In this document: positions 1 through 64,000 of the stretch, one piece after another | Layout: each line of letters begins with the position of its first letter | How positions within the stretch are numbered: position 1 is the stretch's first letter | Assembly: GCA_015069415.1 (NCBI GenBank) | Contig: SVIQ01000003.1 | Span: 19,300-83,299, forward strand | DNA length: 64,000 nucleotides | Direction of reading: 5' to 3' | Source of the DNA: Clostridiales bacterium | GTDB taxonomy: Bacteria; Bacillota; Clostridia; Christensenellales; UBA1242 | Notes under the pieces: model-generated | Databases searched by the model: none | Seen by the model: only the letters and a program-made list of their open reading frames with translations | Told to the model about the DNA's origin: nothing | Made by a program: the position numbers and the translations under genes

Positions 1-15
1 AAGTTCGGAGGGGTT

Positions 16-849
16 ATGATAGAACAATTTTTCAAAAAATCGAACTCAGAATTTGAAAATGACAAAATCAAAGATGACTCAATTGAAAAAGAATCATACA
101 GTGAAAGTTCTTACAAACATGTCAAAAAAATTCGTGAGCGCGGAACATTAATGGGATACAAAGTTCCCTACCTTCAGTATCCAGTTCAAAAGCAAGAGAA
201 ACCAAGACCATTATTTCTTGCTTTAGCAATTGTGAGTGCTGTGTTGTTTGGCTTGGCTTGTGCATTCGCAATTTATGCATTCGTTACAATGATATTACCA
301 ATGGCATATTCTGCATTAGGAATTGAAACTCCAAAATGGATAGTTTTAGATATCTATGGAATTTTACCAACTATAGGAACGTCTATCAAAATTTTCTTAT
401 GGTTAATAATCATTATGCTTGCAGCATTAATGTGTGTTCCTGCGCTCATTCTTGGCATGATAACAAAAAAATTATTCAGTTGGACAAAATTGAGTATGCA
501 AGAAGTCGCAGAAGGTTACGAAATTAAAAATTTAATATTTAATCTTGGACTATGGATTATCTTGTTGATTGGTCTTGGAATTGTAGCTTGTTTTATGTTT
601 AAAGGAATTAAACCAATAGGTATTGTTGCAATCTTTGTTGTAATTGCAGCGATTGATGCTGTTCTTGGAACTCTTTTAGGTTTGCTTGTGCACGCAAGAA
701 ACAAGGAAAGAAAAAAATTCAATGAACTCCCAATTGAGCAACAAGAAGATTTTAAAAGACACACTAAAGCTTTGGACCGCGCAAGTAGAACAAAAAGAAG
801 AAATGCATTCTCTTCAAAAACAGACAGCTGGTCTGGAGTAGATTTTTAG
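16..849 (+). CDS. hypothetical polytopic membrane protein with basic C-terminal tail
   Basis: 277-aa ORF with GGAGG upstream of the ATG and several long hydrophobic segments. No family recognised. Confidence 0.6.
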   Translation: MIEQFFKKSNSEFENDKIKDDSIEKESYSESSYKHVKKIRERGTLMGYKVPYLQYPVQKQEKPRPLFLALAIVSAVLFGLACAFAIYAFVTMILPMAYSALGIETPKWIVLDIYGILPTIGTSIKIFLWLIIIMLAALMCVPALILGMITKKLFSWTKLSMQEVAEGYEIKNLIFNLGLWIILLIGLGIVACFMFKGIKPIGIVAIFVVIAAIDAVLGTLLGLLVHARNKERKKFNELPIEQQEDFKRHTKALDRASRTKRRNAFSSKTDSWSGVDF

Positions 850-859
850 GAGGTAAAAA

Positions 860-1276
860 ATGAAATCAAAAAGCCCATTAAGTTTATTAAAATTTATAGA
901 ACTAACAATTAATGCCCGTATAGCATATAACAACGCAAAAGAAGATCCTGAAGTAAGAAAATCTATCACAAAATTTGGTACTCGCGCACTATTCTATTTA
1001 TCAGTATTTTTACTTCTTTGCGGTGGCGGAATTGGTATCTTTGTACTAAGCCTTGGAAACTTCATGTCTGCAGGAATTTTCCTATCAATTATAGGTATAG
1101 TATCTAGTGTTTACATGTTTATTTGGGGATTACCGTACTTTGTTCTTGCACTTAATCTAACCATTAAACAGTTGCGTTTAAACAAAAAGTTTGTTGGCTG
1201 GTTAGCATTATCAATAATTATTTTAATTGTACTAGCATTCATTGTAGCAATCGTAGTTTTACTATTAAAAATGTAA
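860..1276 (+). CDS. hypothetical small membrane protein
   Basis: 138-aa ORF with an AGGAGG SD and 3-4 hydrophobic helices. An intrinsic terminator follows directly. Confidence 0.6.
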   Translation: MKSKSPLSLLKFIELTINARIAYNNAKEDPEVRKSITKFGTRALFYLSVFLLLCGGGIGIFVLSLGNFMSAGIFLSIIGIVSSVYMFIWGLPYFVLALNLTIKQLRLNKKFVGWLALSIIILIVLAFIVAIVVLLLKM

Positions 1277-1300
1277 AAGAAGCGATTGCTTCTTTTTTTA
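1276..1300 (+). terminator. rho-independent terminator
   Basis: Hairpin AGAAGC-GATT-GCTTCT followed by a T-run. Confidence 0.75.
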
Positions 1301-1409
1301 TTTTATAAAGAAAAAAATTTTAAATACTTTTTGCTTTAGTTAATTCTGATAATTTGTAGACATAATTTTTAGATTGTGCTAAAATATTCTTGTTTTGAGG
1401 TAAAGAACA

Positions 1410-3389
1410 ATGAACGAAAGAATTAAAAAGTTTTTTAAATTTAATATGCTAGTTTTCATATACTCTATTTGTGCAATCTTAATGGAATTAATTAGCATTT
1501 GTTTTACAGACTGCAAACCATATCTAACAAAACCGGTTTATCCTTTAGTTTTGTTTAGTTTAATTTTACTCATCTTATTTTTATTTAAAAGTGTAAAAAC
1601 TAAGGTAACAATTTGTTCAATATTACTATTTGCCCAAGTCGTTTTAAACGTTGGATTTGTCTATCTTTATGATTCAAACGGAACATATTTTGAATGGGCA
1701 ATGATCAACCAACGAAATGATGCTTTTGGAACAATTGAAGATTTATCTTTAAGGTGGAGCCTACTTACAATTTTAATGACTATATTTGTTATATATTTAA
1801 TTGGCTCAATTCTTACGATAAAATTTTTCTACAAAAAGGACACTAAACATAAAACTTACAAACTTACAAAAATTATTATCTCTTCCCTTCTCGCAATTTG
1901 TTCAATATTTATTGTTTTGAATCCAACAATAAGCGCAATTCAAAGTAGCAAACAAAGTTATGTTGACAGATTTTTATATAGTGACGCAACAAGCAAATAT
2001 CAACAACTTGGAATTTCTTCAAATGCAATTTACGAAACTATTAATGGAACAATTGTTGACAACCTTGTAAAGCATGACAACAAAGGAATAGAAAAATTTA
2101 TTTACGAAGATGAAAATGCTTTACTTGCTACTTCTCCATATTTTGGAATTAGCAAAGACAACAATTTAATTTACATACTTGTAGAGTCGTTTGAGTGGTA
2201 TGTGTTCCTTGAAAATTGCACACCAGAACAATCTCAAATTTTGTACCCAAACTTAAATAAATTCTTTTCAGATAGCATATATGCAGACAATTTCTATGCA
2301 AGAGAAAAAACAGACACTTCAGAAATGCTTGCCCTACTTGGAAGCAACCCTACAGGGAAATATACAAATTATGATTTCCCCAACAATTCTTTCGATTGGT
2401 CGCTTCCTAATTTATTTAAAGAGCATGTTAAAAACAACGGTAAAGACCTTGTACAAATCAAATCATTCCACCAAAACAACGGAGATTTTTACAACAGAAA
2501 CACACTTCATGAAAATTTAGGATTTGAACAACTAATCGACATAGAAGAAATGAAAGAATTCGGTCTTGTTGACACATGGAAAGGAAACCGAGAAAAGGGT
2601 CAAAGAACGCTAGACTCTGAAACTATGCTAAAAATGAAAGATGAAATGTTCCCAGACACTGATAGCACAAATCAATACATGACATTCTGGTTAACATTTT
2701 CAATGCACGGACATTACAAAGACAGAAAAATACTTAAACCTTATTACGACAAACTTGATTCAGTTGGAGCCTACCCTGAAGGTAAAGGAACTAAAGGTGA
2801 TTATTTAAGAACATATGCTGCAACGGTTATGGATTTTGACAAGGCTCTTGGAATTATGATGGAAAAACTTGAGCAAAACGGAGATCTTGAAAACACCACT
2901 ATTGTAATGTTCGCTGACCACAACACCTATTACAACAATTTAAGCTATTATGCTAAAGACATTGACGAAAGATACAACAGTGAATTGTACAGAGTTCCAT
3001 TTATGATTTACGATCAAAAGTTAAAAACTCAATACGAATTAAACGAAGGAACAAACAAGATTTCTAAGTTCACAACCACTTCAGATATGTTGCCTACTAT
3101 ATTAGATATTTTCGGAATAAATGGTTACAAAAACTTATACTATGGAACTTCTATGTTTGTAAAAAATGTTGAATCTGTAATATTTTCTAGAGCGTACGGA
3201 ATTTTTGTTACAGACAAATTAATTTGTTTTGGAGCAAACGACCTTCTTTACAAATCTAGCGATTTCACTAAAGATGACTACGAAAGTTTCTTATCCCGCG
3301 CTGAAACATTACTAACCAAACAAGAATACTTAGATAAAATTTACTACAATGATTATTTCAAAAATCATCCATTAAGAAAAATAAGTTAG
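1410..3389 (+). CDS. LtaS-family sulfatase / phosphoglycerol transferase-like membrane protein
   Basis: N-terminal multi-TM block plus an extracytoplasmic sulfatase-type domain. Motifs: VESFEWY, REKTDTSEMLALLGS, FADHNTYY. Confidence 0.75.
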   Translation: MNERIKKFFKFNMLVFIYSICAILMELISICFTDCKPYLTKPVYPLVLFSLILLILFLFKSVKTKVTICSILLFAQVVLNVGFVYLYDSNGTYFEWAMINQRNDAFGTIEDLSLRWSLLTILMTIFVIYLIGSILTIKFFYKKDTKHKTYKLTKIIISSLLAICSIFIVLNPTISAIQSSKQSYVDRFLYSDATSKYQQLGISSNAIYETINGTIVDNLVKHDNKGIEKFIYEDENALLATSPYFGISKDNNLIYILVESFEWYVFLENCTPEQSQILYPNLNKFFSDSIYADNFYAREKTDTSEMLALLGSNPTGKYTNYDFPNNSFDWSLPNLFKEHVKNNGKDLVQIKSFHQNNGDFYNRNTLHENLGFEQLIDIEEMKEFGLVDTWKGNREKGQRTLDSETMLKMKDEMFPDTDSTNQYMTFWLTFSMHGHYKDRKILKPYYDKLDSVGAYPEGKGTKGDYLRTYAATVMDFDKALGIMMEKLEQNGDLENTTIVMFADHNTYYNNLSYYAKDIDERYNSELYRVPFMIYDQKLKTQYELNEGTNKISKFTTTSDMLPTILDIFGINGYKNLYYGTSMFVKNVESVIFSRAYGIFVTDKLICFGANDLLYKSSDFTKDDYESFLSRAETLLTKQEYLDKIYYNDYFKNHPLRKIS

Positions 3390-3419
3390 AAAAAAACAAC
3401 TCGTTTGAGTTGTTTTTTA
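3390..3419. terminator. bidirectional terminator shared by the two convergent LtaS-like genes
   Basis: AAAAAACAACTC-GTTT-GAGTTGTTTTTT: a perfect stem flanked by an A-run and a T-run. Confidence 0.8.
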
Positions 3420-5639
3420 TTAATTAATTTCCTTTAGCTTTTCAACAAATATTTCAGCATTTGTTTTTGACTTATCATTGATATTTTTTCTTCCCCAATA
3501 ATCATTGTAGAAAATTCTGTTACATGCACTAAGTTTCTCGAGTAAAATCTGAGCTTCCTTTTCCACTTGATCTATGTAATCTTCACTATCATAGAATTTG
3601 ATATCTGCATATTTCATTGCTACATCGTTATTGTTTTCAGGATTATCTTTTCTTAAGTACTTAATGTTGTTTAAACTTACAAAATAAATACTGTCAGTAA
3701 TAAACATATCATAAGCTCTAGAATACAAAACGCTTATGTCTAACTCAAAAGCCGAATGTCCAAAATATAAATTTCCAAACACATTTATTCCACATAAATC
3801 TAACAATGTTGGAACAATGTCAGCTGTACACATGAATTTCTTAACCTTGATTTGTGTTCCGCCACCAGTAGGATTAATTTGATATCTTTCTTGAATTTGA
3901 AGCTTAGCCAAATCTAATGCATCTTGACTAGCCATTCCTAATTCTTCATATTTATTTTTTAATTCGCTCACTAATGTAGTTGAAATGTGATTTTGAATTC
4001 GATTACTTAAACTTTCAGGAACATTAATCATAAGAGGAACTCTAAATAAATTTGTGTAATTTTCATGTTTTTCATTATCTATATCTTTTACATAATTAGA
4101 CAAACTTGAGTAATAAGTGTTGTGATCGCCAAACATACAAATTATGGTGTTATCTTTTAATCCTCTTTGCTCCAGCTCTTCCATAATCACCCCAACAGCT
4201 CTATCCAATTCCATTACGCACGCACAGTAGTAGTAGAAATTGTTGTGATTAAATGCGGAGAAACTATCCCCTTTCTTTTCTTTTATTCCGAACTTAGCCA
4301 TAGCATCGTAGTAACCGCGTTTTTCTAAATTGTTACGATAAGTATATTGTCCATGCATTGTTATACTTGTTATGTATGTGTAAAATCTTTGATCAGTTGG
4401 GAACATCTTGTCTGCACAAACTTCAATCATGTCAGCATCGAGATTTCTTTCACCTTTCGCACTCCAGTCAGTCATGCCCCACTTTTTCATTTGTTCAGTA
4501 GCATTGTAACTGTCAAATCCTGCAGACAACAATTCTTTATTTCTGTTGTAATAAGTGTAACTTCCGTTATGGAATGAATTTGCTGTAATATCTTCATCTA
4601 ACGACTTTAGAACGTTTGCCATTGTCGTACTCATTGTATTTGATGGGAAATCGTAGTTAATATAAACATTTGTTGGATATGAACCCAAGAAGCTTAAATT
4701 TTCAGAGATATCTGTTTTTTCTCTAGAATAAAAGTTACTCATAACTAAACTTGAATCATAGAAAGCATAAAGATTTGGATACAATTCTCTTAAAATTTGC
4801 TCTGCACTTGTGTAAGGATTTCCATTTTCGTCACTGTAATTAGAATAGTTTATGTCATAACCATTTACAAACAATTCAGCGTCTTGCATAAATCCATGCC
4901 ATTCAAAAGATTCTGCTAATATTGTTATAACGTTATACTCTTCCGTCGTTTCAAAGTTTGTTTGATAAATATTATTTGCATCATAAATAAATGTTTCAAG
5001 TTGCTGTTCATCTCCTAGTTTCACATTACTAAAGAATGTACCTTTTACAACTTCGTTTAGGAAATTTCCAACCGCTCCATATTCACAATAAGATGCTTCA
5101 CTTGTTCTGTACAACTTGTCAGTTACATCGTTTTCAAAATCTTTGTTGTTGAAGTATAAAATTGTGCCCAAAGTGCTAACCGCTACAATTGATGTTGGAA
5201 TTGCCCACCATTTGATGCTAACAGGTGGTTCAGCATGTCTAACATAACGCGCACCAAAAACAATATATAATGCAATAGCCAAAGCAGAAACTGTGAAAAA
5301 GGCGAAATTTATTGGAACAGACTCTAAAATAGCCATACCATCATTTCTTAAGTTAAACATTCCGAAATCAAAGATAGTTTCAGTCATTTCAAAGATTACA
5401 ATGAAAACTAAATTGACTATCATGAAAAATATTAATAAAACTGATGATACTATATGTCTTGCCTTATTTGACGGAATTGACAATAAAATTGCAACGATAA
5501 ATAACTGTAATGTCAAAAAGATGAACGGCATACGAATGTAAAACTTTCCACTTGTAACAATTACAGCCATCAATTCGATTAAAAATACTAAACCGAAATA
5601 AATCCAAATTAATGAATTAGACTTTAAAAATTTTTTCAT
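3420..5639 (-). CDS. LtaS-family sulfatase paralogue (739 aa, with inserted segments)
   Basis: Same architecture as 1410..3389. Motifs: AESFEWHGF, SREKTDISENLSFLGS, FGDHNTYY. SD AGGTGA. Confidence 0.75.
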   Translation of the reverse strand: MKKFLKSNSLIWIYFGLVFLIELMAVIVTSGKFYIRMPFIFLTLQLFIVAILLSIPSNKARHIVSSVLLIFFMIVNLVFIVIFEMTETIFDFGMFNLRNDGMAILESVPINFAFFTVSALAIALYIVFGARYVRHAEPPVSIKWWAIPTSIVAVSTLGTILYFNNKDFENDVTDKLYRTSEASYCEYGAVGNFLNEVVKGTFFSNVKLGDEQQLETFIYDANNIYQTNFETTEEYNVITILAESFEWHGFMQDAELFVNGYDINYSNYSDENGNPYTSAEQILRELYPNLYAFYDSSLVMSNFYSREKTDISENLSFLGSYPTNVYINYDFPSNTMSTTMANVLKSLDEDITANSFHNGSYTYYNRNKELLSAGFDSYNATEQMKKWGMTDWSAKGERNLDADMIEVCADKMFPTDQRFYTYITSITMHGQYTYRNNLEKRGYYDAMAKFGIKEKKGDSFSAFNHNNFYYYCACVMELDRAVGVIMEELEQRGLKDNTIICMFGDHNTYYSSLSNYVKDIDNEKHENYTNLFRVPLMINVPESLSNRIQNHISTTLVSELKNKYEELGMASQDALDLAKLQIQERYQINPTGGGTQIKVKKFMCTADIVPTLLDLCGINVFGNLYFGHSAFELDISVLYSRAYDMFITDSIYFVSLNNIKYLRKDNPENNNDVAMKYADIKFYDSEDYIDQVEKEAQILLEKLSACNRIFYNDYWGRKNINDKSKTNAEIFVEKLKEIN

Positions 5640-5646
5640 ATTTCAC

Positions 5647-6315
5647 CTACAACAAATATACTAAATAGCACAAAAGCCATGTTAATCCAAATTTCTTTTC
5701 TGCCACTAAATATATAATTCCATACAAGAAACTGATGATCAAGTAAAAAGCTCTCAAATCCATTGCTAAAACAAAGAAGTCAATTATTCCAAAAGTAAGC
5801 AAAGCAAAAATCGCTCCATAAGGAATTATCCATTTTGTTTTAAAAATCTTTTCGCAACCTTTTTGTGTGCAAACTATGAACAAAATCATCAACACCATTC
5901 GAACTGCAAATGAAAGAATTTCCACCGCATTGCAAGCCAATCCGACAGATGTAACTTTTACACCTAGAGAGTATACGATTTTTACTTTCCAATTTATGCA
6001 TGCACTTACAATTAACATAGGTAAAATTGCTAAAACAAAAAGTAAAATTACTTGAATTGTCGTTAATTCTTTTTTGTTTTTGTTTTCAAACAGTTCTATT
6101 TTCAGTTTTTTACAAACAAACAAAATTAAAATAATTTCAACACCCCAAACAATAGCATTGATTAATGAGGTAAACAATTTAACTAAATTTCCATAGTAAA
6201 TATCATCAAAAATCGGCACAAACAATTCGCTCACAGCGCTTGAATACAAACACAGCAAAATAATTCCTGCCAAACAAAAATATTTAATTGAACTCTTATC
6301 TTTAACAAATGTCAT
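5647..6315 (-). CDS. hypothetical polytopic membrane protein, probably co-transcribed with 3420..5639
   Basis: 222-aa hydrophobic ORF with SD AAGGTG. Its stop lies 7 nt before the next start. Confidence 0.55.
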   Translation of the reverse strand: MTFVKDKSSIKYFCLAGIILLCLYSSAVSELFVPIFDDIYYGNLVKLFTSLINAIVWGVEIILILFVCKKLKIELFENKNKKELTTIQVILLFVLAILPMLIVSACINWKVKIVYSLGVKVTSVGLACNAVEILSFAVRMVLMILFIVCTQKGCEKIFKTKWIIPYGAIFALLTFGIIDFFVLAMDLRAFYLIISFLYGIIYLVAEKKFGLTWLLCYLVYLL

Positions 6316-6332
6316 ATTTTCACCTTACTTAA

Positions 6333-6361
6333 ATTATACCAACTTCGACAAAAAATTACAA
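6333..6361 (-). promoter_or_regulatory. sigma-A-type promoter (TTGTAA-17-TATAAT) with a 0A-box heptamer in the spacer
   Basis: Minus strand reads TTGTAA ttttttGTCGAAgttgg TATAAT. TGTCGAA lies at 6344..6350. Confidence 0.55.
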
Positions 6362-6428
6362 TCGTATATTAAAATTTTATTTCATTTTAACAAAAAACCT
6401 TTTACAATAAAGAATTTATGATCAAATA

Positions 6429-6457
6429 TTGACTTTTATTGATAAATTAGATATAAT
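6429..6457 (+). promoter_or_regulatory. sigma-A-type promoter of the metG leader (TTGACT-17-TATAAT)
   Basis: TTGACT at 6429..6434, a 17-nt spacer, TATAAT at 6452..6457. Confidence 0.65.
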
Positions 6458-6478
6458 GAATTATATCAAGGAGAAAAA

Positions 6479-6532
6479 ATGACATTTAATTTTGTAGCAG
6501 AACTTAATATGATGAGCACTATGTTAGTTTAA
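6479..6532 (+). CDS. candidate Met-rich leader peptide MTFNFVAELNMMSTMLV
   Basis: AAGGAG 5 nt upstream of the ATG. 17 codons plus TAA, and 3 of the last 7 codons are ATG. Sits between the promoter and a terminator upstream of metG. Confidence 0.4.
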   Translation: MTFNFVAELNMMSTMLV

Positions 6533-6588
6533 TATAACATAGATGTTTGTTGCGCAAATTTTAATATGTTTTAAAAAATAATAAAAAG

Positions 6589-6620
6589 AGAGCATCGAAT
6601 GTCGGTGCTCTTTTTGTTTT
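6589..6620 (+). terminator. intrinsic terminator inside the metG 5' leader (attenuator)
   Basis: AGAGCATCG-AATGT-CGGTGCTCT (9 bp, one G.U pair) followed by TTTTTGTTTT, 96 nt upstream of the metG ATG. Confidence 0.7.
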
Positions 6621-6715
6621 GGAGGTAGTATGATTTTACAGTATAACAATAATAGACTAATGCGATTTTTATTAATATCAAAAAATAATAAAATTAAAAA
6701 AAGGAGAAATTAAAA

Positions 6716-8302
6716 ATGAATAATATATTTATAGGACTATCTTGGCCGTATGCAAACGGCGAATTGCACATTGGACATTTAGGTTCATCTTTACCCGCAG
6801 ATATTTTAGCTAGATATTTTAGACTAAAAGGGGAAAATGTATGCTTTGTAAGTGGAAGCGACTGTTTTGGAACACCTATTTCAATTCAGGCCCAAAAAGA
6901 AAACACAAAACCAGATATCATTGCGAACTTTTATCATGAAAAATTTGTTGAAATTTTTAAACAATTAGATTTTTCTTTTGATAATTACACGAAAACATCA
7001 AACGAATATCATATAAACTTTGCAAAAGATTTTCATGATGATTTATACAAAAGTTCTTATGTGTACAAAAAAGAAGAACAACGATTATTTTGTCAAAGTT
7101 GTAAACGATTTTTGCCAGACAGATACGTATTAGGACTGTGTCCTAAATGCGGGAATATCACTAAAGGTGATGCATGCGAAAAATGTGGGAAAATCTTAGA
7201 ACCTGAAGAACTGTTTAATCCTAAATGTGGAATTTGCAATTCAACACCTATCTTAAAAAATACTTTTCAATATTATTTAGCATTATCCAAATTAGAAGAT
7301 CAATTAAAAAAGTTTTATCAAAATAACAACGAAAATTGGTCAACAAACGCTAAAAAATTAACCGAAAGATACTTTAGTGAAGGCTTAATCGACAGAGCTA
7401 TTTCTCGAGATTTAGATTGGGGAGTTCCTATTCCCTCTTCCGACTCTAAAGAAAAAGTTATTTACAATTGGGGAGAAAATGTTTTAGGTTACGTTGACGC
7501 TTGCAAAGAATATTGCGAAAAAAACAATTTCAATTTCAATGATTGGTTCAAAAGCAACGATTGTAAACATTATTATATTCACGCCAAAGACAACATTCAG
7601 TTTCATACAATAATATACCCCGCACTATTACTTGCAAATAGCAAACAATATCATTTGCCCGACAACATATATGCATACGAATTTGTAAACAATGAAGGAC
7701 AAAAAATTTCTAAAAGCAAAGGAACTTGTTTGACAGCCAGAGAATTATTAGAAAAATTTGATGTTGACTTTTTAAGGTTTTACTTTGCAAAAAATATTAG
7801 TGATAAAAAAGACTTAGATTTTAGATTGGAAGAATTTGCAAACACCGTAAATGGCGAATTAATTAACAACTGGGGAAATTTTGTTAACAGAACTCTATCT
7901 TTTGTAAAGAATAAATTTAATGGAAAAATTAAAAAATCTGTTCTTGATGATAATATCAAAACAAGAATTGAAGAAACTTTTACTAACACATCCAATTTCA
8001 TTGAACAAGGAAAAATTGCTAATGCTTTGAGAACAATTTTAGAACTTGTTGATTTTTCAAACAAATATTTCAACGAAACTGAACCTTGGAACGCTTTTAA
8101 GATTAATGAAGAAAAATGCAAAAATTTATGTTATCAATATCTTTCTCTTATATTGAATTTGGCAATTTTGTTAAATCCATTTATTCCTAAAAGTAGTAAC
8201 CAAGTCTTGAATTGGTTAGATACAAAATTAGAACGTTATCAAACAAATGAATTGTCAGATGTTGAAATTTTAGAATTTAATCCTTTGTACTCTAGAATTT
8301 AA
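6716..8302 (+). CDS. metG: methionyl-tRNA synthetase (short form, no C-terminal tRNA-binding domain)
   Basis: HIGH motif (ELHIGHLGS), KMSKS-type KISKSKG, and a CPKCG...CEKCG zinc knuckle. Confidence 0.95.
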   Translation: MNNIFIGLSWPYANGELHIGHLGSSLPADILARYFRLKGENVCFVSGSDCFGTPISIQAQKENTKPDIIANFYHEKFVEIFKQLDFSFDNYTKTSNEYHINFAKDFHDDLYKSSYVYKKEEQRLFCQSCKRFLPDRYVLGLCPKCGNITKGDACEKCGKILEPEELFNPKCGICNSTPILKNTFQYYLALSKLEDQLKKFYQNNNENWSTNAKKLTERYFSEGLIDRAISRDLDWGVPIPSSDSKEKVIYNWGENVLGYVDACKEYCEKNNFNFNDWFKSNDCKHYYIHAKDNIQFHTIIYPALLLANSKQYHLPDNIYAYEFVNNEGQKISKSKGTCLTARELLEKFDVDFLRFYFAKNISDKKDLDFRLEEFANTVNGELINNWGNFVNRTLSFVKNKFNGKIKKSVLDDNIKTRIEETFTNTSNFIEQGKIANALRTILELVDFSNKYFNETEPWNAFKINEEKCKNLCYQYLSLILNLAILLNPFIPKSSNQVLNWLDTKLERYQTNELSDVEILEFNPLYSRI

Positions 8303-8304
8303 TA

Positions 8305-8332
8305 AAAAAACAACTCGCTCGAGTTGTTTTTT
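8305..8332 (+). terminator. rho-independent terminator after metG
   Basis: AAAAAACAACTC-GCTC-GAGTTGTTTTTT. Confidence 0.8.
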
Positions 8333-8346
8333 CATGTTATATTATA

Positions 8347-8405
8347 CTTGTTCGAGTTCTCTCATCAAAAAAATGACCTTGCGGTCATTTGGTAGAGATG
8401 AGTGG
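8347..8405 (-). repeat. 59-bp duplicate of the tRNA-Ile 3' end (16 nt) plus its terminator
   Basis: Matches 8501..8559 at 57 of 59 positions. Contains CCACTCATCTCTACCA (minus strand) and the AAATGACC/GGTCATTT hairpin. Confidence 0.85.
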
Positions 8406-8500
8406 GTTTGCGCGTAAATAAAAGTTGCCACAATTGGCAAGTTTTTAGCTTGCAAACGGGAGAAATCTATGATTTCGGTCTGGAACCGACAGGTTTCGAA

Positions 8501-8559
8501 CTTGTTCGAGTTCACTCATCAAAAAAATGACCTTACGGTCATTTGGTAGAGATGAGTGG
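8501..8559 (-). repeat. master copy of the 59-bp repeat (tRNA-Ile 3' end plus terminator)
   Basis: See 8347..8405. The terminator hairpin AAATGACC-GTAA-GGTCATTTTTTT lies on the minus strand. Confidence 0.85.
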
Positions 8560-8620
8560 ACTCGAACCACCGACCCCCACCTTATCAGGGTGGTGCTCTA
8601 ACCTGCTGAGCTACATCTCT
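8544..8620 (-). tRNA. tRNA-Ile (anticodon GAT), CCA encoded
   Basis: The reverse complement folds as a cloverleaf. Acceptor AGAGATG/CATCTCT, anticodon loop CTGATAA, T-loop TTCGAGT, 3' ACCA. Confidence 0.9.
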
Positions 8621-8713
8621 TCATATTAATTTGTTTTAAGAACTTTTTAACTAATTAACACTAATTTTGACTTACGTCTGGTGGAGAATAATTCCATTCT
8701 CCAGAATTGCATT

Positions 8714-8790
8714 TGGTGGAGAATATCGGGCTCGAACCGATGACCTCCTGCTTGCAAGGCAGGCGCTCTAGCCAACTGAGCTAATCCCCC
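8714..8790 (-). tRNA. tRNA-Ala (anticodon TGC), CCA encoded
   Basis: 5' GGGGGAT...ATTCTCC-A-CCA acceptor with G3:U70, anticodon loop CTTGCAA, T-loop TTCGAGC. Confidence 0.9.
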
Positions 8791-8810
8791 ATAAATCAAA
8801 ATGCATTTAT

Positions 8811-8839
8811 ATATTACCAAGATTTAAGATATTTGTCAA
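8811..8839 (-). promoter_or_regulatory. sigma-A-type promoter of the tRNA-Ala/tRNA-Ile unit (TTGACA-17-TAATAT)
   Basis: Minus strand reads TTGACA aatatcttaaatcttgg TAATAT, about 20 nt upstream of the tRNA-Ala 5' end. Confidence 0.6.
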
Positions 8840-8959
8840 TAAATTTTCACAAATATTTTAAAATTTTTTTATATTTTCACTTTTATTCGAAAATGTAAGT
8901 AAATTAAAATGCATTTTTCTTCCTAAAAACAAAAAATTGAGACTGAGTCTCCTACCAAA

Positions 8960-10018
8960 TTACTGATTAACAACATTTCCATCCGACACAATCAATCTAG
9001 TGTCTGCAAGGCGTTCAAATAATTGTAATTTTTGTGTCATAATTGCAAAAGTTGTAATTGAACCGCAATCATAACCATCTTTAGTAAGAGATAAAAGTTT
9101 TTTAGTGAGTGTCATATTTTCATCATCAATGCCCAAAAGAGAATTAACGTCATCAATAATGATAATAACATTTTGTCCTAATTCATATTTTCGCATAGCT
9201 CTTTTTATTGCTAAATTTAGTAAGCTCTTTGCGTAATCAAAATTTTCAGTGATATCACAAGTAAACATTTCACAGTTGTTGAGTTTCTTTAAATACATTC
9301 TATTTCGTTCGGTAAGAGTTAAATTAATGTAAATTTTCTTTTCATCCGGACAATTTTCAAACATATTCATAATTGCTTTTGTGTTTTCGTTACTATTTTG
9401 TCCATAGATATATACATTTTGACCATACTTAATTTCAAAACTCATTAGATTTTTATCTAAAAATTTAATAGGAACATCAGGCTCTTTTGCACTGTCATCA
9501 TAATAAGTAACATAATACTTTTGACCCGGGATTGCCTCAAGTCCATTTACAGCTTGAATGTTTGAAATTAAAGTTTTACCTTCCCTGTTTTCCAAAATAG
9601 CTTCAACATAATCTCCAGATACTAAATCAAAAGAGTCTGCAATAGCTTTAGGCAATGGATGCTGAACAAAACGATCAAAGCTTTTCTGCCAAACGAAATT
9701 TAATTCACCATTTCTTTCAACATAACCAGATATTTCAAAATAATTTTCTCCATCCGGACAAGAAGTATGTTGAGAAAATGTTATATTTTCATTACTTTGC
9801 ACAAGATTGAAAAAATCCACGAAAGACAAGCCCACATTCTTCGGTGGACGACCTTGCTTTGACTTTTTAAGACTTGGTTGTTGAGTGCCTTCTTTTAACG
9901 ACAAAATTTCGTCAATAAGTTGCTCTTTCTTTTTACTAGTAGGCGACTTAACTCCAGAACGTCTCGCAAGTTCTCTAAGCATATATATATTGTAATCGTT
10001 TAATTCTTCTCTAGTCAT
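8960..10018 (-). CDS. Rho-like protein: Rho_N/SAP-like N-terminus, OB-like middle, RecA-like fold with degenerate Walker A
   Basis: By-eye alignment to E. coli Rho. The N-terminus (LRELARRSGVKSPTSKKKEQLIDEIL) resembles Rho_N. IKYGQNVYIYGQNSNENTKAI aligns with IGRGQRGLIVAPPKAGKTML, so the P-loop is lost. LTERN aligns with IDERPEE, VIIIIDDVNSL with VIILLDSITRL, and GSITTFAIM with GSLTIIATA. The C-terminus is about 70 aa shorter. Confidence 0.6.
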   Translation of the reverse strand: MTREELNDYNIYMLRELARRSGVKSPTSKKKEQLIDEILSLKEGTQQPSLKKSKQGRPPKNVGLSFVDFFNLVQSNENITFSQHTSCPDGENYFEISGYVERNGELNFVWQKSFDRFVQHPLPKAIADSFDLVSGDYVEAILENREGKTLISNIQAVNGLEAIPGQKYYVTYYDDSAKEPDVPIKFLDKNLMSFEIKYGQNVYIYGQNSNENTKAIMNMFENCPDEKKIYINLTLTERNRMYLKKLNNCEMFTCDITENFDYAKSLLNLAIKRAMRKYELGQNVIIIIDDVNSLLGIDDENMTLTKKLLSLTKDGYDCGSITTFAIMTQKLQLFERLADTRLIVSDGNVVNQ

Positions 10019-10034
10019 ATTTGCCTTCGGTGAA

Positions 10035-10063
10035 ATTTTATCACAATTTCGACAATCTGTAAA
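10035..10063 (-). promoter_or_regulatory. promoter TTTACA-17-TAAAAT with a 0A box in the spacer; a second, inverted 0A box lies upstream
   Basis: Minus strand reads TTTACA gatTGTCGAAattgtga TAAAAT. Boxes lie at 10048..10054 and 10080..10086 and form a 9-10 bp inverted repeat. Confidence 0.5.
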
Positions 10064-10099
10064 GCAATTTTGTAAAAAATGTCGAAATTTTGAACAAAA

Positions 10100-10447
10100 T
10101 TATAAAGTTAATCCCAAACTAATCATAATTGCCACATCAACCTTTTGCATAGTTAAACTGTCTATTTCACTAATTTTATCTTTTAAACGTCTTTTATCGA
10201 GAGTTCGAATTTGTTCCAACAAAACAACGCTATCTTTTACTAAATGATACTTTTCTCTCTCAAGTTCTATATGTGTTGGAAGTTTTGCTTTTTCTAGTTG
10301 GCTAGTAATCGCGGCAACTATTACTGTTGGACTATATTTATTACCGACATCATTTTGCACGACCAAAACAGGGCGCATTCCACCCTGTTCGCTCCCAACA
10401 ACGGGACTAAGATCAGCATAATAAATTTCACCGCGAATAACTTCCAT
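10100..10447 (-). CDS. mazF: MazF/EndoA (NdoA)-type mRNA interferase toxin
   Basis: Roughly 60% or higher identity by eye to B. subtilis EndoA ([40 protein letters not shown]). Confidence 0.9.
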
Positions 10448-10638
10448 TAGTCTCCCTTCAAATAAGTTAATGTAATCGACAAATCATCAAAATTGTCAAA
10501 CTCTGTAACGATATCGTTTACAAGAGAAATGTAATTACTATCATTATATTCATCGATATCAAATTTGGCACATTTAGGCTTGCTTAATGGCTTGAATTTT
10601 TCTAAATAATCAAAGTAAGCCAAAACTTCATCTAACAT
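10447..10638 (-). CDS. acidic 63-aa protein translationally coupled to mazF (candidate non-canonical antitoxin)
   Basis: TAATG stop/start overlap with mazF. Asp/Glu-rich, with no RHH- or AbrB-like N-terminus recognisable. Confidence 0.5.
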
Positions 10639-10660
10639 ATTCTCTCCTAAAAATTAAAGG

Positions 10661-11113
10661 TTAAACCTTAGCAAGTTGTTTTTTTAATTTTTCGTAAAAA
10701 TCTTCTTGAATTTTCTTAAATTCGTGTACCATTTCAGTGAGCTCTTCATTTTTTACAGGCATGTCTTTTTCTGCTTTGATGGTGTCAACAATTCCCATGC
10801 TCGTTCCGGCAATCATCATTTCCACAATATGACGAGAAGAATTGTCCATCCACAGAGACATGTAAAGCATAGCTGATTGTTTAAATTTTTTAAACACACT
10901 ATTTTCCTTAACTTCTTTGTCATTGCTCATAGCAACAGCGTCACATTTTGAAGCAAACTTTTCATACATTGAATACTGCTTTTGAAATAATTTTTTCAAA
11001 TCCTCTCGTTTTGTTTTCTTTAAAACTTTGTCAATTGCTAGCATTCCAACTGTAGCATCTTGGTACATTCTATTTAACAATAAAATCTCATTTTTTTGCA
11101 TAATTTCCTCCAA
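10661..11113 (-). CDS. hypothetical all-helical protein (first gene of the mazF operon)
   Basis: 150-aa ORF with a GGAGG SD and a helical heptad-like composition. Family not recognised. Confidence 0.5.
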   Translation of the reverse strand: MEEIMQKNEILLLNRMYQDATVGMLAIDKVLKKTKREDLKKLFQKQYSMYEKFASKCDAVAMSNDKEVKENSVFKKFKQSAMLYMSLWMDNSSRHIVEMMIAGTSMGIVDTIKAEKDMPVKNEELTEMVHEFKKIQEDFYEKLKKQLAKV

Positions 11114-11353
11114 TTTTAGTTTTTGTGTAAAATTTAAGAATATTCATAAAATTTATAATAAAAAAATAATTATGTAAAAAATAAAGATTATTATTAATAA
11201 TAAAAAACTCTATAAAATAGAGTTTTAAATAGATTTATTTTAATTTTTTAATATAAATAAAATTTGCTGTTTAATAAATATTCAATTAAAACAATTTTTA
11301 TTAGAATTAACTAACTTTATTTTTTTTAATAAAAATATAATTTGTTATTAAAC

Positions 11354-11382
11354 AATAAAAAACACCCGTAATAACGGGTGTC
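11354..11382 (-). terminator. rho-independent terminator after the 800-aa surface protein gene
   Basis: Minus strand reads ACACCCGT-TATT-ACGGGTGT followed by TTTTTT. Confidence 0.8.
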
Positions 11383-11386
11383 TTAA

Positions 11387-13789
11387 TTAAAATGCAACAG
11401 TTACAGTAATTGTGTCTGCTTGATTACAAGATTTAAATATATCACTTAAATTTGTTAAATCAAAATTATCTTTTGTCATTGTTACAGACTTTTCTCCGAA
11501 AGTAAATGTAACACTTTGTGGATAATGTTTAACAATGTCAAAATTGATACCTGAAGCTTTTTCGATATAAATATTGTCAAAGAAGTAAGCCTTCAATTCG
11601 TCGTTTGTATATTTTGTCATTGAATCTACAACACCAAAATAATCAACAGCTTTATCTTTAATTACAAAATCTTTACATGCTACAAATTTTGAAATTTTAT
11701 TTGTAATTTTAATGAAATCATTTTCTGGTGCATATGCGTTTTTATATTCGACAAGCACGTCTCTTATATTTACAGCTTCAATTACATAATTTGCAATTTC
11801 ATCATTGTTTTTACCAATTAGAACAATCGCTTGATCTTCTTGATAAGTTTGAACAATCAAATTTGTTACAGTTAAAGTTTCATCTGAATTCTTTTTGTAA
11901 ACAATCCAATTTGATTTAGTTGTTTCAGGTAAAATACAACCATAGTAATTTTTACCTTCTGTGTAAGTTTCAATTGAATATGTTTTCTTAACAAGTTCAT
12001 TTCCATCTTCAACAAATGTCACAGTGTACTGAATAGCAAATTTTTGAGCTACAATTTCTTGATTTGTTGTGTAGTTCAAATCAACTGTTGGCCAAGCTAA
12101 TTCATAATATTTTTCAACTACAACTCCATCAAGACTAGGTAATTCAATTGTTGAAAGGTCTGTTTCAATAGTGTATGTTTTTAAAACTGATGTAGAGCTA
12201 TCCGCAAACGCATACCCTTCTGGAAGTTTGTATGTTACATTATATTGAGTTGGAGTTTTAACTAATACAACTACAATATTTCCACCATTAGTTAAATCGT
12301 AATCATCCCATTTTGTATCATAATGCTCAACAGTTGGAACTTCTGGAACAGTAATTGTTTTGTTTTCAATGTCATATGTTTCAGTAGCAATTTCAGTTTC
12401 ACCATTCTTGAATGTAACAGTATACTCAACTGGAGTTTTTACTAATTCAACTGTTTTGTTTTCAAGTTTTGTTAAATCATATTCTTCCCAACGAGTTTCG
12501 TAATGGGCTATTGTTGGAACTTCTGGTTCTTCAATTGTTCTGTCTAAAATTGTATAAGTGTCGCTACCAACTTCTGTAGAACCGTTCATAAATTTAACTG
12601 TGTAAGATGTTGCAGTTCCGCTAAGAGTAACGTTTTCAAAATCCTTAAGTTCATTTGTGTCAAAAGATGACCAATTTACTTCTCCTTCAAAGTAAGCTTT
12701 TACGTCGTCAGGAATTGCAGGAGCAACAACTTCTTTATTTTCAACAGTATATTGTTTTACTATTTGAGAAGATTCATTTTCAAATGTAAATCCTTCTGGT
12801 AAATTAAATTTCACAGAATAAACGATTGGACTAACTACAGCCATTACTTCAACTGAATTTTGTTCATCAAAATCAAATGTGAATTCTGGCCAAATCATTT
12901 CATAATGTTCTTCAACTTCTACGTCAGTTAAACTTGGTAGAACAAAAGATGATTCTTCATCTAAAACTGTGTATGTTTTCTCAATGAATGTTATTGAATC
13001 AACAAATTCATAACCTTCTGGTAAAACAAATTTAATAGGATAGTTGATAATAGATTTTTCTACTTGAATTTCTTGTCCTACAACAAATTCTAAAGTATAG
13101 TCAGGCCAAGCAAATGTATAACCATTTTCTACAGGAAGAGCTGGAACAACTATTGAATCTTTATTTTCTACTGTATACTCAACATTTCCACCATCCACAA
13201 CGCTGTGACCGTATTTAAATATCAAACTATATTTATTAGGTGTTTCAATTCTTGTAATAGTTACGTCTTGTGTGATCTTAGTTTCACTAGTAACTTCAGT
13301 TTCTCCAATTTTATAAACATATGTATAATGTTCTCTCGGAGTATATTTAGAATTTAATTCCTCTAAAATACCATTTGCACCACTGAATTTAAAACTATCT
13401 TCGAAAGTTCCGTCTTTTACAACGACATTAAACTTTTCTTCAGCGAAAACAGCCTTAAATTTCGCATTTTTACTAATTGACAATTTTAATTTCTTATTTA
13501 AGCTATAATCTTTATCGTTTTTTTGCCATTTAACGAATGTCATTTTTTCTTTCGCAACAGCATTAAGTTCAAGCTTAGATTTTTTTGTTACAGTAAATTC
13601 ATCTGAAGTTCCTGCACCAATTTCATAATCCTTGTCATCAATAGACAATTGTACTTTTCCACCATCAGATGCTGAAATTGACAAAGTATATTCTTTCTTG
13701 TCTTGAACATTTTTAGTCACAAAGATAACACCAACGGCTAGTGCTGTAACAATTAAAACTGGTATAAGAATACTAATTAATTTTTTCAT
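11387..13789 (-). CDS. N-terminally anchored surface protein with about 9 Listeria-Bacteroides-type repeat modules
   Basis: Signal-anchor KKLISILIPVLIVTALAVGVIF. Recurring ~70-aa units (Y.V.F...G...TYT..D..I..P..P....Y...W..YDLT). Confidence 0.65.
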   Translation of the reverse strand: MKKLISILIPVLIVTALAVGVIFVTKNVQDKKEYTLSISASDGGKVQLSIDDKDYEIGAGTSDEFTVTKKSKLELNAVAKEKMTFVKWQKNDKDYSLNKKLKLSISKNAKFKAVFAEEKFNVVVKDGTFEDSFKFSGANGILEELNSKYTPREHYTYVYKIGETEVTSETKITQDVTITRIETPNKYSLIFKYGHSVVDGGNVEYTVENKDSIVVPALPVENGYTFAWPDYTLEFVVGQEIQVEKSIINYPIKFVLPEGYEFVDSITFIEKTYTVLDEESSFVLPSLTDVEVEEHYEMIWPEFTFDFDEQNSVEVMAVVSPIVYSVKFNLPEGFTFENESSQIVKQYTVENKEVVAPAIPDDVKAYFEGEVNWSSFDTNELKDFENVTLSGTATSYTVKFMNGSTEVGSDTYTILDRTIEEPEVPTIAHYETRWEEYDLTKLENKTVELVKTPVEYTVTFKNGETEIATETYDIENKTITVPEVPTVEHYDTKWDDYDLTNGGNIVVVLVKTPTQYNVTYKLPEGYAFADSSTSVLKTYTIETDLSTIELPSLDGVVVEKYYELAWPTVDLNYTTNQEIVAQKFAIQYTVTFVEDGNELVKKTYSIETYTEGKNYYGCILPETTKSNWIVYKKNSDETLTVTNLIVQTYQEDQAIVLIGKNNDEIANYVIEAVNIRDVLVEYKNAYAPENDFIKITNKISKFVACKDFVIKDKAVDYFGVVDSMTKYTNDELKAYFFDNIYIEKASGINFDIVKHYPQSVTFTFGEKSVTMTKDNFDLTNLSDIFKSCNQADTITVTVAF

Positions 13790-13810
13790 AATTTTCCCCT
13801 TATGTTACCG

Positions 13811-15187
13811 TTATCCAACGATAATTTCATCAAAATCAACATCAGGCACAGGTTCTTTTAAATCTGCATTTTCTGTTGCAGAAGATGATGAGCTATCTGA
13901 TGTTTCTGGAGCTAAAGTTGTTTCACTTTCTGAAGTCACAATTGAAGAATCTACAGACCCTTGAGGTTCTTGTGTAGCATCTGTTGATGGAGTTTCAACA
14001 ACTGGTGGCTCATCTGTAACTGTGTCAGATTGTGATGGTGTTGTAGGAGCTGGTGTTGTTGTGCTTTCTGTTTTAAGACTTGCATTGTAAGTAGCAACAA
14101 GTTCTGAAATAATTTTGTTTAACTTTGCTTGTTTAGCTTCATTCCAAACTAATCCACCAAAATCAACAGTCACAGTTACACCTTCAGTCTTTTCACCATT
14201 TAATCTTCCGGCTAAAATATCTTCTAATTCTTCCACGCTCAAAGCACCGTTTGAACTGTTAATTGTAACTGGAATTGAGAATTCAGTGTATTCTGAATAA
14301 GAAGTAATAATTCTCATACTGTAGTTATAAGTATCATTAGATGCTGGCAATTTTCCCTTGTAGCTAATTCTAGTTGAATGAGCAACATCTCCGCGAACAA
14401 TTTCTTCTAATTTGTCCATACCTTCTTTAGTCATTTTTGAAGTTTTAAGACCTTGTCTACCAACTTCTTGAATGAGAGCATCCACAATATTTTTGCCTTC
14501 TCCCAATTTTGAAACATCAAAATCAGCTCCGATTTGTTCTAAAATTTGTTCTTGAGTGAAAGTTACAATGCTTTCGCATGTGTTATTTCTTACAAATTCG
14601 AAAACTAGATCAAGGTATTCCAAGATTGAAGCGTTATTTCCAATGTATGCTCCATCTTTAAACATAGAATGAGCTGTTTTTCTGATTTCCATCATGTCAT
14701 CAATATTTTCTTCGTTGGCTTTGTATGTAGCATAACCGTCAGACACCGCTCCTTGACCTGTCATAACTTTTCCAAGCACTCTCAATTCAGCATTTTCTTT
14801 AGTTTCTCCAACGACTTCAAATCCAGAACATTTAATTAAGATTTTAATTGTGTTAACTTCACCAATTTCGTAATCAGATCCTACAGCTTTTGCAATAGCT
14901 TCTGTTTTTTGAGCGATTTGAGAGTCTTCAACATTCTCATCACTACAAGCTGTCAAAACAGCTGGAGATACAGCTAACAATAAAGCCGTTAAGAAAGCAC
15001 CAATTCTCTTCTTACCTTTAGAAATTCCGTAACCAGTCTTAACTGCAGCTTCTTTTATTGCTTGTCCTGCACTCTTAGCAAGAGCTCCTGTTCCTCTTGC
15101 AAGTTTTTTCATTCTTTCATAAATTGACATTTTTTGTTCTTCAGTCAATCCCTTAACAAATTCCTCAACATTAATATTCTTTTTCAT
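13811..15187 (-). CDS. putative lipoprotein with a long cytoplasmic N-extension and a Ser/Thr/Pro-rich tail
   Basis: Start set at the ATG preceded by GGAGGGG. Lipobox-like LLLAVSPAVLTAC lies about 80 aa in. C-terminal TTPAPTTPSQSD...SSSSS tract. Confidence 0.55.
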   Translation of the reverse strand: MKKNINVEEFVKGLTEEQKMSIYERMKKLARGTGALAKSAGQAIKEAAVKTGYGISKGKKRIGAFLTALLLAVSPAVLTACSDENVEDSQIAQKTEAIAKAVGSDYEIGEVNTIKILIKCSGFEVVGETKENAELRVLGKVMTGQGAVSDGYATYKANEENIDDMMEIRKTAHSMFKDGAYIGNNASILEYLDLVFEFVRNNTCESIVTFTQEQILEQIGADFDVSKLGEGKNIVDALIQEVGRQGLKTSKMTKEGMDKLEEIVRGDVAHSTRISYKGKLPASNDTYNYSMRIITSYSEYTEFSIPVTINSSNGALSVEELEDILAGRLNGEKTEGVTVTVDFGGLVWNEAKQAKLNKIISELVATYNASLKTESTTTPAPTTPSQSDTVTDEPPVVETPSTDATQEPQGSVDSSIVTSESETTLAPETSDSSSSSATENADLKEPVPDVDFDEIIVG

Positions 15188-15218
15188 TTTCCCCTCCATA
15201 ATTTTTCGAGATGATTAT

Positions 15219-15247
15219 ATATTAACACAAAGTGTCGAAATTGTCAA
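15219..15247 (-). promoter_or_regulatory. promoter TTGACA-17-TAATAT with a 0A box in the spacer
   Basis: Minus strand reads TTGACA aTTTCGACActttgtgt TAATAT. Heptamer at 15233..15239. Confidence 0.55.
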
Positions 15248-15417
15248 TACCCTTTTTTATTATTAGTTTTTAAATCGAAAAAATGCAAAAATGTACTATA
15301 TTTAAGCTGATTTTCTTATCTTTTAAAAAGAACTTGAAAAAAATATTTTAAAAATTTAAGTTTTACAGAGTAAAACTTTTTTAAAAAAAAAGAAAAAACG
15401 CAAGGAACTCCCTCACG

Positions 15418-16338
15418 TTAAATAAAGTTCAAAGCATAGCCCAGCATTAAGCTTGGAACAATCATCATAATGATGATAAACAAATTTTCTTTCCAGTTTT
15501 TGTTTTGTTTAAACAAAACAACAAGTCCAATTCCTGCGTTTACACTTAACCCTGCAACAAGTGAGCCAAACGACAGTCCTCCAAGCATAAACAACTTAGT
15601 AATTGCTACACTTGATGCGCAATTAGGAATAAGTCCAACCAAAACAGCCAGAATAGGTTGCAAAGCAAGACTTCCGTTTAAGAAGTTAGCAAGGCGTTCT
15701 TCACCTATCCAAATATGCGTAATACATGTGAAAATCAAATTTATAGCAAATATGAACGCACTAATTTTTAAACAATGCAACAAGGGATGCTTCCAGTCAT
15801 AAGATTTTGTTTCAACACTATGATTGCAACATCCTCCAAAAGAAACTTCTTCGTGATCGTCATGTTCTTCATGATCGTGTTCGTCGTTATGGTAGTGGTG
15901 ATCATGATTTTCATGAACTTCTACTTTTTTCTTAAAAATAAGCTTGTATAAAACGATGGACAAATAACCAACAGCTATTCCAAACACAACTTTAATTGCG
16001 ATTAAAAGGAACATCCAAGGTATGAATTTAGGCTCAGACAACATTAAAGGCAATGCCTCATCGCTTGTCGCAATGTAAACGGCAATTAATGTACCAATCG
16101 AAATGTACTTTTTCGAATACATATCTGTCGAAATAATTGAAAATCCGCATTGAGGAACACATCCAATGATTGACCCAAACACTGGCCCGCTTTTACCCTT
16201 TAAAAACTTATTGTTTTTAAAACTAATGGCACACTTAAATTCAATCAATTCAATAATGTAATAAACTATGAAAAGAAAAGGCAACACTTTGGTTGTGTCA
16301 ATGAATGCTTCTAATAGAACATGTAAAAATTCGTGCAT
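15418..16338 (-). CDS. ArsP_2/DUF2899-like 10-TM permease with a His/Asp/Glu-rich loop (metal transport suspected)
   Basis: IGCVPQCGFS...ATSDEALP motif pair repeated in the C-terminal half (IPNCASSVAIT). Loop HENHDHHYHNDEHDHEEHDDHEE. Start moved to the ATG preceded by AAGGAGAGGG. Confidence 0.55.
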   Translation of the reverse strand: MHEFLHVLLEAFIDTTKVLPFLFIVYYIIELIEFKCAISFKNNKFLKGKSGPVFGSIIGCVPQCGFSIISTDMYSKKYISIGTLIAVYIATSDEALPLMLSEPKFIPWMFLLIAIKVVFGIAVGYLSIVLYKLIFKKKVEVHENHDHHYHNDEHDHEEHDDHEEVSFGGCCNHSVETKSYDWKHPLLHCLKISAFIFAINLIFTCITHIWIGEERLANFLNGSLALQPILAVLVGLIPNCASSVAITKLFMLGGLSFGSLVAGLSVNAGIGLVVLFKQNKNWKENLFIIIMMIVPSLMLGYALNFI

Positions 16339-16408
16339 AACCCTCTCCTTAAATAGCGAAACTATTTTGTTTAGCATTACTCAAAAATGCAGTTTGTTGT
16401 TTAGAGCA

Positions 16409-16434
16409 ATAAAAATTCTTGCAAACGCAAGAAC
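16409..16434 (-). terminator. intrinsic terminator between the mini-ORF and the permease gene
   Basis: Minus strand reads TTCTTGC-GTTT-GCAAGAA followed by TTTTT. Confidence 0.65.
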
Positions 16435-16441
16435 CTTTAGT

Positions 16442-16522
16442 TTAAAACACTCCGCATTGCGCCAAGAAACACGCCACAACAACTGCTATAGCAAACAAAA
16501 CAATCAATTTTAAAAATTTCAT
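16442..16522 (-). CDS. 26-aa hydrophobic peptide MKFLKLIVLFAIAVVVACFLAQCGVF (small membrane peptide or leader peptide)
   Basis: Has its own promoter with the ATG 7 nt after the -10 (leaderless) and its own terminator. Resembles a signal peptide with a VAC lipobox-like site. Confidence 0.35.
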   Translation of the reverse strand: MKFLKLIVLFAIAVVVACFLAQCGVF

Positions 16523-16528
16523 AGTTTG

Positions 16529-16557
16529 ATTTTAGCACAAACAAAACAAAAAATCAA
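16529..16557 (-). promoter_or_regulatory. promoter TTGATT-17-TAAAAT driving a leaderless mini-ORF
   Basis: Minus strand reads TTGATT ttttgttttgtttgtgc TAAAAT caaact ATG. Confidence 0.45.
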
Positions 16558-16564
16558 TAGATAT

Positions 16565-17071
16565 TTAAATAAATCTACAACAAAAACAAGCGAGAATTGC
16601 ACATGAGACATTACACAACAAAGCAATTGGAATTGTCAGCAATGTTTTTTTGACATTTGTCGACGCAAAGTAAATGCTACTTACGTAAAAAATAGTATCT
16701 GTGCTTCCCATAATAACGCTCGCGCAATTTCCAATGTAACTGTCAACTCCGTATTGTGCGTAAATATCTCTTAACAAAACATATCCAGCATTAGAACTAA
16801 ACGGACGAATTAATGTCAATTCACAAACTTCAGGAGGAATCCCTACCCAACGAAAAACTGGCGCTAAAAAATTACACAAATATCCACTTAAACCACTGTT
16901 CCTAAACAATTCTACTGCAACAAACATTGCAATTATAAAAGGTAAAAGCGACGCCATTAAAGGCAAAGCTCCTTTTGCTCCTTTTACAAAACTTGAGTAA
17001 GCATCCACACCCTTGATTACTGCATAAATTAAAACAATTCCAATGAACAAAGGAATAAACAAATCAACCAT
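16565..17071 (-). CDS. spmB: spore maturation protein B-like (nucleoside-recognition/Gate domain membrane protein)
   Basis: 168-aa polytopic protein overlapping and co-oriented with a SpmA-like gene, which is the typical spmA-spmB pair. Confidence 0.7.
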   Translation of the reverse strand: MVDLFIPLFIGIVLIYAVIKGVDAYSSFVKGAKGALPLMASLLPFIIAMFVAVELFRNSGLSGYLCNFLAPVFRWVGIPPEVCELTLIRPFSSNAGYVLLRDIYAQYGVDSYIGNCASVIMGSTDTIFYVSSIYFASTNVKKTLLTIPIALLCNVSCAILACFCCRFI

Positions 17072-17624
17072 TCTTCCTCCTGTAAATAGCCATTACAAGA
17101 AGAACTCCTAAAATAGTCGGCAAAAAAGTTGAAATGATTGTGGGAATTATCACACTGCTTGGACTTATGCTCCCCGCCATAGCTCTCATACCTATTACTG
17201 TGGTAGGAAAAATTTGAATCCCTGTAGAATTTATAACTACAAGCATAATCATCGCTCTTGTTGCTTTATTGCTTCCCTTGTCCATGCCTTTCATTGCTTT
17301 GATACCATAAGGAGTTGCGGCACTTCCAACACCCAACATATTTGACGCAATGTTCATACAAATATTTTTTCTAGTTTCCTTGTCTGTTCGTCCAAAAATT
17401 TTTTCAACCGGACGAGACAAAATGTTTGATAATTTATGACTTAATTTACAATCATCCATAACTTGCATTATCCCCATCCAGACAGCATAAATGCCGACAA
17501 ACTCAATCGCCATGGTTACGCCCATTTTTGCACCATTCATCATTGTTGAAATTATTGTAGATGGCGCGAAAATACATGTCATTATCAAACTCGAAATTAT
17601 TAAAACAACCCAAATTTTACTCAT
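17064..17624 (-). CDS. spmA: spore maturation protein A-like (nucleoside-recognition/Gate domain membrane protein)
   Basis: 186 aa. An N-terminal MSKIWVVLII-type helix and a Gate-domain-like sequence. 8-nt overlap with spmB. Confidence 0.7.
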   Translation of the reverse strand: MSKIWVVLIISSLIMTCIFAPSTIISTMMNGAKMGVTMAIEFVGIYAVWMGIMQVMDDCKLSHKLSNILSRPVEKIFGRTDKETRKNICMNIASNMLGVGSAATPYGIKAMKGMDKGSNKATRAMIMLVVINSTGIQIFPTTVIGMRAMAGSISPSSVIIPTIISTFLPTILGVLLVMAIYRRKNG

Positions 17625-17675
17625 TGCTTAATATATGCGGACAAGCAAAAAAAAATGAAAAAATGCCTTAAGGCA

Positions 17676-18419
17676 TTAATTCATATCAATATCAAATTCA
17701 AATGATGTGAAAACTGCATCTAAAATTACGTTACATTTATCTCTTTCAGTTTGTGCACTTGTCATTTCTGTAGTCAACGAATCAGAAGCAATTGCATACG
17801 CTCTAAATTTTAATGTAATTTCAATTCCTTGATAAGTGTTTCCCAAACCCCTGTAAAGTTTAAGTTGATCTTTTTCAATTACTGTAATTTTGTCTTCTGT
17901 TTGCACTTGAGTACTAATTAAACATCTGTAATAAGATGTTTCAGTTTCTCCTAACTTTGTGTAAGCATAAACAAAATCTTGCCATTCATTTGCTCTACCA
18001 GTAACATTAGTTGAAGGATAAAATTCGTTGTCATAATTTGATCCAATGTCAATTACTGGTTGCTTAGGTGTCGCATCCAGATTTAAATCATTCCCTTTCT
18101 TATCTCTAGTTTCTAAATTGTACAAAACCACTAAGTAAATAGGTTTTGTAGAATCGTTTATAATAGTCAACGGAGTGTTTTGCATTCCTTCGTTAGGAAC
18201 AACATTTGAAGAATTCGTAATTAACACTTCGCTTGTTCCACTTGAAGCACCCACTTCGTCAAAATCGATTTTTAATGTCGCTAAAGTGATTTTTCCTGCA
18301 ACCTTATTAGAGTTTGAACTGTAATACGCAAAAACTCCAGCAAAAGCAATTGCACCAACCAACAATATAGCAAGAATAATTATTGCAACAGTTTGTCCTG
18401 TAAGATTTTTCTTAATCAT
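17676..18419 (-). CDS. TasA/camelysin-like secreted protein with a SipW-type signal peptide
   Basis: N-terminus ...AIAFAGVFAYYSSNS resembles the SipW-dependent AYFSD signal motif. Beta-rich mature part. Terminator AATGCCTT/AAGGCATT plus a T-run downstream. Confidence 0.5.
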   Translation of the reverse strand: MIKKNLTGQTVAIIILAILLVGAIAFAGVFAYYSSNSNKVAGKITLATLKIDFDEVGASSGTSEVLITNSSNVVPNEGMQNTPLTIINDSTKPIYLVVLYNLETRDKKGNDLNLDATPKQPVIDIGSNYDNEFYPSTNVTGRANEWQDFVYAYTKLGETETSYYRCLISTQVQTEDKITVIEKDQLKLYRGLGNTYQGIEITLKFRAYAIASDSLTTEMTSAQTERDKCNVILDAVFTSFEFDIDMN

Positions 18420-18527
18420 TTGTACCCCTAATTTAAAAATATTCTAGAAAATATGCAAATAATTGTCAAACAAATTTTTACACTTTGCAAAATTTAATAA
18501 TCTTTTTATTTTTTCATTTGATTTTTA

Positions 18528-18911
18528 GTGAAAATTTTATTATTATATAAAGGTATGAATACAGATTATAAAGACATCCCTGCGTCAGTTTTAATGACGA
18601 GAATTGGTCTTGTTTTATCTAAATTAGGAATGAATGAAAGATACGCATCCTTTGAGTACCTTAATTTTATTATTACTTACATGATAAAATATAGCGATGA
18701 AAGTGATGAAGCCTTCGATTCTGCTTGTCAAATGTTAATGGAAAAAAATTCAATTAGCATGCGAGCAATCACTAACGGTGTAGGCAAACTTATGAACAGT
18801 TGCACACATGAACAAATTTTAGGCAAACCTTACTATCTTCAGCAAAGATATGGAATCAAAAACAAAATTCGAATGATAAAATCTTTCGTTTTGAAATGTA
18901 ATCTTATATAA
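18528..18911 (+). CDS. divergent Spo0A_C-like stand-alone DNA-binding protein (no receiver domain)
   Basis: LSKLGMNERYASFEYLNFII... and ISMRAITNGVGKLM resemble the Spo0A C-terminal HTH region. The true start may be the ATG at 18555. Confidence 0.45.
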   Translation: MKILLLYKGMNTDYKDIPASVLMTRIGLVLSKLGMNERYASFEYLNFIITYMIKYSDESDEAFDSACQMLMEKNSISMRAITNGVGKLMNSCTHEQILGKPYYLQQRYGIKNKIRMIKSFVLKCNLI

Positions 18912-19269
18912 CTTGCCCTAATATGTAATTTTTAACTAGATAAATAAACTCACAACATCTTGGCTTTTTCTCTTTGTTCCAAAATACGATGAGTTTATTT
19001 TTTAATATCGGTTCCCAAAGTTTGTCTATTAAATTTCTTATATCCCTTTCTATAGTACATTCATTCTTTTTATGTTTTTCGGCAATATAAGGATAAACAT
19101 CTTTGTAAAAAGCCTTAACTTTTGCATTTTGATTAATTAATAAGTCTTGAATATCAACCAAATAACTAAATCCCCTATATTTATAAGACACTCCCAATTC
19201 TTTAATTTTTAATGTTAAAAAATAATTGTTAGTCAATGTTTCTTGGTATAATTTTTCTTTTTGTGTCAT
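18904..19269 (-). CDS. Spo0A_C-like stand-alone DNA-binding protein (no receiver domain)
   Basis: Three segments align with B. subtilis Spo0A: ELGVSYKYRGFSYLVD with EIGVPAHIKGYLYLREA, VYPYIAEKHKKNECTIERDIRNLIDKLW with [28 protein letters not shown], and KPRCCEFIYLV with KPTNSEFIAMV. Confidence 0.7.
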   Translation of the reverse strand: MTQKEKLYQETLTNNYFLTLKIKELGVSYKYRGFSYLVDIQDLLINQNAKVKAFYKDVYPYIAEKHKKNECTIERDIRNLIDKLWEPILKNKLIVFWNKEKKPRCCEFIYLVKNYILGQVI

Positions 19270-19301
19270 ATTTTTCCCTTTTAAATTTTAAGAATGATGC
19301 A

Positions 19302-19330
19302 AGTATAACACAGAAAAACTCTCGCGTCAA
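19302..19330 (-). promoter_or_regulatory. promoter TTGACG-17-TATACT of the 121-aa Spo0A_C-like gene
   Basis: Minus strand reads TTGACG cgagagtttttctgtgt TATACT. Confidence 0.5.
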
Positions 19331-19332
19331 AC

Positions 19333-19368
19333 AATTTTGTACAAAATTCAAATATTTTTGTACAAAAT
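19333..19368. promoter_or_regulatory. two palindromic operator-like sites (AATTTTGTACAAAATT and TTTTGTACAAAA), centres 21 bp apart
   Basis: Perfect 16-nt palindrome at 19333..19348 and perfect 12-nt palindrome at 19356..19367, immediately upstream of the -35. A 0A box lies at 19388..19394. Confidence 0.6.
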
Positions 19369-19486
19369 TATCAAAATTGGCTTAAATTTCGACAAAAACG
19401 GCTAATTTTAGTACACAAAAGACTACTTTTTGTTCAAAATTTAGCACGTTCAACAAAAAAAATGAGCAATCACGCTCATTTTTTTC

Positions 19487-21640
19487 TTATTCAATACCTT
19501 TCATTGTTAAAGAAATTCTCTTTTTAGTTAAATCAACACTTAAAATTTTAACTTTAACTTTCTCTCCCACCTTAAGAACGTCGCTTGGGTGAGAAATATA
19601 AGCGTTACTAATTTGAGAAATGTGAACAAGTCCGTCTTGATGTACACCAATATCCACAAACGCACCGAAGTCGATAACGTTTCTAACAACGCCATCTAAA
19701 ACCATTTCAGGTTTTAAATCTTCCATTGAAAGAATGTCACTTCTAAGTTCTGGTAACGGCATATCTTCACGAATATCTCTACCTGGTTTTAAAAGTTCTT
19801 TAACAATATCATTTAAAGTTGGAACTCCAACACCGATTTCATCTGCAGTCTTTTGTTCACCTCTGTTGTTAATCAAAGACGGAAGCATTGAAAGTTCTCC
19901 AGATTTAATATGTTCATCAGTCAAATTAAAGATTGCAAGCAATTTCTTAACTGCGTCATAACTTTCTGGGTGAACGCCAGTGTTATCTAAAATGTTGTTT
20001 CCGTCATTAATTCTTAAGAAGCCTGCACATTGTTCATATGCTTTAGGTCCCATTTTCTTAACGTTTAACAAATCGCTTCTGTTTTCGATATGTTTAACTT
20101 GAGAACGGTAATCAACAATGTTTTCAGCAAGGCTTGATGAAATTCCAGAAACATATGATAGCAAGCTAACTGATGCAGTGTTTAAATCAACACCAACAGA
20201 GTTAACGCAATCTTCAACAGTATTTTCAAGAACTTCGGTAAGTCTATTTTGAGGCATATCATGTTGATATTGTCCAACACCGATTGATTTAACATCTATT
20301 TTAATAAGTTCAGCAAGAGGATCTTGTAAACGTCTAGCGATAGACACTGCACTTCTTAAATTTACATCATAATCAGGGAACTCTTTAGCCGCAAGTTTTG
20401 AAGCACTGTAAACAGACGCTCCAGCCTCATTAACCATAGCATAACTAACTTTTCTTGGAAGAGTTTTAATTAATTCCGCCACCAAAATTTCACTTTCTTT
20501 ACTTGCTGTTCCGTTTCCAATTGCAATAATATCAACATTATTCTTAATAATCATATCAGCAAGTTTTTTCTTTGCTTCTTCAACTTTGTTTTGAGGAGGT
20601 GTTGGATGAACAACAGCAGTATCTAAAACATCACCTTTTTCGTCAATGACTGCAATTTTACAGCCATTGTAATATCCAGGGTCGTAACCCATAATGATAT
20701 TATTCTTTAAAGGAGCTTGAAGAAGTAAAGGTTTTAGGTTAACTTCAAACATTTTAATTGCTTGTTCGTTTGCCATGTCAGTCAATGTACTTCTGCATTC
20801 TCTCTCAAGAGATGGGAACAAAAGTCTGTCGTAACTGTCAGCAATTGTGTCTAGCATAATTTGATTTGTAAACTCATTATCCTTTAAGTAAACTTTTTCA
20901 ATTTCTGAAAGCATAAGTTTTTCATTAATTTCAACGCTTACTTTTAAGCAGTCTTCTTTTTCTCCTCTGTTAAGAGCCAAAATTCTATGACTTGGAAGTT
21001 TTACAACGTCCCCACTAAAATCTTTGTAATTTTCGTAAGTTTTGTTTTCGTCCTTTTCTTCAACCCAACTTGCTTTCACTTGAGCTTTCTTAGAAATAAT
21101 TTCTCTTAGAGTCTTTCTTAAGTTTGCATCATCACTTATGCGTTCAGCTATTATGTCTTTTGCTCCAGCAATTGCTTCATCTTCGTTTTTTACACCTTTT
21201 TCTTCATCAATGAAGTCTTTAGCGTAAACCACGATTTCTTTGTCTACGTTTTGAGCTTGAATGATATCAGCAAGAGGTTCAAGACCTTTTGCGATAGCCA
21301 TTGTAGCCCTAGTCTTTCTCTTTGGCTTATATGGACGATAAATATCTTCAACTTCTGTTAAAGTCAAAGCATCTGCTAAAGCTTTTTCTATTTCTTCAGT
21401 CCATTTGTCTTGCTCTTTAATTACTTTTTCAACCTTTTCTTTTTCTTTGTTGAGGTTTCTTAAATAATTAAGTCTATCTGCAAAATCTCTCAACACTTGG
21501 TCATCACAAGCTCCGTGAGCTTCTTTTCTGTAACGAGCGATAAATGGAATTGTGTTTCCTTCATCAATAAGATTAATAATGTTTTCTGCGTACATTTCAC
21601 GCAAATTAAATTCGTAAGCTAATTGTTTTTGTATTTCCAT
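19487..21640 (-). CDS. tex: Tex-family transcription accessory protein (YqgF/HhH/S1 domains)
   Basis: Tex N-terminus IPFIARYRKE, RuvC-like YqgF segment, C-terminal S1 domain GVVRNVIDFGAFVDIG. Start set at the MEIQKQ ATG, which has an AAAGGA SD. Confidence 0.9.
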   Translation of the reverse strand: MEIQKQLAYEFNLREMYAENIINLIDEGNTIPFIARYRKEAHGACDDQVLRDFADRLNYLRNLNKEKEKVEKVIKEQDKWTEEIEKALADALTLTEVEDIYRPYKPKRKTRATMAIAKGLEPLADIIQAQNVDKEIVVYAKDFIDEEKGVKNEDEAIAGAKDIIAERISDDANLRKTLREIISKKAQVKASWVEEKDENKTYENYKDFSGDVVKLPSHRILALNRGEKEDCLKVSVEINEKLMLSEIEKVYLKDNEFTNQIMLDTIADSYDRLLFPSLERECRSTLTDMANEQAIKMFEVNLKPLLLQAPLKNNIIMGYDPGYYNGCKIAVIDEKGDVLDTAVVHPTPPQNKVEEAKKKLADMIIKNNVDIIAIGNGTASKESEILVAELIKTLPRKVSYAMVNEAGASVYSASKLAAKEFPDYDVNLRSAVSIARRLQDPLAELIKIDVKSIGVGQYQHDMPQNRLTEVLENTVEDCVNSVGVDLNTASVSLLSYVSGISSSLAENIVDYRSQVKHIENRSDLLNVKKMGPKAYEQCAGFLRINDGNNILDNTGVHPESYDAVKKLLAIFNLTDEHIKSGELSMLPSLINNRGEQKTADEIGVGVPTLNDIVKELLKPGRDIREDMPLPELRSDILSMEDLKPEMVLDGVVRNVIDFGAFVDIGVHQDGLVHISQISNAYISHPSDVLKVGEKVKVKILSVDLTKKRISLTMKGIE

Positions 21641-21723
21641 AAAATTTCCTTTTAACAAGAAATATTATAACAAAAAAATTTTAAATCTCAAAACAATTTT
21701 AAACATTTCTTTTCTATGTAAGT

Positions 21724-21752
21724 TTGACATTTCTTTTGTCTCATGATATAAT
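21724..21752 (+). promoter_or_regulatory. promoter TTGACA-17-TATAAT with an extended -10 TG
   Basis: TTGACA at 21724..21729, TGATATAAT ending at 21752. Confidence 0.6.
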
Positions 21753-21776
21753 TTCAATACCCTTAAGGAAACAATA

Positions 21777-22247
21777 ATGAATCTCATAAATTTGCTGACA
21801 ATTAAATTAAAAAAAACAAGGCCTACTTTTGACACATCCTCTTATTATGAAATCATAAGCGAAATTCGAATGATTGAAGACGAAAACGATGATCTAAAAT
21901 ACCACCCAAAAAGGAACAACGAAGAATTCAAAAATTTTATTGCCAGCAATATTTTAAAACGAATAAAAAAAATATCTTTATTATATGAAAATTTCCTTAT
22001 TATTTTTAATAACCTAAAAAACGACTTAAAAAATGAAACTAACAAAACTAAAAGAAAACAACTTCAACAAGATTTTACACATGCGAAATCTATGTATAAA
22101 TTTTTAAGATTTGAATTCGAATTTATTTTTGCTTATTTGAAGAGCGGATTAAAAAGATTAAGCCCCGAAAAACGAAATGAAATCGTTAAATCCATGATAC
22201 AAGCTTTTAATCTTGAAGGTAAAAAATATAATAATTATTTAATGTAA
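21777..22247 (+). CDS. hypothetical Lys-rich helical protein
   Basis: 156-aa ORF downstream of a consensus promoter. No family recognised. Confidence 0.5.
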   Translation: MNLINLLTIKLKKTRPTFDTSSYYEIISEIRMIEDENDDLKYHPKRNNEEFKNFIASNILKRIKKISLLYENFLIIFNNLKNDLKNETNKTKRKQLQQDFTHAKSMYKFLRFEFEFIFAYLKSGLKRLSPEKRNEIVKSMIQAFNLEGKKYNNYLM

Positions 22248-22268
22248 AAAAAATAGACCATAATGGGT

Positions 22269-25200
22269 CTACTTTTTATTTTTATAATTTTCTCGCCTTG
22301 TTTTTGCATCTTGCTCACTAAGTTTTATTAATTTATTTTTATTTGATTTGTTCACCTTGTCTAAAATCGAAAATCTATTTTCAGTTTCAACAAAATCTTT
22401 GTAATTCATTAACGGATCAAAACTGTCAATCTGCATACGTTCTTTAGCATTTGGATTAAATCTAAACAAGGTGTTGTATCCACTTTTAACTGAATTTTGA
22501 GAATGAATTTGACTGTCACGCATATTATACCCATGATTTACACAAGGAGCATATGCAATTATTACGCTTGGTCCGTCATACATTTCCGCTTCAATAAAAG
22601 CCTTCAAACATTGATCAGGATTTGCGCCCATACTAACCTTAGCCACATAAACATTTTCATAAGTCATAAGCATGCTAGCAAGGTCTTTCTTTTTCGTTGT
22701 CTTTCCAGTAGAATTAAATTTAGCAACAGCACCTCTTGGAGTCGATTTACTTGTTTGACCTCCAGTGTTAGAGTAAACTTCAGTATCGAGAATTAAAATG
22801 TTTACATTTTCGCTACTTGCCACAACATGATCAAGCCCTCCAAATCCAATGTCGTACGCCCAGCCATCACCACCGATTATCCAAACACTTGGACTTGTGA
22901 TCAAACTTAAATTATCAAACAAGAACAATTCATCGCCTTTTAAAACATGACCTTTTTTATACTGTTTTAAATCAAGAATTAATTGTTTGTTATAATCATG
23001 ATTTTCTGTATTTTCTAAAAATTTATCGATTTTTTCTTGAATTTTCTTAGAAAAATGCATGTTTTTTAAAGATTTTATAAAATTTTCTCTTTGATTTTTT
23101 CTTGAAACAGAAATTCCGTAACCAAATTCCGCATTATCTTCAAACAATGAATTTGCCCAACTTGGTCCAAATCCATCTTTATCTTTTGAGTAAGGACACG
23201 TTGGATATGTTGCACCATAAATCGACGAGCAACCTGTTGCATTAGCGATTAGCATTCTATCACCAAAAAGTTGAGTCACAAGTTTTATGTAAGGAGTTTC
23301 TCCGCATCCAGCACAAGCTCCGTTAAATTCAAAATAAGGCTTTTTAAATTGAACGTCTTTTACTGAATTTACAGATTTAACTTCTTGACATTTTAAAGAA
23401 GAGAAGACTTCAAAATTAGAAACTTCTTTTTGTCTAATTTCTTCACTGTCTTTCATGATTAAAGCTTTCACAGGACAAACACTTGCACACACCCCACATC
23501 CTGTACAATTCAATGTGTCAATTTGAAGCCTGTATTTCCCAGTTTTGTCAAAAGTATCTTTAGTCTCAAAAGATTTTGGTAATTTTTTGTCTTTCGAAAC
23601 AACAATTGGTTTGATTGCATAATGTGGACACATCATACTACATCTTCCACATTCAATACATTTTTCTTTTATCCATTCAGGCAAGTTTTGACTTAATGCA
23701 CGTTTGTCAAACTTGGACGTATCAGTAGGCATGAAACCAGACTCATTAAATTTACTAACTAAAATTTCATCACCCTTTTGATTGCTTGTTGGAACAATGA
23801 TTTCTTCATAGTAGTCACACTGTTTTACTTTACACACTTGAACATCCTGAATGATTAATTGTCTATTGTTAAATTTCCTAATTGCACTCTTTACATTTTC
23901 AACCGCATTTAAGTTAGCTTCAACAATTTTTTGTCCTTTATTTGAATAAGTTTTTTCAATTGATTTTTTAATGTTTTCCTTTGCTGTTTCAAACGGTAAA
24001 ATATTAGTCACTTCAAACAAGGCAGTTTGCATAATAGTGTTAATTTTTCCGCCCAGACCAAAATTAGAAGCAATTTCATTAGCGTTAATAACAAATGTCG
24101 AAATATTTTTTCTAACGATTTCTCGTTTCATTTTGTTAGGCATAATCTTGTTTAAAGTTTCATTGTCATAGCCAGTGTTTAACAAAAGAATTCCATTTTC
24201 TTTTAAACATTCAGTAATGTCATATTTTTCTAAGAAACCTTCATTGTTACACATAACAACATTAACCTTTCTAGGATTAAATGGCGCATCTATTTTTTCT
24301 TTGCTCACCCTCATATGAGAAATTGTTAAACTTCCAGATTTTTTGCTGTCATAATCAAAATATCCTTGTACGTAATTATCAGTTTCTTCACCTAAAATTT
24401 TAATAGTATTTTTAACACTACTAACACTACCATCACTTCCAAGCCCGTAAACTCTTAAACTAAAATCTGCAATGTTATCGCGATAAGTAGAATTTAATTC
24501 AAGATTAGTGTTTGTTACATCATCGTACACACCAACAGTAAAGAATTCTTTTTTTCTGTTTCGCATATTTTCAAAGACCGCAATTGCCATATCTGGAGTA
24601 AACTCTTTTCCTCCAAGTCCGAAACATCCAGAATATGTTTTTGCTCTAATGTTGTTTTTAATCAACGCATGTTCAACAAAAGAAGTTAACGCATCAACTC
24701 CATTAGGATCTAAATTACGTTCCAATATCGTAATATTTTTAACTTTTTTAGGGAGAAGTTCAACAAACCTTTTTTCATCAAAAGGTTTGAGAGTTCGAAC
24801 TTTAATAATTCCAACTTTTTTCTCGTACTGTCTTTTAGCCAAATTTAAAATATCGGCACTAGTACCCATCGACACAACTACATCCGTTGCATTGATATCT
24901 CCAAAATATTCTACAGTGTCATACGAATTATTCGTAATTTCTTTTACTTTTTCTAAAGCCCATTTAAAATCATCGATTGAGTTTTTGTATTTTGCACAAG
25001 ACTTAATTCTATTCTGCATAAACACATCTGGATTTTGATTTGTTCCAGCAACGAACGGATCATGATTATTTAAATACTTCGATTTAAATTCTGAAAAATA
25101 TGTAGGCGTAATTACTTTTTCTAGATCTTCTAAAGTTGTCTGATTAATTGTAGAAAGTTCATGACTTGTTCTAAACCCATCAAAGAATAAAATGTATGGA

Positions 25201-25688
25201 ATTCTAGATTTTAAACTTGCAAGTTCGCATGCTATTGCCATATCATTTGCTTCTTGTACACTACTTGCGTTAACAATGTTAAAACCAGTTTTTAAACAAG
25301 CATATACATCACTGTAATCACAGAAAATGTTAAGAGCATGAGTCGCAAGACTTCTTGACGCAACATAAAATACACAAGGCAATCCTTCGCCCGCAATTTT
25401 GTACATATTTGGGATCATTAAAAGAAGTCCTTGACTAGATGTAAAAGTTGTAGTTTTACTTCCACTTATCAAGCTTCCATGAACAGCTCCAGCCACTCCC
25501 GCTTCGCTTTGCATTTGATGAACATTTAAACAATTTCCAAAAATATTTTTTTTGCCTTGATTTGCCCATATATCACAATTTTCAGCCATTGAACTGCTTG
25601 GTGTAATTGGATAAATCATAGCCTCTTCATTAAATAAATATGCAATATTTGAAACCGCACTGTTTCCGTCTGTTATTACTCTTTTCAT
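22269..25688 (-). CDS. nifJ: pyruvate:ferredoxin (flavodoxin) oxidoreductase
   Basis: 1139 aa. Two 4Fe-4S motifs (CIECGRCSMMCP, CTGCGVCASVCP) and a TPP-binding GGDGWAYDIGFGGLDHV motif. Confidence 0.92.
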   Translation of the reverse strand: MKRVITDGNSAVSNIAYLFNEEAMIYPITPSSSMAENCDIWANQGKKNIFGNCLNVHQMQSEAGVAGAVHGSLISGSKTTTFTSSQGLLLMIPNMYKIAGEGLPCVFYVASRSLATHALNIFCDYSDVYACLKTGFNIVNASSVQEANDMAIACELASLKSRIPYILFFDGFRTSHELSTINQTTLEDLEKVITPTYFSEFKSKYLNNHDPFVAGTNQNPDVFMQNRIKSCAKYKNSIDDFKWALEKVKEITNNSYDTVEYFGDINATDVVVSMGTSADILNLAKRQYEKKVGIIKVRTLKPFDEKRFVELLPKKVKNITILERNLDPNGVDALTSFVEHALIKNNIRAKTYSGCFGLGGKEFTPDMAIAVFENMRNRKKEFFTVGVYDDVTNTNLELNSTYRDNIADFSLRVYGLGSDGSVSSVKNTIKILGEETDNYVQGYFDYDSKKSGSLTISHMRVSKEKIDAPFNPRKVNVVMCNNEGFLEKYDITECLKENGILLLNTGYDNETLNKIMPNKMKREIVRKNISTFVINANEIASNFGLGGKINTIMQTALFEVTNILPFETAKENIKKSIEKTYSNKGQKIVEANLNAVENVKSAIRKFNNRQLIIQDVQVCKVKQCDYYEEIIVPTSNQKGDEILVSKFNESGFMPTDTSKFDKRALSQNLPEWIKEKCIECGRCSMMCPHYAIKPIVVSKDKKLPKSFETKDTFDKTGKYRLQIDTLNCTGCGVCASVCPVKALIMKDSEEIRQKEVSNFEVFSSLKCQEVKSVNSVKDVQFKKPYFEFNGACAGCGETPYIKLVTQLFGDRMLIANATGCSSIYGATYPTCPYSKDKDGFGPSWANSLFEDNAEFGYGISVSRKNQRENFIKSLKNMHFSKKIQEKIDKFLENTENHDYNKQLILDLKQYKKGHVLKGDELFLFDNLSLITSPSVWIIGGDGWAYDIGFGGLDHVVASSENVNILILDTEVYSNTGGQTSKSTPRGAVAKFNSTGKTTKKKDLASMLMTYENVYVAKVSMGANPDQCLKAFIEAEMYDGPSVIIAYAPCVNHGYNMRDSQIHSQNSVKSGYNTLFRFNPNAKERMQIDSFDPLMNYKDFVETENRFSILDKVNKSNKNKLIKLSEQDAKTRRENYKNKK

Positions 25689-25880
25689 CTTTCCCTCTTT
25701 ATAGTATTATAATACTAAAGAAAAGTTTAAAGCAAACATTTTTTTGAATTTTATTTAAATTAATTTACTAAACTGCGATACAACTTTTTATCTAAATAAA
25801 ATAAAAAATGTAAAAAAATATTAATAATTGTATTATTTTAAATAAAAATTTAACGTTTTTGTTTTATTTTTTATATTTTA

Positions 25881-25909
25881 TTGCAAAATTAAAAAAATTT
25901 TTATATAAT
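25881..25909 (+). promoter_or_regulatory. promoter TTGCAA-17-TATAAT ending 6 nt before the truA ATG (leaderless mRNA)
   Basis: TTGCAA at 25881..25886, TATAAT at 25904..25909, ATG at 25916, and no SD. Confidence 0.55.
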
Positions 25910-25915
25910 TTCATT

Positions 25916-26632
25916 ATGAGATATTTATTAATCGTTAGTTACAACGGAATCAACTATTCCGGATTTCAAAAACAAAAAAAAGGAAACACTATTCAGGATG
26001 AACTTGAAAACGCAATTAAAATTTTTTTAAAAGAAGAAATTAATTGTGTAGGAAGCGGAAGAACAGATGCAAAAGTTTCTGCATATATGCAACCAGTTCA
26101 TTTTGAAACAGAGAAAGAAATTGAAAGCGAAAAATTCCTTCGTTCAGTCAATGCAATACTACCTGAAGATATTAAAATTTTAAGCATTACCAAAACAAAA
26201 CTTCACGCAAGATTTTCAGCAAAAAGAAAAACCTATTGCTACAAAATGTACTCTTCAAACATTGAACTGCCTTTAATGAAAGATGCTTTAAAAATAAGTC
26301 CAAATTTAAATTTTAAACATATGAAAAAGTTTTTAAAGATGATTGTTGGAACTCATGATTTTGAAGGATTTAAAGCAAGCGGAAGTTCAACTGAGACAAG
26401 CGTTAGAACCATTTACAAAGCAAAGTTAATTAAGCAAGGAGCGTATTTAAATTTCTACATTACAGGAAACGGATTCTTGTACAAAATGGTTAGAAACATT
26501 GTTGGAACAATGTTAAAAATCGGCGAAGGGAAATTATCTCTTGACGAAGTAAAAAAATCGTTGTTTACTTCTTACAAATGCACCAACACTGCAAAGCCAG
26601 ATTACTTGTACTTGTTGAATGTAAAATATTAA
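25916..26632 (+). CDS. truA: tRNA pseudouridine(38-40) synthase TruA
   Basis: MRYLLIVSYNGINYSGFQKQ... and GSGRTDAKVSA (catalytic Asp motif). The TTG-initiated N-extension in the ORF track is translated promoter DNA. Confidence 0.85.
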   Translation: MRYLLIVSYNGINYSGFQKQKKGNTIQDELENAIKIFLKEEINCVGSGRTDAKVSAYMQPVHFETEKEIESEKFLRSVNAILPEDIKILSITKTKLHARFSAKRKTYCYKMYSSNIELPLMKDALKISPNLNFKHMKKFLKMIVGTHDFEGFKASGSSTETSVRTIYKAKLIKQGAYLNFYITGNGFLYKMVRNIVGTMLKIGEGKLSLDEVKKSLFTSYKCTNTAKPDYLYLLNVKY

Positions 26633-26645
26633 TTAAGGAGGAATT

Positions 26646-27371
26646 ATGAAAAGCAACAAAACAAAATCTTTAATTCTTGCTTACCTTTACAGCAGTTTAA
26701 TTATTCTTGCCGGAGCGATTATTTGGGGACTACTTTACTACTCCGGATTATTCGCTGCAATCATTAGTATTTTTCAAATCTATTTAGCTCATTATGTTTT
26801 CACAAAAAAATCTAGATCAAATTGGATTGCTCTTTTATACTTAAGTATTTTAACAATAGTTTTAAATTCTTTCTCAATTATCATAGCTGACATTTTAGCC
26901 ATTGCCTCTAAACTAGAACTTTCATTTAGCAGAACTTTCAAAATCTATTTTGATTTAATTAAATCTATTGACGAATTTAAAAGCACTGTAACAAAATCTT
27001 TATGGCAATCTATTCTTTTCACAGTAATTGGTATAGCGATAACAATCATTGACATCAATCAAAGAAAAAATAGAGTGCTCAAAATTGAAAAAAGTAGATT
27101 GAATATTCCAAAGTCTGACTCAGTCTTTGATCCCAATCAAACATACGTTAACTTGTATAATGAAGTAAACATTTCTTACAAAAAATTCAAAGAAAGCAAA
27201 GATGAAAAAACATTCAAATTTGATTTGCTTGCAATTAAAGATAAATATATTAAGCTTTTGACAAAAGACGAAATAGATATGTTAAAAGAAAGATTAAACA
27301 AGCAAAAAGAATCAAATCCTGAAAACGAACAAACCGACGTATTGAAAATTATTGAAAGCTTGCTTAACTAA
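26646..27371 (+). CDS. hypothetical membrane protein with a charged C-terminal domain
   Basis: 241-aa ORF with an AAGGAGG SD and 4 TM-like helices. Confidence 0.55.
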   Translation: MKSNKTKSLILAYLYSSLIILAGAIIWGLLYYSGLFAAIISIFQIYLAHYVFTKKSRSNWIALLYLSILTIVLNSFSIIIADILAIASKLELSFSRTFKIYFDLIKSIDEFKSTVTKSLWQSILFTVIGIAITIIDINQRKNRVLKIEKSRLNIPKSDSVFDPNQTYVNLYNEVNISYKKFKESKDEKTFKFDLLAIKDKYIKLLTKDEIDMLKERLNKQKESNPENEQTDVLKIIESLLN

Positions 27372-27406
27372 GAAAAAGAAAATTGTCATGAATTTCAAAA
27401 TTTCTA

Positions 27407-27435
27407 TTGACAATTTTTTTTGTTTTATATATAAT
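27407..27435 (+). promoter_or_regulatory. promoter TTGACA-17-TATAAT of rplM-rpsI, followed by a ~100-nt leader
   Basis: Exact consensus hexamers. The leader 27443..27543 may be an L13-type autoregulatory leader, but this was not verified. Confidence 0.6.
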
Positions 27436-27543
27436 ATAAAAGTATTGCTCGCTAAAAGGTTGATTCTGCCACACGGACTCAAAGCTTTTAGTTTAACCCT
27501 GAACGCGAAATAAAGGGTATTAATTTTTAAGGAGAAATATAAA

Positions 27544-27981
27544 ATGAAAACAATTATGGCAAGACCAGCCACAGTTGAAAAGAAATGGTACATTATCGAT
27601 GCTGAAGGTAAGGCTTTAGGTCGCGTAGCTAGCGAAGTTGCTACTCTTCTTAGAGGTAAGCACAAACCTACTTTCACTCCAAATGTAGACTGTGGTGACA
27701 ATGTAATCGTATTGAACAGTGACAAAATCGTGTTAACTGGAAAGAAAACTGAACAAAAGTACTTTAAACGTTATTCTGGTTTCACTTCAGGTCTTAAATT
27801 AATTCAATACAAGAAAATGATGGAAGAACACAGTGACGTTGCTTTAATGAGAGCAATTAAAGGTATGCTTCCAAAGAACACTCTTGGTAGAACAATGGCT
27901 AAACACTGCTTAATCTACAAAGGTGCTGAGCACAAGAACCAAGCTCAAAAACCAGAAGTATGGAACGGAGGTAAGAACTAA
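27544..27981 (+). CDS. rplM: 50S ribosomal protein L13
   Basis: [30 protein letters not shown]. Confidence 0.95.
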
Positions 27982-28430
27982 TGAGTGAAGAAATCGTTGA
28001 AAAGAAAGTAAGAAAAACTGCAACTAAGAAAACTACAGCTAAAGCTCAAGAATTTCTTGGAACAGGTAGAAGAAAATGCTCAGTAGCTCGTGTACGCGTT
28101 ACAACTGGTACTGGTGCTATCACAATCAATGGCAAATCTCTTGATGAGTACTTTGATCTTGAAACTCTTAAAACTATCGTTAAACAACCTTTAGTTTTAA
28201 CTGAAACTCTTAACAATGTTGACGTAGTAGTTAACATTTACGGTGGAGGAAAAGCTGGACAAGCTGGTGCTATTAGACATGGTATCACTCGTGCATTAAT
28301 CGAGTTTAGACCAGAACTTAGACCAGAACTTAAGAAAGCAGGTTTCGTTACTCGTGACGCTAGAAAGAAAGAACGTAAGAAATACGGACTTAAGAAAGCA
28401 CGTCGTGCTCCACAATTTAGCAAACGTTAA
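27981..28430 (+). CDS. rpsI: 30S ribosomal protein S9 (with a Lys-rich N-extension)
   Basis: [12 protein letters not shown]...[19 protein letters not shown]...[18 protein letters not shown]. Confidence 0.95.
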
Positions 28431-28440
28431 GAAACAAAAG

Positions 28441-28468
28441 AAGATGGATTTATTGTCCATCTTTTTTC
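28441..28468 (+). terminator. rho-independent terminator after rpsI
   Basis: AAGATGGA-TTTATTG-TCCATCTT followed by TTTT. A second bidirectional hairpin lies at about 28483..28516. Confidence 0.75.
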
Positions 28469-28616
28469 ATTTTCAACATATTAAAAAAGACTCAACTAAA
28501 ATTGAGTCTTTTTATTTTACACATTCCAGCTTGTAGTTTCTGAATTTCTTAAAATTTTTACTTAATTTTCTTGATTATTCTTACAAGTTCTAGTAAAAAA
28601 AGAGGTTAAAACCTCT

Positions 28617-29063
28617 TTATTTAAATTCGTAACCGCACTTTTCACAGAATTTTGCAGTACCACTATTTTTAGTTTTGCATTCAGGACAATCTTTCATGCC
28701 TAAACCAGTTTCTTGTTGTGTTCCACAGTGTTCACAAATTTGAGCTTTTTTAGAAATCACTCTGCCACATTTGTCACAAAGTCTAACATCTTTAATTTTG
28801 CCAGTAGTGTTAAGATCTCTTACACTATGCCAAGTGTTAATCATACTTGTTGCAATACAAATTAAAACTACTCCAAACACCACCAACGCCAAACAAACAA
28901 CACTAGCAACAGCCAAAATTATCCACTTTGACCAATGAGACATTTCCATTACTGCATATGCACCACCAAATGCAGAAGCACCAGCCAATGCAATAACAAG
29001 TAAAGCAAATAAAATTAAAGTAAATTTTCCGTATTTTTTCTCTCTGTATCTAAACAAACACAT
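28617..29063 (-). CDS. membrane protein with a C-terminal double zinc ribbon
   Basis: 2-3 TM helices, then CDKCG...CEHCG and CPECK...CEKCG. Confidence 0.6.
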   Translation of the reverse strand: MCLFRYREKKYGKFTLILFALLVIALAGASAFGGAYAVMEMSHWSKWIILAVASVVCLALVVFGVVLICIATSMINTWHSVRDLNTTGKIKDVRLCDKCGRVISKKAQICEHCGTQQETGLGMKDCPECKTKNSGTAKFCEKCGYEFK

Positions 29064-29075
29064 AATTCACCTCTT

Positions 29076-30194
29076 CTAAAGTTTTGTTCCGCAATCTGGA
29101 CAGAATTTAGCGTTTGAATCTAATTCTTTTCCACATTTTGAGCATACTTTTCCACTCTTTAACAATTTTTCACCACAACTAGAACAGAATTTGCTATTTT
29201 TTCTAATTGGTTCTCCGCACTTAGGACAAGACAATGCTTGAGTAGCCCCACATTCTGGACAGAACTTTGATTTTCCAGGAATTGATGCTCCACATTTAGC
29301 GCAATTAATCACAACTTGACGTTTAGAATCTTTTGCAGATCTTACACTTTCATTAAACATTTCACCAACATGCATTCCTGCGCTAACACCAATGCCAAGT
29401 CCAGCCATATTTGAACCATTAGGATTATTTGCTGCATCTCCCATAGCATTTGCAGCTTTGAATTGAGTGTATGTTCCCATTTTGTCAGCAATAACACCCA
29501 ACTTTGTTCTTTCATCCAACATCTTTTCAACATCTTCTGGAAGTGACAAGTTTTCAATTACAAATCTTGTAACTTGAAGCCCAAGTGGACCAAACTCTTC
29601 TTTTGCATGTTTTTCAACAATCTTTGAAATATCTTTATAATGAGCAGCAAGGTCAAGAGCTGACAATTTGCTTTCTCCAATTGCATCTGTTAACAACTGA
29701 ACCAATGTAGACTTATATTGATCAACAATGTCACCTACTCTGTACACAGCGTTCGTTCCGAAACATTCCCTCATGAAAGCCACTGGATCATTTACTTTAA
29801 TTGCAAAAGTTCCGTAACCTCTAAGTCTAATGTTTCCGAAATCAACATCTCTCATCATTATAGGATTTTGAGTACCCCATTTGAGTCCCATAAATCTCTT
29901 TGTATTTACAAAATAAATTTCTGCTTTAATACGTGAATTTCCACCTGTAGGCAAGCTTAACATTTTAGTCAAGAACGGAATGTTTTCAGTTGCAAGTTTG
30001 TAAGTACCAGGTCCAAACACATCCGCAACTTCACCCTTGTGAACAAAAATTGCCACTTGACTTTCTCTTACAATCAATGTAGAGCTGTTCATAATTTCTT
30101 CGCGTTTGTCCGTAAAGTAACGATAAACCATAACATCATTACTAACATCTTTCCATTCAATAACGTCTAATAATTGTTTTCCAAAAAATCCCAT
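29076..30194 (-). CDS. YdjI-like SPFH/Band-7-superfamily protein with three C-terminal zinc ribbons
   Basis: N-terminus MGFFGKQLLDVIEW...LIVRESQVAIFVHKGEV is typical of the YdjI/virion-core-like SPFH family. The tail carries four CxxC pairs (KFCPECG, KFCSSCG, KVCSKCG, KFCPDCG). Confidence 0.6.
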   Translation of the reverse strand: MGFFGKQLLDVIEWKDVSNDVMVYRYFTDKREEIMNSSTLIVRESQVAIFVHKGEVADVFGPGTYKLATENIPFLTKMLSLPTGGNSRIKAEIYFVNTKRFMGLKWGTQNPIMMRDVDFGNIRLRGYGTFAIKVNDPVAFMRECFGTNAVYRVGDIVDQYKSTLVQLLTDAIGESKLSALDLAAHYKDISKIVEKHAKEEFGPLGLQVTRFVIENLSLPEDVEKMLDERTKLGVIADKMGTYTQFKAANAMGDAANNPNGSNMAGLGIGVSAGMHVGEMFNESVRSAKDSKRQVVINCAKCGASIPGKSKFCPECGATQALSCPKCGEPIRKNSKFCSSCGEKLLKSGKVCSKCGKELDSNAKFCPDCGTKL

Positions 30195-30203
30195 TAGTTC
30201 CTC

Positions 30204-30431
30204 CTATTTTTTATCCTTATGTTTGACATTTATTTTTAAATCAATCGGCTTAAAAATGTCAATTTCTTCTTTGAACAAATCATTCAATTTTTTTTCCAAT
30301 TCTTTTTCTTCGTCAAAAGTTTTTTCCTCTCGCTTTTTAAAGAACGGATTAGCACTAGAACAATACGCACACTTTGGATTAAATTCTTCTAGATTTGCCC
30401 CGCAATTTTTACATTTATATGATGTATTCAT
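30204..30431 (-). CDS. small zinc-ribbon protein
   Basis: 75 aa with CKNCG...CAYCS, immediately upstream of the SPFH gene. Confidence 0.5.
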   Translation of the reverse strand: MNTSYKCKNCGANLEEFNPKCAYCSSANPFFKKREEKTFDEEKELEKKLNDLFKEEIDIFKPIDLKINVKHKDKK

Positions 30432-30472
30432 GTTATTATTTTAACATTATTTTTATTTATAAGCAAATATTT

Positions 30473-31315
30473 CTACAAATTTTTCTTATTTTCTTTTTTG
30501 TTATTTACTTTTCTTTCTTTTAAAATTTTATCATCATTTATGTTATCTTTGTCGGAATTATCATTCATGCCACTTTCTTTTTTCTTTTTAGAAAACAACT
30601 GTTTAAGAGTTTCATCAATCTTGTCTTGAAATTTGACACTTAAGAAGAAAAGAATTCCAATGAAAATCAAAATCACAGCCCAAACAATAAGTCCCCAACC
30701 ATGGAAAGGTATTATCGAACCACTTCCAAAGAATACTGTGCAAAGAATTCCAACTCCTCTTGCCAAAACATTTGTCCAAAAGAAGAACTTGAAACTCATA
30801 TTAGTCATTCCCGCCACCACGCATAATATATCATCTGGGAAAACTGGGAAAAACATCATTAAGAAATAAAGATATTTTCCGTGTGACATTTTATTTTGCC
30901 ACTTTTCGCTCTCTTCTTTCCCAACTATCCAATTAAGAAATCCTTTACCAGCCTTTCGTCCAATAACGAACATTATGACACTACCAATCATAACAGCAAA
31001 GTAACTTAGGAAAAACGCTTCCCACTTACCAAACACTAGAGCTCCAGCAATTGTAACAATGAAAGCCGGAATTTGAAGAATTGTTGTTTGTAAAATTTGA
31101 AAAATTAAAAAGATTAAGACACTGAAGACCCCACCTCGTTCTACAATTTTTCTAATTTTTTCTATTGAATTTACTTTTTCCCAAAGATTAGTAATCTTTA
31201 AAATGAAAATTCCAACAGCAAAAACTAGTGCTAAACAAAGAACGATTAGCACCAATCTCATAATTTTCCCATGCGTAGTGTTTTTATCAAACAGTTTCTT
31301 AATCTTTTCTTTCAT
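30473..31315 (-). CDS. TVP38/TMEM64 (DedA-related) family membrane protein
   Basis: QILQTTILQIPAFIVTIAGALVFG...IGSVIMFVIGRKAGKGFL is the signature region of the family. Confidence 0.6.
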   Translation of the reverse strand: MKEKIKKLFDKNTTHGKIMRLVLIVLCLALVFAVGIFILKITNLWEKVNSIEKIRKIVERGGVFSVLIFLIFQILQTTILQIPAFIVTIAGALVFGKWEAFFLSYFAVMIGSVIMFVIGRKAGKGFLNWIVGKEESEKWQNKMSHGKYLYFLMMFFPVFPDDILCVVAGMTNMSFKFFFWTNVLARGVGILCTVFFGSGSIIPFHGWGLIVWAVILIFIGILFFLSVKFQDKIDETLKQLFSKKKKESGMNDNSDKDNINDDKILKERKVNNKKENKKNL

Positions 31316-31345
31316 TTAATTTTATTATATTCTTAATTTTTCTAT

Positions 31346-32761
31346 TTAATCTTCAATTTCAGCTATTTTAATTAAATTTGTTCCTGTAGACTTTTTAGGA
31401 GTTCCACATGTTATAACAATTAAATCTCCACGCTTTGCAAATTTATGTTCTAAACAATGTTTTCCTGCTATTTTGAACATTTCATCCGTTGTGTTATATG
31501 CAGGAGTTTTAATTGGGACAACACCCCAAATCAATTCCATTTGTCTGTATGTCTTTTCGTTGAAAGTTGCACCTATGATAGTCTTTGACGGTCTAAAACG
31601 ACTAATCAAACCAACACTCAAACCAGAACTCGTGAATGATACTATAGCTTTAATATTATTCATAAAACTCGCGTCCACTGCACTATATGAAATAATGTCT
31701 GTAGTATTTAAAAGTTCAACGTTTACAGGTTTATTGAATTGATTGTTATAATTAATATGAAGTTCTGCATTTTCCGCAACTCTTGACATCGTCTTTATTG
31801 CTTCGACCGGATATTTACCCATTGCAGTTTCACCAGAAAGCATTACACAACTAGTTCCGTCAAACACTGCGTTTGCAATATCAGTTACCTCAGCCCTAGT
31901 TGGACGATTATTGTTTATCATACTTTCAAGCATTTCTGTTGCTGTAATTACAGCCTTTCCTTTACTTACAGCTTTTTTAATTATTGTCTTTTGAATGTAA
32001 GGCAGTCTTTCAATCGGAACTTCAACACCTAAATCTCCACGAGCGACCATAATAGCATCTGTAACTTCGATAATTTCATCAATATTATCAACTCCACATT
32101 GAGATTCAATTTTTGAAATAATTTTCATATCTCCATTATTGTCTTCAATGAATTTTCTTAAAACTAACACATCATTTTTGGAGTTTACAAAACTTGCTGC
32201 AATTAAATCAACATCATTCTCTATTGCCCATAATATATCTTTTTTATCAGCGTCATTTAGGTAAGGTATTTTAAATTTTACACCAGGAATAAACAAACTT
32301 TTTCTGTTGTAAATAGTTCCAGAATTTTCAGCGCGACAAATAATATCTTTTCCGTCAACTTTCATTACTTTAAAACCTATAAGTCCGTCGCAAGCTAAAA
32401 TCTTGTCACCAGCTTTCACACTTTTAGCTATTCCTGTCATATTTAGAGAAACAACAGTTTCATTACCAAGCAAAATTTTTTCTGTAAAAGTAAATGTTTG
32501 ACCTTTCTTAATTTGAGCCTCTCCAGCCTCAAAAATCTTAACACGAATTTCAGGTCCTCTTGTGTCAATCATAATCGGCAAAGGAACGCTTAATTCTTTC
32601 CTAATCTTTTTTACATTTTTTACAATTTCGTCCATATCTCCAAGACGACTATGTGATAAATTTATACGTATAACATTAAGTCCCGCTTGCACCATTTTTT
32701 TCATTATAGCATAATCAAAACTAGATGGACCAATCGTCGCTACAATTTTTGTCTTTCTCAT
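31346..32761 (-). CDS. pyk: pyruvate kinase
   Basis: MRKTKIVATIGP...MVARGDLGVEVP...SGETA. Start set at the ATG following AAAGGGG. Confidence 0.93.
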   Translation of the reverse strand: MRKTKIVATIGPSSFDYAIMKKMVQAGLNVIRINLSHSRLGDMDEIVKNVKKIRKELSVPLPIMIDTRGPEIRVKIFEAGEAQIKKGQTFTFTEKILLGNETVVSLNMTGIAKSVKAGDKILACDGLIGFKVMKVDGKDIICRAENSGTIYNRKSLFIPGVKFKIPYLNDADKKDILWAIENDVDLIAASFVNSKNDVLVLRKFIEDNNGDMKIISKIESQCGVDNIDEIIEVTDAIMVARGDLGVEVPIERLPYIQKTIIKKAVSKGKAVITATEMLESMINNNRPTRAEVTDIANAVFDGTSCVMLSGETAMGKYPVEAIKTMSRVAENAELHINYNNQFNKPVNVELLNTTDIISYSAVDASFMNNIKAIVSFTSSGLSVGLISRFRPSKTIIGATFNEKTYRQMELIWGVVPIKTPAYNTTDEMFKIAGKHCLEHKFAKRGDLIVITCGTPKKSTGTNLIKIAEIED

Positions 32762-32954
32762 AAACACCCCTTTTTTTAATTATAGCAAATGCAACTTTAT
32801 TTTACAATTAAATGAACAAGAAAATTATTTCTAATACATTGCAAAACAATTTAAAAAAAATAAAAAATTAATAAAACATTTAAACAAATTAATGAAAAAT
32901 ATTTATTAAAACTAAAAAATTCATAAAAAATTTAGTAAATTTTAAAAAATACCA

Positions 32955-32982
32955 TTGAAAACTAAAATTTTTATGATATAAT
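32955..32982 (+). promoter_or_regulatory. ssrA promoter TTGAAA-16-TATAAT with an extended -10 TG
   Basis: TTGAAA at 32955..32960, TGATATAAT ending at 32982, about 25 nt before the mature 5' end. Confidence 0.6.
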
Positions 32983-33007
32983 TTAAGTATGGAAATTTTC
33001 CAAACAT

Positions 33008-33361
33008 GGGGATGAACTAGTTTCGACTGGTGTAATTTGTCATGATACGCACGTCGAGGGACACCTCGCAAATCATGTGTTCGATTTGACTCGAACTTAA
33101 ATAAACGCAAACGAAAACAAATTAGCAATGGCTGCTTAGTGCGCCTGCCGTCAGTTTAATCGTACCGATAGGTTAAAGTCTGGCGTCGATTATCGGTGAA
33201 CTTCAATTTGAACTTTCTCATTCAATTTGACGACAAACGAGGATAGAAATTAATCAGTGTCAATGTTAATGATTAGTTTTGAATTTACTCATTGACTAAA
33301 CGTGTAGTGTATGATGCAACCTTGCATTAGGACATGGGTGCGACTCCCATCATCTCCACCA
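33008..33361 (+). ncRNA. ssrA: tmRNA (SsrA); tag reading frame ANENKLAMAA-stop at 33107..33139
   Basis: 5' GGGGATG... pairs with ...CATCTCC-A-CCA (G3:U70). T-arm GGGTGCGACTCCC. Tag ends in the canonical LAMAA/ALAA-like sequence followed by TAG. Confidence 0.92.
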
Positions 33362-33607
33362 AAAAAAACAAACAAATTGTTTGTTTTTTTTATTCTTTTC
33401 TATTCATTTTTCTTTTCTATATATCTAGTGATTAACCAGTCATTTAACAGTATGAGTAAATATAATTTTTTATAAAGTATTGCGTATCAGTAAAAACATA
33501 AACATTTTAATTTACAATAATTTTAATTTTTGTTACAATATGTTTGATAAAATATTTGAAATTTAAAAACAATTTTAACGCTTTTAATAGTTTTTTAGGA
33601 GTACTTT

Positions 33608-34936
33608 GTGAAATCAATACTTAAGAATATATGGAAATTTTTAAACGGAAAATCAACTAAAATTTACATAGCAAAACTTTTAATGATTGTTAGTGTTTAC
33701 ATTCCATCTATATTTTATAAACATTTTAGCTATGCAACAGTCGGACTTGCTGTTTTATTTATTCTATGTGAATTTTCAACTAGTTCAATTTTATGGTTAG
33801 TAATTACTGCACTAAACAGAGCCTATCTTTCAGACAACCAAATGATGATAGTTTATACAATATTCACAATTGTTCTTTTTATAAAATTTATTTTTCAATT
33901 AAGAAAAAAGGAAATTAATTACAAAAGCAAATATTTCTTGACTATATGCTCTTTATTTTTACTGTTTACAATCTTTGTAATGTTCCCATTTTCGAAATAT
34001 TATAACTTTTCCAATGCTTTGCGAACAGAAATTTTAATACTTATGCTAATTCTTTTATTTAGCCAAAGAAAAAATATCAATATTTATAACCTATTCTTAT
34101 CTTTCTTCATATATGTAATCTTAGTTTCATGTTTTATGCTTGCCCTACAAAATTATATTGAAGGAGCCACTCATTACAAATGCTGGTTTAACAACAATCT
34201 ATATGTAAGATTAGACGCTTTTTTAGGCAATCCAAACTTTGGCACAGCTATTATGCTTGTGGCACTGTCCGCATGGATTGTCTTATATAAAAAAGGTTTA
34301 TTAAAAAAATATGTTTATTTCTTTGGATTATTTGCTATTTCAAGTTTTATTATTTTAACCATTTCAAAAACTGGAGCAATAATTTTAACTTTATTAATAA
34401 TTTATGTTGTAACAGAAAGTATAATTCTAACAATTAAAACCAAAGACAAAAAACATCTGTATGAAATTTTATTTTATTTTGTGAGCATTTTAACTGCTTG
34501 TTTAGTATGTTTCAATCACACAGGAGCAATCTTAAACAGATTTTTCGGAAATCATCAATCTTCGCATTATGAACCGGGTTTAGACACTCTAACAACCGGA
34601 AGAGTTGGATTGTTGAAAAAATATTTAAAAGACATTTTCTCCTCACCAAGAACATTCCTCTTTGGTCATTGTGGAGTTTCAATTGTACACAATGTCTTCA
34701 TAGACTATATTTATCGAGTAGGACTTATTCCTACTATCATTCTAGGGATTATGTTAGTTATGTCAATTGATCCATTCTTTAAACAAATCAAACCATATGG
34801 AATTATTGCTTCATTAATAGTAATTTTAACATATTGTACAATAGGTTCAACATCACTAAAACATCTTCAACTTTACATCGTGGGATACTTAACAATATAT
34901 TTCTCAGCTCAACCTAACAATCAAAAAAGTAGTTAG
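33608..34936 (+). CDS. O-antigen ligase/polymerase (Wzy_C)-like polytopic membrane protein
   Basis: About 11 TM helices. FLGNPNFGTA loop and HNVFIDYIYRVGLIP motif typical of the family. GTG start after AGGAG. Confidence 0.6.
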   Translation: MKSILKNIWKFLNGKSTKIYIAKLLMIVSVYIPSIFYKHFSYATVGLAVLFILCEFSTSSILWLVITALNRAYLSDNQMMIVYTIFTIVLFIKFIFQLRKKEINYKSKYFLTICSLFLLFTIFVMFPFSKYYNFSNALRTEILILMLILLFSQRKNINIYNLFLSFFIYVILVSCFMLALQNYIEGATHYKCWFNNNLYVRLDAFLGNPNFGTAIMLVALSAWIVLYKKGLLKKYVYFFGLFAISSFIILTISKTGAIILTLLIIYVVTESIILTIKTKDKKHLYEILFYFVSILTACLVCFNHTGAILNRFFGNHQSSHYEPGLDTLTTGRVGLLKKYLKDIFSSPRTFLFGHCGVSIVHNVFIDYIYRVGLIPTIILGIMLVMSIDPFFKQIKPYGIIASLIVILTYCTIGSTSLKHLQLYIVGYLTIYFSAQPNNQKSS

Positions 34937-34946
34937 AATTTTCTAA

Positions 34947-35285
34947 CTACTTTCTTTCTTTTATAATCTCCATTGTGAAATTTTTATATTCTGAAACAAC
35001 TCTATCAAAAACTTTAAATATAATATCATATTCATAATCATCATATGTTTTTTGTTTCTTTATTTTTTCTAAGTCAAAACCAATAAAAACAAATTTTACT
35101 ATTTTGTCATTGTTATACCATAAAAATTCATCCAACATGCTTGCATTATAATTTAAATTTTCATAAGCTTGCCAATCCCCAAAACTTTTACCATCTAGCT
35201 CTCTATATAATTGTACGTAAAAATCTTTATAACTTTCATAATCATCTCTATTAAATATTATTTCTTTCATAGTTTCCTCCATCAT
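34947..35285 (-). CDS. barstar-like immunity protein
   Basis: 112 aa. ATGA overlap with the upstream barnase-like gene. An acidic helix region NYNASMLDEFLW and a beta-strand IVKFVFIGFD resemble barstar. Confidence 0.6.
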   Translation of the reverse strand: MMEETMKEIIFNRDDYESYKDFYVQLYRELDGKSFGDWQAYENLNYNASMLDEFLWYNNDKIVKFVFIGFDLEKIKKQKTYDDYEYDIIFKVFDRVVSEYKNFTMEIIKERK

Positions 35286-35854
35286 TTTATAAATACCACT
35301 TTTGATTCATCATGAAATTCTGAATAAAATATTAAGCCGTCATTTGAATAATATAATCTCAAACCATCTCTCAATCCGTTGTCATAATCGACATCGCACT
35401 CATACCAAAGCCTGCCTTCTTTTTCTGGTAATATTCCTCTATTATTATAAAACCTATCACCACCAATCATTTTGTTGGGCGCATACTTCGACAAATCTTT
35501 CCCTCTAGACCACCCATATTTTTGCATAGCTTCGTCTTTTGTTATATAATAATCCGGAAGTTTCCCATAAGCTTTTAAGTAAACATCTGGCGCCTGAAAA
35601 CCTTTGTTCGAAATATTACCCACTGATTTTGTTTCAATTTCCACATATTTACAATCGCATCTCAAATGCGCAGGTAGAGAAACTTCTTCTCCATTTTTGT
35701 AAATTTTTTTATCTCTTATAGGACAAAACATACAAGGACTAGTGCAACTTCCCATGTGAATATATTGTAAAAAATCTGCATCCGATTTAAAATAATTAAA
35801 AATTTGTTTTACTTTATCTTTGATATTATCTAAAACACCCATATTATAACACAT
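35282..35854 (-). CDS. barnase-family ribonuclease toxin with an N-terminal MuF/gp7-type Cys-knuckle stub; no signal peptide
   Basis: The C-terminal 110 aa align by eye with B. amyloliquefaciens barnase: YLKAYGKLPDYYITKDEA with YLQTYHKLPDNYITKSEA, IGGDRFYNNRGILPEKEGRLWYECDVDY with IGGDIFSNREGKLPGKSGRTWREADINY, and LYYSNDGLIFYSEFHDESKVVFIK with ILYSSDWLIYKTTDHYQTFTKIR. The N-terminus CTSPCMFCP...LPAHLRCDC resembles the C-terminal end of the Phage_Mu_F domain. Confidence 0.8.
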   Translation of the reverse strand: MCYNMGVLDNIKDKVKQIFNYFKSDADFLQYIHMGSCTSPCMFCPIRDKKIYKNGEEVSLPAHLRCDCKYVEIETKSVGNISNKGFQAPDVYLKAYGKLPDYYITKDEAMQKYGWSRGKDLSKYAPNKMIGGDRFYNNRGILPEKEGRLWYECDVDYDNGLRDGLRLYYSNDGLIFYSEFHDESKVVFIK

Positions 35855-35973
35855 CTCCTTAAATTTTTAAAGATAATACCATAGAAATTTTTATTTTCAT
35901 CCTAAACATGTCATATTAAAAGATAAAACTTACCAACTAAAAATTGATAGTATTAAAAACATAAAATATTTTA

Positions 35974-36002
35974 TTGACTTTTTTCGACAATTTAATTATG
36001 AT
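35974..36002 (+). promoter_or_regulatory. promoter TTGACT-17-TATGAT with a 0A box in the spacer
   Basis: TTGACT tttTTCGACAatttaat TATGAT. Heptamer at 35983..35989. Confidence 0.55.
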
Positions 36003-36026
36003 GATTATATACATAAAAGGATAAAA

Positions 36027-36593
36027 ATGCTTACTTTAATCATATTTAGCATTGGAGCAATCTTGTCATTATCTCTTGGAATTGCTTTCAATATTGACAC
36101 AATGAAAATTTGGCAAATTAGTGTAATTTTTATATGTGCTCTTGCAATAATACTTATTATAAATGCCTTAGTTGCAACAATATGTTGCAAATGGTTACCA
36201 AATAAAATATTTGACAACGACAAATTTTTCACTCCTAGCAAAAAAGAATGTAGATTTTATGAAAAATTAAAAATTAAAGTTTGGAAAGACAGAATTTTAG
36301 ACTTAGGAAAACTCAATAAATTTAAAAAAAATAAAATGGAAATTCCAAAAGATCCAGAATATATTAAAAAATTTATTTTAGAATGCAAAAAAGGATTTTT
36401 GGATCATTTCCTAAGTATATTTGCGTCAATCTTAATTTTATTTGCAGTTCCAAAAACATTTATTGTACCAATGGCATTACCAATGTTTATCACAAGCCTT
36501 GCGTTAAATATTATGCCTATTCTAATTTTACGTTACAACATTCCAAGATTAAATTCAATTTTAAAATTTCTTGAAAGAAAAAGAGACAAATAA
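36027..36593 (+). CDS. CrtO-family (glycosyl-4,4'-diaponeurosporenoate acyltransferase-like) membrane protein
   Basis: By eye against S. aureus CrtO: IKVWKDRILDLG with VRKWKHKILDG, and ILILRYNIPRLNSILKFLERKRDK with [23 protein letters not shown]. Confidence 0.6.
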   Translation: MLTLIIFSIGAILSLSLGIAFNIDTMKIWQISVIFICALAIILIINALVATICCKWLPNKIFDNDKFFTPSKKECRFYEKLKIKVWKDRILDLGKLNKFKKNKMEIPKDPEYIKKFILECKKGFLDHFLSIFASILILFAVPKTFIVPMALPMFITSLALNIMPILILRYNIPRLNSILKFLERKRDK

Positions 36594-36657
36594 ACTAATT
36601 TACTTCACTTATGCTTGAAAATTCATTTTGTTATTAATTCAATAAAAAAATGGAAGA

Positions 36658-37107
36658 TTAACCTTCCATTTTTATTTTTTTAGTAATTTCTTTTTTCTTT
36701 AAAGTTTCGCGCTTATCGTAAAGTTTTTTACCTCTTGCTATTGCAATTTCGACTTTCAAATTGCTTCCAACGAAGTAAGCTTTCGTGGGAACAAGAGTCA
36801 ATCTATCTTGTTCAATTTTCTTTTTCATTTTTTCAATTTCTAATTTATGCAGAAGAAGTTTTCTATCTCTTCTAGAGTTATCTCCGTATCTTCCAGCATC
36901 AAATGAATTTGAATATTCTTTAATGTAGCTGTTTCTTAAAAAACATTCTCCATCTTTGATAAAACCATAACAATCAACAAGTGATAAATATCCCATTCTA
37001 ACAGACTTAATTTCATCGCCCGTTAAAACAATCCCAGCTTCATAAGTTTCAAGAATTTCATAATCAAATCTTGCGCGTTTGTTTTCTGCCATTATTTTTT
37101 TATCCAT
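36658..37107 (-). CDS. smpB: SsrA-binding protein SmpB
   Basis: AENKRARFDYEILETYEAGIVLTGDEIKSVR...LLLHK.EI. Confidence 0.93.
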   Translation of the reverse strand: MDKKIMAENKRARFDYEILETYEAGIVLTGDEIKSVRMGYLSLVDCYGFIKDGECFLRNSYIKEYSNSFDAGRYGDNSRRDRKLLLHKLEIEKMKKKIEQDRLTLVPTKAYFVGSNLKVEIAIARGKKLYDKRETLKKKEITKKIKMEG

Positions 37108-37120
37108 ATGATTTCCTTAT

Positions 37121-39319
37121 TTATCTCTTTTTTCTTTTACCTTTCGAACTTGTTTTTGACTTTAGTTTTTTAGTTGTGGTTTTTTTAGATTTTTTCTCTT
37201 TTCTTGCAAGAGTTCCTCCAGACAAAATATCATTTCCAGCCAAAGCAAAATCTATTTGTCTAAGCCTTGTGTCTGTTTTCGCAACCACAATTCGCAATTT
37301 ATCACCAATTGTAAAATGATGATTAGCCCCATACAAAGTCAATGTCATATCATCGTAAGTATATTCATCCATTGGTAAATCTTCAAGACGAACAAGTCCT
37401 TCAACTCCATTTTCAAGTTCTACAAACACACCAAACTCTTGTACTCCTGAAATTAAACCATCAAACTCTTCACCTAAGAATTTTGACATATACACAGCTT
37501 TCTTGTAGTCGTCAACTTCACGCTCTGCTTCATCTGCATTCTTTTCGGTTTCACTTGTTTTTTCACTCGCGAATTCAACAAATCCTTCATACTTCAATTT
37601 AATATCTTGCTTAGGAACGCCGTGAATGTAATCTTTAATAATTCTATGAATTGTCAGATCCGGATAACGTCTAATAGGACTAGTAAAATGACAATAAAAT
37701 TCACTTGCTAAACCAAAGTGACCTAAACATGTCGGAGCGTATCGCGCTTTCATCATACTTCTTAAAACAAGTACACTAAGCGTACTTTCTTTAGGATCTC
37801 CTTTGATTTTTTCCATAATTGCTTGATATGTTTTAGGATCTTCACCGTTTAATTTCAAATCGTTTGAAATACCCATACATTCAAGCAAAATTCGCAATTT
37901 TTCAATTTTTTCTTCGCTCGGTTTTTCATGTACACGATAAAGGAACGGAAGTTTTAAATCATAAAACATTTTCGCAATACATTCGTTAGTTAAAACCATT
38001 AAACTTTCAATGATTTCGTGTGATTCATCTTGAACTCTCTTTTCTATGGAAACAATTTCTCCATTTTCATTTTCTAAAATGAATGGTTCAGGAATGTTCA
38101 TCCTAATTTCACCGCGTGTATGTTTGTCTTGTTTTAACTTGTTTGAAATTGCTTGATAAGTAAGAATGTCAACGTATACATCTTTATATTTTTCTATCAA
38201 GAATTCGTCACCATTCAATATTTTTTGAACAGCAGTGTACGTCATACGATGAGAGCTTTTAATAACACCCTCTTTCACTTCATATTTTTTAACATTGAAA
38301 TTTTTATCCATTGTAATTTCAACGGTCAATGTAAGTCTGTTTACGCCCTCACTAAGTGAACATATTCCATTAGAAATTTCCTTTGGAAGCATTGGAATAA
38401 CCATGTTTGAAAAGTAAACACTCGTTCCTCGCTTAAATGCTTCGTTGTCAATCGCTCCTTTATAAGGAACGTAATTACTAACGTCTGCAATATGCACATT
38501 GAGTTTTATGTTTCCATTATTTAATCTTTCAATAGACAAAGCGTCATCGAAATCTCTAGCATCTTCGCCGTCAATTGTTATAACTTTTTGCTCTGTGTAA
38601 TCTACTCTAGATGGGAAATTTTTTAGTTCAACTTCTTGACTTATTGCCCTAGCTTCAGACAAAACCTTATCACTAAATTTTTCTTGCAAACCAAATGAAC
38701 GAATTATTGCTAATTGCTCAGCTTTAGGAGTGTTTGTTTGACCCAAAACTTCTAAAACTTTTCCTCTAACAACAGTTTCGTTTAGCGTCGACATATAAAG
38801 TTCAACCCAAACTTTATCATTATTTTTTGCACAATTTTTATCTTCCTTGTAAATTCTAACTTGAGGCAATCTTTCATCGTCTGGAAAGACAATATCTTTG
38901 TTAGTTCCTTCAATAAATGTTCCAACAACGTGAGTAGTATTATTCTTTAATATTTTAACAACTCTTCCGTCAAAATTGTTGTCTCCTTTGCGATTAGTTA
39001 TTTCAACCAAACAATCATCACCATTCAACGCATTATTTAACGCATATGAAGGAATAAAGATATCATTCATGTCTTCAACTTCTGCAAAACCAAAACCTTT
39101 TTTGTTTAAGATTATGCGAGCCTTAACGTAGCCTCTATCTTTAGAAATAGATATTTTGCCCTTTTCATCCAAAAACAAGTCTCCGTTTTCAATCAAAGAC
39201 TTAACCTTTTCTCTTAAAGTTTCATAATCTCCCAAATTTAATTTTTCAAGAGAAGAACACAATTTATTAATATCTAAATATATTAACTTGTAATCTCTAA
39301 TAATTTTAATAATATCCAT
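37121..39319 (-). CDS. rnr: ribonuclease R
   Basis: Cold-shock-like N-terminal domains, RNB catalytic domain (DGEDARDFDDALS, HFTSPIRRYPDL), S1 domain and a Lys-rich tail. Confidence 0.92.
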   Translation of the reverse strand: MDIIKIIRDYKLIYLDINKLCSSLEKLNLGDYETLREKVKSLIENGDLFLDEKGKISISKDRGYVKARIILNKKGFGFAEVEDMNDIFIPSYALNNALNGDDCLVEITNRKGDNNFDGRVVKILKNNTTHVVGTFIEGTNKDIVFPDDERLPQVRIYKEDKNCAKNNDKVWVELYMSTLNETVVRGKVLEVLGQTNTPKAEQLAIIRSFGLQEKFSDKVLSEARAISQEVELKNFPSRVDYTEQKVITIDGEDARDFDDALSIERLNNGNIKLNVHIADVSNYVPYKGAIDNEAFKRGTSVYFSNMVIPMLPKEISNGICSLSEGVNRLTLTVEITMDKNFNVKKYEVKEGVIKSSHRMTYTAVQKILNGDEFLIEKYKDVYVDILTYQAISNKLKQDKHTRGEIRMNIPEPFILENENGEIVSIEKRVQDESHEIIESLMVLTNECIAKMFYDLKLPFLYRVHEKPSEEKIEKLRILLECMGISNDLKLNGEDPKTYQAIMEKIKGDPKESTLSVLVLRSMMKARYAPTCLGHFGLASEFYCHFTSPIRRYPDLTIHRIIKDYIHGVPKQDIKLKYEGFVEFASEKTSETEKNADEAEREVDDYKKAVYMSKFLGEEFDGLISGVQEFGVFVELENGVEGLVRLEDLPMDEYTYDDMTLTLYGANHHFTIGDKLRIVVAKTDTRLRQIDFALAGNDILSGGTLARKEKKSKKTTTKKLKSKTSSKGKRKKR

Positions 39320-39424
39320 ATAATATTATATTACCACCAAACCTAAAATTATCAAAATGAATTTAAAGTAAAATTGCTAAAATAGTTTTTAAGAAAACAA
39401 AAAACCTCCCAGTTGGGAGATTTT

Positions 39425-39727
39425 TTAAAATGATCCGTAAATTTTTAGTAACATAAAGTAAACAATCGCAAAGAAAGCAACCAAACCTAAACAAATGTAA
39501 ACAAGTCTTGTAATTCTTCCTTCTCTTGATCCAGATTTATTTTGAGAATAGTAACTATCCTTGTTACCAGTAATTACATTATTTGTTTCAGATCCACCAG
39601 TAATTTGCATGAACACTAAAACAATAAGAACCAAGCTCAAAAGAGCCAAGATTACCAAACAAATTCTTTCAAATACAGGGAAACTTACTTCCGCCCATCT
39701 AGGAACTGTTCCTAAAATAAAATTCAT
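39425..39727 (-). CDS. secG: probable preprotein translocase subunit SecG
   Basis: Two TM helices flanking a Gly/Ser/Asn-rich loop. Conserved Firmicutes position upstream of rnr-smpB. Confidence 0.5.
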   Translation of the reverse strand: MNFILGTVPRWAEVSFPVFERICLVILALLSLVLIVLVFMQITGGSETNNVITGNKDSYYSQNKSGSREGRITRLVYICLGLVAFFAIVYFMLLKIYGSF

Positions 39728-39786
39728 AATTCCTCCAAAACTATTTAATTATAGCACAATTTAACTAATTTTACAAGTCTTTTCGT

Positions 39787-40017
39787 TTAATTTCTAACAT
39801 ATGTTATGAATACCACAAAAGCAAACAACAAAATAGTAATAATTAGCAAACTGATTTTTTCAAATTGTTTTTGTTCTCCGTTGTAAATTTTGTAAAATCT
39901 TAAAATACTAATAAAAATTATTGCAAACAAAATTACGTAAATAAAAGCAAACAACCACGGATTCATTGTTGCAATCCAGTTTTCAAATTGATAATAAATT
40001 GATTTTAACGCTTTCAT
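39787..40017 (-). CDS. hypothetical small two-TM membrane protein
   Basis: 76-aa ORF immediately downstream of gpmI on the same strand. Confidence 0.45.
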   Translation of the reverse strand: MKALKSIYYQFENWIATMNPWLFAFIYVILFAIIFISILRFYKIYNGEQKQFEKISLLIITILLFAFVVFITYVRN

Positions 40018-40026
40018 GGTTTTATA

Positions 40027-41523
40027 TTACTCCTTATCTTTTGTTTTGTCAACAGAATTTATGATTAAACTATGTCCTGTAAACGATTTATTTGCTTTTA
40101 CACGCATCAAATCAAGGAATGTAGGTGCAATATCACTCAGTTCGCCTTTCTCCTTTAAAACAACGTTGTTTTGTGACACAACCGAACAAAATACATCATT
40201 TAAGGTATGAGCCATATGCGGTTGGTTATTTTCTGTTCTCATTTGTTCGCTATTACCATGGTCTGCTGTAAGCATTACAAAATAATCATTTTTCTTTGCA
40301 CATTTTAAAATCTTTTTAACACACTTATCTAAATATTCAATTGCAATCTTTGTTTTTTCGTAATTACCCGTGTGACCAATCATATCCGGATTAGAAAAGT
40401 TAACGATAATTGCACCATAGTTTTTCTTAATATGTTTAATTGTTTCACTTGTAATTTCCTTCGCTCTCATTTTTGGAGTCAAAGCAAAATCCTCAGTGCT
40501 TTTAGTTTTAATATGCACTCTTTCTTCCATTTCAAAAGGAGCCTCTTGTCCACCGTTAAAGAAATAAGTTACATGCGCATACTTTGTAGACTCGCTTATT
40601 TTAACATGCTTAATACCCAACTTTGAAAGGTGTTCGCTAAGTGTGTTTTTCACATTTTTGTTAGGATACAAAACTACACCTTTACTACCTCCAACATTAG
40701 ACATTGCTGCAACACACATAGATTTAGACTGAACAAAATCAACCATTTGTCTCAGCCTATCTTCTCTAAAATTAAAGAAGAAAACTAAATCATTTTTATT
40801 AAACGAACTATCGCCTTTTGTCTCAACTCTGGCAGGCTGTATGAACTGATCTGTAAAACCCAATTCGTGTTGTTTTTTTATGTAATTTTCAACATTTTTA
40901 ATTTTCTTTTCGTTAGAAAACATTGCATTAAAAGCGGTTTCAATTTTGTCCATATTTTTATCTCTGTCCATAGCAAAATCTCTTCCACCAACACTAGCAA
41001 TTTCACAATTTTCTATGCTTTTAATCTCTTTCTTTAAAAATTTTAAATACTTTAAAGAATCATAAATCCCACAATCTCTACCATCGGTAATAAAATGAAT
41101 AAAAACATTTTTAGCATATTTTGATGCAATTTTAACAAGTTCTACACAATGATTAATATCACTATGTATTCTTTTGTCGCTCATCAAACCAACTAAATGC
41201 AAATTTGACCCACATTTTTCTAATTTTTTTAATATTTTTATTAAATTTTTATTTTTTTCGAAATTTTTAGATTTTATTTCATCACTAATTAATTTTGCGG
41301 TTGTAGGAACGACTCTTCCTGCTCCTAGCGTCATATGACCAACTTCACTTCCTCCCATATCCAAAGGGAACAAGCCTACAGACTCTCCGCTTGTCTTAAT
41401 TAAAGAAAAACCATTTTCTTTTACTTTATCTAATGTAGGAGTGTTGGCATTTTTTACAGCATTAAATGGAGAACTCTCACCTTCGCCGTAGCCATCTAGA
41501 ATAATCATAATTCCTTTATTCAT
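40027..41523 (-). CDS. gpmI: 2,3-bisphosphoglycerate-independent phosphoglycerate mutase
   Basis: IILDGYG...GGSEVGHMTLGAGR...TADHGNSE. Confidence 0.92.
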   Translation of the reverse strand: MNKGIMIILDGYGEGESSPFNAVKNANTPTLDKVKENGFSLIKTSGESVGLFPLDMGGSEVGHMTLGAGRVVPTTAKLISDEIKSKNFEKNKNLIKILKKLEKCGSNLHLVGLMSDKRIHSDINHCVELVKIASKYAKNVFIHFITDGRDCGIYDSLKYLKFLKKEIKSIENCEIASVGGRDFAMDRDKNMDKIETAFNAMFSNEKKIKNVENYIKKQHELGFTDQFIQPARVETKGDSSFNKNDLVFFFNFREDRLRQMVDFVQSKSMCVAAMSNVGGSKGVVLYPNKNVKNTLSEHLSKLGIKHVKISESTKYAHVTYFFNGGQEAPFEMEERVHIKTKSTEDFALTPKMRAKEITSETIKHIKKNYGAIIVNFSNPDMIGHTGNYEKTKIAIEYLDKCVKKILKCAKKNDYFVMLTADHGNSEQMRTENNQPHMAHTLNDVFCSVVSQNNVVLKEKGELSDIAPTFLDLMRVKANKSFTGHSLIINSVDKTKDKE

Positions 41524-42226
41524 AGTTGTCGACTCCTTTTAAAATTTCAATAAATTCATCCAGATTAAGAGAAGCACCTCCAACAAGTAAGCCATCACAA
41601 CCACTGTTTAGGCAATGCTTGTAAGTATCTTTATTCACGCTTCCACCATACAAAACAGGAACATCTTTAAATCCTAATTTTTCAAGCGTTAATTTAATGT
41701 TATCTACAACAGTTTTTATCTCTTCTGAAGTTGGAGTAACTTTTGTTCCAATTGCCCAAATCGGTTCATATGCAAAAATAATTTTGCTTGAATTATCGAT
41801 ATATTGAATAGCCTTTTCAACTTGTGATTTTATTAATTCTAACCCCGAATTCTTGTCTTCTCCAACGCAAATAATAGGAATCATATCATGCCCACAAGCT
41901 ATCTTTACTTTTTTAGCAATTAATTCATCTGTTTCACCAGAACTTCGGACTTCGCTATGTCCAATGATTACATATCTAACACCAAACTCTTTGAGCATTT
42001 GATGAGAAATTTCGCCAGTATGCGCGCCAAAATCAAAAGCACTGATATTTTGAATTCCTAATTCCCCGCTTTTTATATGTTTCTTAAATTTTGATAAATA
42101 AACAAAAGGCGGACACAATACAAATCTTGCGTCCTTTAGTGCCAATTTATTTAGTTTTTTAGTAACAAGAGAATAAAACTTTTCGTCTCCGTTCATTTTA
42201 TAATTTGCAACAATTAATTTGCGCAT
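41516..42226 (-). CDS. tpiA: triosephosphate isomerase
   Basis: MRKLIVANYKMNG...IIGHSEVR...YEPIWAIGT...YGGSV. Start moved to the ATG preceded by AGGGGT. Confidence 0.93.
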   Translation of the reverse strand: MRKLIVANYKMNGDEKFYSLVTKKLNKLALKDARFVLCPPFVYLSKFKKHIKSGELGIQNISAFDFGAHTGEISHQMLKEFGVRYVIIGHSEVRSSGETDELIAKKVKIACGHDMIPIICVGEDKNSGLELIKSQVEKAIQYIDNSSKIIFAYEPIWAIGTKVTPTSEEIKTVVDNIKLTLEKLGFKDVPVLYGGSVNKDTYKHCLNSGCDGLLVGGASLNLDEFIEILKGVDNYE

Positions 42227-42233
42227 AAAACCC

Positions 42234-43415
42234 CTAATTATCTTGTAAAGCCTCAATACATGGAAGTTCTTTACCTTGAAGAAGCATTAATGAAGCTCCT
42301 CCACCTGTTGAAATATGAGTAACCTTTTTGCTAATTCCAAGAGATTGAACTGCTGCAACGCTATCTCCTCCGCCAATGATTGAAACAGCTTTGCTTTTAC
42401 CTATGTATTTAGCGATTTTATTAGTACCGCGTTTGAATTTTTCGTACTCATAAACGCCAACTGGTCCATTCCAAATGATAGTTTTAGCTTTCTTAATTAC
42501 CTTTTTGAAAGCTTTAATTGTTTTAGGACCGATATCCATTCCTTGGAAATCATCTGCAAAGAAACCACTGTTGAAAAGTTTAGTTTCACTATCTTCACTG
42601 AAAGCCTTAGCTCCGACATTATCAATAGGAAGTAAAATTTTAACACCTTTTTCCTTAGCTTTGTCAAGAAGTTCATTAGCTAAATCAAGTTTTGAATTAT
42701 CTAATATACTATTTCCAACGTTTCCACCAATAGCTTTAATGAATGTGTAAGCCATTCCTCCACCGATAAGAATAGTGTCAACTTTGTCAATTAAGTTTTC
42801 AATAACTGGTAATTTATCTGCAATTTTAGCTCCACCCAAGATTGCAACCACTGGATGTTCTGGACTGTTAAGTACTCTATCAAACATCTTCAACTCGTTT
42901 TCTACAAGGAAACCAGCTACAGACGGCAAAAGTTTTGCGATTCCATATGTAGAAGCGTGCTTTCTATGAGAAGTTCCAAATGCTTCAAGAACAAAGATAT
43001 CTGCAAGTTTGCTTAAAGAGGTTGCAAATTTCTCATCGTTCGCCTCTTCCTCGCTGTAAAATCTAATATTTTCAAGCATTAAGATTTCACCGTTGTTCAT
43101 ATTTTCAGTCATTTCAACTGTAGAATCAGCTAAAACATCTTCAGCAAAAGAAATTGGTTTATCTAAAAGTTTTGAAAGTCTTGCCATAATAGGACGGAGT
43201 GATAACTTGTTATCAACTTGACCATTAGGGCGACCCAAATGAGAGCATAAAATAACTTTTGCTCCATGCTCAATTAAATAATTAATAGTAGGAAGTGTAG
43301 ACACAATTCTAGTGTCGTCTACAATTTTTAGGTCCTCGCTCATAGGGACATTGTAGTCAACTCTTACAAACACGCGTTTTCCGTTGACTTCGATATCTCT
43401 TATACTCTTTTTCAT
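42234..43415 (-). CDS. pgk: phosphoglycerate kinase
   Basis: VFVRVDYNVP...CSHLGRP...WNGPVGVYE...STGGGASL. Confidence 0.95.
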   Translation of the reverse strand: MKKSIRDIEVNGKRVFVRVDYNVPMSEDLKIVDDTRIVSTLPTINYLIEHGAKVILCSHLGRPNGQVDNKLSLRPIMARLSKLLDKPISFAEDVLADSTVEMTENMNNGEILMLENIRFYSEEEANDEKFATSLSKLADIFVLEAFGTSHRKHASTYGIAKLLPSVAGFLVENELKMFDRVLNSPEHPVVAILGGAKIADKLPVIENLIDKVDTILIGGGMAYTFIKAIGGNVGNSILDNSKLDLANELLDKAKEKGVKILLPIDNVGAKAFSEDSETKLFNSGFFADDFQGMDIGPKTIKAFKKVIKKAKTIIWNGPVGVYEYEKFKRGTNKIAKYIGKSKAVSIIGGGDSVAAVQSLGISKKVTHISTGGGASLMLLQGKELPCIEALQDN

Positions 43416-43507
43416 ATTGTCTCCAAATGCAAAAATTTGCCTAGGGCATCTTGGTTATCAAACTGAACAACCTAGTATCATTTCCTACATTATAACACAT
43501 GAAAATT

Positions 43508-44011
43508 TTATTTCAAAATAATTTTCGAACATTTATTAAATTTTCTTTGACTTTTTTTATTTTTTATTACTGTAACACCCTTGTTATCACAAAATATATA
43601 AGTCTTATTTTTGGAGCAACTATCAACATTTACAGTTAATCTTTTGTTTGTTAAAACAATTTTATTAGCATGCTTATAATTTGTTTTTTCTTTACCGATA
43701 ATGAAATCTTTTTTCTTGTAAGAAAAAGCAACTCCTGTATATATATTTTCAATGAAAAACATGTCTTTTTGGGCAACTAAAAAAACTTCTTTCCCTTTCC
43801 TGTAAGAAAGAGCAACAACTACTGAATTAAGCAAGTTTGACAATTGAATCAACTCTTTAATCACTAAGCCAAAACCTAACAATTCTTTGCTTTCGTCATA
43901 TTCATAAATTATTCCAGCATTAAAAATTAATAAGTCACATTTCAAATGACTTTTGATGATTTTTAGATAATTTGATTTGTAACTACCGCCTGAGACGCAA
44001 ACTACTTTCAT
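43508..44011 (-). CDS. hypothetical protein downstream of the ArsR-family gene
   Basis: 167-aa ORF on the same strand, 30 nt after the arsR-like stop. No family recognised. Confidence 0.45.
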   Translation of the reverse strand: MKVVCVSGGSYKSNYLKIIKSHLKCDLLIFNAGIIYEYDESKELLGFGLVIKELIQLSNLLNSVVVALSYRKGKEVFLVAQKDMFFIENIYTGVAFSYKKKDFIIGKEKTNYKHANKIVLTNKRLTVNVDSCSKNKTYIFCDNKGVTVIKNKKSQRKFNKCSKIILK

Positions 44012-44041
44012 AATACATATTATGAAATTAATTAAACTTTG

Positions 44042-44356
44042 CTAAATACATTCAACACTTGCGTTCAAAACATGCTCAATATTGTCGTTTTTTATGTAAT
44101 ATACTACATTTTTACCATTGCGTTCACACTCTACAATATTTAAAGATTTTAGAAGTTTTAATTGGTGACTTACGGTAGTTTGATTAATGTTTAGAATGTC
44201 AGCTATTTCTCCGACGCACAACTCTTTTAACATTAAAAGAATAATTATTTTCAGTCTAGTGTCATCACTAAAAGCGTAGAAAAATGAGGTCATATTCTTG
44301 ATATTTGACTTGTTTGGTATATATTTCTTTAGTTCAAATTCGTCCATTATTTCCAT
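44042..44356 (-). CDS. ArsR/SmtB-family transcriptional regulator
   Basis: FYAFSDDTRLKIIILLMLKELCVGEIADILNINQTTVSHQLKLLKSLNIV (winged HTH with ELCV in helix alpha-3). Confidence 0.8.
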   Translation of the reverse strand: MEIMDEFELKKYIPNKSNIKNMTSFFYAFSDDTRLKIIILLMLKELCVGEIADILNINQTTVSHQLKLLKSLNIVECERNGKNVVYYIKNDNIEHVLNASVECI

Positions 44357-44463
44357 ACAAAAATTGTACTAAATTTTTAAATTCAAAAAAAATAATCACA
44401 AGATAAAATTTTAGCGAATAAATAGTAAAAACAACAAAAAATAAACAAGGAGCAAGAAAAAAT

Positions 44464-44655
44464 ATGAACTCAACTGCATTATACATATTGTTTGCAATCT
44501 TAATCTCTGTAATCGCACAAGCAACCAACACAGATCTCGCAAACAACACTTCTTTCTTATTGTTACTTTTGCTAGCATTGGGCGCTTACGGTCAAAACAA
44601 CAATAACAATAATAACTGTTGTTGTAACAATTTTAACCAACGAAGTTTCTTTTAA
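44464..44655 (+). CDS. candidate 63-aa two-TM peptide ending ...GQNNNNNNNCCCNNFNQRSFF
   Basis: Divergent from arsR. AAGGAG lies 11 nt upstream of the ATG. Two hydrophobic segments. Followed by a bidirectional terminator. Confidence 0.4.
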   Translation: MNSTALYILFAILISVIAQATNTDLANNTSFLLLLLLALGAYGQNNNNNNNCCCNNFNQRSFF

Positions 44656-44660
44656 TCGAC

Positions 44661-44688
44661 AAAAAAACAGCATAAATGCTGTTTTTTT
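44661..44688. terminator. bidirectional terminator (small ORF / trpS)
   Basis: AAAAAAA-CAGCA-TAAA-TGCTG-TTTTTTT. Confidence 0.75.
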
Positions 44689-45673
44689 ACAATAATCCCA
44701 TGTTTTGTTTTGCTCTTTCTAAAGTTTCCTTTGCAACAACTTCAGCTTTCTTTGCACCCTTTTTCATTATTTCCATTAATTCATCTTCATGAGACAAATA
44801 GTACTCATATTTCTCTCTAATAGGTTTTAAAACAGAAATTATTGCTTCTGCTGTTCTATTTTTCAATGCTCCATAACCAAGACCTTCTAACTCTTTAACA
44901 ACATCTTCAATTTCTTTACCTTCACAAGCTGAAATTATAGTTAAAAGATTGCTTACTCCAGGTTGATTTTCTTCATCAAATTTAATTTGATTTAAGCTGT
45001 CAGTTACTGCTCTTTTTACTTTTTTAACAATAACTTCATCTGAATCTTCAAGTAAAATCATATTGTTTACATCGTCACCAGATTTACCCATTTTTGCTTG
45101 AGGATTTAACAAACCTTTAATTCTAGCACCAACTTTAGGAACTACCGCTTTCGGAACTACAAATGTTGCACCAAAACGATTATTAAATCTATTTGCAATA
45201 TCTCTTGTAAGCTCGACATGTTGCACCTGATCTTCTCCTACCGGAACAATGTTAGTATTAAACAACAATATATCTGCAGCCATAAGAACAGGATAAGTAA
45301 ACAACGCAGTTGTTAGCCCCTTTTCTCCTTTTGCAACATGATCTTTATATTGAGTCATGCGGTTTGCTTCACCCATCATAGTATTGCAATTTAACAACCA
45401 ACAAAGTTCGCTGTGTTCTTTTACTTGAGATTGAACATAAATAATAGACTTCTCTGGATCTAATCCGCATGCTAAAAACATAGCAAATTGTTTCATTGTC
45501 TTTGTTTTTACAAAGTCCGCAGACAAATCAACAGTATGAGCATGAAGATTTGCAATACAAAAATAGCAATCGTACTCATCTTGCAACTTAATCCAATTTT
45601 TTATAGCTCCAAGATAATTTCCAATGGTTAAATCTCCTGTAGGTTTAGTTGCACTATATAAAATCTTTTTCAT
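44687..45673 (-). CDS. trpS: tryptophanyl-tRNA synthetase
   Basis: KPTGDLTIGNYLGAI (HIGH region) and KMGKSG (KMSKS). 328 aa. Confidence 0.93.
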   Translation of the reverse strand: MKKILYSATKPTGDLTIGNYLGAIKNWIKLQDEYDCYFCIANLHAHTVDLSADFVKTKTMKQFAMFLACGLDPEKSIIYVQSQVKEHSELCWLLNCNTMMGEANRMTQYKDHVAKGEKGLTTALFTYPVLMAADILLFNTNIVPVGEDQVQHVELTRDIANRFNNRFGATFVVPKAVVPKVGARIKGLLNPQAKMGKSGDDVNNMILLEDSDEVIVKKVKRAVTDSLNQIKFDEENQPGVSNLLTIISACEGKEIEDVVKELEGLGYGALKNRTAEAIISVLKPIREKYEYYLSHEDELMEIMKKGAKKAEVVAKETLERAKQNMGLL

Positions 45674-45684
45674 AATATCTCCTT

Positions 45685-45738
45685 AAATAAAAACACTTGA
45701 TGCGTTCGTAATGTTATCCACAAAACATGCACCAAGTG
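45685..45738 (-). terminator. intrinsic terminator-like hairpin inside the trpS 5' leader (attenuator)
   Basis: Minus strand reads CACTTGGTGC-(25 nt)-GCATCAAGTG followed by TTTTTATTT. The single G.U pair works only in the minus-strand RNA. Ends 11 nt before the trpS SD. Confidence 0.6.
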
Positions 45739-45802
45739 CAAAATATTCAACAAATGTCTTGTGGCGAAATTAAAAACCACTTACACTAAATGTAAGTAAA
45801 AT

Positions 45803-45832
45803 TTATTTACGCCAACCATACATTCTAAACAT
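45803..45832 (-). CDS. candidate leader peptide MFRMYGWRK containing a Trp codon
   Basis: AAGGAG 6 nt upstream of the ATG, at the very 5' end of the predicted transcript. TGG lies at 45812..45814 and overlaps TGGCG, which can pair with CGCCA 46 nt downstream. Confidence 0.35.
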   Translation of the reverse strand: MFRMYGWRK

Positions 45833-45852
45833 TTTTTTCTCCTTATATTATA

Positions 45853-45881
45853 AGTATATCTAACAAAAACAATTTTGTCAA
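45853..45881 (-). promoter_or_regulatory. promoter TTGACA-17-TATACT of the trpS leader
   Basis: Minus strand reads TTGACA aaattgtttttgttaga TATACT. Confidence 0.6.
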
Positions 45882-45914
45882 CAATTATTGTAAATTATTT
45901 ACATTATCTCTAGC

Positions 45915-45942
45915 GTAAAAAAAATCCCGCAAATGCGGGATT
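45915..45942 (-). terminator. rho-independent terminator after tuf
   Basis: Minus strand reads ATCCCGC-ATTT-GCGGGAT followed by TTTTTTT. Confidence 0.85.
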
Positions 45943-45987
45943 TTAGGATTTCTAATTCGTTTTAGGTTTTGTTAAAATCTTTAAAGA

Positions 45988-47193
45988 TTATTTAATGATT
46001 TCAGCAACAACACCTGAACCAACTGTACGTCCACCTTCACGGATAGCAAATCTCATACCTTTTTCGATAGCGATTGGGTTGATCAATTCGATTTCCATAG
46101 TAAGGTTGTCGCCTGGCATAGCCATTTCAGTTCCTTCTGGAAGCTTAATAGAACCAGTAATATCAGTAGTACGAACGTAGAATTGAGGACGGTAACCATT
46201 GAAGAATGGAGTTGTACGTCCGCCTTCTTCTTTCTTCAATACGTATACTTCAGCCTTGAATTGAGTGTGAGGAGTGATTGAACCGATTTTAGCCAATACT
46301 TGTCCTCTTTCAATTTCAGTTCTTTGGATACCACGAAGTAATAATCCAGCGTTATCACCAGAACGAGCTTCGTCAAGTGACTTACGGAACATTTCAATAC
46401 CAGTAACTACAACTTTACGTGTAGGTTTGATACCAACTAATTCAACTTCTTCGTTAAGTTTAAGAACACCACGTTCAACTCTACCTGTAGCAACAGTACC
46501 ACGACCAGTAATAGAGAATACGTCTTCAACTGGCATTAAGAAAGGTTTTTCAGTGTCACGTACTGGATCTGGGATGTAAGAGTCAACAGCGTCCATTAAT
46601 TCTCTGATGCAGTCGCAAGCAGCGTCATTAACGTTACCAGCTGAAGCAGCTTCAAGAGCCTTAAATGCAGAACCCTTAATAACTGGGATGTCATCTCCTG
46701 GGAATCCATAAGAAGATAACAATTCACGAATTTCCATTTCAACCAAGTCTAAGATTTCTGGATCGTCAACAAGGTCAGTTTTGTTCATGAATACAACGAT
46801 GTAAGGAACACCTACTTGACGAGCAAGCAAGATATGTTCTTTAGTTTGAGGCATTGGACCGTCAGTAGAAGCAACAACAAGGATTGCTCCGTCCATTTGA
46901 GCAGCACCAGTGATCATGTTTTTAACATAGTCAGCGTGTCCTGGGCAGTCAACGTGTGCATAGTGACGTTTTGCAGTCTCATATTCAATGTGTGATGTGT
47001 TAATTGTAATACCACGAGCTCTTTCTTCTGGAGTGTTATCGATACCAGCATAATCTTTAGCGTCAGCCTTGAAGCCCATTTTAGCTAAAGTAAGGTTGAT
47101 AGCAGCAGTAAGAGTAGTCTTACCGTGGTCAACGTGACCGATAGTACCAATATTAACGTGTGGTTTACTTCTGTCAAAGTTAGCTTTTGCCAT
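45988..47193 (-). CDS. tuf: elongation factor Tu
   Basis: [13 protein letters not shown]...DCPGHADY...NKTD. Confidence 0.98.
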
Positions 47194-47279
47194 AAATAAA
47201 TTCTCCTTTATATAATAAACAATTTTATTTTACTCTAAACTTCATTACAAAGTCAAGCAAAATGCATTAATTTTGAAAA

Positions 47280-49364
47280 TTATCCGTCGATTTTCTTTCT
47301 ATCGCCGACAATTTTGTCTGAAATACTTTTTGGAGTTTCAGCATAGTGACTGAACAACATTACGAAATCTCCAAGACCTTTTGTGCTTCCACGTAAGTCT
47401 GTCATATAACCGAACATTTCAGAAAGTGGAACTTCAGCATGGATAAGTTGAACATTACCAGGTCTAGTTTCAGTACCAGTTAAGATACCTCTACGAGAAG
47501 TAAGTCCTCCCATAACTGTTCCAAGATATTCATCTGGAACTTCAACGTCAACTTTCATGATAGGCTCTAGTAAAACTGGATCAGCTTTTCTCATAGCCTC
47601 TTTAAATGCCATAGAACCAGCAATCTTGAACGCCATTTCACTTGAATCGACGTCATGGTAAGATCCGTCATAAACGTTTACCTTGAAGTCAATTGTTTCA
47701 TATCCCGCGATAACACCAGACTTTTTAGCTTCTTGAATACCGGCGTCAATAGGTCCGATAAATTCTTTAGGAATAGCTCCACCAACAACTGAGTTTTCAA
47801 AGATGTAACCTTTATCTCTTTCAAGAGGTTCCATTTTGATTTTACAGTGACCGTATTGTCCACGACCACCAGATTGTTTAATGTACTTTCCTTCAGCTTC
47901 AACAGCTTTACGAATTGTTTCTTTGTAAGCAACTTGTGGACGACCAACAGTAACTTCAACACCAAATTCTCTCTTCATTCTGTCTACCAAAATGTCAAGG
48001 TGTAATTCTCCCATTCCGGCAATAATAGTTTGACCAGTTTGTTCGTCAGTGTAAGCCTTGAATGTTGGATCTTCTTCCATAAGTTTTGATAAAGCAATAC
48101 CAAGTTTTTCTTGAGCTTGTTTATCTTTAGGTTCAATTGCTTGCTCAATAACTGGTTTCATGAATTCCATTTCTTCTAACTTGATTGGAAATTTTTCATC
48201 ACAAAGAGTGTCACCAGTTCCTGTATATTTTAAGCCTACAACAGCACAAATATCACCAGCTAATACTTCGTCAATATCTGTACGGTTATTTGAATGCATA
48301 TGAAGCAAACGACCAATTCTTTCTTTCTTGTCTTTAGCACTGTTTAAAACATAGCTACCAGCAGATAATTTACCACTGTACACACGGATAAATGTGATAC
48401 GACCAACGAATGGGTCTGTAGCAATTTTGAATGCTAAAGCAGCAAATGGTTCGTCATCACTGTTGTTTCTTTCAACAGATGAACCATCTTCTAATGTACC
48501 AGAAATTGCCGGAACATCAATTGGGCTTGGCATGTAATCAACAATAGCGTTCAACAATTCTTGAATACCTTTGTTTTTAGCAGCTGTTCCGCATAATACT
48601 GGGAACATTTTCAATTGACAAGTTGCAGCACGAATTCCCTTTTTGATTTCATCATTAGTTAATTCTTCACCGCTAAAGAACTTGTCTAATAATACGTCAT
48701 CTGTTTCAGCAACAGATTCGATCATTTTTTGTCTGTATTCTTGACACTCAGCTAACATGTCAGCAGGAATTTCTTCTTCTCTAACATCTTTTCCAAGATC
48801 ATCATAGAACACATAAGCCTTCATCTTGATAAGGTCAACGAAACCTTTAAAAGTTTCAGCTTGACCAATAGGCAATTGAACAGGAACAACATTTGCTCCT
48901 AATCTTTCTTTCATATTTGCTACAACTTTTAAGAAGTTAGCATCGTTAATGTCCATTTTGTTTACGAAACAAATTCTTGGAACATTAAATTTTGTAGCTT
49001 GTTTCCAAACTTTTTCTGATTGAGTTTGAACACCAGCACGAGCACTAAACAACGCAACAGCACCGTCTAATACTTTTAAAGAACGTTCAACTTCAACTGT
49101 GAAGTCAACGTGTCCTGGAGTATCGATGATGTTGATTGAACAATCTTTCCATTTACAAGTTGTACAAGCAGAAGTAATTGTGATACCTCTTTCTTGTTCT
49201 TGTGCCATCCAGTCCATTGTTGCAGCACCATCATGAACTTCTCCTAACTTGTGGTTAATACCAGTGTAGAACAAAATTCTTTCAGTTGTTGTTGTTTTAC
49301 CAGTATCAATGTGAGCCATGATACCGACATTTCTAATTTTCTCTAATGGAACTTGTCTTGCCAT
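47280..49364 (-). CDS. fusA: elongation factor G
   Basis: [22 protein letters not shown]...[10 protein letters not shown]. Confidence 0.98.
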
Positions 49365-49377
49365 TTATTCCCCCTTA

Positions 49378-49848
49378 TTACCAACGATAGTGAGCGAAAG
49401 CTTTGTTAGCTTCTGCTTGTCTATGCATATCGTCACGTTTCTTGATTGCTCCACCTGCTTGGTTGAATGCATCAGCGATTTCAGCAGCAAGTTTGTTTTC
49501 CATACCGCGTTCGTTACGCTTTCTAGCGCACATTACTAACCAACGGATAGCTAAAGTTTGTTGTCTAGCTGGGCTAACGTCCATAGGAACTTGATAGTTA
49601 GCGCCACCAACACGTCTAGCTTTAGTTTCAAGTTTTGGTTTAATGTTTTCAATAGCAGTAGTCAAAACATTTAAAGCTTCATCGTTTACTTTTTCACTAG
49701 CTGTTTTCATAGCAGTGTAAACGATAGATTGAGCAATGCCTTTCTTTCCATCTAACATTACTTGATTAACAATTTTAGTAACCAAAGTAGAATTGTAAAG
49801 TGGATCTGGTAAAACTTCACGTTTTACAGCCGCATTTCTTCTTGACAT
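49378..49848 (-). CDS. rpsG: 30S ribosomal protein S7
   Basis: [20 protein letters not shown]...[10 protein letters not shown]. Confidence 0.97.
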
Positions 49849-50027
49849 AATTTTCTCCTTTATAAATTTTATTAAACTAAATTTTTTATATATTTTATAA
49901 TCTTTAATTCATTATCATTTTGCGTTTTAAACCTATCAATGTAAGAACAAGAATTCTTGTGCCGAAAGCTAAAAAGCACAATAATGAAGTTTGCAAAGCA
50001 AACAATTAAAGAAGGCGATTATCCTGC

Positions 50028-50399
50028 TTACTTAGGACGTTTAGCGCCGTATTTACTTCTACCTTGTTTACGTTTTTGAACAGCAGCAGTATCTAATGCG
50101 CCACGAACAACGTGATATCTTACACCTGGAAGGTCTGGAACACGTCCGCCACGAACTAGCACTACGTTATGCTCTTGAAGATTGTGTCCTTCACCTGGAA
50201 TGTAACAAGTAGTTTCTTTACCATTACTTAAACGAACTCTACAAATCTTACGTAAAGCTGAGTTTGGTTTTTTAGGTGTAGTAGTAGTAACTGTTAAACA
50301 AACTCCACGCTTAAATGGTGAACCATCAAGCAAAATTGATTGAGATTTTTCAACTTGTTTTACTCTACCTTTTCTTACCAATTGATTAACTGTAGGCAT
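50028..50399 (-). CDS. rpsL: 30S ribosomal protein S12
   Basis: [12 protein letters not shown]...[10 protein letters not shown]...[15 protein letters not shown]. Start at the ATG after AAGGAGG. Confidence 0.97.
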
Positions 50400-50487
50400 G
50401 TATTTCCTCCTTATAAAAAATAAAAGCAACCTCTTTTGGCATTATGCCAAGTATAGTCAAAGCAGCATTTTGCACTATAACAAATTA

Positions 50488-50516
50488 ATTATACAAAACA
50501 ACAGTGAAAATGTCAA
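50488..50516 (-). promoter_or_regulatory. consensus promoter TTGACA-17-TATAAT of the str operon
   Basis: Minus strand reads TTGACA ttttcactgttgttttg TATAAT. Confidence 0.7.
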
Positions 50517-50548
50517 TAGATTTAAGAAATTAAATTTAAAATTTAAAC

Positions 50549-50580
50549 AAAAAAAATAGGGTTTGTTTACCCTATTTTTT
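50549..50580 (-). terminator. rho-independent terminator after the 2211-aa gene
   Basis: ATAGGG-(8 nt)-CCCTAT, with a T-run on the minus strand. Confidence 0.75.
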
Positions 50581-50582
50581 TA

Positions 50583-53500
50583 TTAACCTAAAAGATTCCA
50601 AATATCTCCCCATTCGTCTGGAACAGTAACAACAATGTCACCGTCGACAACAGGAATGTCTTCAGCAAACCAATCTTCAAGAATCAAATAATACTTTTGA
50701 TTTACAAGATCTCTCTCGACAGTTTGAACAACTTTATCAGGTTCTGCGAATGCATCTTTTTGTCCATCTCCATATTCGTAAGCGTAGAAGACAAATTGAA
50801 TATCTTCAAATTCGTCGTCACTAAATGTAGGAGTGTAATTTAAGAAGATTATTTCCCATTTTCCAAAATAAAGTTTATAATCAGTTCCGTCAATAACCTT
50901 TTCGTAACCTTCTTCAGATTTCAACATGATTGTAGCACCAAGTTCAGTTAATTTAGTCATATCAATATGCGCAGTTTTCATATCCTTAATAACTGCAGTG
51001 AAATCAAACTCAGAAGACACATCCCAAGAGTATGTTAAAATTCCATCAGCTTCTGAAACGAATTTAAAGAAACCATCCGTAGTATGATCTTTTGTTATGA
51101 AAATATTTGAACCGTTGTAATTTCCTGAGAAACCTAAAAGAGTCGATGTTGAAGTACTAAATTTGTTTGTATCAACATAAACATTTAAATTTCCTTCTGT
51201 TGGTAAAATTAAATTACCAGATTCGTCAACTATATAATTTTCTCTATCAGTAGAAATTATATCATTTAAACCTAGTTTAATTTCACCATCGGCATCACTC
51301 ATCTTCCAACCTGTAGTATAAACAACTTTAATATACAAATTGTTTTCAGTAGAACGAGTTAAAGCAAATGTTGTAGGTTTATTAAACAATCCTGCAAGAA
51401 CAACATTTTCTTGTGTTGTACCATATCCATTGTAATAAATCCAATCAACTTCGTCATAACTATAATAAACTTTAGCCGTTTGTACATATTTGTCTTGACT
51501 AGGTAAGATATTTGCAGATAAATACAATTTACTGTTTTCATAAACTTCAGTGTTAGTACCCACCTCAATAACATCACCATATTTAGCTAGAAGCGTAGAT
51601 ATGTTTCCAGCTTCACCATTTTCCATAGTGAATGAAACATTCCAAATTTCAGGAGCCCAAACAGCATAAATATTATGACCTAATGATTTAGTTGCAGTGT
51701 AGTTGGTGATTGAATCTATAATGTAGTAGGTAACCCCATCTTGAACTACTGTGTCTTTTATTTTATATTCGAACACAGTATTATTATTTTGAACACAAGA
51801 AATTAAGGTCTTATCAGCATTTACAGTCCAACCATTTGAAACTACATCAATAGACTTTAATCCCCATCCAATGAAGTCTGTATCTCCAGTGATTGTATGT
51901 GTAATTTTATGTTCTCCAGAATTCTTCTTAGCATACATTGAGTGAGCATAAGTTTCATTGTCAAATTTAACAAGGTTTCCATTTTCAACATTATCATAAG
52001 CGTCAAGATAGAAAGCATCAATGATAACAATTGATTTGAAAGTTCCGTCATCCTTATAATAATCTGACAAACCGAGATCAAGCGTTGGATAAACTAAATT
52101 GACTTTACTAATATGACTTTCTGTTACACCTTCCATCTCAGTAGTTACATATACAATCCTTGACGTAGATTCAGTTACTTCAGAAGTGTCATAACCTTTA
52201 GCTACAGTATATCCTTCTTTATATACAGTTATATTTTTATTAATGTAATCAGCTGAACCAGTTTTTAAATATGCATTAGCTCCCAAATATATTTTAGGAA
52301 CATAGTTTCCGTCCCAGTATTCAAACACGGATAAAGTGTATAAATCATAAACATTTTCAGCAAGTGATTCATTTACAATTTTCCCTCTAAAATTAAAATC
52401 TACGTTATCTTTGACATAAATTCCGGCACCTTGACTTGCTTCACAATTTAAGATATCCACTCCGCTAGAAGTCCAACTTGATCCAGACGCTAAGTACACT
52501 CCGCCACCATTATGTTTTACCTTATTTCCTGAAATTTCTCCACCCGTAAGTTCAACAGTTCCTAAAGAATAAATTGCACCACCGCCTCCTGCATAATTTC
52601 CTACATACTTAACATTTTCACTTGAAAGGAAAGCTCCAGAAGCGTTATAGACAGCCCCGCCCCTACCAGTTGAACCGGTTGCTGAATTATAACTAACACT
52701 TCCTCCGGTCAATGTCGCGGTACCATTATTCTGAATAGCGCCAGAATTACCATCTGTGTTTTCATTGTATTCAATAGATCCCCCAGACATAGTAAGCGAA
52801 CATCCAGAAGATATCCATATTCCCGCTCCACCATATACTGAAGTGTTGTGAGAAATTGTACCTGAAGATAAATTCATTGTAGATGAAGAAACAAGATAAA
52901 CAGCGCCCGTAGTAGGTGCATAACTATTTGAAATAGTTCCGCCAGACATATTTAAGGTTGAGCCAATCAAATATATTGCTCCACCTTGTGAACATGCCTT
53001 ATGATCATCAATAATACCACTAATAAAAATAAGTATACAAGTATTAGCATATATCGCTCCACCATAAGAATTATATTTTATAGTGTAAGAATAACCGCCT
53101 CCTTCTTGCTCTTCACGTAAATATCCCGCGTAATTATGTTGCAATTTCATATCTTCGCCGTCAATTGTGAGATTTCCAATTGCATAAATTCCACCACCTG
53201 AAGTCTTTGCAACGTTGTAAGAAATTTCTCCACCATTTAGGGTAGTTTTATATGTACTGTAAATTCCAGCACCATTAACTGCTGTATTGTGAGAAATCGT
53301 TCCTCCAGCCATAACCATTTCCGAATTCCTAGCCCAACCACCATTTTCTTTCAAGAAAATAGCTCCACCGTCAGCTTCTGCATGGTTTTCAGTTAAAAGT
53401 CCGCCATTTAATGTTAGAGTGGCACCCTCAAAATAAATACCTCCACCATATTTAGCACTGTTGTAAGATATTTCTCCTGAATCTATAACGATGTATCCAT

Positions 53501-56500
53501 CATCGCAACTGTAAACACCTCCGCCATATGAATTCACTTCGCCATTATAAGTGTAATTTGTTGCTAAATATCTATCTGTTCCAGAATATGTGTAACCTGC
53601 ATAATTATTTTTTATTGTACTATTTTCTACTGTTAGCTGTCCGCAATAAATCGCTCCACCTGAAGTTCCAGCCAAATTGTAAGAAAACTCAGCATTCTGA
53701 ACATTGAAAGGATCATCATACTTAAAATATGTTGAATAAATAGCACCTCCGGAAACTGAAGCATGATTCCCTTTAAATTTTCCGCCATCTATTGATTTAA
53801 ATGCACCGTATAAACCCGCACCGTTTTGTGCATTGTTTCCAGAAATTTCTCCGCCGGTAACATCTACTAATCCAAATACAGCTCCACCATTATTCTCAGC
53901 AGTATTATTTAATAATTTTACTCCATCAGCAATAGTTAAGGAATTCATAGTATAAATTCCACCACCATTGTCAGCAAAATTTCCATCAATTGTAGCACTT
54001 GTTAAATTCAACTCTCCATATACATAATATTCATCAAACCAACCGGTTTCCCAATTATCTACAGTGTAATAATGTACATCAACATAAATTCCGCCACCAT
54101 TACCCTCTTGTGTATATTCATCCAAGTAACCGTAGGTAGAGTCTTGATAATATGTGTAACCTGTTGCTTCGTTGTTAGAAATTGTTGTGTTACCTTCTAT
54201 GTTACATATTCCTGAAATTGTATTTGCACCCACATATATTCCTCCTCCGTAAGAGGATGCAGTGTTTGAATTTACTGTTACAGAAGTTAACGTAAGAGTA
54301 GTATTCCCATTTTGGAAAATACCTCCTCCTTTACCTATTCCTGACCCATATTGAATTTCTTGACTTGAAGGATCTAAACCTGCTCTGTTATCTATAATTG
54401 TAGCATTTTGAATATGTCCAACAACTTCTGATGTAGAACCAACATAAAGTCCTCCACCAACAGATGATGCCGTATTGTTTGAAATTGTTCCATCCGAGAT
54501 AGTAAATTCTGAACAACTAATGTAAAGTCCTCCACCTTCATTAGCATTATTAAGAGTAATATCTCCGTAGGTCATTTCAAAACTTGAAGTACTCGAAGAA
54601 TATATTCCTCCACCATGGTAAGTAGCTGTATTATTGGAAATTGTTCCTCCAGCGAAGTTAAGTGTACCATTTGAAATGATTCCACCTCCATTTTCCCCCG
54701 CAGTATTGTTTGAAATTGTTCCTCCATTCATATTAGTCGTGCCTAATGAGTAAATCGCACCACCTGCACTTCCGGCAGTATTATTAGAGATTGTACCACT
54801 TTCCAAAATAAACAATCCGGCATTGTTATAGACAGCTCCTCCATTAATTGCATGATTTGATGAGATTAGAGTATCCGTACCTTCCAATGAAGTATCTCTC
54901 ATTTCTACTACACCATCAGAATAAATTCCTCCGCCACAACTTAATGCATTATTATTGGAAATTGTTAGTTTTGCTATTGTTACACTTGCATCTGAAGTTA
55001 CATACATTGCTCCGCCATTTGTTGATGCTTCACAATTAGTAATTGTTCCTCCTTCTATAAACAAAGATTCACCAGCAAAATAAATAGCACCACCGCAACC
55101 ATCATATTCAGATTGTTGTCTATTTTGACTGTAAATGTAATAATATCCAGCCTCACAATTAGTTATATTTACTTCATGAGTGATCACAGCATTACCTAGA
55201 CTGTAAATAGCTCCTCCGCTTCTTTCGGCCACATTATAAATGAAGGTTCCGCCATTAAGTTCTAAATATGCAGATGTATCGATGTATATTGCTCCACCGT
55301 CTAGACGTGCATAGTTATCATGATTAATTTGATCATAATAATTTTCATCAAAACCGCCAAATTCAAGAGTTCCATCTCCATCAAGATCCACTCCTCCAAA
55401 ACGTGTTGGTGAATTCTCTGGTATTAGCAACTTACCTAATTTAACATACGCTCCTCCTCCGTACTGCGCCTGATTAGCATGAATTCTAGCGTTTGTTAAA
55501 GTTACAACTCCGTTTTCTACTTCATAATAAATACCACCACCAAAATCTGTAGCATAACAATACACAATATCCACATCGTCTAAAATTAAATTAGATTCAG
55601 TTTTTTCGTCTATTCTATCTAAATATGAAACTGACAATCTGCTTGAAAGAGGTTGCATAGAATTAGTTTTTCTTACATATATTCCACCACCATTTTCAGC
55701 TTCACAGTTTAAAACTTTTAATCCATCCAAATCCATCAAAGTATTTACATTTGATGAAGTAAAATCTAAAGAAAGTCCGCCACCGTTTTTTGTTGTATTA
55801 TTAATGTTGTTTTGAATCACAACATTTCCATTTAATACAATATCTTGACCATTATTCTCAATCACCGCACCGGACAAGAGATTATTAGCCTTTATTAAAT
55901 CTTTGTTACCATCTAAAATAAATTCTTTAGGACTGTTTTCATCACCTAGAATAAGTTTTGAAGAATCTCCAGTTTTTATCATGCTATCATTGTTTGATAT
56001 ATCTCTTACTATTTTTGTTTGCCTATCTGAATTAATAACTATTTCTTTATTACCAGAAACTTCAATTGTTTCTTTAAGAAACACTTGTTTTACAATAATA
56101 TTAATTTCTGTTGATTCATCGTTTTCTGCATTTAAAACGGCATTATTAATTGAAACGTCTTCATTTGATATTGTGCCATCTTCTTGATTCACGACACCAA
56201 TGTAACAAGCTCCTTCCATGAAAACTTTGTTAAATTTTGTAAGAATTGGGAAATCAAAATCGAATTTTTCGGCGCCTTCAACTGTTGTATAGTCGCACCA
56301 AACATCATTTGCTGTCCATTCTTTAGTGTATCCTTCGAAATCATTAAATGATTTATTTTTACTTATATTTTTTACATTATTTAATGATAAATTAGCAGAA
56401 TTTTTATGAGAATTTTCGTTTGCATAATATGAATTGCTTACATTCAATAAATTCTCTCCTTCAATTTTTGCAACCAATCCATAATTCTTATCACCTTTAA

Positions 56501-57218
56501 GGCTACTATGCGCAAAAGAATATTCAATTGTACAATCCTTTTCTGTTGTAACAAATTTACCAACTAAACCAGCAACATTTTTACCTTTAACTTCGCAAAG
56601 TCTAGAATACACACTAGATATATTACTGTTTTCAGCAGTACCAACAATTGCTCCCGCATATTCTCCGTTGCCAGAAATTTTTACATTATATAGTCCTATA
56701 TTTTTTATTGTTGCATTAGACACATAATTAAACAAACCATTCCCTTTGATTTTACCATTCATAATTGAATAATAAGAACCATCAAAAGTTCCTTGGAATG
56801 TAGATTGTTTTACACCATCAACTTCAACCGTTTTACCAATAGAATTTAAACTTTTTCCATTTAAATTTATGTTTGAATTTAGGTAGATTGTGTAATCTTT
56901 AAAATAATCATATTCTTTAGCAACTTCAGCGTCGTTTGTTAAATCCACAAAATGCGCCAATGCACTAGCTGAATTTATAGTAAATACTTTTTCTCCACGA
57001 TTTCCAAAATCATTTCCACTCAAAAAAGTAGTTTTATCTTTTGATCCATCCCAAACGTCAAAAGAGAATGCCAAAGGATTGACATGCGTCTTTGTTTTAG
57101 GATTAGATTTCATTGCAAAATAAATACCAACTACAGTTAAGCACACAAAACAAGTTAAGAGAACAGAAACCCCAACTCTTAAACCAATTTTTACTCGCCT
57201 TTTAGTCATTGCTTTCAT
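50583..57218 (-). CDS. giant N-terminally anchored surface protein: GLUG-like region, about 35 Pmp-type GGAIY repeats (predicted beta-helix), and a C-terminal Listeria-Bacteroides-repeat-like region
   Basis: 2211 aa. Signal-anchor RVGVSVLLTCFVCLTVVGIYFAM. The motif G-G-[AG]-[IVL]-[YF], often preceded by N-x-A/N-N-T, recurs every 20-45 aa from about residue 500 to 1560. No LPXTG and no autotransporter barrel recognised. Confidence 0.8.
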   Translation of the reverse strand: MKAMTKRRVKIGLRVGVSVLLTCFVCLTVVGIYFAMKSNPKTKTHVNPLAFSFDVWDGSKDKTTFLSGNDFGNRGEKVFTINSASALAHFVDLTNDAEVAKEYDYFKDYTIYLNSNINLNGKSLNSIGKTVEVDGVKQSTFQGTFDGSYYSIMNGKIKGNGLFNYVSNATIKNIGLYNVKISGNGEYAGAIVGTAENSNISSVYSRLCEVKGKNVAGLVGKFVTTEKDCTIEYSFAHSSLKGDKNYGLVAKIEGENLLNVSNSYYANENSHKNSANLSLNNVKNISKNKSFNDFEGYTKEWTANDVWCDYTTVEGAEKFDFDFPILTKFNKVFMEGACYIGVVNQEDGTISNEDVSINNAVLNAENDESTEINIIVKQVFLKETIEVSGNKEIVINSDRQTKIVRDISNNDSMIKTGDSSKLILGDENSPKEFILDGNKDLIKANNLLSGAVIENNGQDIVLNGNVVIQNNINNTTKNGGGLSLDFTSSNVNTLMDLDGLKVLNCEAENGGGIYVRKTNSMQPLSSRLSVSYLDRIDEKTESNLILDDVDIVYCYATDFGGGIYYEVENGVVTLTNARIHANQAQYGGGAYVKLGKLLIPENSPTRFGGVDLDGDGTLEFGGFDENYYDQINHDNYARLDGGAIYIDTSAYLELNGGTFIYNVAERSGGAIYSLGNAVITHEVNITNCEAGYYYIYSQNRQQSEYDGCGGAIYFAGESLFIEGGTITNCEASTNGGAMYVTSDASVTIAKLTISNNNALSCGGGIYSDGVVEMRDTSLEGTDTLISSNHAINGGAVYNNAGLFILESGTISNNTAGSAGGAIYSLGTTNMNGGTISNNTAGENGGGIISNGTLNFAGGTISNNTATYHGGGIYSSSTSSFEMTYGDITLNNANEGGGLYISCSEFTISDGTISNNTASSVGGGLYVGSTSEVVGHIQNATIIDNRAGLDPSSQEIQYGSGIGKGGGIFQNGNTTLTLTSVTVNSNTASSYGGGIYVGANTISGICNIEGNTTISNNEATGYTYYQDSTYGYLDEYTQEGNGGGIYVDVHYYTVDNWETGWFDEYYVYGELNLTSATIDGNFADNGGGIYTMNSLTIADGVKLLNNTAENNGGAVFGLVDVTGGEISGNNAQNGAGLYGAFKSIDGGKFKGNHASVSGGAIYSTYFKYDDPFNVQNAEFSYNLAGTSGGAIYCGQLTVENSTIKNNYAGYTYSGTDRYLATNYTYNGEVNSYGGGVYSCDDGYIVIDSGEISYNSAKYGGGIYFEGATLTLNGGLLTENHAEADGGAIFLKENGGWARNSEMVMAGGTISHNTAVNGAGIYSTYKTTLNGGEISYNVAKTSGGGIYAIGNLTIDGEDMKLQHNYAGYLREEQEGGGYSYTIKYNSYGGAIYANTCILIFISGIIDDHKACSQGGAIYLIGSTLNMSGGTISNSYAPTTGAVYLVSSSTMNLSSGTISHNTSVYGGAGIWISSGCSLTMSGGSIEYNENTDGNSGAIQNNGTATLTGGSVSYNSATGSTGRGGAVYNASGAFLSSENVKYVGNYAGGGGAIYSLGTVELTGGEISGNKVKHNGGGVYLASGSSWTSSGVDILNCEASQGAGIYVKDNVDFNFRGKIVNESLAENVYDLYTLSVFEYWDGNYVPKIYLGANAYLKTGSADYINKNITVYKEGYTVAKGYDTSEVTESTSRIVYVTTEMEGVTESHISKVNLVYPTLDLGLSDYYKDDGTFKSIVIIDAFYLDAYDNVENGNLVKFDNETYAHSMYAKKNSGEHKITHTITGDTDFIGWGLKSIDVVSNGWTVNADKTLISCVQNNNTVFEYKIKDTVVQDGVTYYIIDSITNYTATKSLGHNIYAVWAPEIWNVSFTMENGEAGNISTLLAKYGDVIEVGTNTEVYENSKLYLSANILPSQDKYVQTAKVYYSYDEVDWIYYNGYGTTQENVVLAGLFNKPTTFALTRSTENNLYIKVVYTTGWKMSDADGEIKLGLNDIISTDRENYIVDESGNLILPTEGNLNVYVDTNKFSTSTSTLLGFSGNYNGSNIFITKDHTTDGFFKFVSEADGILTYSWDVSSEFDFTAVIKDMKTAHIDMTKLTELGATIMLKSEEGYEKVIDGTDYKLYFGKWEIIFLNYTPTFSDDEFEDIQFVFYAYEYGDGQKDAFAEPDKVVQTVERDLVNQKYYLILEDWFAEDIPVVDGDIVVTVPDEWGDIWNLLG

Positions 57219-57334
57219 ATGATTTTCTCCTCTGAAATAGAATCTTTCAATTATTAGTATACACTAATTTGTCTAAAAATCAAAGAATATGTTGAAATTT
57301 TTGAAAAAAATAAAAATTAATTGTTTGTGTCATA

Positions 57335-57366
57335 AAAAACAAAAAAGCCTTAACAAGTGTTAAGAC
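57335..57366 (-). terminator. rho-independent terminator closing the alpha operon
   Basis: Minus strand reads GTCTTAAC-ACTT-GTTAAGGC followed by TTTTTT. Confidence 0.75.
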
Positions 57367-57383
57367 TTAATTTAATATCGAAT

Positions 57384-57417
57384 TAAATTAATTCAATAAT
57401 AGCCATCTCGGCGTTAT
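57384..57417 (-). repeat. 34-nt duplicate (33/34) of the last 11 codons of rplQ including the stop
   Basis: Matches 57468..57501 with one mismatch. Encodes NAEMAIIELI-stop again, 84 nt downstream of the genuine 3' end. Confidence 0.85.
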
Positions 57418-57466
57418 AAGATAAATTCATATAGTCGCCTCATTGCTCTTATTTGAATTTTAATTG

Positions 57467-57976
57467 CTAAATTAATTCAATAATAGCCATTTCGGCGTTA
57501 TCACCTTTACGGATACCGATTTTGATAATACGAGTGTAACCACCCTTGGTTCCAACTTCTTTAGCACGTGCATCGTACTTTGGAGCGAGAACGTTGAAGA
57601 TTTTTTCAAGTAATGGGTGTTTAATATTATCTATACGAGCAATGTAATCAGCTTTTTTCTCACCAGGCTTACGTTCTTCTTTAACATCATAAACTTTAGC
57701 CATAATTTTTCTACGAGCATTAAGTTTTTTAGGTCCATCGTTCATAACTTCACGAGTAACCTTTTCACCTTTTGCATTAACAGTGTTCTTTTGAACAGTA
57801 ACAACGTCTTCGTAAGAATTAATGGCAAGAGTTAATAATTTTTCAACGTAACTCCTAAGTGACTTTGCTCTTGCAAGTGTAGTTTCGATTTTACCTTTCC
57901 AAAGAAGATCAGTTGCTTGGTTACGCATGATAGCTAATCTTTCTTCAGTAGGACGTCCTAATTGTTTCACTTTCAT
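57467..57976 (-). CDS. rplQ: 50S ribosomal protein L17 (169 aa, with internal insertions)
   Basis: LGRPTEERLAIMRNQ...TLARAKSLRSYVEKLLTLA...GGYTRIIKIG.RKGDNAEMAIIELI. Confidence 0.93.
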   Translation of the reverse strand: MKVKQLGRPTEERLAIMRNQATDLLWKGKIETTLARAKSLRSYVEKLLTLAINSYEDVVTVQKNTVNAKGEKVTREVMNDGPKKLNARRKIMAKVYDVKEERKPGEKKADYIARIDNIKHPLLEKIFNVLAPKYDARAKEVGTKGGYTRIIKIGIRKGDNAEMAIIELI

Positions 57977-57985
57977 ATGTCACTC

Positions 57986-58942
57986 CTAATAATTTTCATT
58001 ACCTTCAAGGACAATACCATAAGATTCAAGTTTTGCGATAACTTCTTCCATAGATTTAGCACCCATGTTACGCACTTTCATCATTTCACCCTTAGTCTTT
58101 TTAGCAAGATCTCCAAGAGTTTCAATACCAGCACGTTTTAAGCAGTTGTAACTACGAACGCTTAATTCCATTTCCTCAATAGGTTTTTCGTATAATTTAG
58201 TTCTCTCGTCTTCTTTTCTAGCAATAAGAATGTTCACTCCGTCCATGCCTTCAACTAACTCAACGAACATTTTAGTGTAATCGTTAAGAAGTTTAGCAGA
58301 CAAAGCAACAACTTCTTTAGCTGTAACAGTGCCACGAGTTTGCACATCAAGCACAAGTTTGTCATAATCAAGACTACGACCAACACGGCTAGATTGAACT
58401 TCAAAGTTCACACGTTTAACAGGTGTAAACAAAGCGTCAATTGCAATATAGTCAACTTCATCAGAGAAATTTTTATTTTGACTTGCAGGAACGAAACCTC
58501 TTCCGCGACCTACATATAAAGTAATGTCTAAATCTGCATCATCATCAAGAGTACAAATGAATTGATCAGGATTAGCAATTGACAACTCATCCTCGCAAAC
58601 GATATCCTTAGCATAAACTGTTGCAGGACCCTTCATTTTGATATGCATAGTACCTTTAAAATCTTCATCTGTTGTGTCAGATTTAACTGCTACAGATTTA
58701 AGATTTAAGATGATGTCTGGAACATCTTCAGCAACACCTTTGATTGTTGAGAACTCATGTAAAACGCCTTTAATTTTAATACCAACGATTGCAACACCTG
58801 GAAGAGAAGATAAAAGTGTTCTTCTAAGCATGTTACCGATTGTGATACCGAAACCTTTTTCTAAAGGTTCAACTGTTAAAGTTGCATGTGCTCCACCCTC
58901 AAGTTCGTCTAAAAGTATTTTTGGTTTTTCGATTTCCATCAT
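57986..58942 (-). CDS. rpoA: DNA-directed RNA polymerase subunit alpha
   Basis: GFGITIGNMLRRTLLSSLPG...ELSVRSYNCLKRAGIETLGDL. Confidence 0.97.
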   Translation of the reverse strand: MMEIEKPKILLDELEGGAHATLTVEPLEKGFGITIGNMLRRTLLSSLPGVAIVGIKIKGVLHEFSTIKGVAEDVPDIILNLKSVAVKSDTTDEDFKGTMHIKMKGPATVYAKDIVCEDELSIANPDQFICTLDDDADLDITLYVGRGRGFVPASQNKNFSDEVDYIAIDALFTPVKRVNFEVQSSRVGRSLDYDKLVLDVQTRGTVTAKEVVALSAKLLNDYTKMFVELVEGMDGVNILIARKEDERTKLYEKPIEEMELSVRSYNCLKRAGIETLGDLAKKTKGEMMKVRNMGAKSMEEVIAKLESYGIVLEGNENY

Positions 58943-58956
58943 ATTAATTTCTCCTA

Positions 58957-59574
58957 TTATCTTGAATAATATTCTACAATTAAGTGCTCTTGAATTCCAA
59001 GGTCAATGTCTTCACGTTCTGGTAAAGCCAAAACTTTTCCAGTAAGTGCGTCAGTGTTAAATTCTAACCACTTAGGAGCATTAACTTTTAAGCCCTTAAG
59101 ACTAGCGAACATTTCAAGACTTTGTTTTTCGTCTTTAACTGCAATCACGTCACCAGCTTTAACTTGGTAAGAAGGGATGTTTACTTTCTTTCCATTTACA
59201 GTAATGTGACCATGGTTAACGATTTGTCTAGCTTCAGCTCTAGAAGTTCCAAGACCCATACGATAAACAACGTTGTCAAGACGAAGTTCAAGCATTTTAA
59301 GTAATGCCCAACCTGTTTGTTCTTTACTCTTTACAGCTTTTTCATAGTAAATTCTGAATTGTTTTTCTAACATACCATAAGCTGTTCTAACTTTATTCTT
59401 TTCACGCAATTGTAAACGATACTCAGAAACTTTCTTTTTATCAGCGCCGTGTTGACCTGGACCAACTGGACGTTTGTCAAAAGAACACTTAGTCAAGCAT
59501 CTTTCGCCTTTCAAGAAAAGTTTGCAACCTTCTCTACGGCATTGCTTACAATCTGGACTAGTATATTTTGCCAT
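58957..59574 (-). CDS. rpsD: 30S ribosomal protein S4
   Basis: MAKYTSPDCKQCRREG...YRLQLREKNK...RLDNVVYRMG. Confidence 0.97.
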   Translation of the reverse strand: MAKYTSPDCKQCRREGCKLFLKGERCLTKCSFDKRPVGPGQHGADKKKVSEYRLQLREKNKVRTAYGMLEKQFRIYYEKAVKSKEQTGWALLKMLELRLDNVVYRMGLGTSRAEARQIVNHGHITVNGKKVNIPSYQVKAGDVIAVKDEKQSLEMFASLKGLKVNAPKWLEFNTDALTGKVLALPEREDIDLGIQEHLIVEYYSR

Positions 59575-59583
59575 TCTTTCCTC

Positions 59584-59973
59584 CTATAATCTTCTCTTCT
59601 TAGGTGGTCTGCATCCGTTGTGCGGAATTGGAGATACATCTTTGATCATTGTTACTTGAAGTCCAGCTGCACCAACTTGTCTAATTGCCGCTTCACGAGC
59701 CACACCTGCACCCTTAACATAAATAGCAACTTTAGAAATGCCGAAGTTTGCAACGTCCTTAAGAGCTTTATCAACTGCTTGTTGAGCTGCGTAAGGTGTT
59801 GTCTTCTTAGCACCACGGTTTCCAAGCTCTCCAGCTGTACCACTTGCTAAAACATTACCTTGACTATCTGTTAAAGATACGATTGTATTGTTAGAGTTAG
59901 CGAAAATATGCACAGCACCTTCGCCATTGCTAACTAATATTTTCTTCTTTCTAGTTTCTTTTTTAGTAGCCAT
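59584..59973 (-). CDS. rpsK: 30S ribosomal protein S11
   Basis: GAVHIFANSNNTIVSLTD..GN...KKTTPYAAQQA...DVSPIPHNGCRPPKKRR. Confidence 0.97.
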   Translation of the reverse strand: MATKKETRKKKILVSNGEGAVHIFANSNNTIVSLTDSQGNVLASGTAGELGNRGAKKTTPYAAQQAVDKALKDVANFGISKVAIYVKGAGVAREAAIRQVGAAGLQVTMIKDVSPIPHNGCRPPKKRRL

Positions 59974-59986
59974 TATTTACTCCTTA

Positions 59987-60355
59987 TTATTTCTTCTTGT
60001 TTGCTATTGTTTTTCTAGGACCTTTGCGAGTACGTGCGTTGTGTCTTGTAGATTGACCACGAACTGGCAAGTTAGCGATATGTCTAAGTCCACGATAGCA
60101 TCTAATTTCTTTAAGTCTCTTAATGTTAAGAGAAACTTCTTTTCTGAGTTCTCCTTCTACTGTAACATTACCTTCGATATATTTACGAATAGCAGCAATG
60201 TCGTTTTCAGTAAGGTCTTTAACTCTAGTGTCAGGATTGATACCTGTTGCTGCCAAGATTTTGTTAGCAGTAACTCTACCAATACCATAAATGTAAGTAA
60301 GTCCTATTTCAACTCTCTTTTCATTAGGTAAGTCCACGCCTGATATACGTGCCAT
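59987..60355 (-). CDS. rpsM: 30S ribosomal protein S13
   Basis: [26 protein letters not shown]... Start at the ATG after GGAGG. Confidence 0.97.
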
Positions 60356-60434
60356 ATATTCCTCCAAAAAATGTATTTTTATTTACTCATGATGCCAAAT
60401 TGCCGCGAGACACCATGCTTGTTTTCAAAATTAA

Positions 60435-60551
60435 TTAACCTTGACGTTGTTTGTGTTTAGCAGACTTTGAGCAAATTACCATAACACGTCCGTTACGTTT
60501 AATGACCTTGCATTTGTCGCACATAGGTTTAACTGATGGTCTAACTTTCAT
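60435..60551 (-). CDS. rpmJ: 50S ribosomal protein L36
   Basis: Not in the ORF track because it is under 60 aa. Minus-strand translation: [38 protein letters not shown]. Confidence 0.93.
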
Positions 60552-60617
60552 AAATTTCTCCTTTATTTTTTGTGTATTGCTAAAACTTGTTTTTGACAAG
60601 CGACTTTCACATTACAC

Positions 60618-60839
60618 TTAGTTTTTATCTCTCCAAACAATTCGACCCTTTGTCAAATCATAAGGACTCATTTCAACTTTAACCTTGTCCCCAACTAAAA
60701 TTCTAATAAAGTTAGTTCTAAGTTTTCCAGAAATGTAAGCTGTGATAATGTGGTCGTTCATGATTTTAACTTTAAAATTCATGTTGCCTAAAACTTCAAC
60801 AACCTCTCCTTCAGCTTCGATAACGTCATCTTTTGACAT
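60618..60839 (-). CDS. infA: translation initiation factor IF-1
   Basis: [24 protein letters not shown]....H...[30 protein letters not shown]. Confidence 0.97.
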
Positions 60840-60841
60840 GC

Positions 60842-61111
60842 TTACTCCTTTACTTTAAATTGTTTTAAATAGTTGTAAATTTCCTTGTTTGTAACAGTTA
60901 CTTGAGACACCTTATTAAGTAAGTTGTCATCATGCCCTATTTTTACAAGATGCTTAGGATTTTTACTCTTTGGATTTTCTTTTTTTCGATACTTACCATC
61001 TATTATAGCAAGATATCCATTTTTGTCAATAGAAACTACTATAAAAATGTTATTTTTATCGTGTCCTAAGAGTGATTTTACTATATCTCCTATGACAAAT
61101 TCTGTCTGCAT
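60842..61111 (-). CDS. KOW-motif protein (L14E/L6E/L27E-like) found between map and infA in clostridial-type operons
   Basis: 89 aa with an [25 protein letters not shown]-like segment. Positional conservation. Confidence 0.5.
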
Positions 61112-61118
61112 ATTACTC

Positions 61119-61865
61119 CTATAAAGTTAAGATTTCAACACCGTCTTTTGTTATCAGAACAGTGTTTTCATAATGAGCACTTGGTAGTCCGTCCTGAGTT
61201 GAAACAGTCCAGTCATTATCTTCCAAGTAAACATTCTTGTTGCCTAAAGTAGACATTGGTTCGATGGCCAAAGTCATACCTTCCTCAAGCACAATTCCTG
61301 AATTGTACTTGCCGTAATTTGGAACCATAGGATCTTCATGTAAATGAGTTCCTATTCCATGTCCCACTAGTTCTCTGACTACTCCATAACCATTCTTTTC
61401 AAGATGAGCTTGAATTCTGTGGCTAATATGTCCAAGTCTTGAACCCGCCTTAATATCTTTTATCCCTTCGAAAAAGGATTGTTTTGTGACTTCAATAAGT
61501 CGTAAATTTTCAGCACTTACATTTCCAACTGGAAAAGTTCGTGCGGCATCAGAATGATACCCTTCCCAAATAACTCCACAATCAATACTGATTATGTCGC
61601 CTTCTTTTAAAGGTTCATCATCACAAAATCCATGCACAACTTGTTCATTTTTACTTGCACAAATCGTGTAAGGAAACCCTTCATAATTTAAGAATGAAGG
61701 TTTACCACCTTGTGAGGTAATATAATCAAACGCAATTTTATTCAAATTGTTAGTCGTTTGACCTGGGAAAACAGAAGACTCAAGGAGGTCAAGAGTATCT
61801 TTCAATATCTTGCCCGCCTTGCGCATTTTGTTTAATTCTTTTTCATTTTTAATAGTTATACTCAT
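61119..61865 (-). CDS. map: type I methionine aminopeptidase
   Basis: VVHGF...IISIDCG....GYHSDAARTF...GHGIG..LHEDP...EPM. Confidence 0.95.
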   Translation of the reverse strand: MSITIKNEKELNKMRKAGKILKDTLDLLESSVFPGQTTNNLNKIAFDYITSQGGKPSFLNYEGFPYTICASKNEQVVHGFCDDEPLKEGDIISIDCGVIWEGYHSDAARTFPVGNVSAENLRLIEVTKQSFFEGIKDIKAGSRLGHISHRIQAHLEKNGYGVVRELVGHGIGTHLHEDPMVPNYGKYNSGIVLEEGMTLAIEPMSTLGNKNVYLEDNDWTVSTQDGLPSAHYENTVLITKDGVEILTL

Positions 61866-62475
61866 TTAATACCTTCAAAACGGCATTTAAAGTTGTATCT
61901 TTATCAATTGATTCAATGTCAACAACTTTAACACCTTGCTTTCTGTATTTTTCGAGCAATGGATATGTTTCTTTTTCGAATGTTGCAAATCTCTTTTCGA
62001 TTGATTCTAATGTGTCGTCCCATCTTTGAACGAGTTTACCAGAACATTCTGGACATACGTCGGTTTTAGCTGTTTCTCTAGTTGTTACAAAGCCACATTT
62101 TTCACAAGTTAATCTATTTAATAATCGTTTCAATGCAATTTCTTTTGACAAATGCAAATGTATCACTAAATCGACTTTTGAAATTTCATTAAACTTGTCA
62201 GCTTGTAATTCGTTTCTTGGGAAACCGTCAAAAATTGCAATTTCTTTTGTTGAAGTTGCTAATTTTTTATTTATAGCAGCCAAAACTGTTTCAATTTCTA
62301 CAAGAACACCATTATTTTGGCATTCTTTAATATGTTTGCCCAACTCAGAACCAGTCATAACTTCGTCTCGAAGTAATTGACCAATTGAAATCAAATCAAA
62401 ATCAATATGCTTTTCAAGTCCTGTAACTAAAGTACCTTTACCACAGCCTTGAATTCCGATAAGAATTATATTCAT
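61849..62475 (-). CDS. adk: adenylate kinase (zinc-lid type)
   Basis: MNIILIGIQGCGKGT, lid CEKCG...CPECSG. Confidence 0.93.
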   Translation of the reverse strand: MNIILIGIQGCGKGTLVTGLEKHIDFDLISIGQLLRDEVMTGSELGKHIKECQNNGVLVEIETVLAAINKKLATSTKEIAIFDGFPRNELQADKFNEISKVDLVIHLHLSKEIALKRLLNRLTCEKCGFVTTRETAKTDVCPECSGKLVQRWDDTLESIEKRFATFEKETYPLLEKYRKQGVKVVDIESIDKDTTLNAVLKVLNEYNY

Positions 62476-62483
62476 TTTTCCCC

Positions 62484-63794
62484 CTATTTCAAAAATCCTC
62501 TATAATTTTTAATCATCAATTGAGCTTCTAATTGTTTGTCAAGTTCAAGAGCAACTGAAACTACGATAAGCATTCCAGTAGCACTAAACGCAGAGTTCAA
62601 AGCTCCTGTTCCGATTGCTGTAAACAACAATGTAGGGATTAAAGCCATGAATGCTAAGAATATAGCTCCAAACAAAGTAACTCTTTTGTTAATTGCTGAT
62701 AAATATTGAGCAGTAGGTTTACCAGGACGAATTCCTGCGATAAATCCACCGTTTTGTTGAATTCTTCTACTGATGTCATCAGTGTCAAATTGCATCATTG
62801 TCCAGAAGTATGCAAATGCTAAGATTAACAATGCCATAAGAACAGCATAAACCCAAGAACCTGCACCTATCCATTTATTCCACCAACCGATAAATCCAGT
62901 TGTAGTGTTTGGCCAGAAAATGCTAAACAACATTTGTGGGAAAGTTAACAATGCGCTTGCAAAGATGATAGGCATAACACCGTTAGCGTTTACTCTAATA
63001 GGAATATTAGAAGCTTGTCCGCCATACATTTTACGTCCTTTCATTTGTTTTGCATATTGAACTGTTACACGACGTTCACCGCCGTCAACAAATACAACAA
63101 GAGCGAAGATTGCAACCAAAATAATTGCGAATAGGATGAATTGCCAAATAGCAGTTTGAGCTGTTTCTCCACCTTTACCGATTCCAGTAAAGTTGTTCAT
63201 AATTCCAGTTCCAGCACTAGATAAGATACCAACAAAGATGAGTAAAGACATTCCGTTTCCTACACCAATTTCAGTAATCTTTTCTCCGAGCCAAACTGTA
63301 ACCATAGCACCAGACACCAACATTAAAACGATAAATGCATAACATAAGAATTCATTTCCACCGAACACGCTCAAATGAGTGCTTCCTGCAGTACCGAATC
63401 CAACAGCAATACCGATAGATTGAGCTAATGCAATAATTAAAGCTGCTATTTTTGTGTAATTACTAATTTTCTTTCTACCGTCTGCGCCACCTTCTTTAGC
63501 AAGAACTTGCCAGCTAGGAATAACTGCAGACAATAATTGAATAATAATAGATGAAGTGATATATGGAGAGACACCAAGCGCTAAAAACGCACCTTGTGCC
63601 AATGCTCCACCACTTACCGAACTGAGTAAGTTAAGGAAAGTGTTACCTTCAACCTTAACACCCAAAGCCTCAGCATCAATACCTGGAATAGGTAACCAAC
63701 AGCCAAGACGATAAACGAAGAGTAAGACCAAAGTTAAAAGAATTTTGTTTCTTACTTCTTTAATTTTAAAAGCGTCAGCTAATGTCTTAAACAT
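62484..63794 (-). CDS. secY: preprotein translocase subunit SecY
   Basis: 436 aa, 10 TM, GVSPYITSSIIIQLL and GGFIAGIRPGKPT motifs. Confidence 0.96.
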   Translation of the reverse strand: MFKTLADAFKIKEVRNKILLTLVLLFVYRLGCWLPIPGIDAEALGVKVEGNTFLNLLSSVSGGALAQGAFLALGVSPYITSSIIIQLLSAVIPSWQVLAKEGGADGRKKISNYTKIAALIIALAQSIGIAVGFGTAGSTHLSVFGGNEFLCYAFIVLMLVSGAMVTVWLGEKITEIGVGNGMSLLIFVGILSSAGTGIMNNFTGIGKGGETAQTAIWQFILFAIILVAIFALVVFVDGGERRVTVQYAKQMKGRKMYGGQASNIPIRVNANGVMPIIFASALLTFPQMLFSIFWPNTTTGFIGWWNKWIGAGSWVYAVLMALLILAFAYFWTMMQFDTDDISRRIQQNGGFIAGIRPGKPTAQYLSAINKRVTLFGAIFLAFMALIPTLLFTAIGTGALNSAFSATGMLIVVSVALELDKQLEAQLMIKNYRGFLK

Positions 63795-64000
63795 TATACC
63801 TCCTCTACTGTTCCACCTTGTGCTGTGATTTTTTCTTTAGCTTGAGCAGTGAACTTGTTAGCAACAACTTTAAGAGCAACTGAAAGTTCACCATTTCCTA
63901 ATATTTTGATACCGTCTTTTTCAACTTTAGACAAGATTCCTGCCTCAAGAAGTTTAACAGCATCAACTTCAGTGTTAGCTTCAAAAATATTCAATTGGCT
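63794..64000 (-). CDS. rplO: 50S ribosomal protein L15 (C-terminal part; gene continues past the window edge)
   Basis: ...KILGNGELSVALKVVANKFTAQAKEKITAQGGTVEEV. Position upstream of secY. Confidence 0.85.
   Translation of the reverse strand, partial: SQLNIFEANTEVDAVKLLEAGILSKVEKDGIKILGNGELSVALKVVANKFTAQAKEKITAQGGTVEEV

Follow-up and report, generated by a model that had tools for sequence, protein, structure and literature searches.

A putative methionine leader-peptide attenuator upstream of metG in uncultured human-gut Clostridia

The sequence between nucleotides (nts) 6429 and 6715 of the window (the whole 64,000-nt stretch of DNA that we analyzed) is very probably a classical ribosome-mediated transcription attenuator that tunes metG to the supply of Met-tRNA(Met). 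The leader most likely raises the output of methionine--tRNA ligase (MetRS) when charged methionine tRNA is short. The evidence consists of sequence features, their conservation and covariation, and the thermodynamic preference of the RNA under a ribosome mask, all of which we observed. A first-pass annotation of this DNA had proposed a trpL/pheM-type arrangement keyed to Met, and all the comparative tests that we ran, by sequence and by modeling, favor it; the metG leader thus appears to be a real and new Met-specific leader-peptide attenuator.

metG (6716 to 8302, on the + strand, as are all the elements of its leader) encodes a methionine--tRNA ligase of 528 amino acids (aa) without a C-terminal tRNA-binding domain. 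The product matches NCBIfam TIGR00398 with 498.5 bits versus a cut-off of 336, and the Shine-Dalgarno (SD) site of the gene, AAGGAG, is seen in the sequence at 6701 to 6706. The promoter that had been claimed for the leader is present at 6429 to 6457 and is of the sigma-70 type: TTGACT (6429 to 6434), 17 nts, and TATAAT (6452 to 6457). With a score of 11/12, it is the top promoter-like site within 5600 to 9000, and its −35 (TTGACTTTT) and −10 elements are kept in relatives. The metG transcript would start near 6464. In the promoter scan, neither the stretch from the terminator to the metG ATG nor 6458 to 6715 as a whole contained a promoter-like site. The host is one of the uncultured human-gut Clostridia, an organism known from fecal metagenomes only.

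The first element of the predicted transcript is a short upstream ORF, uORF1 (6479 to 6532), preceded by the SD site AAGGAG (6468 to 6473) and five A's. It consists of 17 codons plus a stop codon (6530 to 6532) and would encode the Met leader peptide MTFNFVAELNMMSTMLV. Codons 11 and 12 are tandem Met codons (ATGATG, 6509 to 6514), the proposed stall (sensing) site, and a third Met codon, Met15, is at 6521 to 6523. The SD site, the ORF, and the Met codons were all found where the first-pass annotation had placed them. As background, the MM dipeptide occurs 12 times in the 16,791 residues of the ORFs in the window.

The metG leader is kept in 12 distinct contigs, which are the window, L001 to L005, L011 to L013, L015, L016, and L019; the MetRSs of the other 11 are 65 to 71% identical to that of the window. 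The genes upstream of the 12 leaders differ, and each time the leader is directly 5′ of metG. Common to all are the promoter, the SD site, uORF1, a hairpin (hairpin 1, described below), the terminator, and a second, SD-led ORF (uORF2). Comparison of the orthologous upstream regions showed the mini-ORF, its tandem Met codons, and the hairpins to be conserved in 12/12. Rather than being lost in relatives, an outcome that the first-pass annotation had held against its own reading, the mini-ORF and its Met codons are retained in every one of the 12.

The conservation of uORF1 is of a particular kind. In all 12 leaders an SD site lies 5 to 9 nts upstream of the ATG, the start codon and its frame are maintained, and ATG-ATG at codons 11 and 12, often extended to MMM, never varies and always continues the frame set by the start codon. 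The length is 17 codons in 9 of the 12, and the sole indel in the N-terminal coding region is an in-frame 3-nt insertion (in L015). Apart from the Met codons, the peptide is variable among the leaders; its N-terminal half shows no protein-level conservation, yet it covaries with the downstream RNA. There are two exceptions: in L003 a 1-nt insertion abolishes the uORF1 stop codon, and in L013 the third ATG falls in another reading frame. Of the Met codons in the earlier description, only the tandem ATG-ATG pair is universal (12/12). These sequence patterns suggest that uORF1 is translated.

No such leader precedes metG in L008 (69% identity over 100 aa), L006, or L022. A metagenome scan for extra loci gave five loci, none of which had the leader, and the DNA contigs of six fecal metagenomes yielded one variant leader and nothing more. 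In a sister clade (MetRS 58% identical), metG has a different, simpler, non-homologous leader, MKNIKNMMM... (MKNIKNMMMRYI / MKNIKNMMMRVIRN), with the antiterminator TTGAAGGC/GCCTTCAA plus a terminator. This family has MMM, an antiterminator, and a terminator; it has neither hairpin 1 nor uORF2. Recoding of TGA or TAG was considered and rejected, as the in-frame TAG in the metG of L004 differs by one base from the TGG of a conserved Trp and is most likely an error.

Hairpin 1 (6519 to 6542) has 8 bp, formed by CTATGTTA (6519 to 6526) and TAACATAG (6535 to 6542); it encloses Met15 and the stop codon, and a U-rich tract comes next. The hairpin had been noted at these positions, where it is indeed present. 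It had also been taken to be the whole of region 1, and that part of the claim did not stand: the hairpin is the apical part of a longer pairing, called 1:2, in which uORF1 codons 3 to 8 pair as well. These codons make up region 1 (6487 to 6502), the lower stem of the anti-antiterminator, and their partner is nts 6545 to 6561 of region 2 (6542 to 6561). Hairpin 1 is invariant in 12/12 leaders without covariation, and consequently lends no covariation support to the pairing. It presumably acts as an RNA polymerase pause hairpin, and its extreme conservation could stem from something besides pausing. No further copy of the hairpin-1 motif was found elsewhere in the 64-kb window.

The 1:2 duplex was predicted by RNAduplex in 12/12 leaders, with energies of −8.4 to −16.7 kcal/mol and a mean of −12.5 for cognate versus −9.3 for non-cognate combinations. 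For example, region 1 of L013 gave −15.2 with its cognate region 2 and −3.0 with an L002-type region 2. Changes on both sides (compensatory) were found in 5 of the 12 pairs of the lower stem, and the covariation score was matched by just 1 of 500 shuffles. When the partner was slid by 1 to 3 columns, paired cells fell from 87% to 31 to 58%. Two other foldings were set aside. An extension of hairpin 1, in which 6511 to 6518 (the Met codons) pair with 6544 to 6551, was predicted by RNAfold for the window and was dropped because L002-type sequences cannot form it. A small TTTTGT/ACAAAA hairpin inside region 2, given by RNAalifold, is weak, a minor competitor outside the switch.

The intrinsic terminator, or 3:4 pairing (6585 to 6620), has a stem formed by 6589 to 6597 and 6603 to 6611, with an A tract on the 5′ side and TTTTTGTTTT next on the 3′ side. 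The stem has 9 bp, including one G-U, and continues into pairs between the A tract and the T tract, for a total of −17.1 kcal/mol. The earlier placement of a 9-bp hairpin plus T tract at 6589 to 6620 was thus correct. The stem is kept across all relatives, with two compensatory pairs; the exception is L019, which has a C-A mismatch within it. A simple terminator scanner run over the region did not pick up this terminator, most likely because the stem runs into the T run.

Region 3 (6592 to 6603, GCATCGAATGTC) consists of the upper 5′ arm and the loop of the terminator and is complementary to region 2, where it pairs with 6542 to 6553 (GATGTTTGTTGC). The first-pass annotation had paired 6537 to 6545 with 6593 to 6602. 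That register was rejected: the complementary ATGT is missing from L002-type loops, and RNAduplex favors the other register, 6542 to 6553 with 6592 to 6603, which is the conserved one, in 12/12 leaders. The cognate 2:3 duplex has −9.4 to −12.3 kcal/mol in the 12 leaders, and within every leader region 2 is the best partner of the 5′ half of the terminator. Shuffled loops equaled the observed 2:3 energy in 9 to 51 of 500 trials (180 of 500 for L013), meaning that 2:3 outscores 90 to 98% of loop shuffles in 11 of the 12 leaders. Region 2 is common to 1:2 and 2:3 at 6545 to 6553, and region 3 overlaps the 5′ arm of the terminator. The 1:2, 2:3, and 3:4 pairings are therefore mutually exclusive, and they have covariation support, as is looked for in an attenuator. 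Folding of the alternative structures, which had been suggested as a check, recovered this layout with 2:3 in the shifted register.

We modeled a ribosome by masking the nts from −12 to +15 relative to a P site at Met11 and folding the nascent RNA as far as the loop of the terminator. With the masked ribosome at Met11/12, the antiterminator formed in 12/12 sequences, with 9 to 11 pairs, in this thermodynamic modeling. The unmasked nascent RNA formed 1:2 without 2:3 in 8 of the 12; that of L004, L005, and L013 already favored 2:3, and that of L003 and L019 formed neither. At equilibrium the terminator won in every state, and therefore the switch must be kinetic. Region 2 begins 12 nts past the first base of the uORF1 stop codon, leaving it uncovered by a terminating ribosome. 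Consequently, the OFF state rests on the kinetic assumption that the ribosome leaves promptly and the RNA refolds.

The mechanism that we propose is as follows. Transcription would begin at ∼6464, and uORF1 would be translated as the RNA emerges. If Met-tRNA is plentiful, the ribosome would depart after reaching the stop codon, which lies in the loop of the hairpin; regions 1 (6487 to 6502) and 2 (6545 to 6561), capped by hairpin 1, would refold, and region 3, left free, would allow the terminator to form and RNA polymerase to stop at ∼6612 to 6620. If Met-tRNA(Met) is scarce, the ribosome would stall when Met codon 11 or 12 occupies the A site and would cover ∼6494 to 6524, a stretch that takes in the foot of hairpin 1 along with the 3′ half of region 1. 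During the stall, region 2 would be single-stranded and would capture region 3 once this is transcribed (6542 to 6553 with 6592 to 6603); the terminator would be blocked and uORF2 and metG would be transcribed. In this scheme we infer the stalling of ribosomes at the Met codons of uORF1 as well as the kinetics and direction of metG regulation. A leader peptide keyed to Met poses a conceptual difficulty, in that translation of the leader itself has to be initiated with methionine; severe starvation would prevent uORF1 translation and so would lead to termination.

Known RNA families were searched for with Rfam covariance models. At the gathering thresholds there was no match to a T-box, SAM, or other family in the window, and none to a T-box, SAM, or leader family in 21 loci. 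At E ≤ 10, the leader (6300 to 6800) matched no T-box, riboswitch, or leader family. Across all of Rfam 15, no aptamer model matched, chance-level sRNA matches being the only ones (best E = 0.086), and the metG leader matched none of the Trp_leader, Phe_leader, Leu_leader, His_leader, Thr_leader, and other leader models. As a positive control, the T-box model found a truncated T-box 5′ of a 47%-identical metG (L009, E = 5.9e-5). These scans of window, leader, and loci bear out the earlier statement that no T-box or S-box was visible. Like the T-box (RF00230), the metG leader would report the charging of the cognate tRNA by an antiterminator/terminator switch in front of an aminoacyl-tRNA synthetase (aaRS) gene. 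Unlike the T-box, it has no Stem I/specifier or T-box sequence, and it is too short, the end of the terminator being ∼155 nts from the inferred start. Whereas the T-box binds tRNA directly, the metG leader would sense it via the translating ribosome.

The gene for tryptophan--tRNA ligase, trpS (44687 to 45673, − strand), had been said to show the same design, and it does have a Trp-codon leader, on the same strand at 45685 to 45881. Its promoter (TTGACA, 45881 to 45876; TATACT, 45858 to 45853) precedes a uORF, MFRMYGWRK (45832 to 45803), with a Trp codon at 45814 to 45812. These are followed by a hairpin (45797 to 45779), region 2 (CGCCACAAGACA, 45766 to 45755), region 3 (TGTTTTGTGG, 45727 to 45718), and a terminator (45738 to 45694) with a T tract next. 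The z value for the leader is −5.2. The leader is conserved 5′ of a 72%-identical trpS (L030), in which the terminator stem differs and the 2:3 pairing is the same. Near trpS, the Rfam leader families gave only sub-threshold matches, on the terminator at the end of the upstream gene. The asnS gene in L024 is preceded by a leader, MKILNNNNNNNFNHI, that contains a run of seven Asn codons and is followed by a terminator. In a window-wide scan for an SD-led short ORF (sORF) plus terminator, only metG and trpS had the cognate-codon layout; the sORFs at 57430 and 50755 were rejected as further leaders, since their terminators look like those of gene ends.

Directly after the T tract of the metG terminator is GGAGG (6621 to 6625), the SD site of uORF2, which is conserved in 12/12 leaders. 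uORF2 (6630 to 6713) has 27 codons and ends 2 nts before the metG ATG at 6716. The first-pass annotation had described the SD-led ORF accurately as to position and length, and had treated it as a mere second uORF. Codons 1 to 11 (6630 to 6662, MILQYNNNRLM, with Met11 at 6660 to 6662) prove to be a conserved peptide, followed by a variable tail. The core in the 12 full leaders is M(I/V/Y)(L/F)(Q/K)(Y/H)NN(N/S)(R/Q)LM; the partial leader of L020 has three extra N-terminal codons and the aligned residues IIIQYNNTNLM. Met11 is invariant (13/13) and is followed by R, C, or stop at codon 12; the rare codons CTA/CTG and CGA flank Met11. Extra states per codon position number 8/3/12, with many synonymous changes, and the peptide of the first 11 codons is under purifying selection. 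uORF2 is thus probably a separate, translated, peptide-conserved element. There is no other copy of its motif in the 64-kb window, and no RNA structure is conserved from uORF2 to the metG SD site, where folding is weak, at −2 to −12 kcal/mol, and does not agree among the 12 sequences.

uORF2 is like the arrest peptides ErmCL/ErmBL, SecM, MifM, and TnaC in that conservation extends beyond the codons to the amino acids themselves and stops at a sharp boundary, here Met11 with its flanking rare codons, past which the tail can vary or be truncated. Unlike them, it has no conserved downstream structure or sequestered SD site that a stall could open, and it resembles no arrest motif known to us. Our best guess is that uORF2 is a second, translation-level checkpoint at the invariant Met11, where the ribosome may be delayed or arrested by its nascent peptide (…QYNN-x-x-L-M). 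The attenuator can do without uORF2, because the sister metG leader family lacks it.

We weighed other explanations of the metG leader. The promoter, uORF1, and terminator might be an independent micropeptide or sRNA gene, with metG having its own promoter and the Met codons being incidental. The unit is self-sufficient (promoter, SD site, ORF, and terminator), and the 5′ A tract of its terminator is like that of bidirectional gene-end terminators. However, it always adjoins metG despite the differing upstream neighbors, and there is no promoter-like site within 6458 to 6715. Moreover, the N-terminal half of uORF1 is unconserved as protein and covaries with RNA, the terminator loop remains complementary to region 2, and non-homologous cognate-codon leaders lie before the metG, trpS, and asnS genes of relatives; we consider an independent gene very improbable.

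It is also unlikely that a trans-acting factor (uncharged tRNA(Met), MetRS, or another protein), binding in the area of hairpin 1, controls the switch in place of a translating ribosome. The hairpin and its loop are invariant over ∼30% MetRS divergence, beyond what a pause hairpin needs, but the stacked constraints of T-M-L coding, a stop codon in the loop, and pairing can explain this. There are AUG and CAU triplets within hairpin 1, and E. coli thrS, an aaRS gene autoregulated via mRNA mimicry, is a precedent. Against such a factor are the conservation of the SD site, reading frame, and tandem Met codons, the absence of a match to the T-box or another Rfam family, the retention of MMM, antiterminator, and terminator in the sister family without hairpin 1, and the cognate codons of the trpS and asnS leaders, which share no RNA motif. 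That the leader senses general translation stress, such as ribosome-targeting antibiotics, and not Met specifically, seems highly improbable to us. Ribosome-stalling attenuators of the erm/cat/ABCF kind are common in Firmicutes (they are mentioned in PMC2965389), and the conserved uORF2 peptide is like drug-dependent arrest peptides. Yet the regulated gene encodes an aaRS, uORF1 is conserved in its run of Met codons and variable in its other residues, and three aaRS genes each have codons for their own amino acid.

The reading that we prefer, ribosome-mediated attenuation keyed to Met, places the metG leader beside E. coli pheM and trpL. Like these, it has a short ORF close to the promoter that includes codons for the amino acid being sensed, exclusive 1:2, 2:3, and 3:4 pairings, and an intrinsic terminator before the gene. 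pheM also controls an aaRS operon (cited in PMC1262725). Unlike pheM and trpL, the metG leader would sense methionine, and its host belongs to the gut Clostridia instead of the proteobacteria; there is no sequence relationship, as judged by the lack of a match to an Rfam leader family. Three further features set the metG leader apart from them: region 1 is upstream of the sensing codons, the invariant apical hairpin holds the stop codon, and a second conserved uORF follows the terminator.

Among Gram-positive bacteria, leader-peptide attenuators have been predicted before trpS and leuS in Streptomyces (PMC1262725), and His leaders both in bacilli, where one precedes a hisS paralogue as well as hisZ (PMC2965389), and in Peptostreptococcaceae and Erysipelotrichales (PMC9413887); an ilv-leu leader peptide is described in S. 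aureus (PMC5794164). The predicted attenuators are similar to the metG leader in architecture, logic, and derivation from comparative genomics, and several precede aaRS genes. The differences are in the amino acid and gene, here Met and metG, in the carriage of cognate leaders by at least three aaRS genes (metG, trpS, and asnS) of related uncultured Clostridia, and in the two non-homologous leader families that metG has in sister clades.

The T-box is the textbook regulator of aaRS genes in Firmicutes. A comparative study stated that no Firmicutes aaRS gene is under classical attenuation (PMC1262725), and few exceptions have been predicted since (PMC2965389, PMC9413887). Our search of the literature on Met leader peptides found no description of one. 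With the metG leader, one could examine directly how attenuation deals with the need for initiator methionine. Leaders of this type would improve the annotation of 5′ regions in gut metagenome-assembled genomes (MAGs), and they could be turned into portable sensors that report how well Met-, Trp-, or Asn-tRNA is charged. uORF2, a compact and sharply bounded peptide, is a candidate new regulatory nascent chain; if it acts as we suppose, it adds a peptide-dependent checkpoint, at the level of translation or mRNA stability, on transcripts that escape termination. The full picture, a two-tier leader in which a Met attenuator is joined to uORF2 arrest, alongside a lineage-wide replacement of T-boxes by cognate leader peptides, is offered only tentatively. 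For metG itself, two unrelated Met leaders in sister clades and a T-box in a distant relative amount to a natural swap of sensing systems, and this lineage of gut Clostridia may have replaced its aaRS T-boxes genome-wide with leader peptides, of which those for Met, Trp, and Asn have been seen so far.

The leader of metG (methionine-tRNA ligase, 528 amino acids; plus strand, ATG at 6716) contained all of the features listed in the first-pass annotation, each at the position it had assigned. The promoter (TTGACT at 6429-6434, a 17-nt spacer, and TATAAT at 6452-6457; plus strand, as are all features of this leader) scored 11/12 and was the best promoter-like site within 5600-9000. It is followed by a Shine-Dalgarno site (SD; AAGGAG, 6468-6473), five A's, and, from 6479, a 17-codon open reading frame, uORF1 (MTFNFVAELNMMSTMLV), with Met codons at 6509-6514 and 6521-6523 and its stop at 6530-6532. 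The last Met codon and the stop lie in an 8-bp hairpin, hairpin 1 (CTATGTTA at 6519-6526 paired with TAACATAG at 6535-6542). The terminator consists of a 9-bp stem (6589-6597/6603-6611, one G-U) with an A-tract/T-tract extension, then TTTTTGTTTT to 6620, and has a computed folding energy of -17.1 kcal/mol; a consensus terminator scanner made no call here, most likely because the stem enters the T tract. With its 5' A tract and 3' T tract, the 6585-6620 sequence is symmetric and would read as a minus-strand terminator too; no minus-strand gene ends there. A second SD (GGAGG, 6621-6625) precedes uORF2 (27 codons, 6630-6713), which ends 2 nt 5' of the metG ATG, and a promoter scan found no promoter-like site between the terminator and metG.

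The first-pass annotation had seen no T-box core or S-box features in this leader, and an Rfam covariance scan of 6300-6800 at E ≤ 10 bore this out, giving only chance-level sRNA matches. At gathering thresholds, the whole window (32% G+C) gave only the tmRNA and two tRNAs. Downstream of metG, on the minus strand, isolated tRNA-Ile(GAT) and tRNA-Ala(TGC) genes lie within 8340-8800, where a near-identical pair of terminator hairpins (8371-8390 and 8525-8544; AAATGACCGYAAGGTCATTT) falls within a duplicated segment of about 150 nt. Near-identical DNA matches came only from faecal metagenomes, with no RNA runs among them.

The closest MetRS genes (63 to 71% identity) are in metagenome-assembled genomes (MAGs) labelled uncultured Clostridia, Christensenella, or Lachnospiraceae and in gut metagenome assemblies. 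We compared the window with 11 distinct contigs whose MetRSs are 65 to 71% identical (L001-L005, L011, L012, L013, L015, L016, and L019), plus duplicates and a 5'-truncated contig, L020 (63% identical). The same leader is upstream of metG in all of these. Because its upstream neighbors vary by contig (hisS, sigma factors, a glycosyltransferase, a NERD-domain protein, and divergently transcribed genes), the leader belongs to metG. The -35 element (TTGACTTTT), the -10 element, and the SD are kept across relatives, as are uORF1 and its Met codons. ATGATG is invariant in 12/12 leaders, 30 nt from the start codon in 11 and 33 nt in L015, which has an in-frame insertion. Hairpin 1 is identical in all 12; the second SD, the uORF2 start, and the terminator are also kept, the last with a variable upper stem and loop. 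Two relatives carry oddities. In L003 (∼2750-3003), uORF1 has lost its stop through a 1-nt insertion 3' of the MMM codons and is in frame with uORF2 and metG, probably owing to an assembly error. L004 has an in-frame TAG in metG (3028-3030) where all relatives keep Trp10 TGG, likely an error or strain variant and not recoding.

Folding of each nascent leader showed that hairpin 1 is merely the tip of a longer stem, in which region 1 (uORF1 codons 3 to 8; 6487-6502) pairs with 6545-6561, just 3' of the hairpin. This anti-antiterminator pairing (1:2) is present in 12/12 sequences, at -8.4 to -16.7 kcal/mol, and its strands covary between subtypes (TTTGTAGCACAA/TTGTGCATACAAA, ATTTCGT.CAACAA/TTGTTG.ACGAAAT, and TTAGTTTTGC/GCAAAATTAA). 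Strands taken from different leaders pair far less stably (region 1 of L013 with an L002-type region 2 gave -3.0 versus -15.2 for the cognate pair). Five of the 12 aligned lower-stem pairs have two-sided changes. The covariation score was matched by only 1 of 500 shuffles, and sliding the partner by 1 to 3 columns reduced the paired cells from 87% to 31 to 58%. Region 2 (6542-6553, GATGTTTGTTGC) is in turn complementary to region 3 (6592-6603, GCATCGAATGTC), the upper 5' arm and loop of the terminator. This antiterminator pairing (2:3) is likewise present in 12/12 sequences (-9.4 to -12.3 kcal/mol), and in no leader does any other stretch pair as well with the 5' half of the terminator, the next-best 16-nt windows giving -3.7 to -8.9. 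Terminator loops are ordinarily free to drift; those of the metG leaders remain complementary to region 2 (GATGTTTG/CGAATGTC, GATGTTTG/CAAGTATC, GTGTTTTG/CAAAATAC, and AGTGTTT/AAACACT), and in 11 of the 12 sequences loop shuffles equaled the observed 2:3 value in only 9 to 51 of 500 trials. The terminator stem (3:4) has two compensatory pairs. Positions 6545-6553 belong to both 1:2 and 2:3, and 6592-6597 to both 2:3 and 3:4, so that, as in classical attenuators, the three pairings exclude one another. The window could also form the 2:3 register originally suggested (6537-6545 with 6593-6602), but relatives do not conserve it, and it was rejected.

Each transcript was then folded as far as the terminator loop, the point at which the choice of structure is made, with a stalled ribosome (P site at uORF1 Met11, A site at Met12) represented as a mask from -12 to +15. 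Under the mask, the minimum-energy fold held the antiterminator (9 to 11 pairs) in 12/12 sequences. Unmasked, 8 of the 12 had 1:2 without 2:3; 2:3 was already preferred in three (L004, L005, and L013), and neither pairing formed in two (L003 and L019). At equilibrium with the full terminator present, termination was favored in all states, so the decision must be kinetic, as it also is in known attenuators. Region 2 starts 12 nt past the first base of the uORF1 stop codon; thus, a terminating ribosome would leave it uncovered, and for that reason termination in Met-replete cells would have to depend on the ribosome leaving and 1:2 re-forming. A U-rich run, GUGUUUUGU, lies directly 3' of hairpin 1, which may be a polymerase pause hairpin that synchronizes ribosome with polymerase; because it is invariant, it yields no covariation evidence, and we only infer this role. 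Taken together, the conserved 1:2, 2:3, and 3:4 pairings support the proposed ribosome-mediated attenuation, although the pairing scheme first put forward needed correction. We consider it quite likely that the metG leader is such an attenuator, with doubt remaining partly over the kinetic assumptions.

By the same comparison of sequences, the leader appears to include a second conserved leader peptide. Codons 1 to 11 of uORF2 are conserved at the protein level, the core in the 12 full leaders being M-(I/V/Y)-(L/F)-(Q/K)-(Y/H)-N-N-(N/S)-(R/Q)-L-M; the partial L020 uORF2 has three additional N-terminal codons and aligned residues IIIQYNNTNLM. Synonymous changes are frequent (ATT/ATA, TTA/CTG, CAA/CAG, TAT/TAC, AAC/AAT, AGA/AGG, and CTA/CTG), and the extra states at codon positions 1, 2, and 3 number 8, 3, and 12. 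Met11 is invariant (13/13), and past it conservation drops abruptly to a tail variable in sequence and length. Leu10 is encoded only by CTA or CTG; codon 12 is mostly CGA, otherwise CGC, TGC, TGT, or, in L015, the stop TGA. CTA, CTG, and CGA are rare in this genome (5.1, 1.4, and 1.9 per 1,000, respectively, versus 37 for TTA). Across all listed ORFs of the window, CGG is unused (0/16,791 codons) and TGA is rare as a stop (2/39 ORFs). The uORF2 start is always 82 to 95 nt from the metG ATG, while the stop lies up to 47 nt 5' of this ATG or overlaps it; no conserved RNA structure joining uORF2 to the metG SD was found. We conclude that uORF2 is in all probability translated and that its peptide matters. 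Our best guess is that the nascent chain helps to slow or stall the ribosome at Met11, which would affect how the read-through mRNA is translated or how stable it is.

Other leaders independently support specificity for the cognate amino acid. A sister clade (MetRS 58% identical; L021 and L024/L025, two genomic contexts) has a different, simpler metG leader (L021 1340-1500; L024 830-1000), unrelated to that of the window. Its ATG lacks an SD and lies ∼7 to 9 nt past the -10 element; the peptides (MKNIKNMMMRYI and MKNIKNMMMRVIRN) may thus be translated from leaderless mRNA. The antiterminator (TTGAAGGC/GCCTTCAA) is either adjacent to the stop codon or overlaps it, and the terminator comes next. 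uORF2 is absent, and hence is dispensable for attenuation. The gene after metG in L024, asnS, has a leader (2775-2950) whose uORF (MKILNNNNNNNFNHI) is followed by a strong terminator, the loop of which takes part in an antiterminator (GATGTGC/GCACATC); it would be the third cognate aaRS leader in this bacterial group.

The same design had been suggested for trpS (44687-45673, minus strand), and this held: a promoter, an SD-led Trp uORF (MFRMYGWRK, 45832-45803, minus strand), alternative pairings, and a terminator are present. Region 1 (TGGCG) contains the Trp codon, and region 2 (CGCCACAAGACA, 45766-45755) can pair with it or with TGTTTTGTGG (45727-45718), within the terminator just ahead of the trpS SD; the whole-leader fold had a z of -5.2. 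The design is kept in L030 (trpS 72% identical; uORF MIRFLGWRK), in which regions 2 and 3 are unchanged in sequence and the terminator stem is entirely unlike. In L026 (790-801), an 80%-identical trpS lies only ∼10 nt past an MFS transporter gene and has no leader; therefore, not every close relative shares the trpS leader. Among the Pfam-scanned ORFs of the window, metG and trpS alone encode aaRSs, and they are also the only genes for which a window scan found an upstream SD-led small ORF with cognate codons plus a terminator. Pfam at 1e-5 gave no match for the ORFs at 8960-10018, 11387-13789, 13811-15199, and 33608-34936 (352, 800, 462, and 442 amino acids), nor did NCBIfam for the first.

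A more distant metG, that of L009 (47% identity), follows a T-box of which the 3' half is present (E = 5.9e-5), the rest being lost at the contig end. No Met leader was found in the relatives L008, L006, or L022. L022/L023, from two NCBI MAGs, have ∼490 nt of very A-rich repeats (AAATTAAATAAA-like units; 500-1000) between dnaB and metG, an interval with no recognizable leader.

In its proposed mechanism, the metG leader resembles two classical attenuators, trpL and pheM, and pheM likewise governs an aaRS operon. Predicted or partly characterized Gram-positive cases are the Streptomyces trpS and leuS leaders (PMC1262725), a His leader ahead of a hisS paralogue and hisZ in bacilli (PMC2965389), His leaders in Peptostreptococcaceae and Erysipelotrichales (PMC9413887), and the Staphylococcus aureus ilv-leu leader (PMC5794164). 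A full-text literature search found nothing relevant on a methionine or metG leader peptide, which, with incomplete coverage, is absence of evidence only. The metG leader falls outside every Rfam family by sequence and had each structural feature of the leader-peptide attenuator class for which we tested. Judged on these sequences, it is a new Met-specific member of that class, unexpected in this lineage. The upstream regulator of aaRS genes has been swapped several times in this group, with cognate-codon leader peptides as the recurring solution.

Follow-up and report, generated by a model that had tools for sequence, protein, structure and literature searches.

The master switch of endospore formers is Spo0A, the textbook case of a regulator gated by phosphorylation. 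Exact copies of its recognition core, TGTCGAA, lie between the genes of the clostridial DNA analysed here, and the question they raise is whether they are operators of the Spo0A type and, if so, which protein reads them. The window, i.e., the whole analysed stretch of 64,000 nucleotides, contains no sporulation genes. The host, an uncultured gut bacterium, belongs to the UBA1242 type, whose genomes are smaller than 1 Mb, encode few regulators, and are said to carry unspecified 'sporulation genes'; such hosts probably depend on other cells (PMC12306168). TGTCGAA is the core bound by the DNA-binding domains of Bacillus subtilis and Clostridioides difficile Spo0A, which contact G2, C4, and G5, and, when isolated, the Spo0A DNA-binding domain needs no phosphorylation to bind legitimate 0A-box targets (PMC3485338).

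Distribution of the TGTCGAA boxes

Ten exact copies of TGTCGAA/TTCGACA are present in the window, at 6344, 10048, 10080, 11747, 15233, 16126, 19388, 24096, 35487, and 35983, and every coordinate listed in the initial annotation was reproduced. The total does not exceed expectation (10 versus 7.15 +/- 2.5 in shuffled sequences), so the window as a whole is not enriched. According to the ORF/RNA map the non-coding share of the window is 6801 nt (10.6%). Six copies had been placed in this tenth, and six were indeed found there, where about 0.5 would be expected (0.48 under Markov-1 or 0.73 under Markov-2; Poisson P ~1e-5). When each intergenic segment was shuffled with its dinucleotides preserved, the mean count was 0.54 and the maximum 5, and none of the 3000 shuffles attained six. 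When all 7-mers were ranked without bias by their non-coding excess, TGTCGAA came sixth, preceded by four Shine-Dalgarno words and by CAAACAA, whose excess was traced to small uncalled ORFs. A same-contig hold-out of 10 kb past each window end, with only ~2 kb of non-coding DNA and hence no statistical power, yielded no non-coding box.

The comparison set comprised 19 related loci from metagenome-assembled genomes (MAGs) of reduced-genome, UBA1242-like Christensenellales. In these relatives 42 kb of non-coding DNA contain 19 copies of TGTCGAA, compared with 17 in 243 kb of coding DNA, an enrichment of ~7.5-fold (~2.5 non-coding copies expected, P ~2e-11). Among the 16 variants of the form TGTxyAA strong enrichment was seen only for TGTCGAA and TGTACAA. 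Outside the promoter of the Rho-like gene described below, the excess in relatives is modest, with six boxes against ~2.4 expected.

The non-coding copies share a 3' extension, TGTCGAA-A-T-T (A in 20/27, T in 18/27, and T in 19/27; TGTCGAAATT), which the coding copies lack. The flanks had been said to match the extended Bacillus consensus. Set beside that consensus (TTTGTCGAAA-like), the copies show a strong preference for a 3' A (20/27, followed by TT) and a 5' TTT flank no different from AT background; the 3' extension of the Bacillus 0A box is A-rich. By their behaviour, the boxes are supported as a real promoter-associated cis-element.

Promoters with a box in the spacer

Four of the six non-coding boxes are located within the 17-nt spacer of promoter-like sites scoring at least 10/12. 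Such spacers hold only 4.4% of the non-coding 7-mer positions (binomial P=5e-5). The promoter scan gave 10/12 for each of P1, P2, and P3, all with a TGn extended -10, and P4 was recovered, also at 10/12, by a re-implemented scan; all four spacer sites proposed initially were thereby found again. The sites and their boxes are as follows:

6333-6361, minus strand: promoter P1, TTGTAA-17-TATAAT with TGn, from the promoter scan
6344-6350, minus strand: P1 spacer box TGTCGAA, spacer positions 6-12
10035-10063, minus strand: promoter P2, of the Rho-like gene, TTTACA-17-TAAAAT with TGn
10048-10054, minus strand: P2 spacer box TGTCGAA, spacer positions 4-10, this species only
15219-15247, minus strand: promoter P3, TTGACA-17-TAATAT with TGn, from the promoter scan
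15233-15239, plus strand: P3 spacer box, TTCGACA on the gene strand, spacer positions 3-9
35974-36002, plus strand: promoter P4, TTGACT-17-TATGAT, before the CrtO-like acyltransferase gene (36027-36593)
35983-35989, minus strand: P4 spacer box, TTCGACA on the plus strand, spacer positions 4-10

The window has 24 non-coding promoter-like sites; these four have an exact spacer box, and the remaining ones have no spacer match even when one mismatch is allowed. The orientation of the four boxes is mixed, two each way. Downstream of P1, with an AAGGTGA Shine-Dalgarno sequence between the -10 and the ATG, lie the genes for a 222-aa membrane protein (5647-6315) and an LtaS-like protein (3420-5639). 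P2 is separated by 17 nt, counted from the end of its -10, from the ATG of 8960-10018. P3 precedes 13811-15199, whose product has an LTAC lipobox, and the gene of an 800-aa surface protein (11387-13789).

At the two promoters for which orthologues were compared, those of the Rho-like and CrtO-like genes, the spacer box is found in this species alone. None of the 13 other orthologous Rho-like promoters has the P2 spacer box. Eight loci were fetched via CrtO-like homologues, and the six with an independent orthologous promoter have a TTGACA -35 and no box; two close loci examined via the neighbouring SmpB have no CrtO-like gene. The lipoprotein and surface-protein operon behind P3 is an insertion missing from the relatives, and a metagenome scan revealed no relatives of the 222-aa membrane protein behind P1. 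The 'envelope-focused regulon' suggested initially is based on three promoters of one genome. The public RNA data consist of metatranscriptome contigs from related organisms, which leave the region practically uncovered apart from the tRNAs.

The Rho-like gene and its upstream region

The promoter at which a box is conserved is that of the Rho-like gene, and the conserved box is the copy upstream of the -35, not the one in the spacer. Beside P2, the relevant features are:

8960-10018, minus strand: Rho-like gene, 352 aa, divergent Rho homologue, no Walker A motif
10068-10079, no strand assigned: degenerate copy of the TTTTGTACAAAA palindrome, TTTTTTACAAAA on the gene strand, abutting the P2 -35
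10080-10086, plus strand: upstream box, its start 23 nt upstream of the P2 -35, inverted relative to the gene

The label 'Rho-like' can be upheld, as the profile built from orthologues matches Rho structures at 6.5e-10 over the OB and ATPase regions, and Rho_N and Rho_RNA_bind were detected in the orthologues. The protein is not a Rho by the definition of Rho_N plus OB plus a RecA-type ATPase with Walker A: the motif GxxxxGK[ST] is absent, GQNSNENT standing in its place, and TIGR00767 gives 21.6 bits against a cut-off of 509.

In seven of 14 orthologous promoters, those of the window and of loci L013, L017, L018, L019, L022, and L023, a box starts at -22/-23 from the -35, and the Rho-like proteins are only 34-41% identical. 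The P2 -35, (C)TTTAC(A/T), and the -10 are also conserved across the orthologous promoters. L013 and L025 have boxes directly after the -10. At the site abutting the -35 (-13/-14), clean or near-clean copies of TTTTGTACAAAA are present in L011, L013, L015, and L027-L029, and in L019 and L023 TGTCGAA stands at the exact -13 position where other relatives have TGTACAA. This replacement suggests that TGTCGAA and TGTACAA are variants of one kind of site.

The receiver-less Spo0A_C protein and its paralogue

The gene of a Spo0A_C protein is situated 9 kb from the Rho-like target, and the linkage is retained in the relatives. This part of the window contains:

18528-18911, plus strand: divergent Spo0A_C-like paralogue, 118-127 aa, convergent with the Spo0A_C gene, with an 8-nt overlap
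18904-19269, minus strand: receiver-less Spo0A_C protein (the orphan), 121 aa, PF08769, candidate box reader
19302-19330, minus strand: promoter of the Spo0A_C gene, TTGACG-17-TATACT with TGn
19335-19367, no strand assigned: tandem TTTTGTACAAAA palindromes, 19335-19346 and 19356-19367, 21 nt apart
19388-19394, minus strand: box upstream of the Spo0A_C gene, this species only

Two receiver-less Spo0A_C-like proteins had been proposed at 18.5-19.3 kb, and one of them, the product of 18904-19269, is a genuine member of the class. Its score with PF08769 is 63.3 bits (cut-off 25; E 2.3e-17), the match spanning positions 5-104 of the 104-position profile; the domain begins at residue 18, and neither an N-terminal receiver domain nor its phospho-acceptor Asp is present. 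Correspondingly, the family model TIGR02875 aligns only in its C-terminal part (profile positions 146-252, 41 bits against a cut-off of 200). The protein aligns to the Spo0A-C structures 1LQ1 and 1FC3, and in a Foldseek search with its model, which has modest confidence (pLDDT 61), chains of these two structures took the top seven places (probability 0.99-1.00, TM ~0.5). Its recognition helix, CT[IV]ER[DN]IRN, is almost invariant in the orphan family; the ERxIR stretch is kept, and the family differs from canonical Spo0A at the two positions before the ER pair (CT versus SR).

The product of 18528-18911, which has no Pfam, NCBIfam, or PDB match, can be accepted only as a very divergent paralogue. 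With hhalign it matches the orphan family at 90% probability (E 1.6e-6, 97 columns), and the two profiles find each other reciprocally at 1e-9 to 1e-4; the single-sequence model (pLDDT 47) is too poor for use. Of the 19 related loci, 12 have the paralogue gene. Boxes occur at the Rho-like promoter in eight of nine loci with the paralogue gene and in one of five without it (Fisher P=0.023, for lineages that are not independent).

The TTTTGTACAAAA palindrome is a second motif of this region, absent from the initial annotation. A gap of 6 nt separates its proximal copy from the -35 of the Spo0A_C promoter, and every one of the 19 related loci retains the tandem arrangement. The palindrome is found at 20/20 promoters of orphan genes and is universal at those of paralogue genes. 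Non-coding TTGTACAA in the relatives (36 copies, versus 17 coding) is nearly all at the orphan, paralogue, and Rho-like promoters.

The wider superfamily includes many stand-alone Spo0A_C proteins (5149 representative sequences), as well as tandem-repeat forms. A literature search on stand-alone Spo0A_C proteins found no characterised member.

What reads the boxes

The preferred explanation, to which a probability of about 0.45 may be given, is that the intergenic TGTCGAA copies serve as operators of the 0A type for a protein with the Spo0A_C fold, and that the copies in spacers repress. The candidate reader is the product of 18904-19269, which may act alone or together with its paralogue; the paralogue as the box reader was rejected, as boxes are still ~5-fold enriched in loci that lack its gene (4 versus ~0.7 expected). 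A protein seated on a spacer box of a sigma-A-type promoter would exclude RNA polymerase, and the putative repressed set would then comprise the Rho-like gene, the membrane-protein and LtaS-like operon, the lipoprotein and surface-protein operon, and the CrtO-like gene. The Rho-like promoter would be the conserved core target, with its box ~23 nt upstream of the -35 beside the TGTACAA-type site abutting it. Since the 121-aa protein has no receiver domain, its binding is expected to occur without phosphorylation, control then being exerted via the amount made, and the conserved tandem palindrome at its gene's own promoter points to autoregulation. Taken together, the 0A word in promoters and two regulators devoid of a sensor point to a rewired, probably repressive switch; it is from these sequence relations that we infer the identity of the binder and the sign of regulation.

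A bolder form of this explanation, which we consider doubtful, would have Spo0A stripped of its receiver and duplicated in UBA1242, giving a phosphorylation-independent, autoregulated two-component module. Such a module would read TGTCGAA and TGTACAA half-sites, would control a catalytically dead Rho paralogue, and would have spread in this species as a global spacer-binding repressor to about one promoter in five, including those of cell-envelope genes.

The universal motif at the orphan, paralogue, and Rho-like promoters is TTTTGTACAAAA rather than TGTCGAA, and the orphan may therefore read the palindrome while another protein reads TGTCGAA. The alternative built on this, unlikely in our estimation but the most serious one, is that a full-length Spo0A encoded outside the window reads the boxes, and that the receiver-less pair reads TTTTGTACAAAA in a separate circuit consisting of themselves and the Rho-like gene. 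It agrees with the universality of the palindrome, and not the box, at the promoters of the pair and with its position against the Rho-like -35, with the near-confinement of the relatives' non-coding TTGTACAA to those promoters, and with the departure of the orphan recognition helix from canonical Spo0A before the ER pair. It also fits the 'sporulation genes' reported in UBA1242 genomes (PMC12306168) and the finding that Spo0A is common among non-sporulating Clostridia (bioRxiv 10.1101/2022.02.25.481979). Against it, no Spo0A_C ORF linked to a receiver (REC) domain was found in ~0.5 Mb of fetched clade sequence, which is a small part of each genome, and these genomes are below 1 Mb and have few regulators (PMC12306168). 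Moreover, a single reader explains more easily the exchange of TGTCGAA for TGTACAA at one promoter position in L019 and L023. Among the related loci no covariation was seen between variants of the recognition helix and variants of the motif.

Rather improbable, too, is the possibility that the boxes are operators of an unrelated transcription factor whose gene lies elsewhere; the TGTCGAA(ATT) in its site would then match the 0A core by coincidence. No physical tie connects the motif with any protein, the 3' ATT is unlike the A-rich extension seen in Bacillus, and the window encodes a further regulator, of the ArsR type (44042-44356). On the other hand, the chance of a 7-bp core being equal to the 0A core is ~1 in 8000, and the best-conserved target has two genes for Spo0A_C-fold proteins as neighbours. 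Sites of CodY, Rex, Fur, and LexA were rejected, because these dimer sites are palindromic and TGTCGAA is asymmetric. A SigH-type -10 (RnnGAAT) was rejected as well, there being no AGGA-type -35 at the right distance.

It is very improbable that the boxes have no dedicated function and are either a by-product of promoter composition, TCGACA being 5/6 of the -35 TTGACA, or a chance cluster picked out post hoc. The unenriched window total and the lack of conservation of the spacer boxes speak for this possibility, as does a weak -10-like hexamer 16 nt downstream of the TCGACA reading in P3 and P4. It is opposed by the failure of all 3000 shuffles to attain the non-coding count, by the recurrence of the enrichment in independent genomes, and by the fixed-position box upstream of the -35 in seven lineages; furthermore, the motif was set beforehand as a known site, and it also took rank 6 in the unbiased ranking. 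The -35 mimic was rejected in particular, since it fails for the two of four spacer boxes that are in the wrong orientation and for the conserved upstream box.

Least probable by far is an RNA-level role, in which the inverted boxes of 10045-10088 would form a hairpin ending the mazEF transcript or giving the Rho-like mRNA a structured 5' end. The predicted fold does pair ATTTCGACA with TGTCGAAAT in a 10-bp stem, but the loop measures 25 nt, there is no T-run directly behind the hairpin, the z-score reaches only -1.85 with 8/200 shuffles folding equally well, the inverted arrangement is missing in relatives, where box number and orientation vary, and the boxes of P1, P3, and P4 are left unexplained.

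Comparison with known Spo0A systems

With the Spo0A system of B. subtilis and C. difficile, 0A boxes included, the present case shares the identical 7-bp core, the location of the sites in promoter regions, singly or in tandem with a 9-10 bp period (L019 and L023: TGTCGAAttTGTCGAA), and the presence of an encoded Spo0A_C-fold protein, whose own gene is preceded by a box in this species. It differs in that the Spo0A_C proteins visible here have no receiver, which makes phosphorelay input impossible, and in that the 3' extension is ATT and not A-rich. Furthermore, the region we take to be the sigma-A contact of Spo0A is not conserved in the orphan alignment. The host also differs, with a genome below 1 Mb and no sporulation genes in the window (PMC12306168).

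The site geometry likewise has both familiar and unfamiliar sides. At abrB and spo0A Pv, promoters that Spo0A represses in B. subtilis, the boxes overlap the promoter core or directly follow the -10, and boxes of this clade, too, show such a geometry, those just behind the -10 occurring in L013 and L025. In the classic abrB arrangement, however, the boxes are downstream of the start site, whereas here they are inside the -35/-10 spacer of four promoters. The promoters of the spo0A gene are dealt with in bioRxiv 10.1101/2025.01.21.634141. As for the protein, the constitutively active C-terminal fragment of Spo0A is the nearest counterpart, the 121-aa protein being essentially this domain plus 17 residues; unlike the fragment, it is the product of a natural gene family that is conserved and includes a divergent paralogue.

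A link between a Rho-family gene and a Spo0A-type regulator also has a precedent in B. subtilis, where Rho limits the activation of Spo0A and rho expression tracks Spo0A-P activity (PMC5540618, PMC11599450). There the two are connected indirectly, by a SigF promoter and by read-through that starts at the spo0F promoter, and no 0A box appears in the paper's text, whereas here boxes are in the promoter itself and the Rho-like protein has no Walker A motif.

Significance

The case bears on what happens to Spo0A in a lineage that loses most of its genome. The only Spo0A-type proteins visible here are two copies devoid of a sensor, and their adjacent placement persists across a family of uncultured bacteria from animal guts. 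With its conserved link to a degenerate Rho paralogue, the system also recalls the cross-talk between Rho and Spo0A in B. subtilis. Should the orphan or its paralogue read the boxes, theirs would be the first regulon for the whole class of stand-alone Spo0A_C proteins, and, if the preferred explanation is true, a master developmental regulator would have been re-used as a constitutive repressor.

Distribution of 0A boxes

The heptamer TGTCGAA (TTCGACA on the other strand), the core word of Spo0A operators and here called the 0A box, occurs exactly 10 times in the window, an unremarkable total given the expected 7.15 ± 2.5; the count and coordinates of the initial annotation all match. Six of the ten copies lie in non-coding DNA, i.e., in what a conservative gene map leaves over (6801 nt, 10.6%), where Markov models of non-coding DNA predict 0.5–0.7. 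In 3000 dinucleotide-preserving shuffles of each intergenic segment the mean was 0.54 boxes, and six were never attained. TGTCGAA ranks sixth among all 7-mers of the window by non-coding excess, so the signal is independent of the by-eye choice of the motif. Ahead of it are CAAACAA, contributed by small ORFs left unmasked, and four Shine-Dalgarno words. The excess of CAAACAA/GCAAACA is due to 39728-40026 and 44357-44686, which look intergenic and probably code for small hydrophobic proteins of <80 aa (the ATG at 44466, within 44357-44686, starts one of them). Another enriched 7-mer, AATGACC, results from two near-identical terminator hairpins, 8371-8390 and 8525-8544, downstream of the tRNA-Ile/tRNA-Ala pair, with the sequence AAATGACCG[C/T]AAGGTCATTT followed by TTTTGATGAG.

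Four of the six non-coding boxes are located inside promoter spacers, which account for 4.4% of non-coding 7-mer positions (P = 5e-5). The four promoters had been named before and all were recovered:

6361-6333, minus strand: promoter-like site P1 of the membrane protein and LtaS-like operon (scanner, 10/12, TGn extended -10)
10063-10035, minus strand: promoter-like site P2 of the Rho-like gene (scanner, 10/12, TGn extended -10)
15247-15219, minus strand: promoter-like site P3 of the lipoprotein and surface-protein operon (scanner, 10/12, TGn extended -10)
35974-36002, plus strand: promoter-like site P4 of the CrtO-like acyltransferase gene (re-implemented scan)

Their distance to the start codon, 17–25 nt, is like that of most good promoter-like sites of the window. 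An exact box is found in the spacers of 4 of 24 non-coding promoter-like sites, the remaining ones having no spacer match within one mismatch. The orientation of the spacer boxes is mixed, two each way. The extended 5′ TTT flank claimed initially represents AT background only; the true extension lies 3′, TGTCGAAATT, and is missing from the coding copies. The two LtaS-like (sulfatase-domain) genes, 1410-3389 and 3420-5639, are convergent neighbours, and only the latter lies behind P1.

Boxes in related loci

The comparison set comprised 19 loci of reduced-genome relatives surrounding orthologues of the gene for a receiver-less Spo0A_C protein, the orphan. The order in most of them is tex, orphan, its divergent paralogue, a 247-aa gene, a Gate-domain pair, an ArsP-like gene, a 150-aa gene, mazEF, and the Rho-like gene, the last always directly 3′ of the mazEF pair. 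The Gate-domain (nucleoside-recognition) membrane-protein pair, of the SpmA/SpmB or YjiH/YjiG type (16565-17624 in the window), lies just 3′ of the two Spo0A_C genes in almost every relative and is followed by the ArsP-like permease gene, which in some of them (L015, L029) has a TGTCGAA box at its 5′ side. In the window, mazEF is located as follows:

10100-10447 and about 10447-10638: mazEF pair, the second interval being an antitoxin-like ORF of 63 aa

TGTCGAA is present in the relatives in 19 copies per 42 kb of non-coding DNA versus 17 per 243 kb of coding DNA, with about 2.5 non-coding copies expected (P ~2e-11). Of all 16 forms of TGTxyAA, TGTCGAA (7.5-fold) and TGTACAA (10-fold) are the only two with a marked excess. 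The bulk of the non-coding TGTCGAA boxes falls in a single orthologous spacer, the one that separates mazF from the Rho-like gene; outside the Rho-like promoter the excess is only ~2.5-fold. The presence of boxes in promoters is real, and stronger than the initial annotation could know. The intergenic boxes are very probably functional protein-binding sites (probability about 0.9).

When the Rho-like promoters were aligned by their conserved -35, (C)TTTAC(A/T), a box was found to start 22-23 nt 5′ of it in the window, L013, L017, L018, L019, L022, and L023. L019 and L023 carry further boxes at -13 and -53 from the -35, and L013 and L025 carry one just 3′ of the -10. Among the orthologous promoters compared, a box inside the spacer occurs in the window only. 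The conserved element near P2 is therefore the upstream box, 10080-10086, and the spacer box, 10048-10054, is new in this species. P4 behaves likewise: in six independent orthologues of the CrtO-like gene the promoter is a clear TTGACA-17-TAnnnT without a box. P3 precedes an inserted operon that is missing from relatives. Judged by the boxes in relatives, conservation singles out the Rho-like gene as the target, and not the envelope-focused regulon proposed earlier.

A second, palindromic motif

A related module, the palindrome TTTTGTACAAAA, was missed by the initial annotation and complicates the assignment of readers to motifs:

19335-19346 and 19356-19367, palindromic: pair before the orphan gene, same arrangement in 19/19 relatives
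10068-10079, palindromic: degenerate copy at the Rho-like gene

The paired copies lie 21 nt apart, the proximal one 6 nt from the -35. Most relatives also have the palindrome 5′ of the paralogue gene, and at the same -35 distance as at the orphan it occurs at the Rho-like gene in L011, L013, L015, and L027-L029; TTGTACAA has 36 non-coding versus 17 coding copies in the related loci. The two central bases alone distinguish the palindrome from the extended 0A box (GT-AC-AA vs. GT-CG-AA), and these are the positions of base-specific Spo0A contact (PMC3485338). L019 and L023 have a TGTCGAA box at the exact position that TGTACAA takes in other relatives.

Candidate readers

The initial annotation of two Spo0A_C-like proteins at 18.5-19.3 kb was right, the second being very divergent and linked by profile comparison:

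18904-19269, minus strand: orphan, 121 aa, nearly all Spo0A_C domain (Pfam 63 bits, cut-off 25)
18528-18911, plus strand: paralogue, convergent with the orphan gene, 8-nt overlap

The match of the orphan to the Spo0A equivalog model is restricted to the C-terminal part. It aligns with the B. subtilis Spo0A-DNA complex 1LQ1, retaining the recognition-helix ERxIRxxIxxxW, and its predicted structure best matches 1FC3 and 1LQ1. The orphan family shows next to no variation in CT[IV]ER[DN]IRN, where canonical Spo0As have (S/A)x[VI]ERxIR. The paralogue has no match in Pfam, NCBIfam, or PDB; the profile of its orthologues matches the orphan family (hhalign 90%, E 1.6e-6, 97 columns), and in searches each of the two profiles also recovers the other. 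An exhaustive profile search gave 5149 representatives of the Spo0A_C superfamily, many stand-alone and others with two to five tandem domains, and no published characterisation of a stand-alone member was found in the literature. The metagenome proteins P0009, P0013, and P0033 have 2-5 tandem Spo0A_C domains without a receiver domain; the four recognition helices of P0009 look canonical.

The box reader probably has the Spo0A_C fold, because a 7-mer near the top of the unbiased ranking is the 0A core and two such proteins are encoded beside the conserved target. That the reader is one or both receiver-less proteins of the window is a tentative assignment. The universal orphan goes with the universal palindrome in the window and relatives, and Rho-like-promoter boxes occur in 8/9 loci with the paralogue and 1/5 without it (Fisher P = 0.023, uncorrected for phylogeny); boxes are enriched even in loci lacking the paralogue gene. 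A canonical Spo0A encoded elsewhere would be the less likely reader of this fold. UBA1242 genomes have been noted with surprise to contain unspecified "sporulation genes" (PMC12306168), and none of the genes of the 64-kb window is sporulation-specific.

As for the mode of action of a Spo0A_C-type reader, a protein occupying spacer positions 3-12 would be expected to collide with sigma and RNA polymerase, which makes repression the natural, and a plausible, prediction for P1–P4. The conserved sites of the Rho-like promoter, at about -58 and -46, lie where activation or cooperative assembly would be the more usual outcome. In public RNA data, coverage of the region is essentially limited to the tRNAs. 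Of the earlier interpretation, the regulator family, a local candidate, and plausible repression stand; it was too simple in three respects: the spacer boxes appear species-specific, the target that is conserved is the Rho-like gene and not an envelope regulon, and a second, related motif marks the Spo0A_C genes themselves.

Host and gene setting

The nearest genomes are MAGs of uncultured Clostridia, including Candidatus Onthoplasma (Christensenellaceae per NCBI), placed in GTDB family UBA1242 in a 2025 paper; these farm-animal gut bacteria have genomes <1 Mb and a probable partner-dependent lifestyle (PMC12306168). Housekeeping functions make up the window, with glycolysis, ribosomal proteins, two LtaS-like genes, PFOR, tmRNA, and SmpB. 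Between the rpsL/rpsG/fusA/tuf and rpoA/L17 blocks lies a gene (50583-57218) whose product, a 2211-aa surface protein that combines Chlamydia-PMP-type repeats with an M26-N-like segment, is very large for a <1 Mb genome. Two MetRS-family genes lie <10 kb apart in this reduced genome, 6716-8302 (528 aa) and, just outside the window start in the flanking sequence of the same contig, L035:7813-9810 (665 aa). The leader of the former (6460-6700) has a terminator-like hairpin and no Rfam family match.

The Rho-like target

The product of 8960-10018 is a divergent Rho: a nine-orthologue profile matches the RNA-binding and ATPase regions of Rho structures (6.5e-10), and its orthologues contain Rho_N and Rho_RNA_bind. 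Rho_N, OB, and RecA-like regions are present in the homologue. It has no Walker A motif, with GQNSNENT at the corresponding place, and is therefore not a canonical Rho.

In B. subtilis the mutual regulation of Rho and Spo0A is indirect (PMC5540618, PMC11599450), whereas here a candidate 0A-type site lies directly at a Rho-family promoter, which would represent a new form of the Rho–Spo0A link.

Follow-up and report, generated by a model that had tools for sequence, protein, structure and literature searches.

A conserved tryptophan-codon leader upstream of trpS in uncultured gut Clostridia, probably a ribosome-mediated attenuator

The trpS locus and the elements of its leader

The minus strand of the window (the whole 64,000-nucleotide stretch of DNA analyzed here) carries a trpS gene (45673-44687) encoding a tryptophan-tRNA ligase of 328 residues, which matches Pfam PF00579 (tRNA-synt_1b) with E = 6e-70 and whose homologues carry the name tryptophan--tRNA ligase. 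Its upstream neighbor, on the same strand, is tuf (45988-47193), and between the two genes stands a leader of which trpS is the regulated gene. By sequence reading, tuf ends in an intrinsic terminator of its own, AAAATCCCGC-ATTT-GCGGGATTTTTTTT (45944-45917, minus strand), which shields the trpS leader against transcription arriving from upstream. At the other end, the terminator of the leader touches the trpS Shine-Dalgarno (SD) sequence (AAGGAG, 45684-45679, minus strand), and because this leaves no space for a further promoter, trpS is transcribed by read-through only. The source organism, whose clade has been described as one of small-genome gut Clostridia, is present at ~5x in faecal metagenomes (DNA runs); these runs held no informative variants of the leader.

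All of the elements that an earlier note had listed for this leader are present on the minus strand where it had placed them, apart from small corrections given below. The sigma-70-type promoter TTGACA-17-TATACT, placed by the note at 45853-45881, has its hexamers at 45881-45876 and 45858-45853, matches the consensus at 11 of 12 positions and is the top-ranking site in a 2-kb scan; the transcript is expected to start near 45846. There follow an SD sequence (AAGGAG, 45844-45839), six A residues and, as claimed, a nine-codon mini-ORF, MFRMYGWRK* (45832-45803; ATG TTT AGA ATG TAT GGT TGG CGT AAA TAA), which is region 1 of the switch proposed here. Its Trp codon, codon 7, occupies 45814-45812 and opens the motif UGGCG (45814-45810). 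Beyond the ORF, the 7-bp hairpin ACTTACA/TGTAAGT of the earlier note is found at 45797-45779; this hairpin, which we call hairpin P, lengthens to 10 bp with G.U pairs (45799-45777) and is followed by GG and U5, the whole element spanning 45799-45772.

Region 2, the switch strand, is CGCCACAAGACAT (also given as CGCCACAAGACAU; 45766-45754, minus strand) and has two partners. Its CGCCA (45766-45762) is complementary to the UGGCG of the ORF, as an anti-antiterminator; here the pairing claimed by the note stands and its spacing does not, since the two motifs lie 48 nt apart, start to start, and not 46. The CCACAAGACAU portion of region 2 is complementary to region 3, as a putative antiterminator. 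Region 3, ATGTTTTGTGG (45728-45718, minus strand), contains UGUUUUGUGG and lies within the terminator loop or upper stem. The second pairing, of CCACAAGACAT (45764-45754) with ATGTTTTGTGG, is likewise real and had been undercounted: it runs over 11 of 11 positions rather than 10 of 11, with 10 Watson-Crick pairs and one G.U (as RNA, CCACAAGACAU:AUGUUUUGUGG).

The intrinsic terminator has an 11-bp stem, GCACTTGGTGC / GCATCAAGTGT (45739-45729 and 45703-45693, minus strand), followed by the T-run TTTTTATTT, which reaches 45685; as RNA, GCACUUGGUGC/GCAUCAAGUGU followed by UUUUUAUUU (45739-45685), it is worth -19.7 kcal/mol. The note was right to place a terminator beside the trpS SD, and mistaken in ending it 11 nt short, for the T-run abuts the AAGGAG directly. 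Its argument for the strand, from a G.U pair in the terminator, holds as well: the stem has one internal G.U and a second if the outermost pair is counted, and both become C-A mismatches on the opposite strand. From the strong promoter to this terminator the leader transcript measures ~160 nt. The earlier caution that a single Trp codon is by itself weak evidence proves well founded, TGG making up 0.69% of codons in the window, so that a 9-codon ORF has one by chance in ~5% of cases.

Homologous leaders and conserved pairing

DNA was fetched around TrpS proteins of metagenomic relatives 74-88% identical to that of the window, and seven further distinct leaders, homologous to and alignable with the window leader, were found upstream of trpS (TrpS 74-86% identical). 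Of the relatives that bear a name, Candidatus Onthoplasma (Clostridia, Christensenellales) is the closest. All eight leaders have a translatable ORF of 7-12 codons that ends in W-R-X-stop or W-R-N-W-stop, and the mini-ORF is kept, with an in-frame TGG two to three codons before the stop, in seven of the seven relatives. Beside MFRMYGWRK* of the window, the peptides read MIKFFGWRI* (locus L003), MIKSLVWWRK* (L083), MEKRYMNLCWRW (L084), MEKRFMNLCWRM (L087/L088), MEKIFMNLCWRN (L103), MKRLSWRNW (L091/L092) and MKRFSWRNW* (L107). TGGCGT is invariant in the alignment (8/8), and the remainder of the peptide beyond W-R varies, a feature that these leaders share with known attenuator leaders. The invariance of UGGCG could stem from RNA pairing as much as from the identity of the codon.

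The reading frame is conserved along with the motif, the distance from ATG to TGG being 12, 15 or 24 nt and always a multiple of three. The sole indel near the end of the ORF is exactly one codon, at the ORF end with a second TGG (L091/L107). A second in-frame Trp codon has been gained in three lineages, as WW in L083, WRW in L084 and WRNW in L091/L107; these 3 extra codons compare with ~0.45 expected in the 66 other codons at a TGG frequency of 0.69% (Poisson P(>=3) ~0.01). The three gains therefore address the worry over the weakness of a single Trp codon, which is all that four of the eight leaders, the window included, possess.

Start signals and promoters occupy corresponding places throughout. 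An SD precedes the mini-ORF in five of the eight leaders; in the remaining three the ATG follows the -10 hexamer, a TATAAT, by 6-9 nt (6 nt in two, 9 nt in L084), and for the leaders with the 6-nt distance a leaderless start appears likely from this spacing. Promoters in the relatives have TTGACA or TTGACT, a 17-nt spacer, then TATAAT, TAACAT or TATCAT. An apparent second promoter (TGTTATAAT) is seen between terminator and trpS in some of these relatives.

On the TrpS tree, leader-bearing lineages branch off deep in the clade (L003, L091/L107) and also make up part of its crown (window, L083, L084, L087, L103). It is absent in L081, the closest relative (88% TrpS identity), and in L104, both of which are nested among bearers, and also in L002, L089, L093 and L100; L085 and L086, whose contigs end too near trpS, were left out of the scoring. 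This scattered absence implies that the leader is old in the clade and has been lost repeatedly, and its absence in the closest relative and several others implies that it is dispensable. R1, a covariance model trained on the eight leaders, matches them at 71-137 bits and finds no further copies in the window and 51 loci (233 kb). A metagenome scan with the pattern GTGTRAGTGGN{6,22}GCCACAN{18,48}TGTTTTG, in which the ORF is not presupposed, likewise brought no new homologues; its six matches were dismissed as chance, lacking the leader features and lying mostly in GC-richer (48-62%) DNA.

The leader is predicted to fold into a highly structured RNA in which the terminator and the helix of the ORF with the downstream strand both form. 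The 177-nt leader has a minimum free energy (MFE) of -49.2 kcal/mol, as against -30.0 +/- 3.4 for 200 dinucleotide shuffles, none of which was as good (z = -5.6). RNAalifold returns three helices, UGGC:GCCA, hairpin P and the terminator. Across the 8-leader alignment, 97% of cells are paired at the 19 pairs of the terminator state, as opposed to 29-44% when the partner is slid, and seven pairs of hairpin and terminator undergo compensatory change, with 0 of 500 shuffles matching the observed values. Of these helices, hairpin P is paired at all eight of its positions in all eight sequences (100%), three of the pairs with compensatory change; its loop sequence is variable and the UUU after it invariant. 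The terminator stem has compensatory change in 4 of 7 pairs.

Both of the alternative pairings noted earlier for the window prove to be conserved across the homologous leaders. UGGC:GCCA is 100% paired in the eight leaders, and an extended ORF:region 2 helix belongs to the MFE structure of seven. Apart from the shared UGGCG:CGCCA, pairing of the 5' part of the ORF with the region-2 tail is stronger within a lineage than between lineages (means of -6.7 vs -4.8 kcal/mol, p = 0.007). Region 3 is nearly invariant (the TGTTT-TG columns) while the terminator stem around it varies, an invariance that is odd for the loop of such a terminator. Its duplex with region 2 comes to -14.7 kcal/mol in the window (z = -3.6) and to between -12 and -15 kcal/mol in five of the eight leaders (p <= 0.01 against shuffled strands). 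The duplex falls to -9.8 kcal/mol in L083 and to a mere 5 bp (CCACA:UGUGG, -7.2 kcal/mol) in L087 and L103; in a number of leaders it is at least as strong as the terminator hairpin. The alignment shows 81% pairing for the proposed antiterminator helix between region 2 and UGUUUUGUGG but, because strand 3 is invariant, no compensatory change, so that support for the helix comes from conserved complementarity rather than covariation.

A proposed switch and competing explanations

We are highly confident that the element is a conserved leader comprising a terminator and a Trp-containing ORF that looks translated. As to how it works, we consider it probable, from the arrangement and conservation of these elements, that it is a classical ribosome-mediated transcription attenuator that senses Trp-tRNA, and it probably raises TrpS output when charged tRNA-Trp is scarce.

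The free full-length RNA is predicted to pair the ORF with region 2 and to form the terminator. When the footprint of a ribosome at UGG is masked in that full-length RNA, the terminator still belongs to the MFE fold in every leader except L003, which rules out a thermodynamic switch in full-length RNA for most leaders, so that any switch has to be a kinetic one, like that of classical attenuators. Folding was accordingly repeated with the transcript ended just before the 3' arm of the terminator and the same footprint masked. Region 2 then shifts from the ORF to region 3 (UGUUUUGUGG) in six of the eight leaders, the remaining two having been cut too early for the region 2:3 helix to be assessed. 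In the window it is predicted to stack on UGCAC-UUG-GUGCA, a small hairpin formed by the terminator 5' arm, which is thereby sequestered. With UGG in its A site, a ribosome would cover the RNA from the AUG to the stop, ending just before hairpin P. At the stop codon it would open the 5' arm of hairpin P, and the released GUGG would pair with the CCAC of region 2, which favors termination. In L083 the same logic would operate via a relay, in which region 2 is extensively paired with the 3' arm of hairpin P.

With ample Trp-tRNA, then, the ribosome would reach the stop, two codons past UGG, and depart. Region 2 would be held by the ORF through UGGCG:CGCCA and flanking pairs, and, with a ribosome on the stop, also by GUGG from the 3' arm of the melted hairpin P; the terminator would form and the transcript would end at ~45689. 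With scarce Trp-tRNA, the ribosome would wait with UGG in its A site, covering the whole ORF and leaving hairpin P intact. Deprived of its upstream partner, region 2 would pair with UGUUUUGUGG once the latter had been transcribed, and the resulting helix would enclose the terminator 5' arm (self-folded as UGCAC-UUG-GUGCA in the window), delaying the terminator and allowing polymerase to enter trpS. Hairpin P with its GG and U5 is possibly an RNA-polymerase pause signal, to go by its form, and may keep transcription and translation coupled. In the window the predicted antiterminator pairs with the terminator loop and not with its stem. The exclusivity of the two states would thus rest on the enclosing of the 5' arm, and a pseudoknotted terminator may be topologically possible.

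An alternative to a leader peptide at this gene is the T-box. The Rfam T-box model has no match in the window at its gathering score, nor, with permissive filters, at E <= 10 in a 551-nt stretch; as a positive control, the T-boxes of five more remote, Clostridium-type relatives (L005, L006, L007, L009 and L011), located upstream of trpS, score 114-134 bits with the same model. Sub-threshold matches to the Rfam families Leu_leader, Phe_leader and Trp_leader fall on the tuf terminator (45917-46025), are driven by it and are unrelated to the leader. Diverged T-boxes are known to be missed by Rfam (PMC5314783), and a minimal or highly diverged tRNA-sensing leader can accordingly be imagined, in which the ORF is incidental and the CCA anticodon or the GCCA 3' end of uncharged tRNA-Trp pairs with UGGC, displacing CGCCA and so giving the antiterminator. 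The invariance of UGGC would suit such a sensor, as would CGCCA, whose letters are those of a tRNA 3' end bearing a G discriminator. We nevertheless judge it very unlikely, given how far the empty scan stands from the scores of true trpS T-boxes. Stem I, specifier loop and distal platform were not found in the leader, an 8-10 bp hairpin with a variable loop being all that precedes the switch strand, and the probable transcript start in three leaders, at the ATG or directly ahead of it, leaves no space for Stem I, K-turn or distal platform. The predicted antiterminator helix contains no UGGN bulge. A tRNA sensor would, moreover, account neither for the start signal and the frame nor for the position of the stop and the three additional UGG codons in frame. 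The preference of the earlier note for a leader-peptide attenuator over a T-box is thus supported by the empty T-box scan, by the fold and by homologous leaders with a conserved in-frame TGG. More speculatively, the two readings could meet: UGGC:CGCCA mimics the contact of a T-box bulge with a tRNA 3' end, and uncharged tRNA-Trp could compete there, making the leader a dual sensor of ribosome and tRNA.

Three further explanations would deprive the Trp codon of its sensing role or give it another one. The terminator might be controlled by a protein or ligand, with TrpRS or another RNA-binding protein acting on hairpin P or UGUUUUGUGG and the mini-ORF sensing nothing. E. coli thrS, autoregulated by its own synthetase product, is a precedent, and the stem of hairpin P (CUUACAC/GUGUAAG) and UGUUUUGUGG are conserved beyond the needs of pairing. 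We regard this as unlikely, since the loop of hairpin P varies freely and has no anticodon-like CCA, the conserved strands are accounted for by their mutual complementarity, and the conserved ORF and the gains of Trp codons would go unexplained; nor are there TRAP-type (G/U)AG repeats, sequence reading having found isolated UAG and GAG triplets and not the nine to eleven at 2-3 nt spacing that were looked for. Quite unlikely, too, is a constitutive, leaky terminator beside an unrelated small ORF, which would damp trpS expression from a strong promoter and respond to nothing. The repeated loss of the leader with retention of trpS fits such a damper, and so does the apparent second promoter (TGTTATAAT) between terminator and trpS in some relatives. 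A damper, however, needs neither an ORF that is conserved and whose Trp codons are both conserved and increasing in number, nor a conserved loop complementary to an upstream strand, nor an ORF that co-varies with region 2. The most improbable alternative, in our estimation, is nascent-peptide arrest of the TnaC type, with the W-R end stalling the ribosome at or near the stop in response to free tryptophan or some other small molecule. Without exception, the eight peptides show W-R, one or two further codons and then the stop, and TnaC itself requires a conserved Trp residue. The TnaC class, however, has a conserved peptide of ~24 residues with a fixed spacing from Trp to a C-terminal Pro and stop, and it acts through Rho. 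The eight peptides here are just 7-12 residues long, have W-R alone in common and in no case end in Pro, and their output is an intrinsic terminator. Conservation of the CGU codon is accounted for by UGGCG:CGCCA pairing, induction of trpS by excess free Trp would make little physiological sense, and a ribosome held on the stop would melt hairpin P and favor sequestration of region 2, predicting termination rather than read-through.

Comparison with known systems

The attenuator that we propose shares with the Clostridium and Bacillus trpS T-box (RF00230) the gene, the signal of tRNA-Trp charging and an output in which an intrinsic terminator competes with an antiterminator. It differs in the sensor, having no Stem I, specifier loop or T-box sequence. 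With distant relatives retaining a T-box at trpS, this uncultured gut clade of Clostridia, which has a conserved, probable leader-peptide attenuator at trpS and a leader of similar kind at metG, would offer a natural case of sensor exchange with signal and output unchanged. The sensor would also be a very small one, a 9-codon ORF with a single Trp codon, all of it covered by the stalled ribosome, and thus a compact part with which to ask how few regulatory codons suffice in an attenuator.

The parallel with the metG leader (6429-6715), which the earlier note had drawn, is real. That leader stands before metG (6716-8302), the only other aminoacyl-tRNA synthetase gene in the window, and consists of AAGGAG-AAAAA-ATG, a Met-rich mini-ORF, MTFNFVAELNMMSTMLV*, with three Met codons, and a terminator. 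The two leaders have in common a strong promoter, AAGGAG followed by a run of A as spacer, a mini-ORF with cognate codons and a terminator before a synthetase gene. The metG ORF is longer, with three Met codons; beyond the start signals there is no sequence homology between the leaders, and the R1 model does not match that of metG. One might tentatively suppose that the two belong to a lineage-wide set in which several class I synthetase genes, trpS and metG being those seen here, have swapped T-boxes for unrelated leader peptides with cognate codons, although we would not call this the likelier case.

The E. coli trpL leader (RF00513) is the classical counterpart. Here, too, the leader contains a short ORF with a Trp codon or codons near its end (in trpL, three codons ahead of the stop), a predicted four-strand logic of ORF strand, switch strand, terminator 5' part and terminator 3' arm, and an intrinsic terminator ahead of the regulated gene. 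There is, on the other hand, no similarity of sequence or model between the two. The trpS leader controls a synthetase and not biosynthesis, has one Trp codon (two in some relatives), has one hairpin more, placed between ORF and switch strand, and an antiterminator predicted to pair with the terminator loop and enclose the 5' arm.

Leader-peptide attenuation at a synthetase gene, with cognate codons in the ORF, is itself familiar, E. coli pheST being regulated in this way (pheM). Attenuators have been predicted before trpS and leuS in Streptomyces as well (Seliverstov et al., 2005, PMC1262725). These cases lie in Proteobacteria and Actinobacteria, whereas the leader described here belongs to Bacillota (Clostridia), and for the synthetase genes of Firmicutes the same paper reports T-boxes in most and classical attenuation in none (PMC1262725), which is also the view of textbooks and comparative studies. 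The trpS leader would be a further leader-peptide attenuator, unrelated in sequence to those already described, in a phylum thought to be without such control of its synthetase genes.

Leader of metG

A leader upstream of metG (window 6429-6715, plus strand) comprises a promoter (TTGACT..GATATAAT), a mini-ORF led by a Shine-Dalgarno sequence and a terminator. The mini-ORF, MTFNFVAELNMMSTMLV-stop (6480-6533, plus strand), has the start signals AAGGAG-AAAAA-ATG and carries three Met codons within its final seven; downstream of it, ~100 nt upstream of metG, lies the terminator GAGAGCATCGAATGTCGGTGCTCTTTTTG.

Surroundings of trpS in the window

In the tuf terminator region (window 45917-46025, minus strand) the Rfam models for the Leu, Phe and Trp leaders score 23-26 bits, below their thresholds of 41-55 bits. 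These sub-threshold matches are driven by the tuf terminator hairpin and are no evidence for a leader at this site. Convergent to trpS runs a 63-aa ORF (window 44464-44655, plus strand). The N-terminus of its product is hydrophobic and gives way to an Asn run and CCC. Most relatives have a gene of 62-73 aa called at the equivalent position, and this small gene adjoins an ArsR-family HTH gene (window 44042-44356).

The trpS leader region among relatives

Two relatives with homologous leaders, L003 (1415-1430) and L083 (1170-1185), carry an extended -10 box, TGTTATAAT, between leader terminator and trpS. This could be a second promoter, free of attenuation; in the window there is no space for one.

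The leader ORF and hairpin are absent from locus L104 (TrpS 85% identity), which retains pieces similar to the switch strands (CAACAAAACATA .. TTGTTTTC .. TTTGTGGAC), and the sequence there has the appearance of a decayed leader. Immediately downstream of trpS stands a Y1_Tnp (IS200-type) transposase gene; it and the apparent remnants occupy 135-200 and 1427-1882.

Locus L001 (TrpS 76% identical) lacks a homologous trpS leader. At 1309-1385 it has a candidate leader element with an ORF, MKYFVCVNIYKLYRMWAA-stop, whose ATG lies 6 nt downstream of TATAAT, and 3' of which a weak CCGC/GCGG hairpin precedes a U-rich run. The Trp codon falls close to the ORF end, as in the trpS-leader ORFs, and the element may be an analogue of the trpS leader, either independent or strongly diverged.
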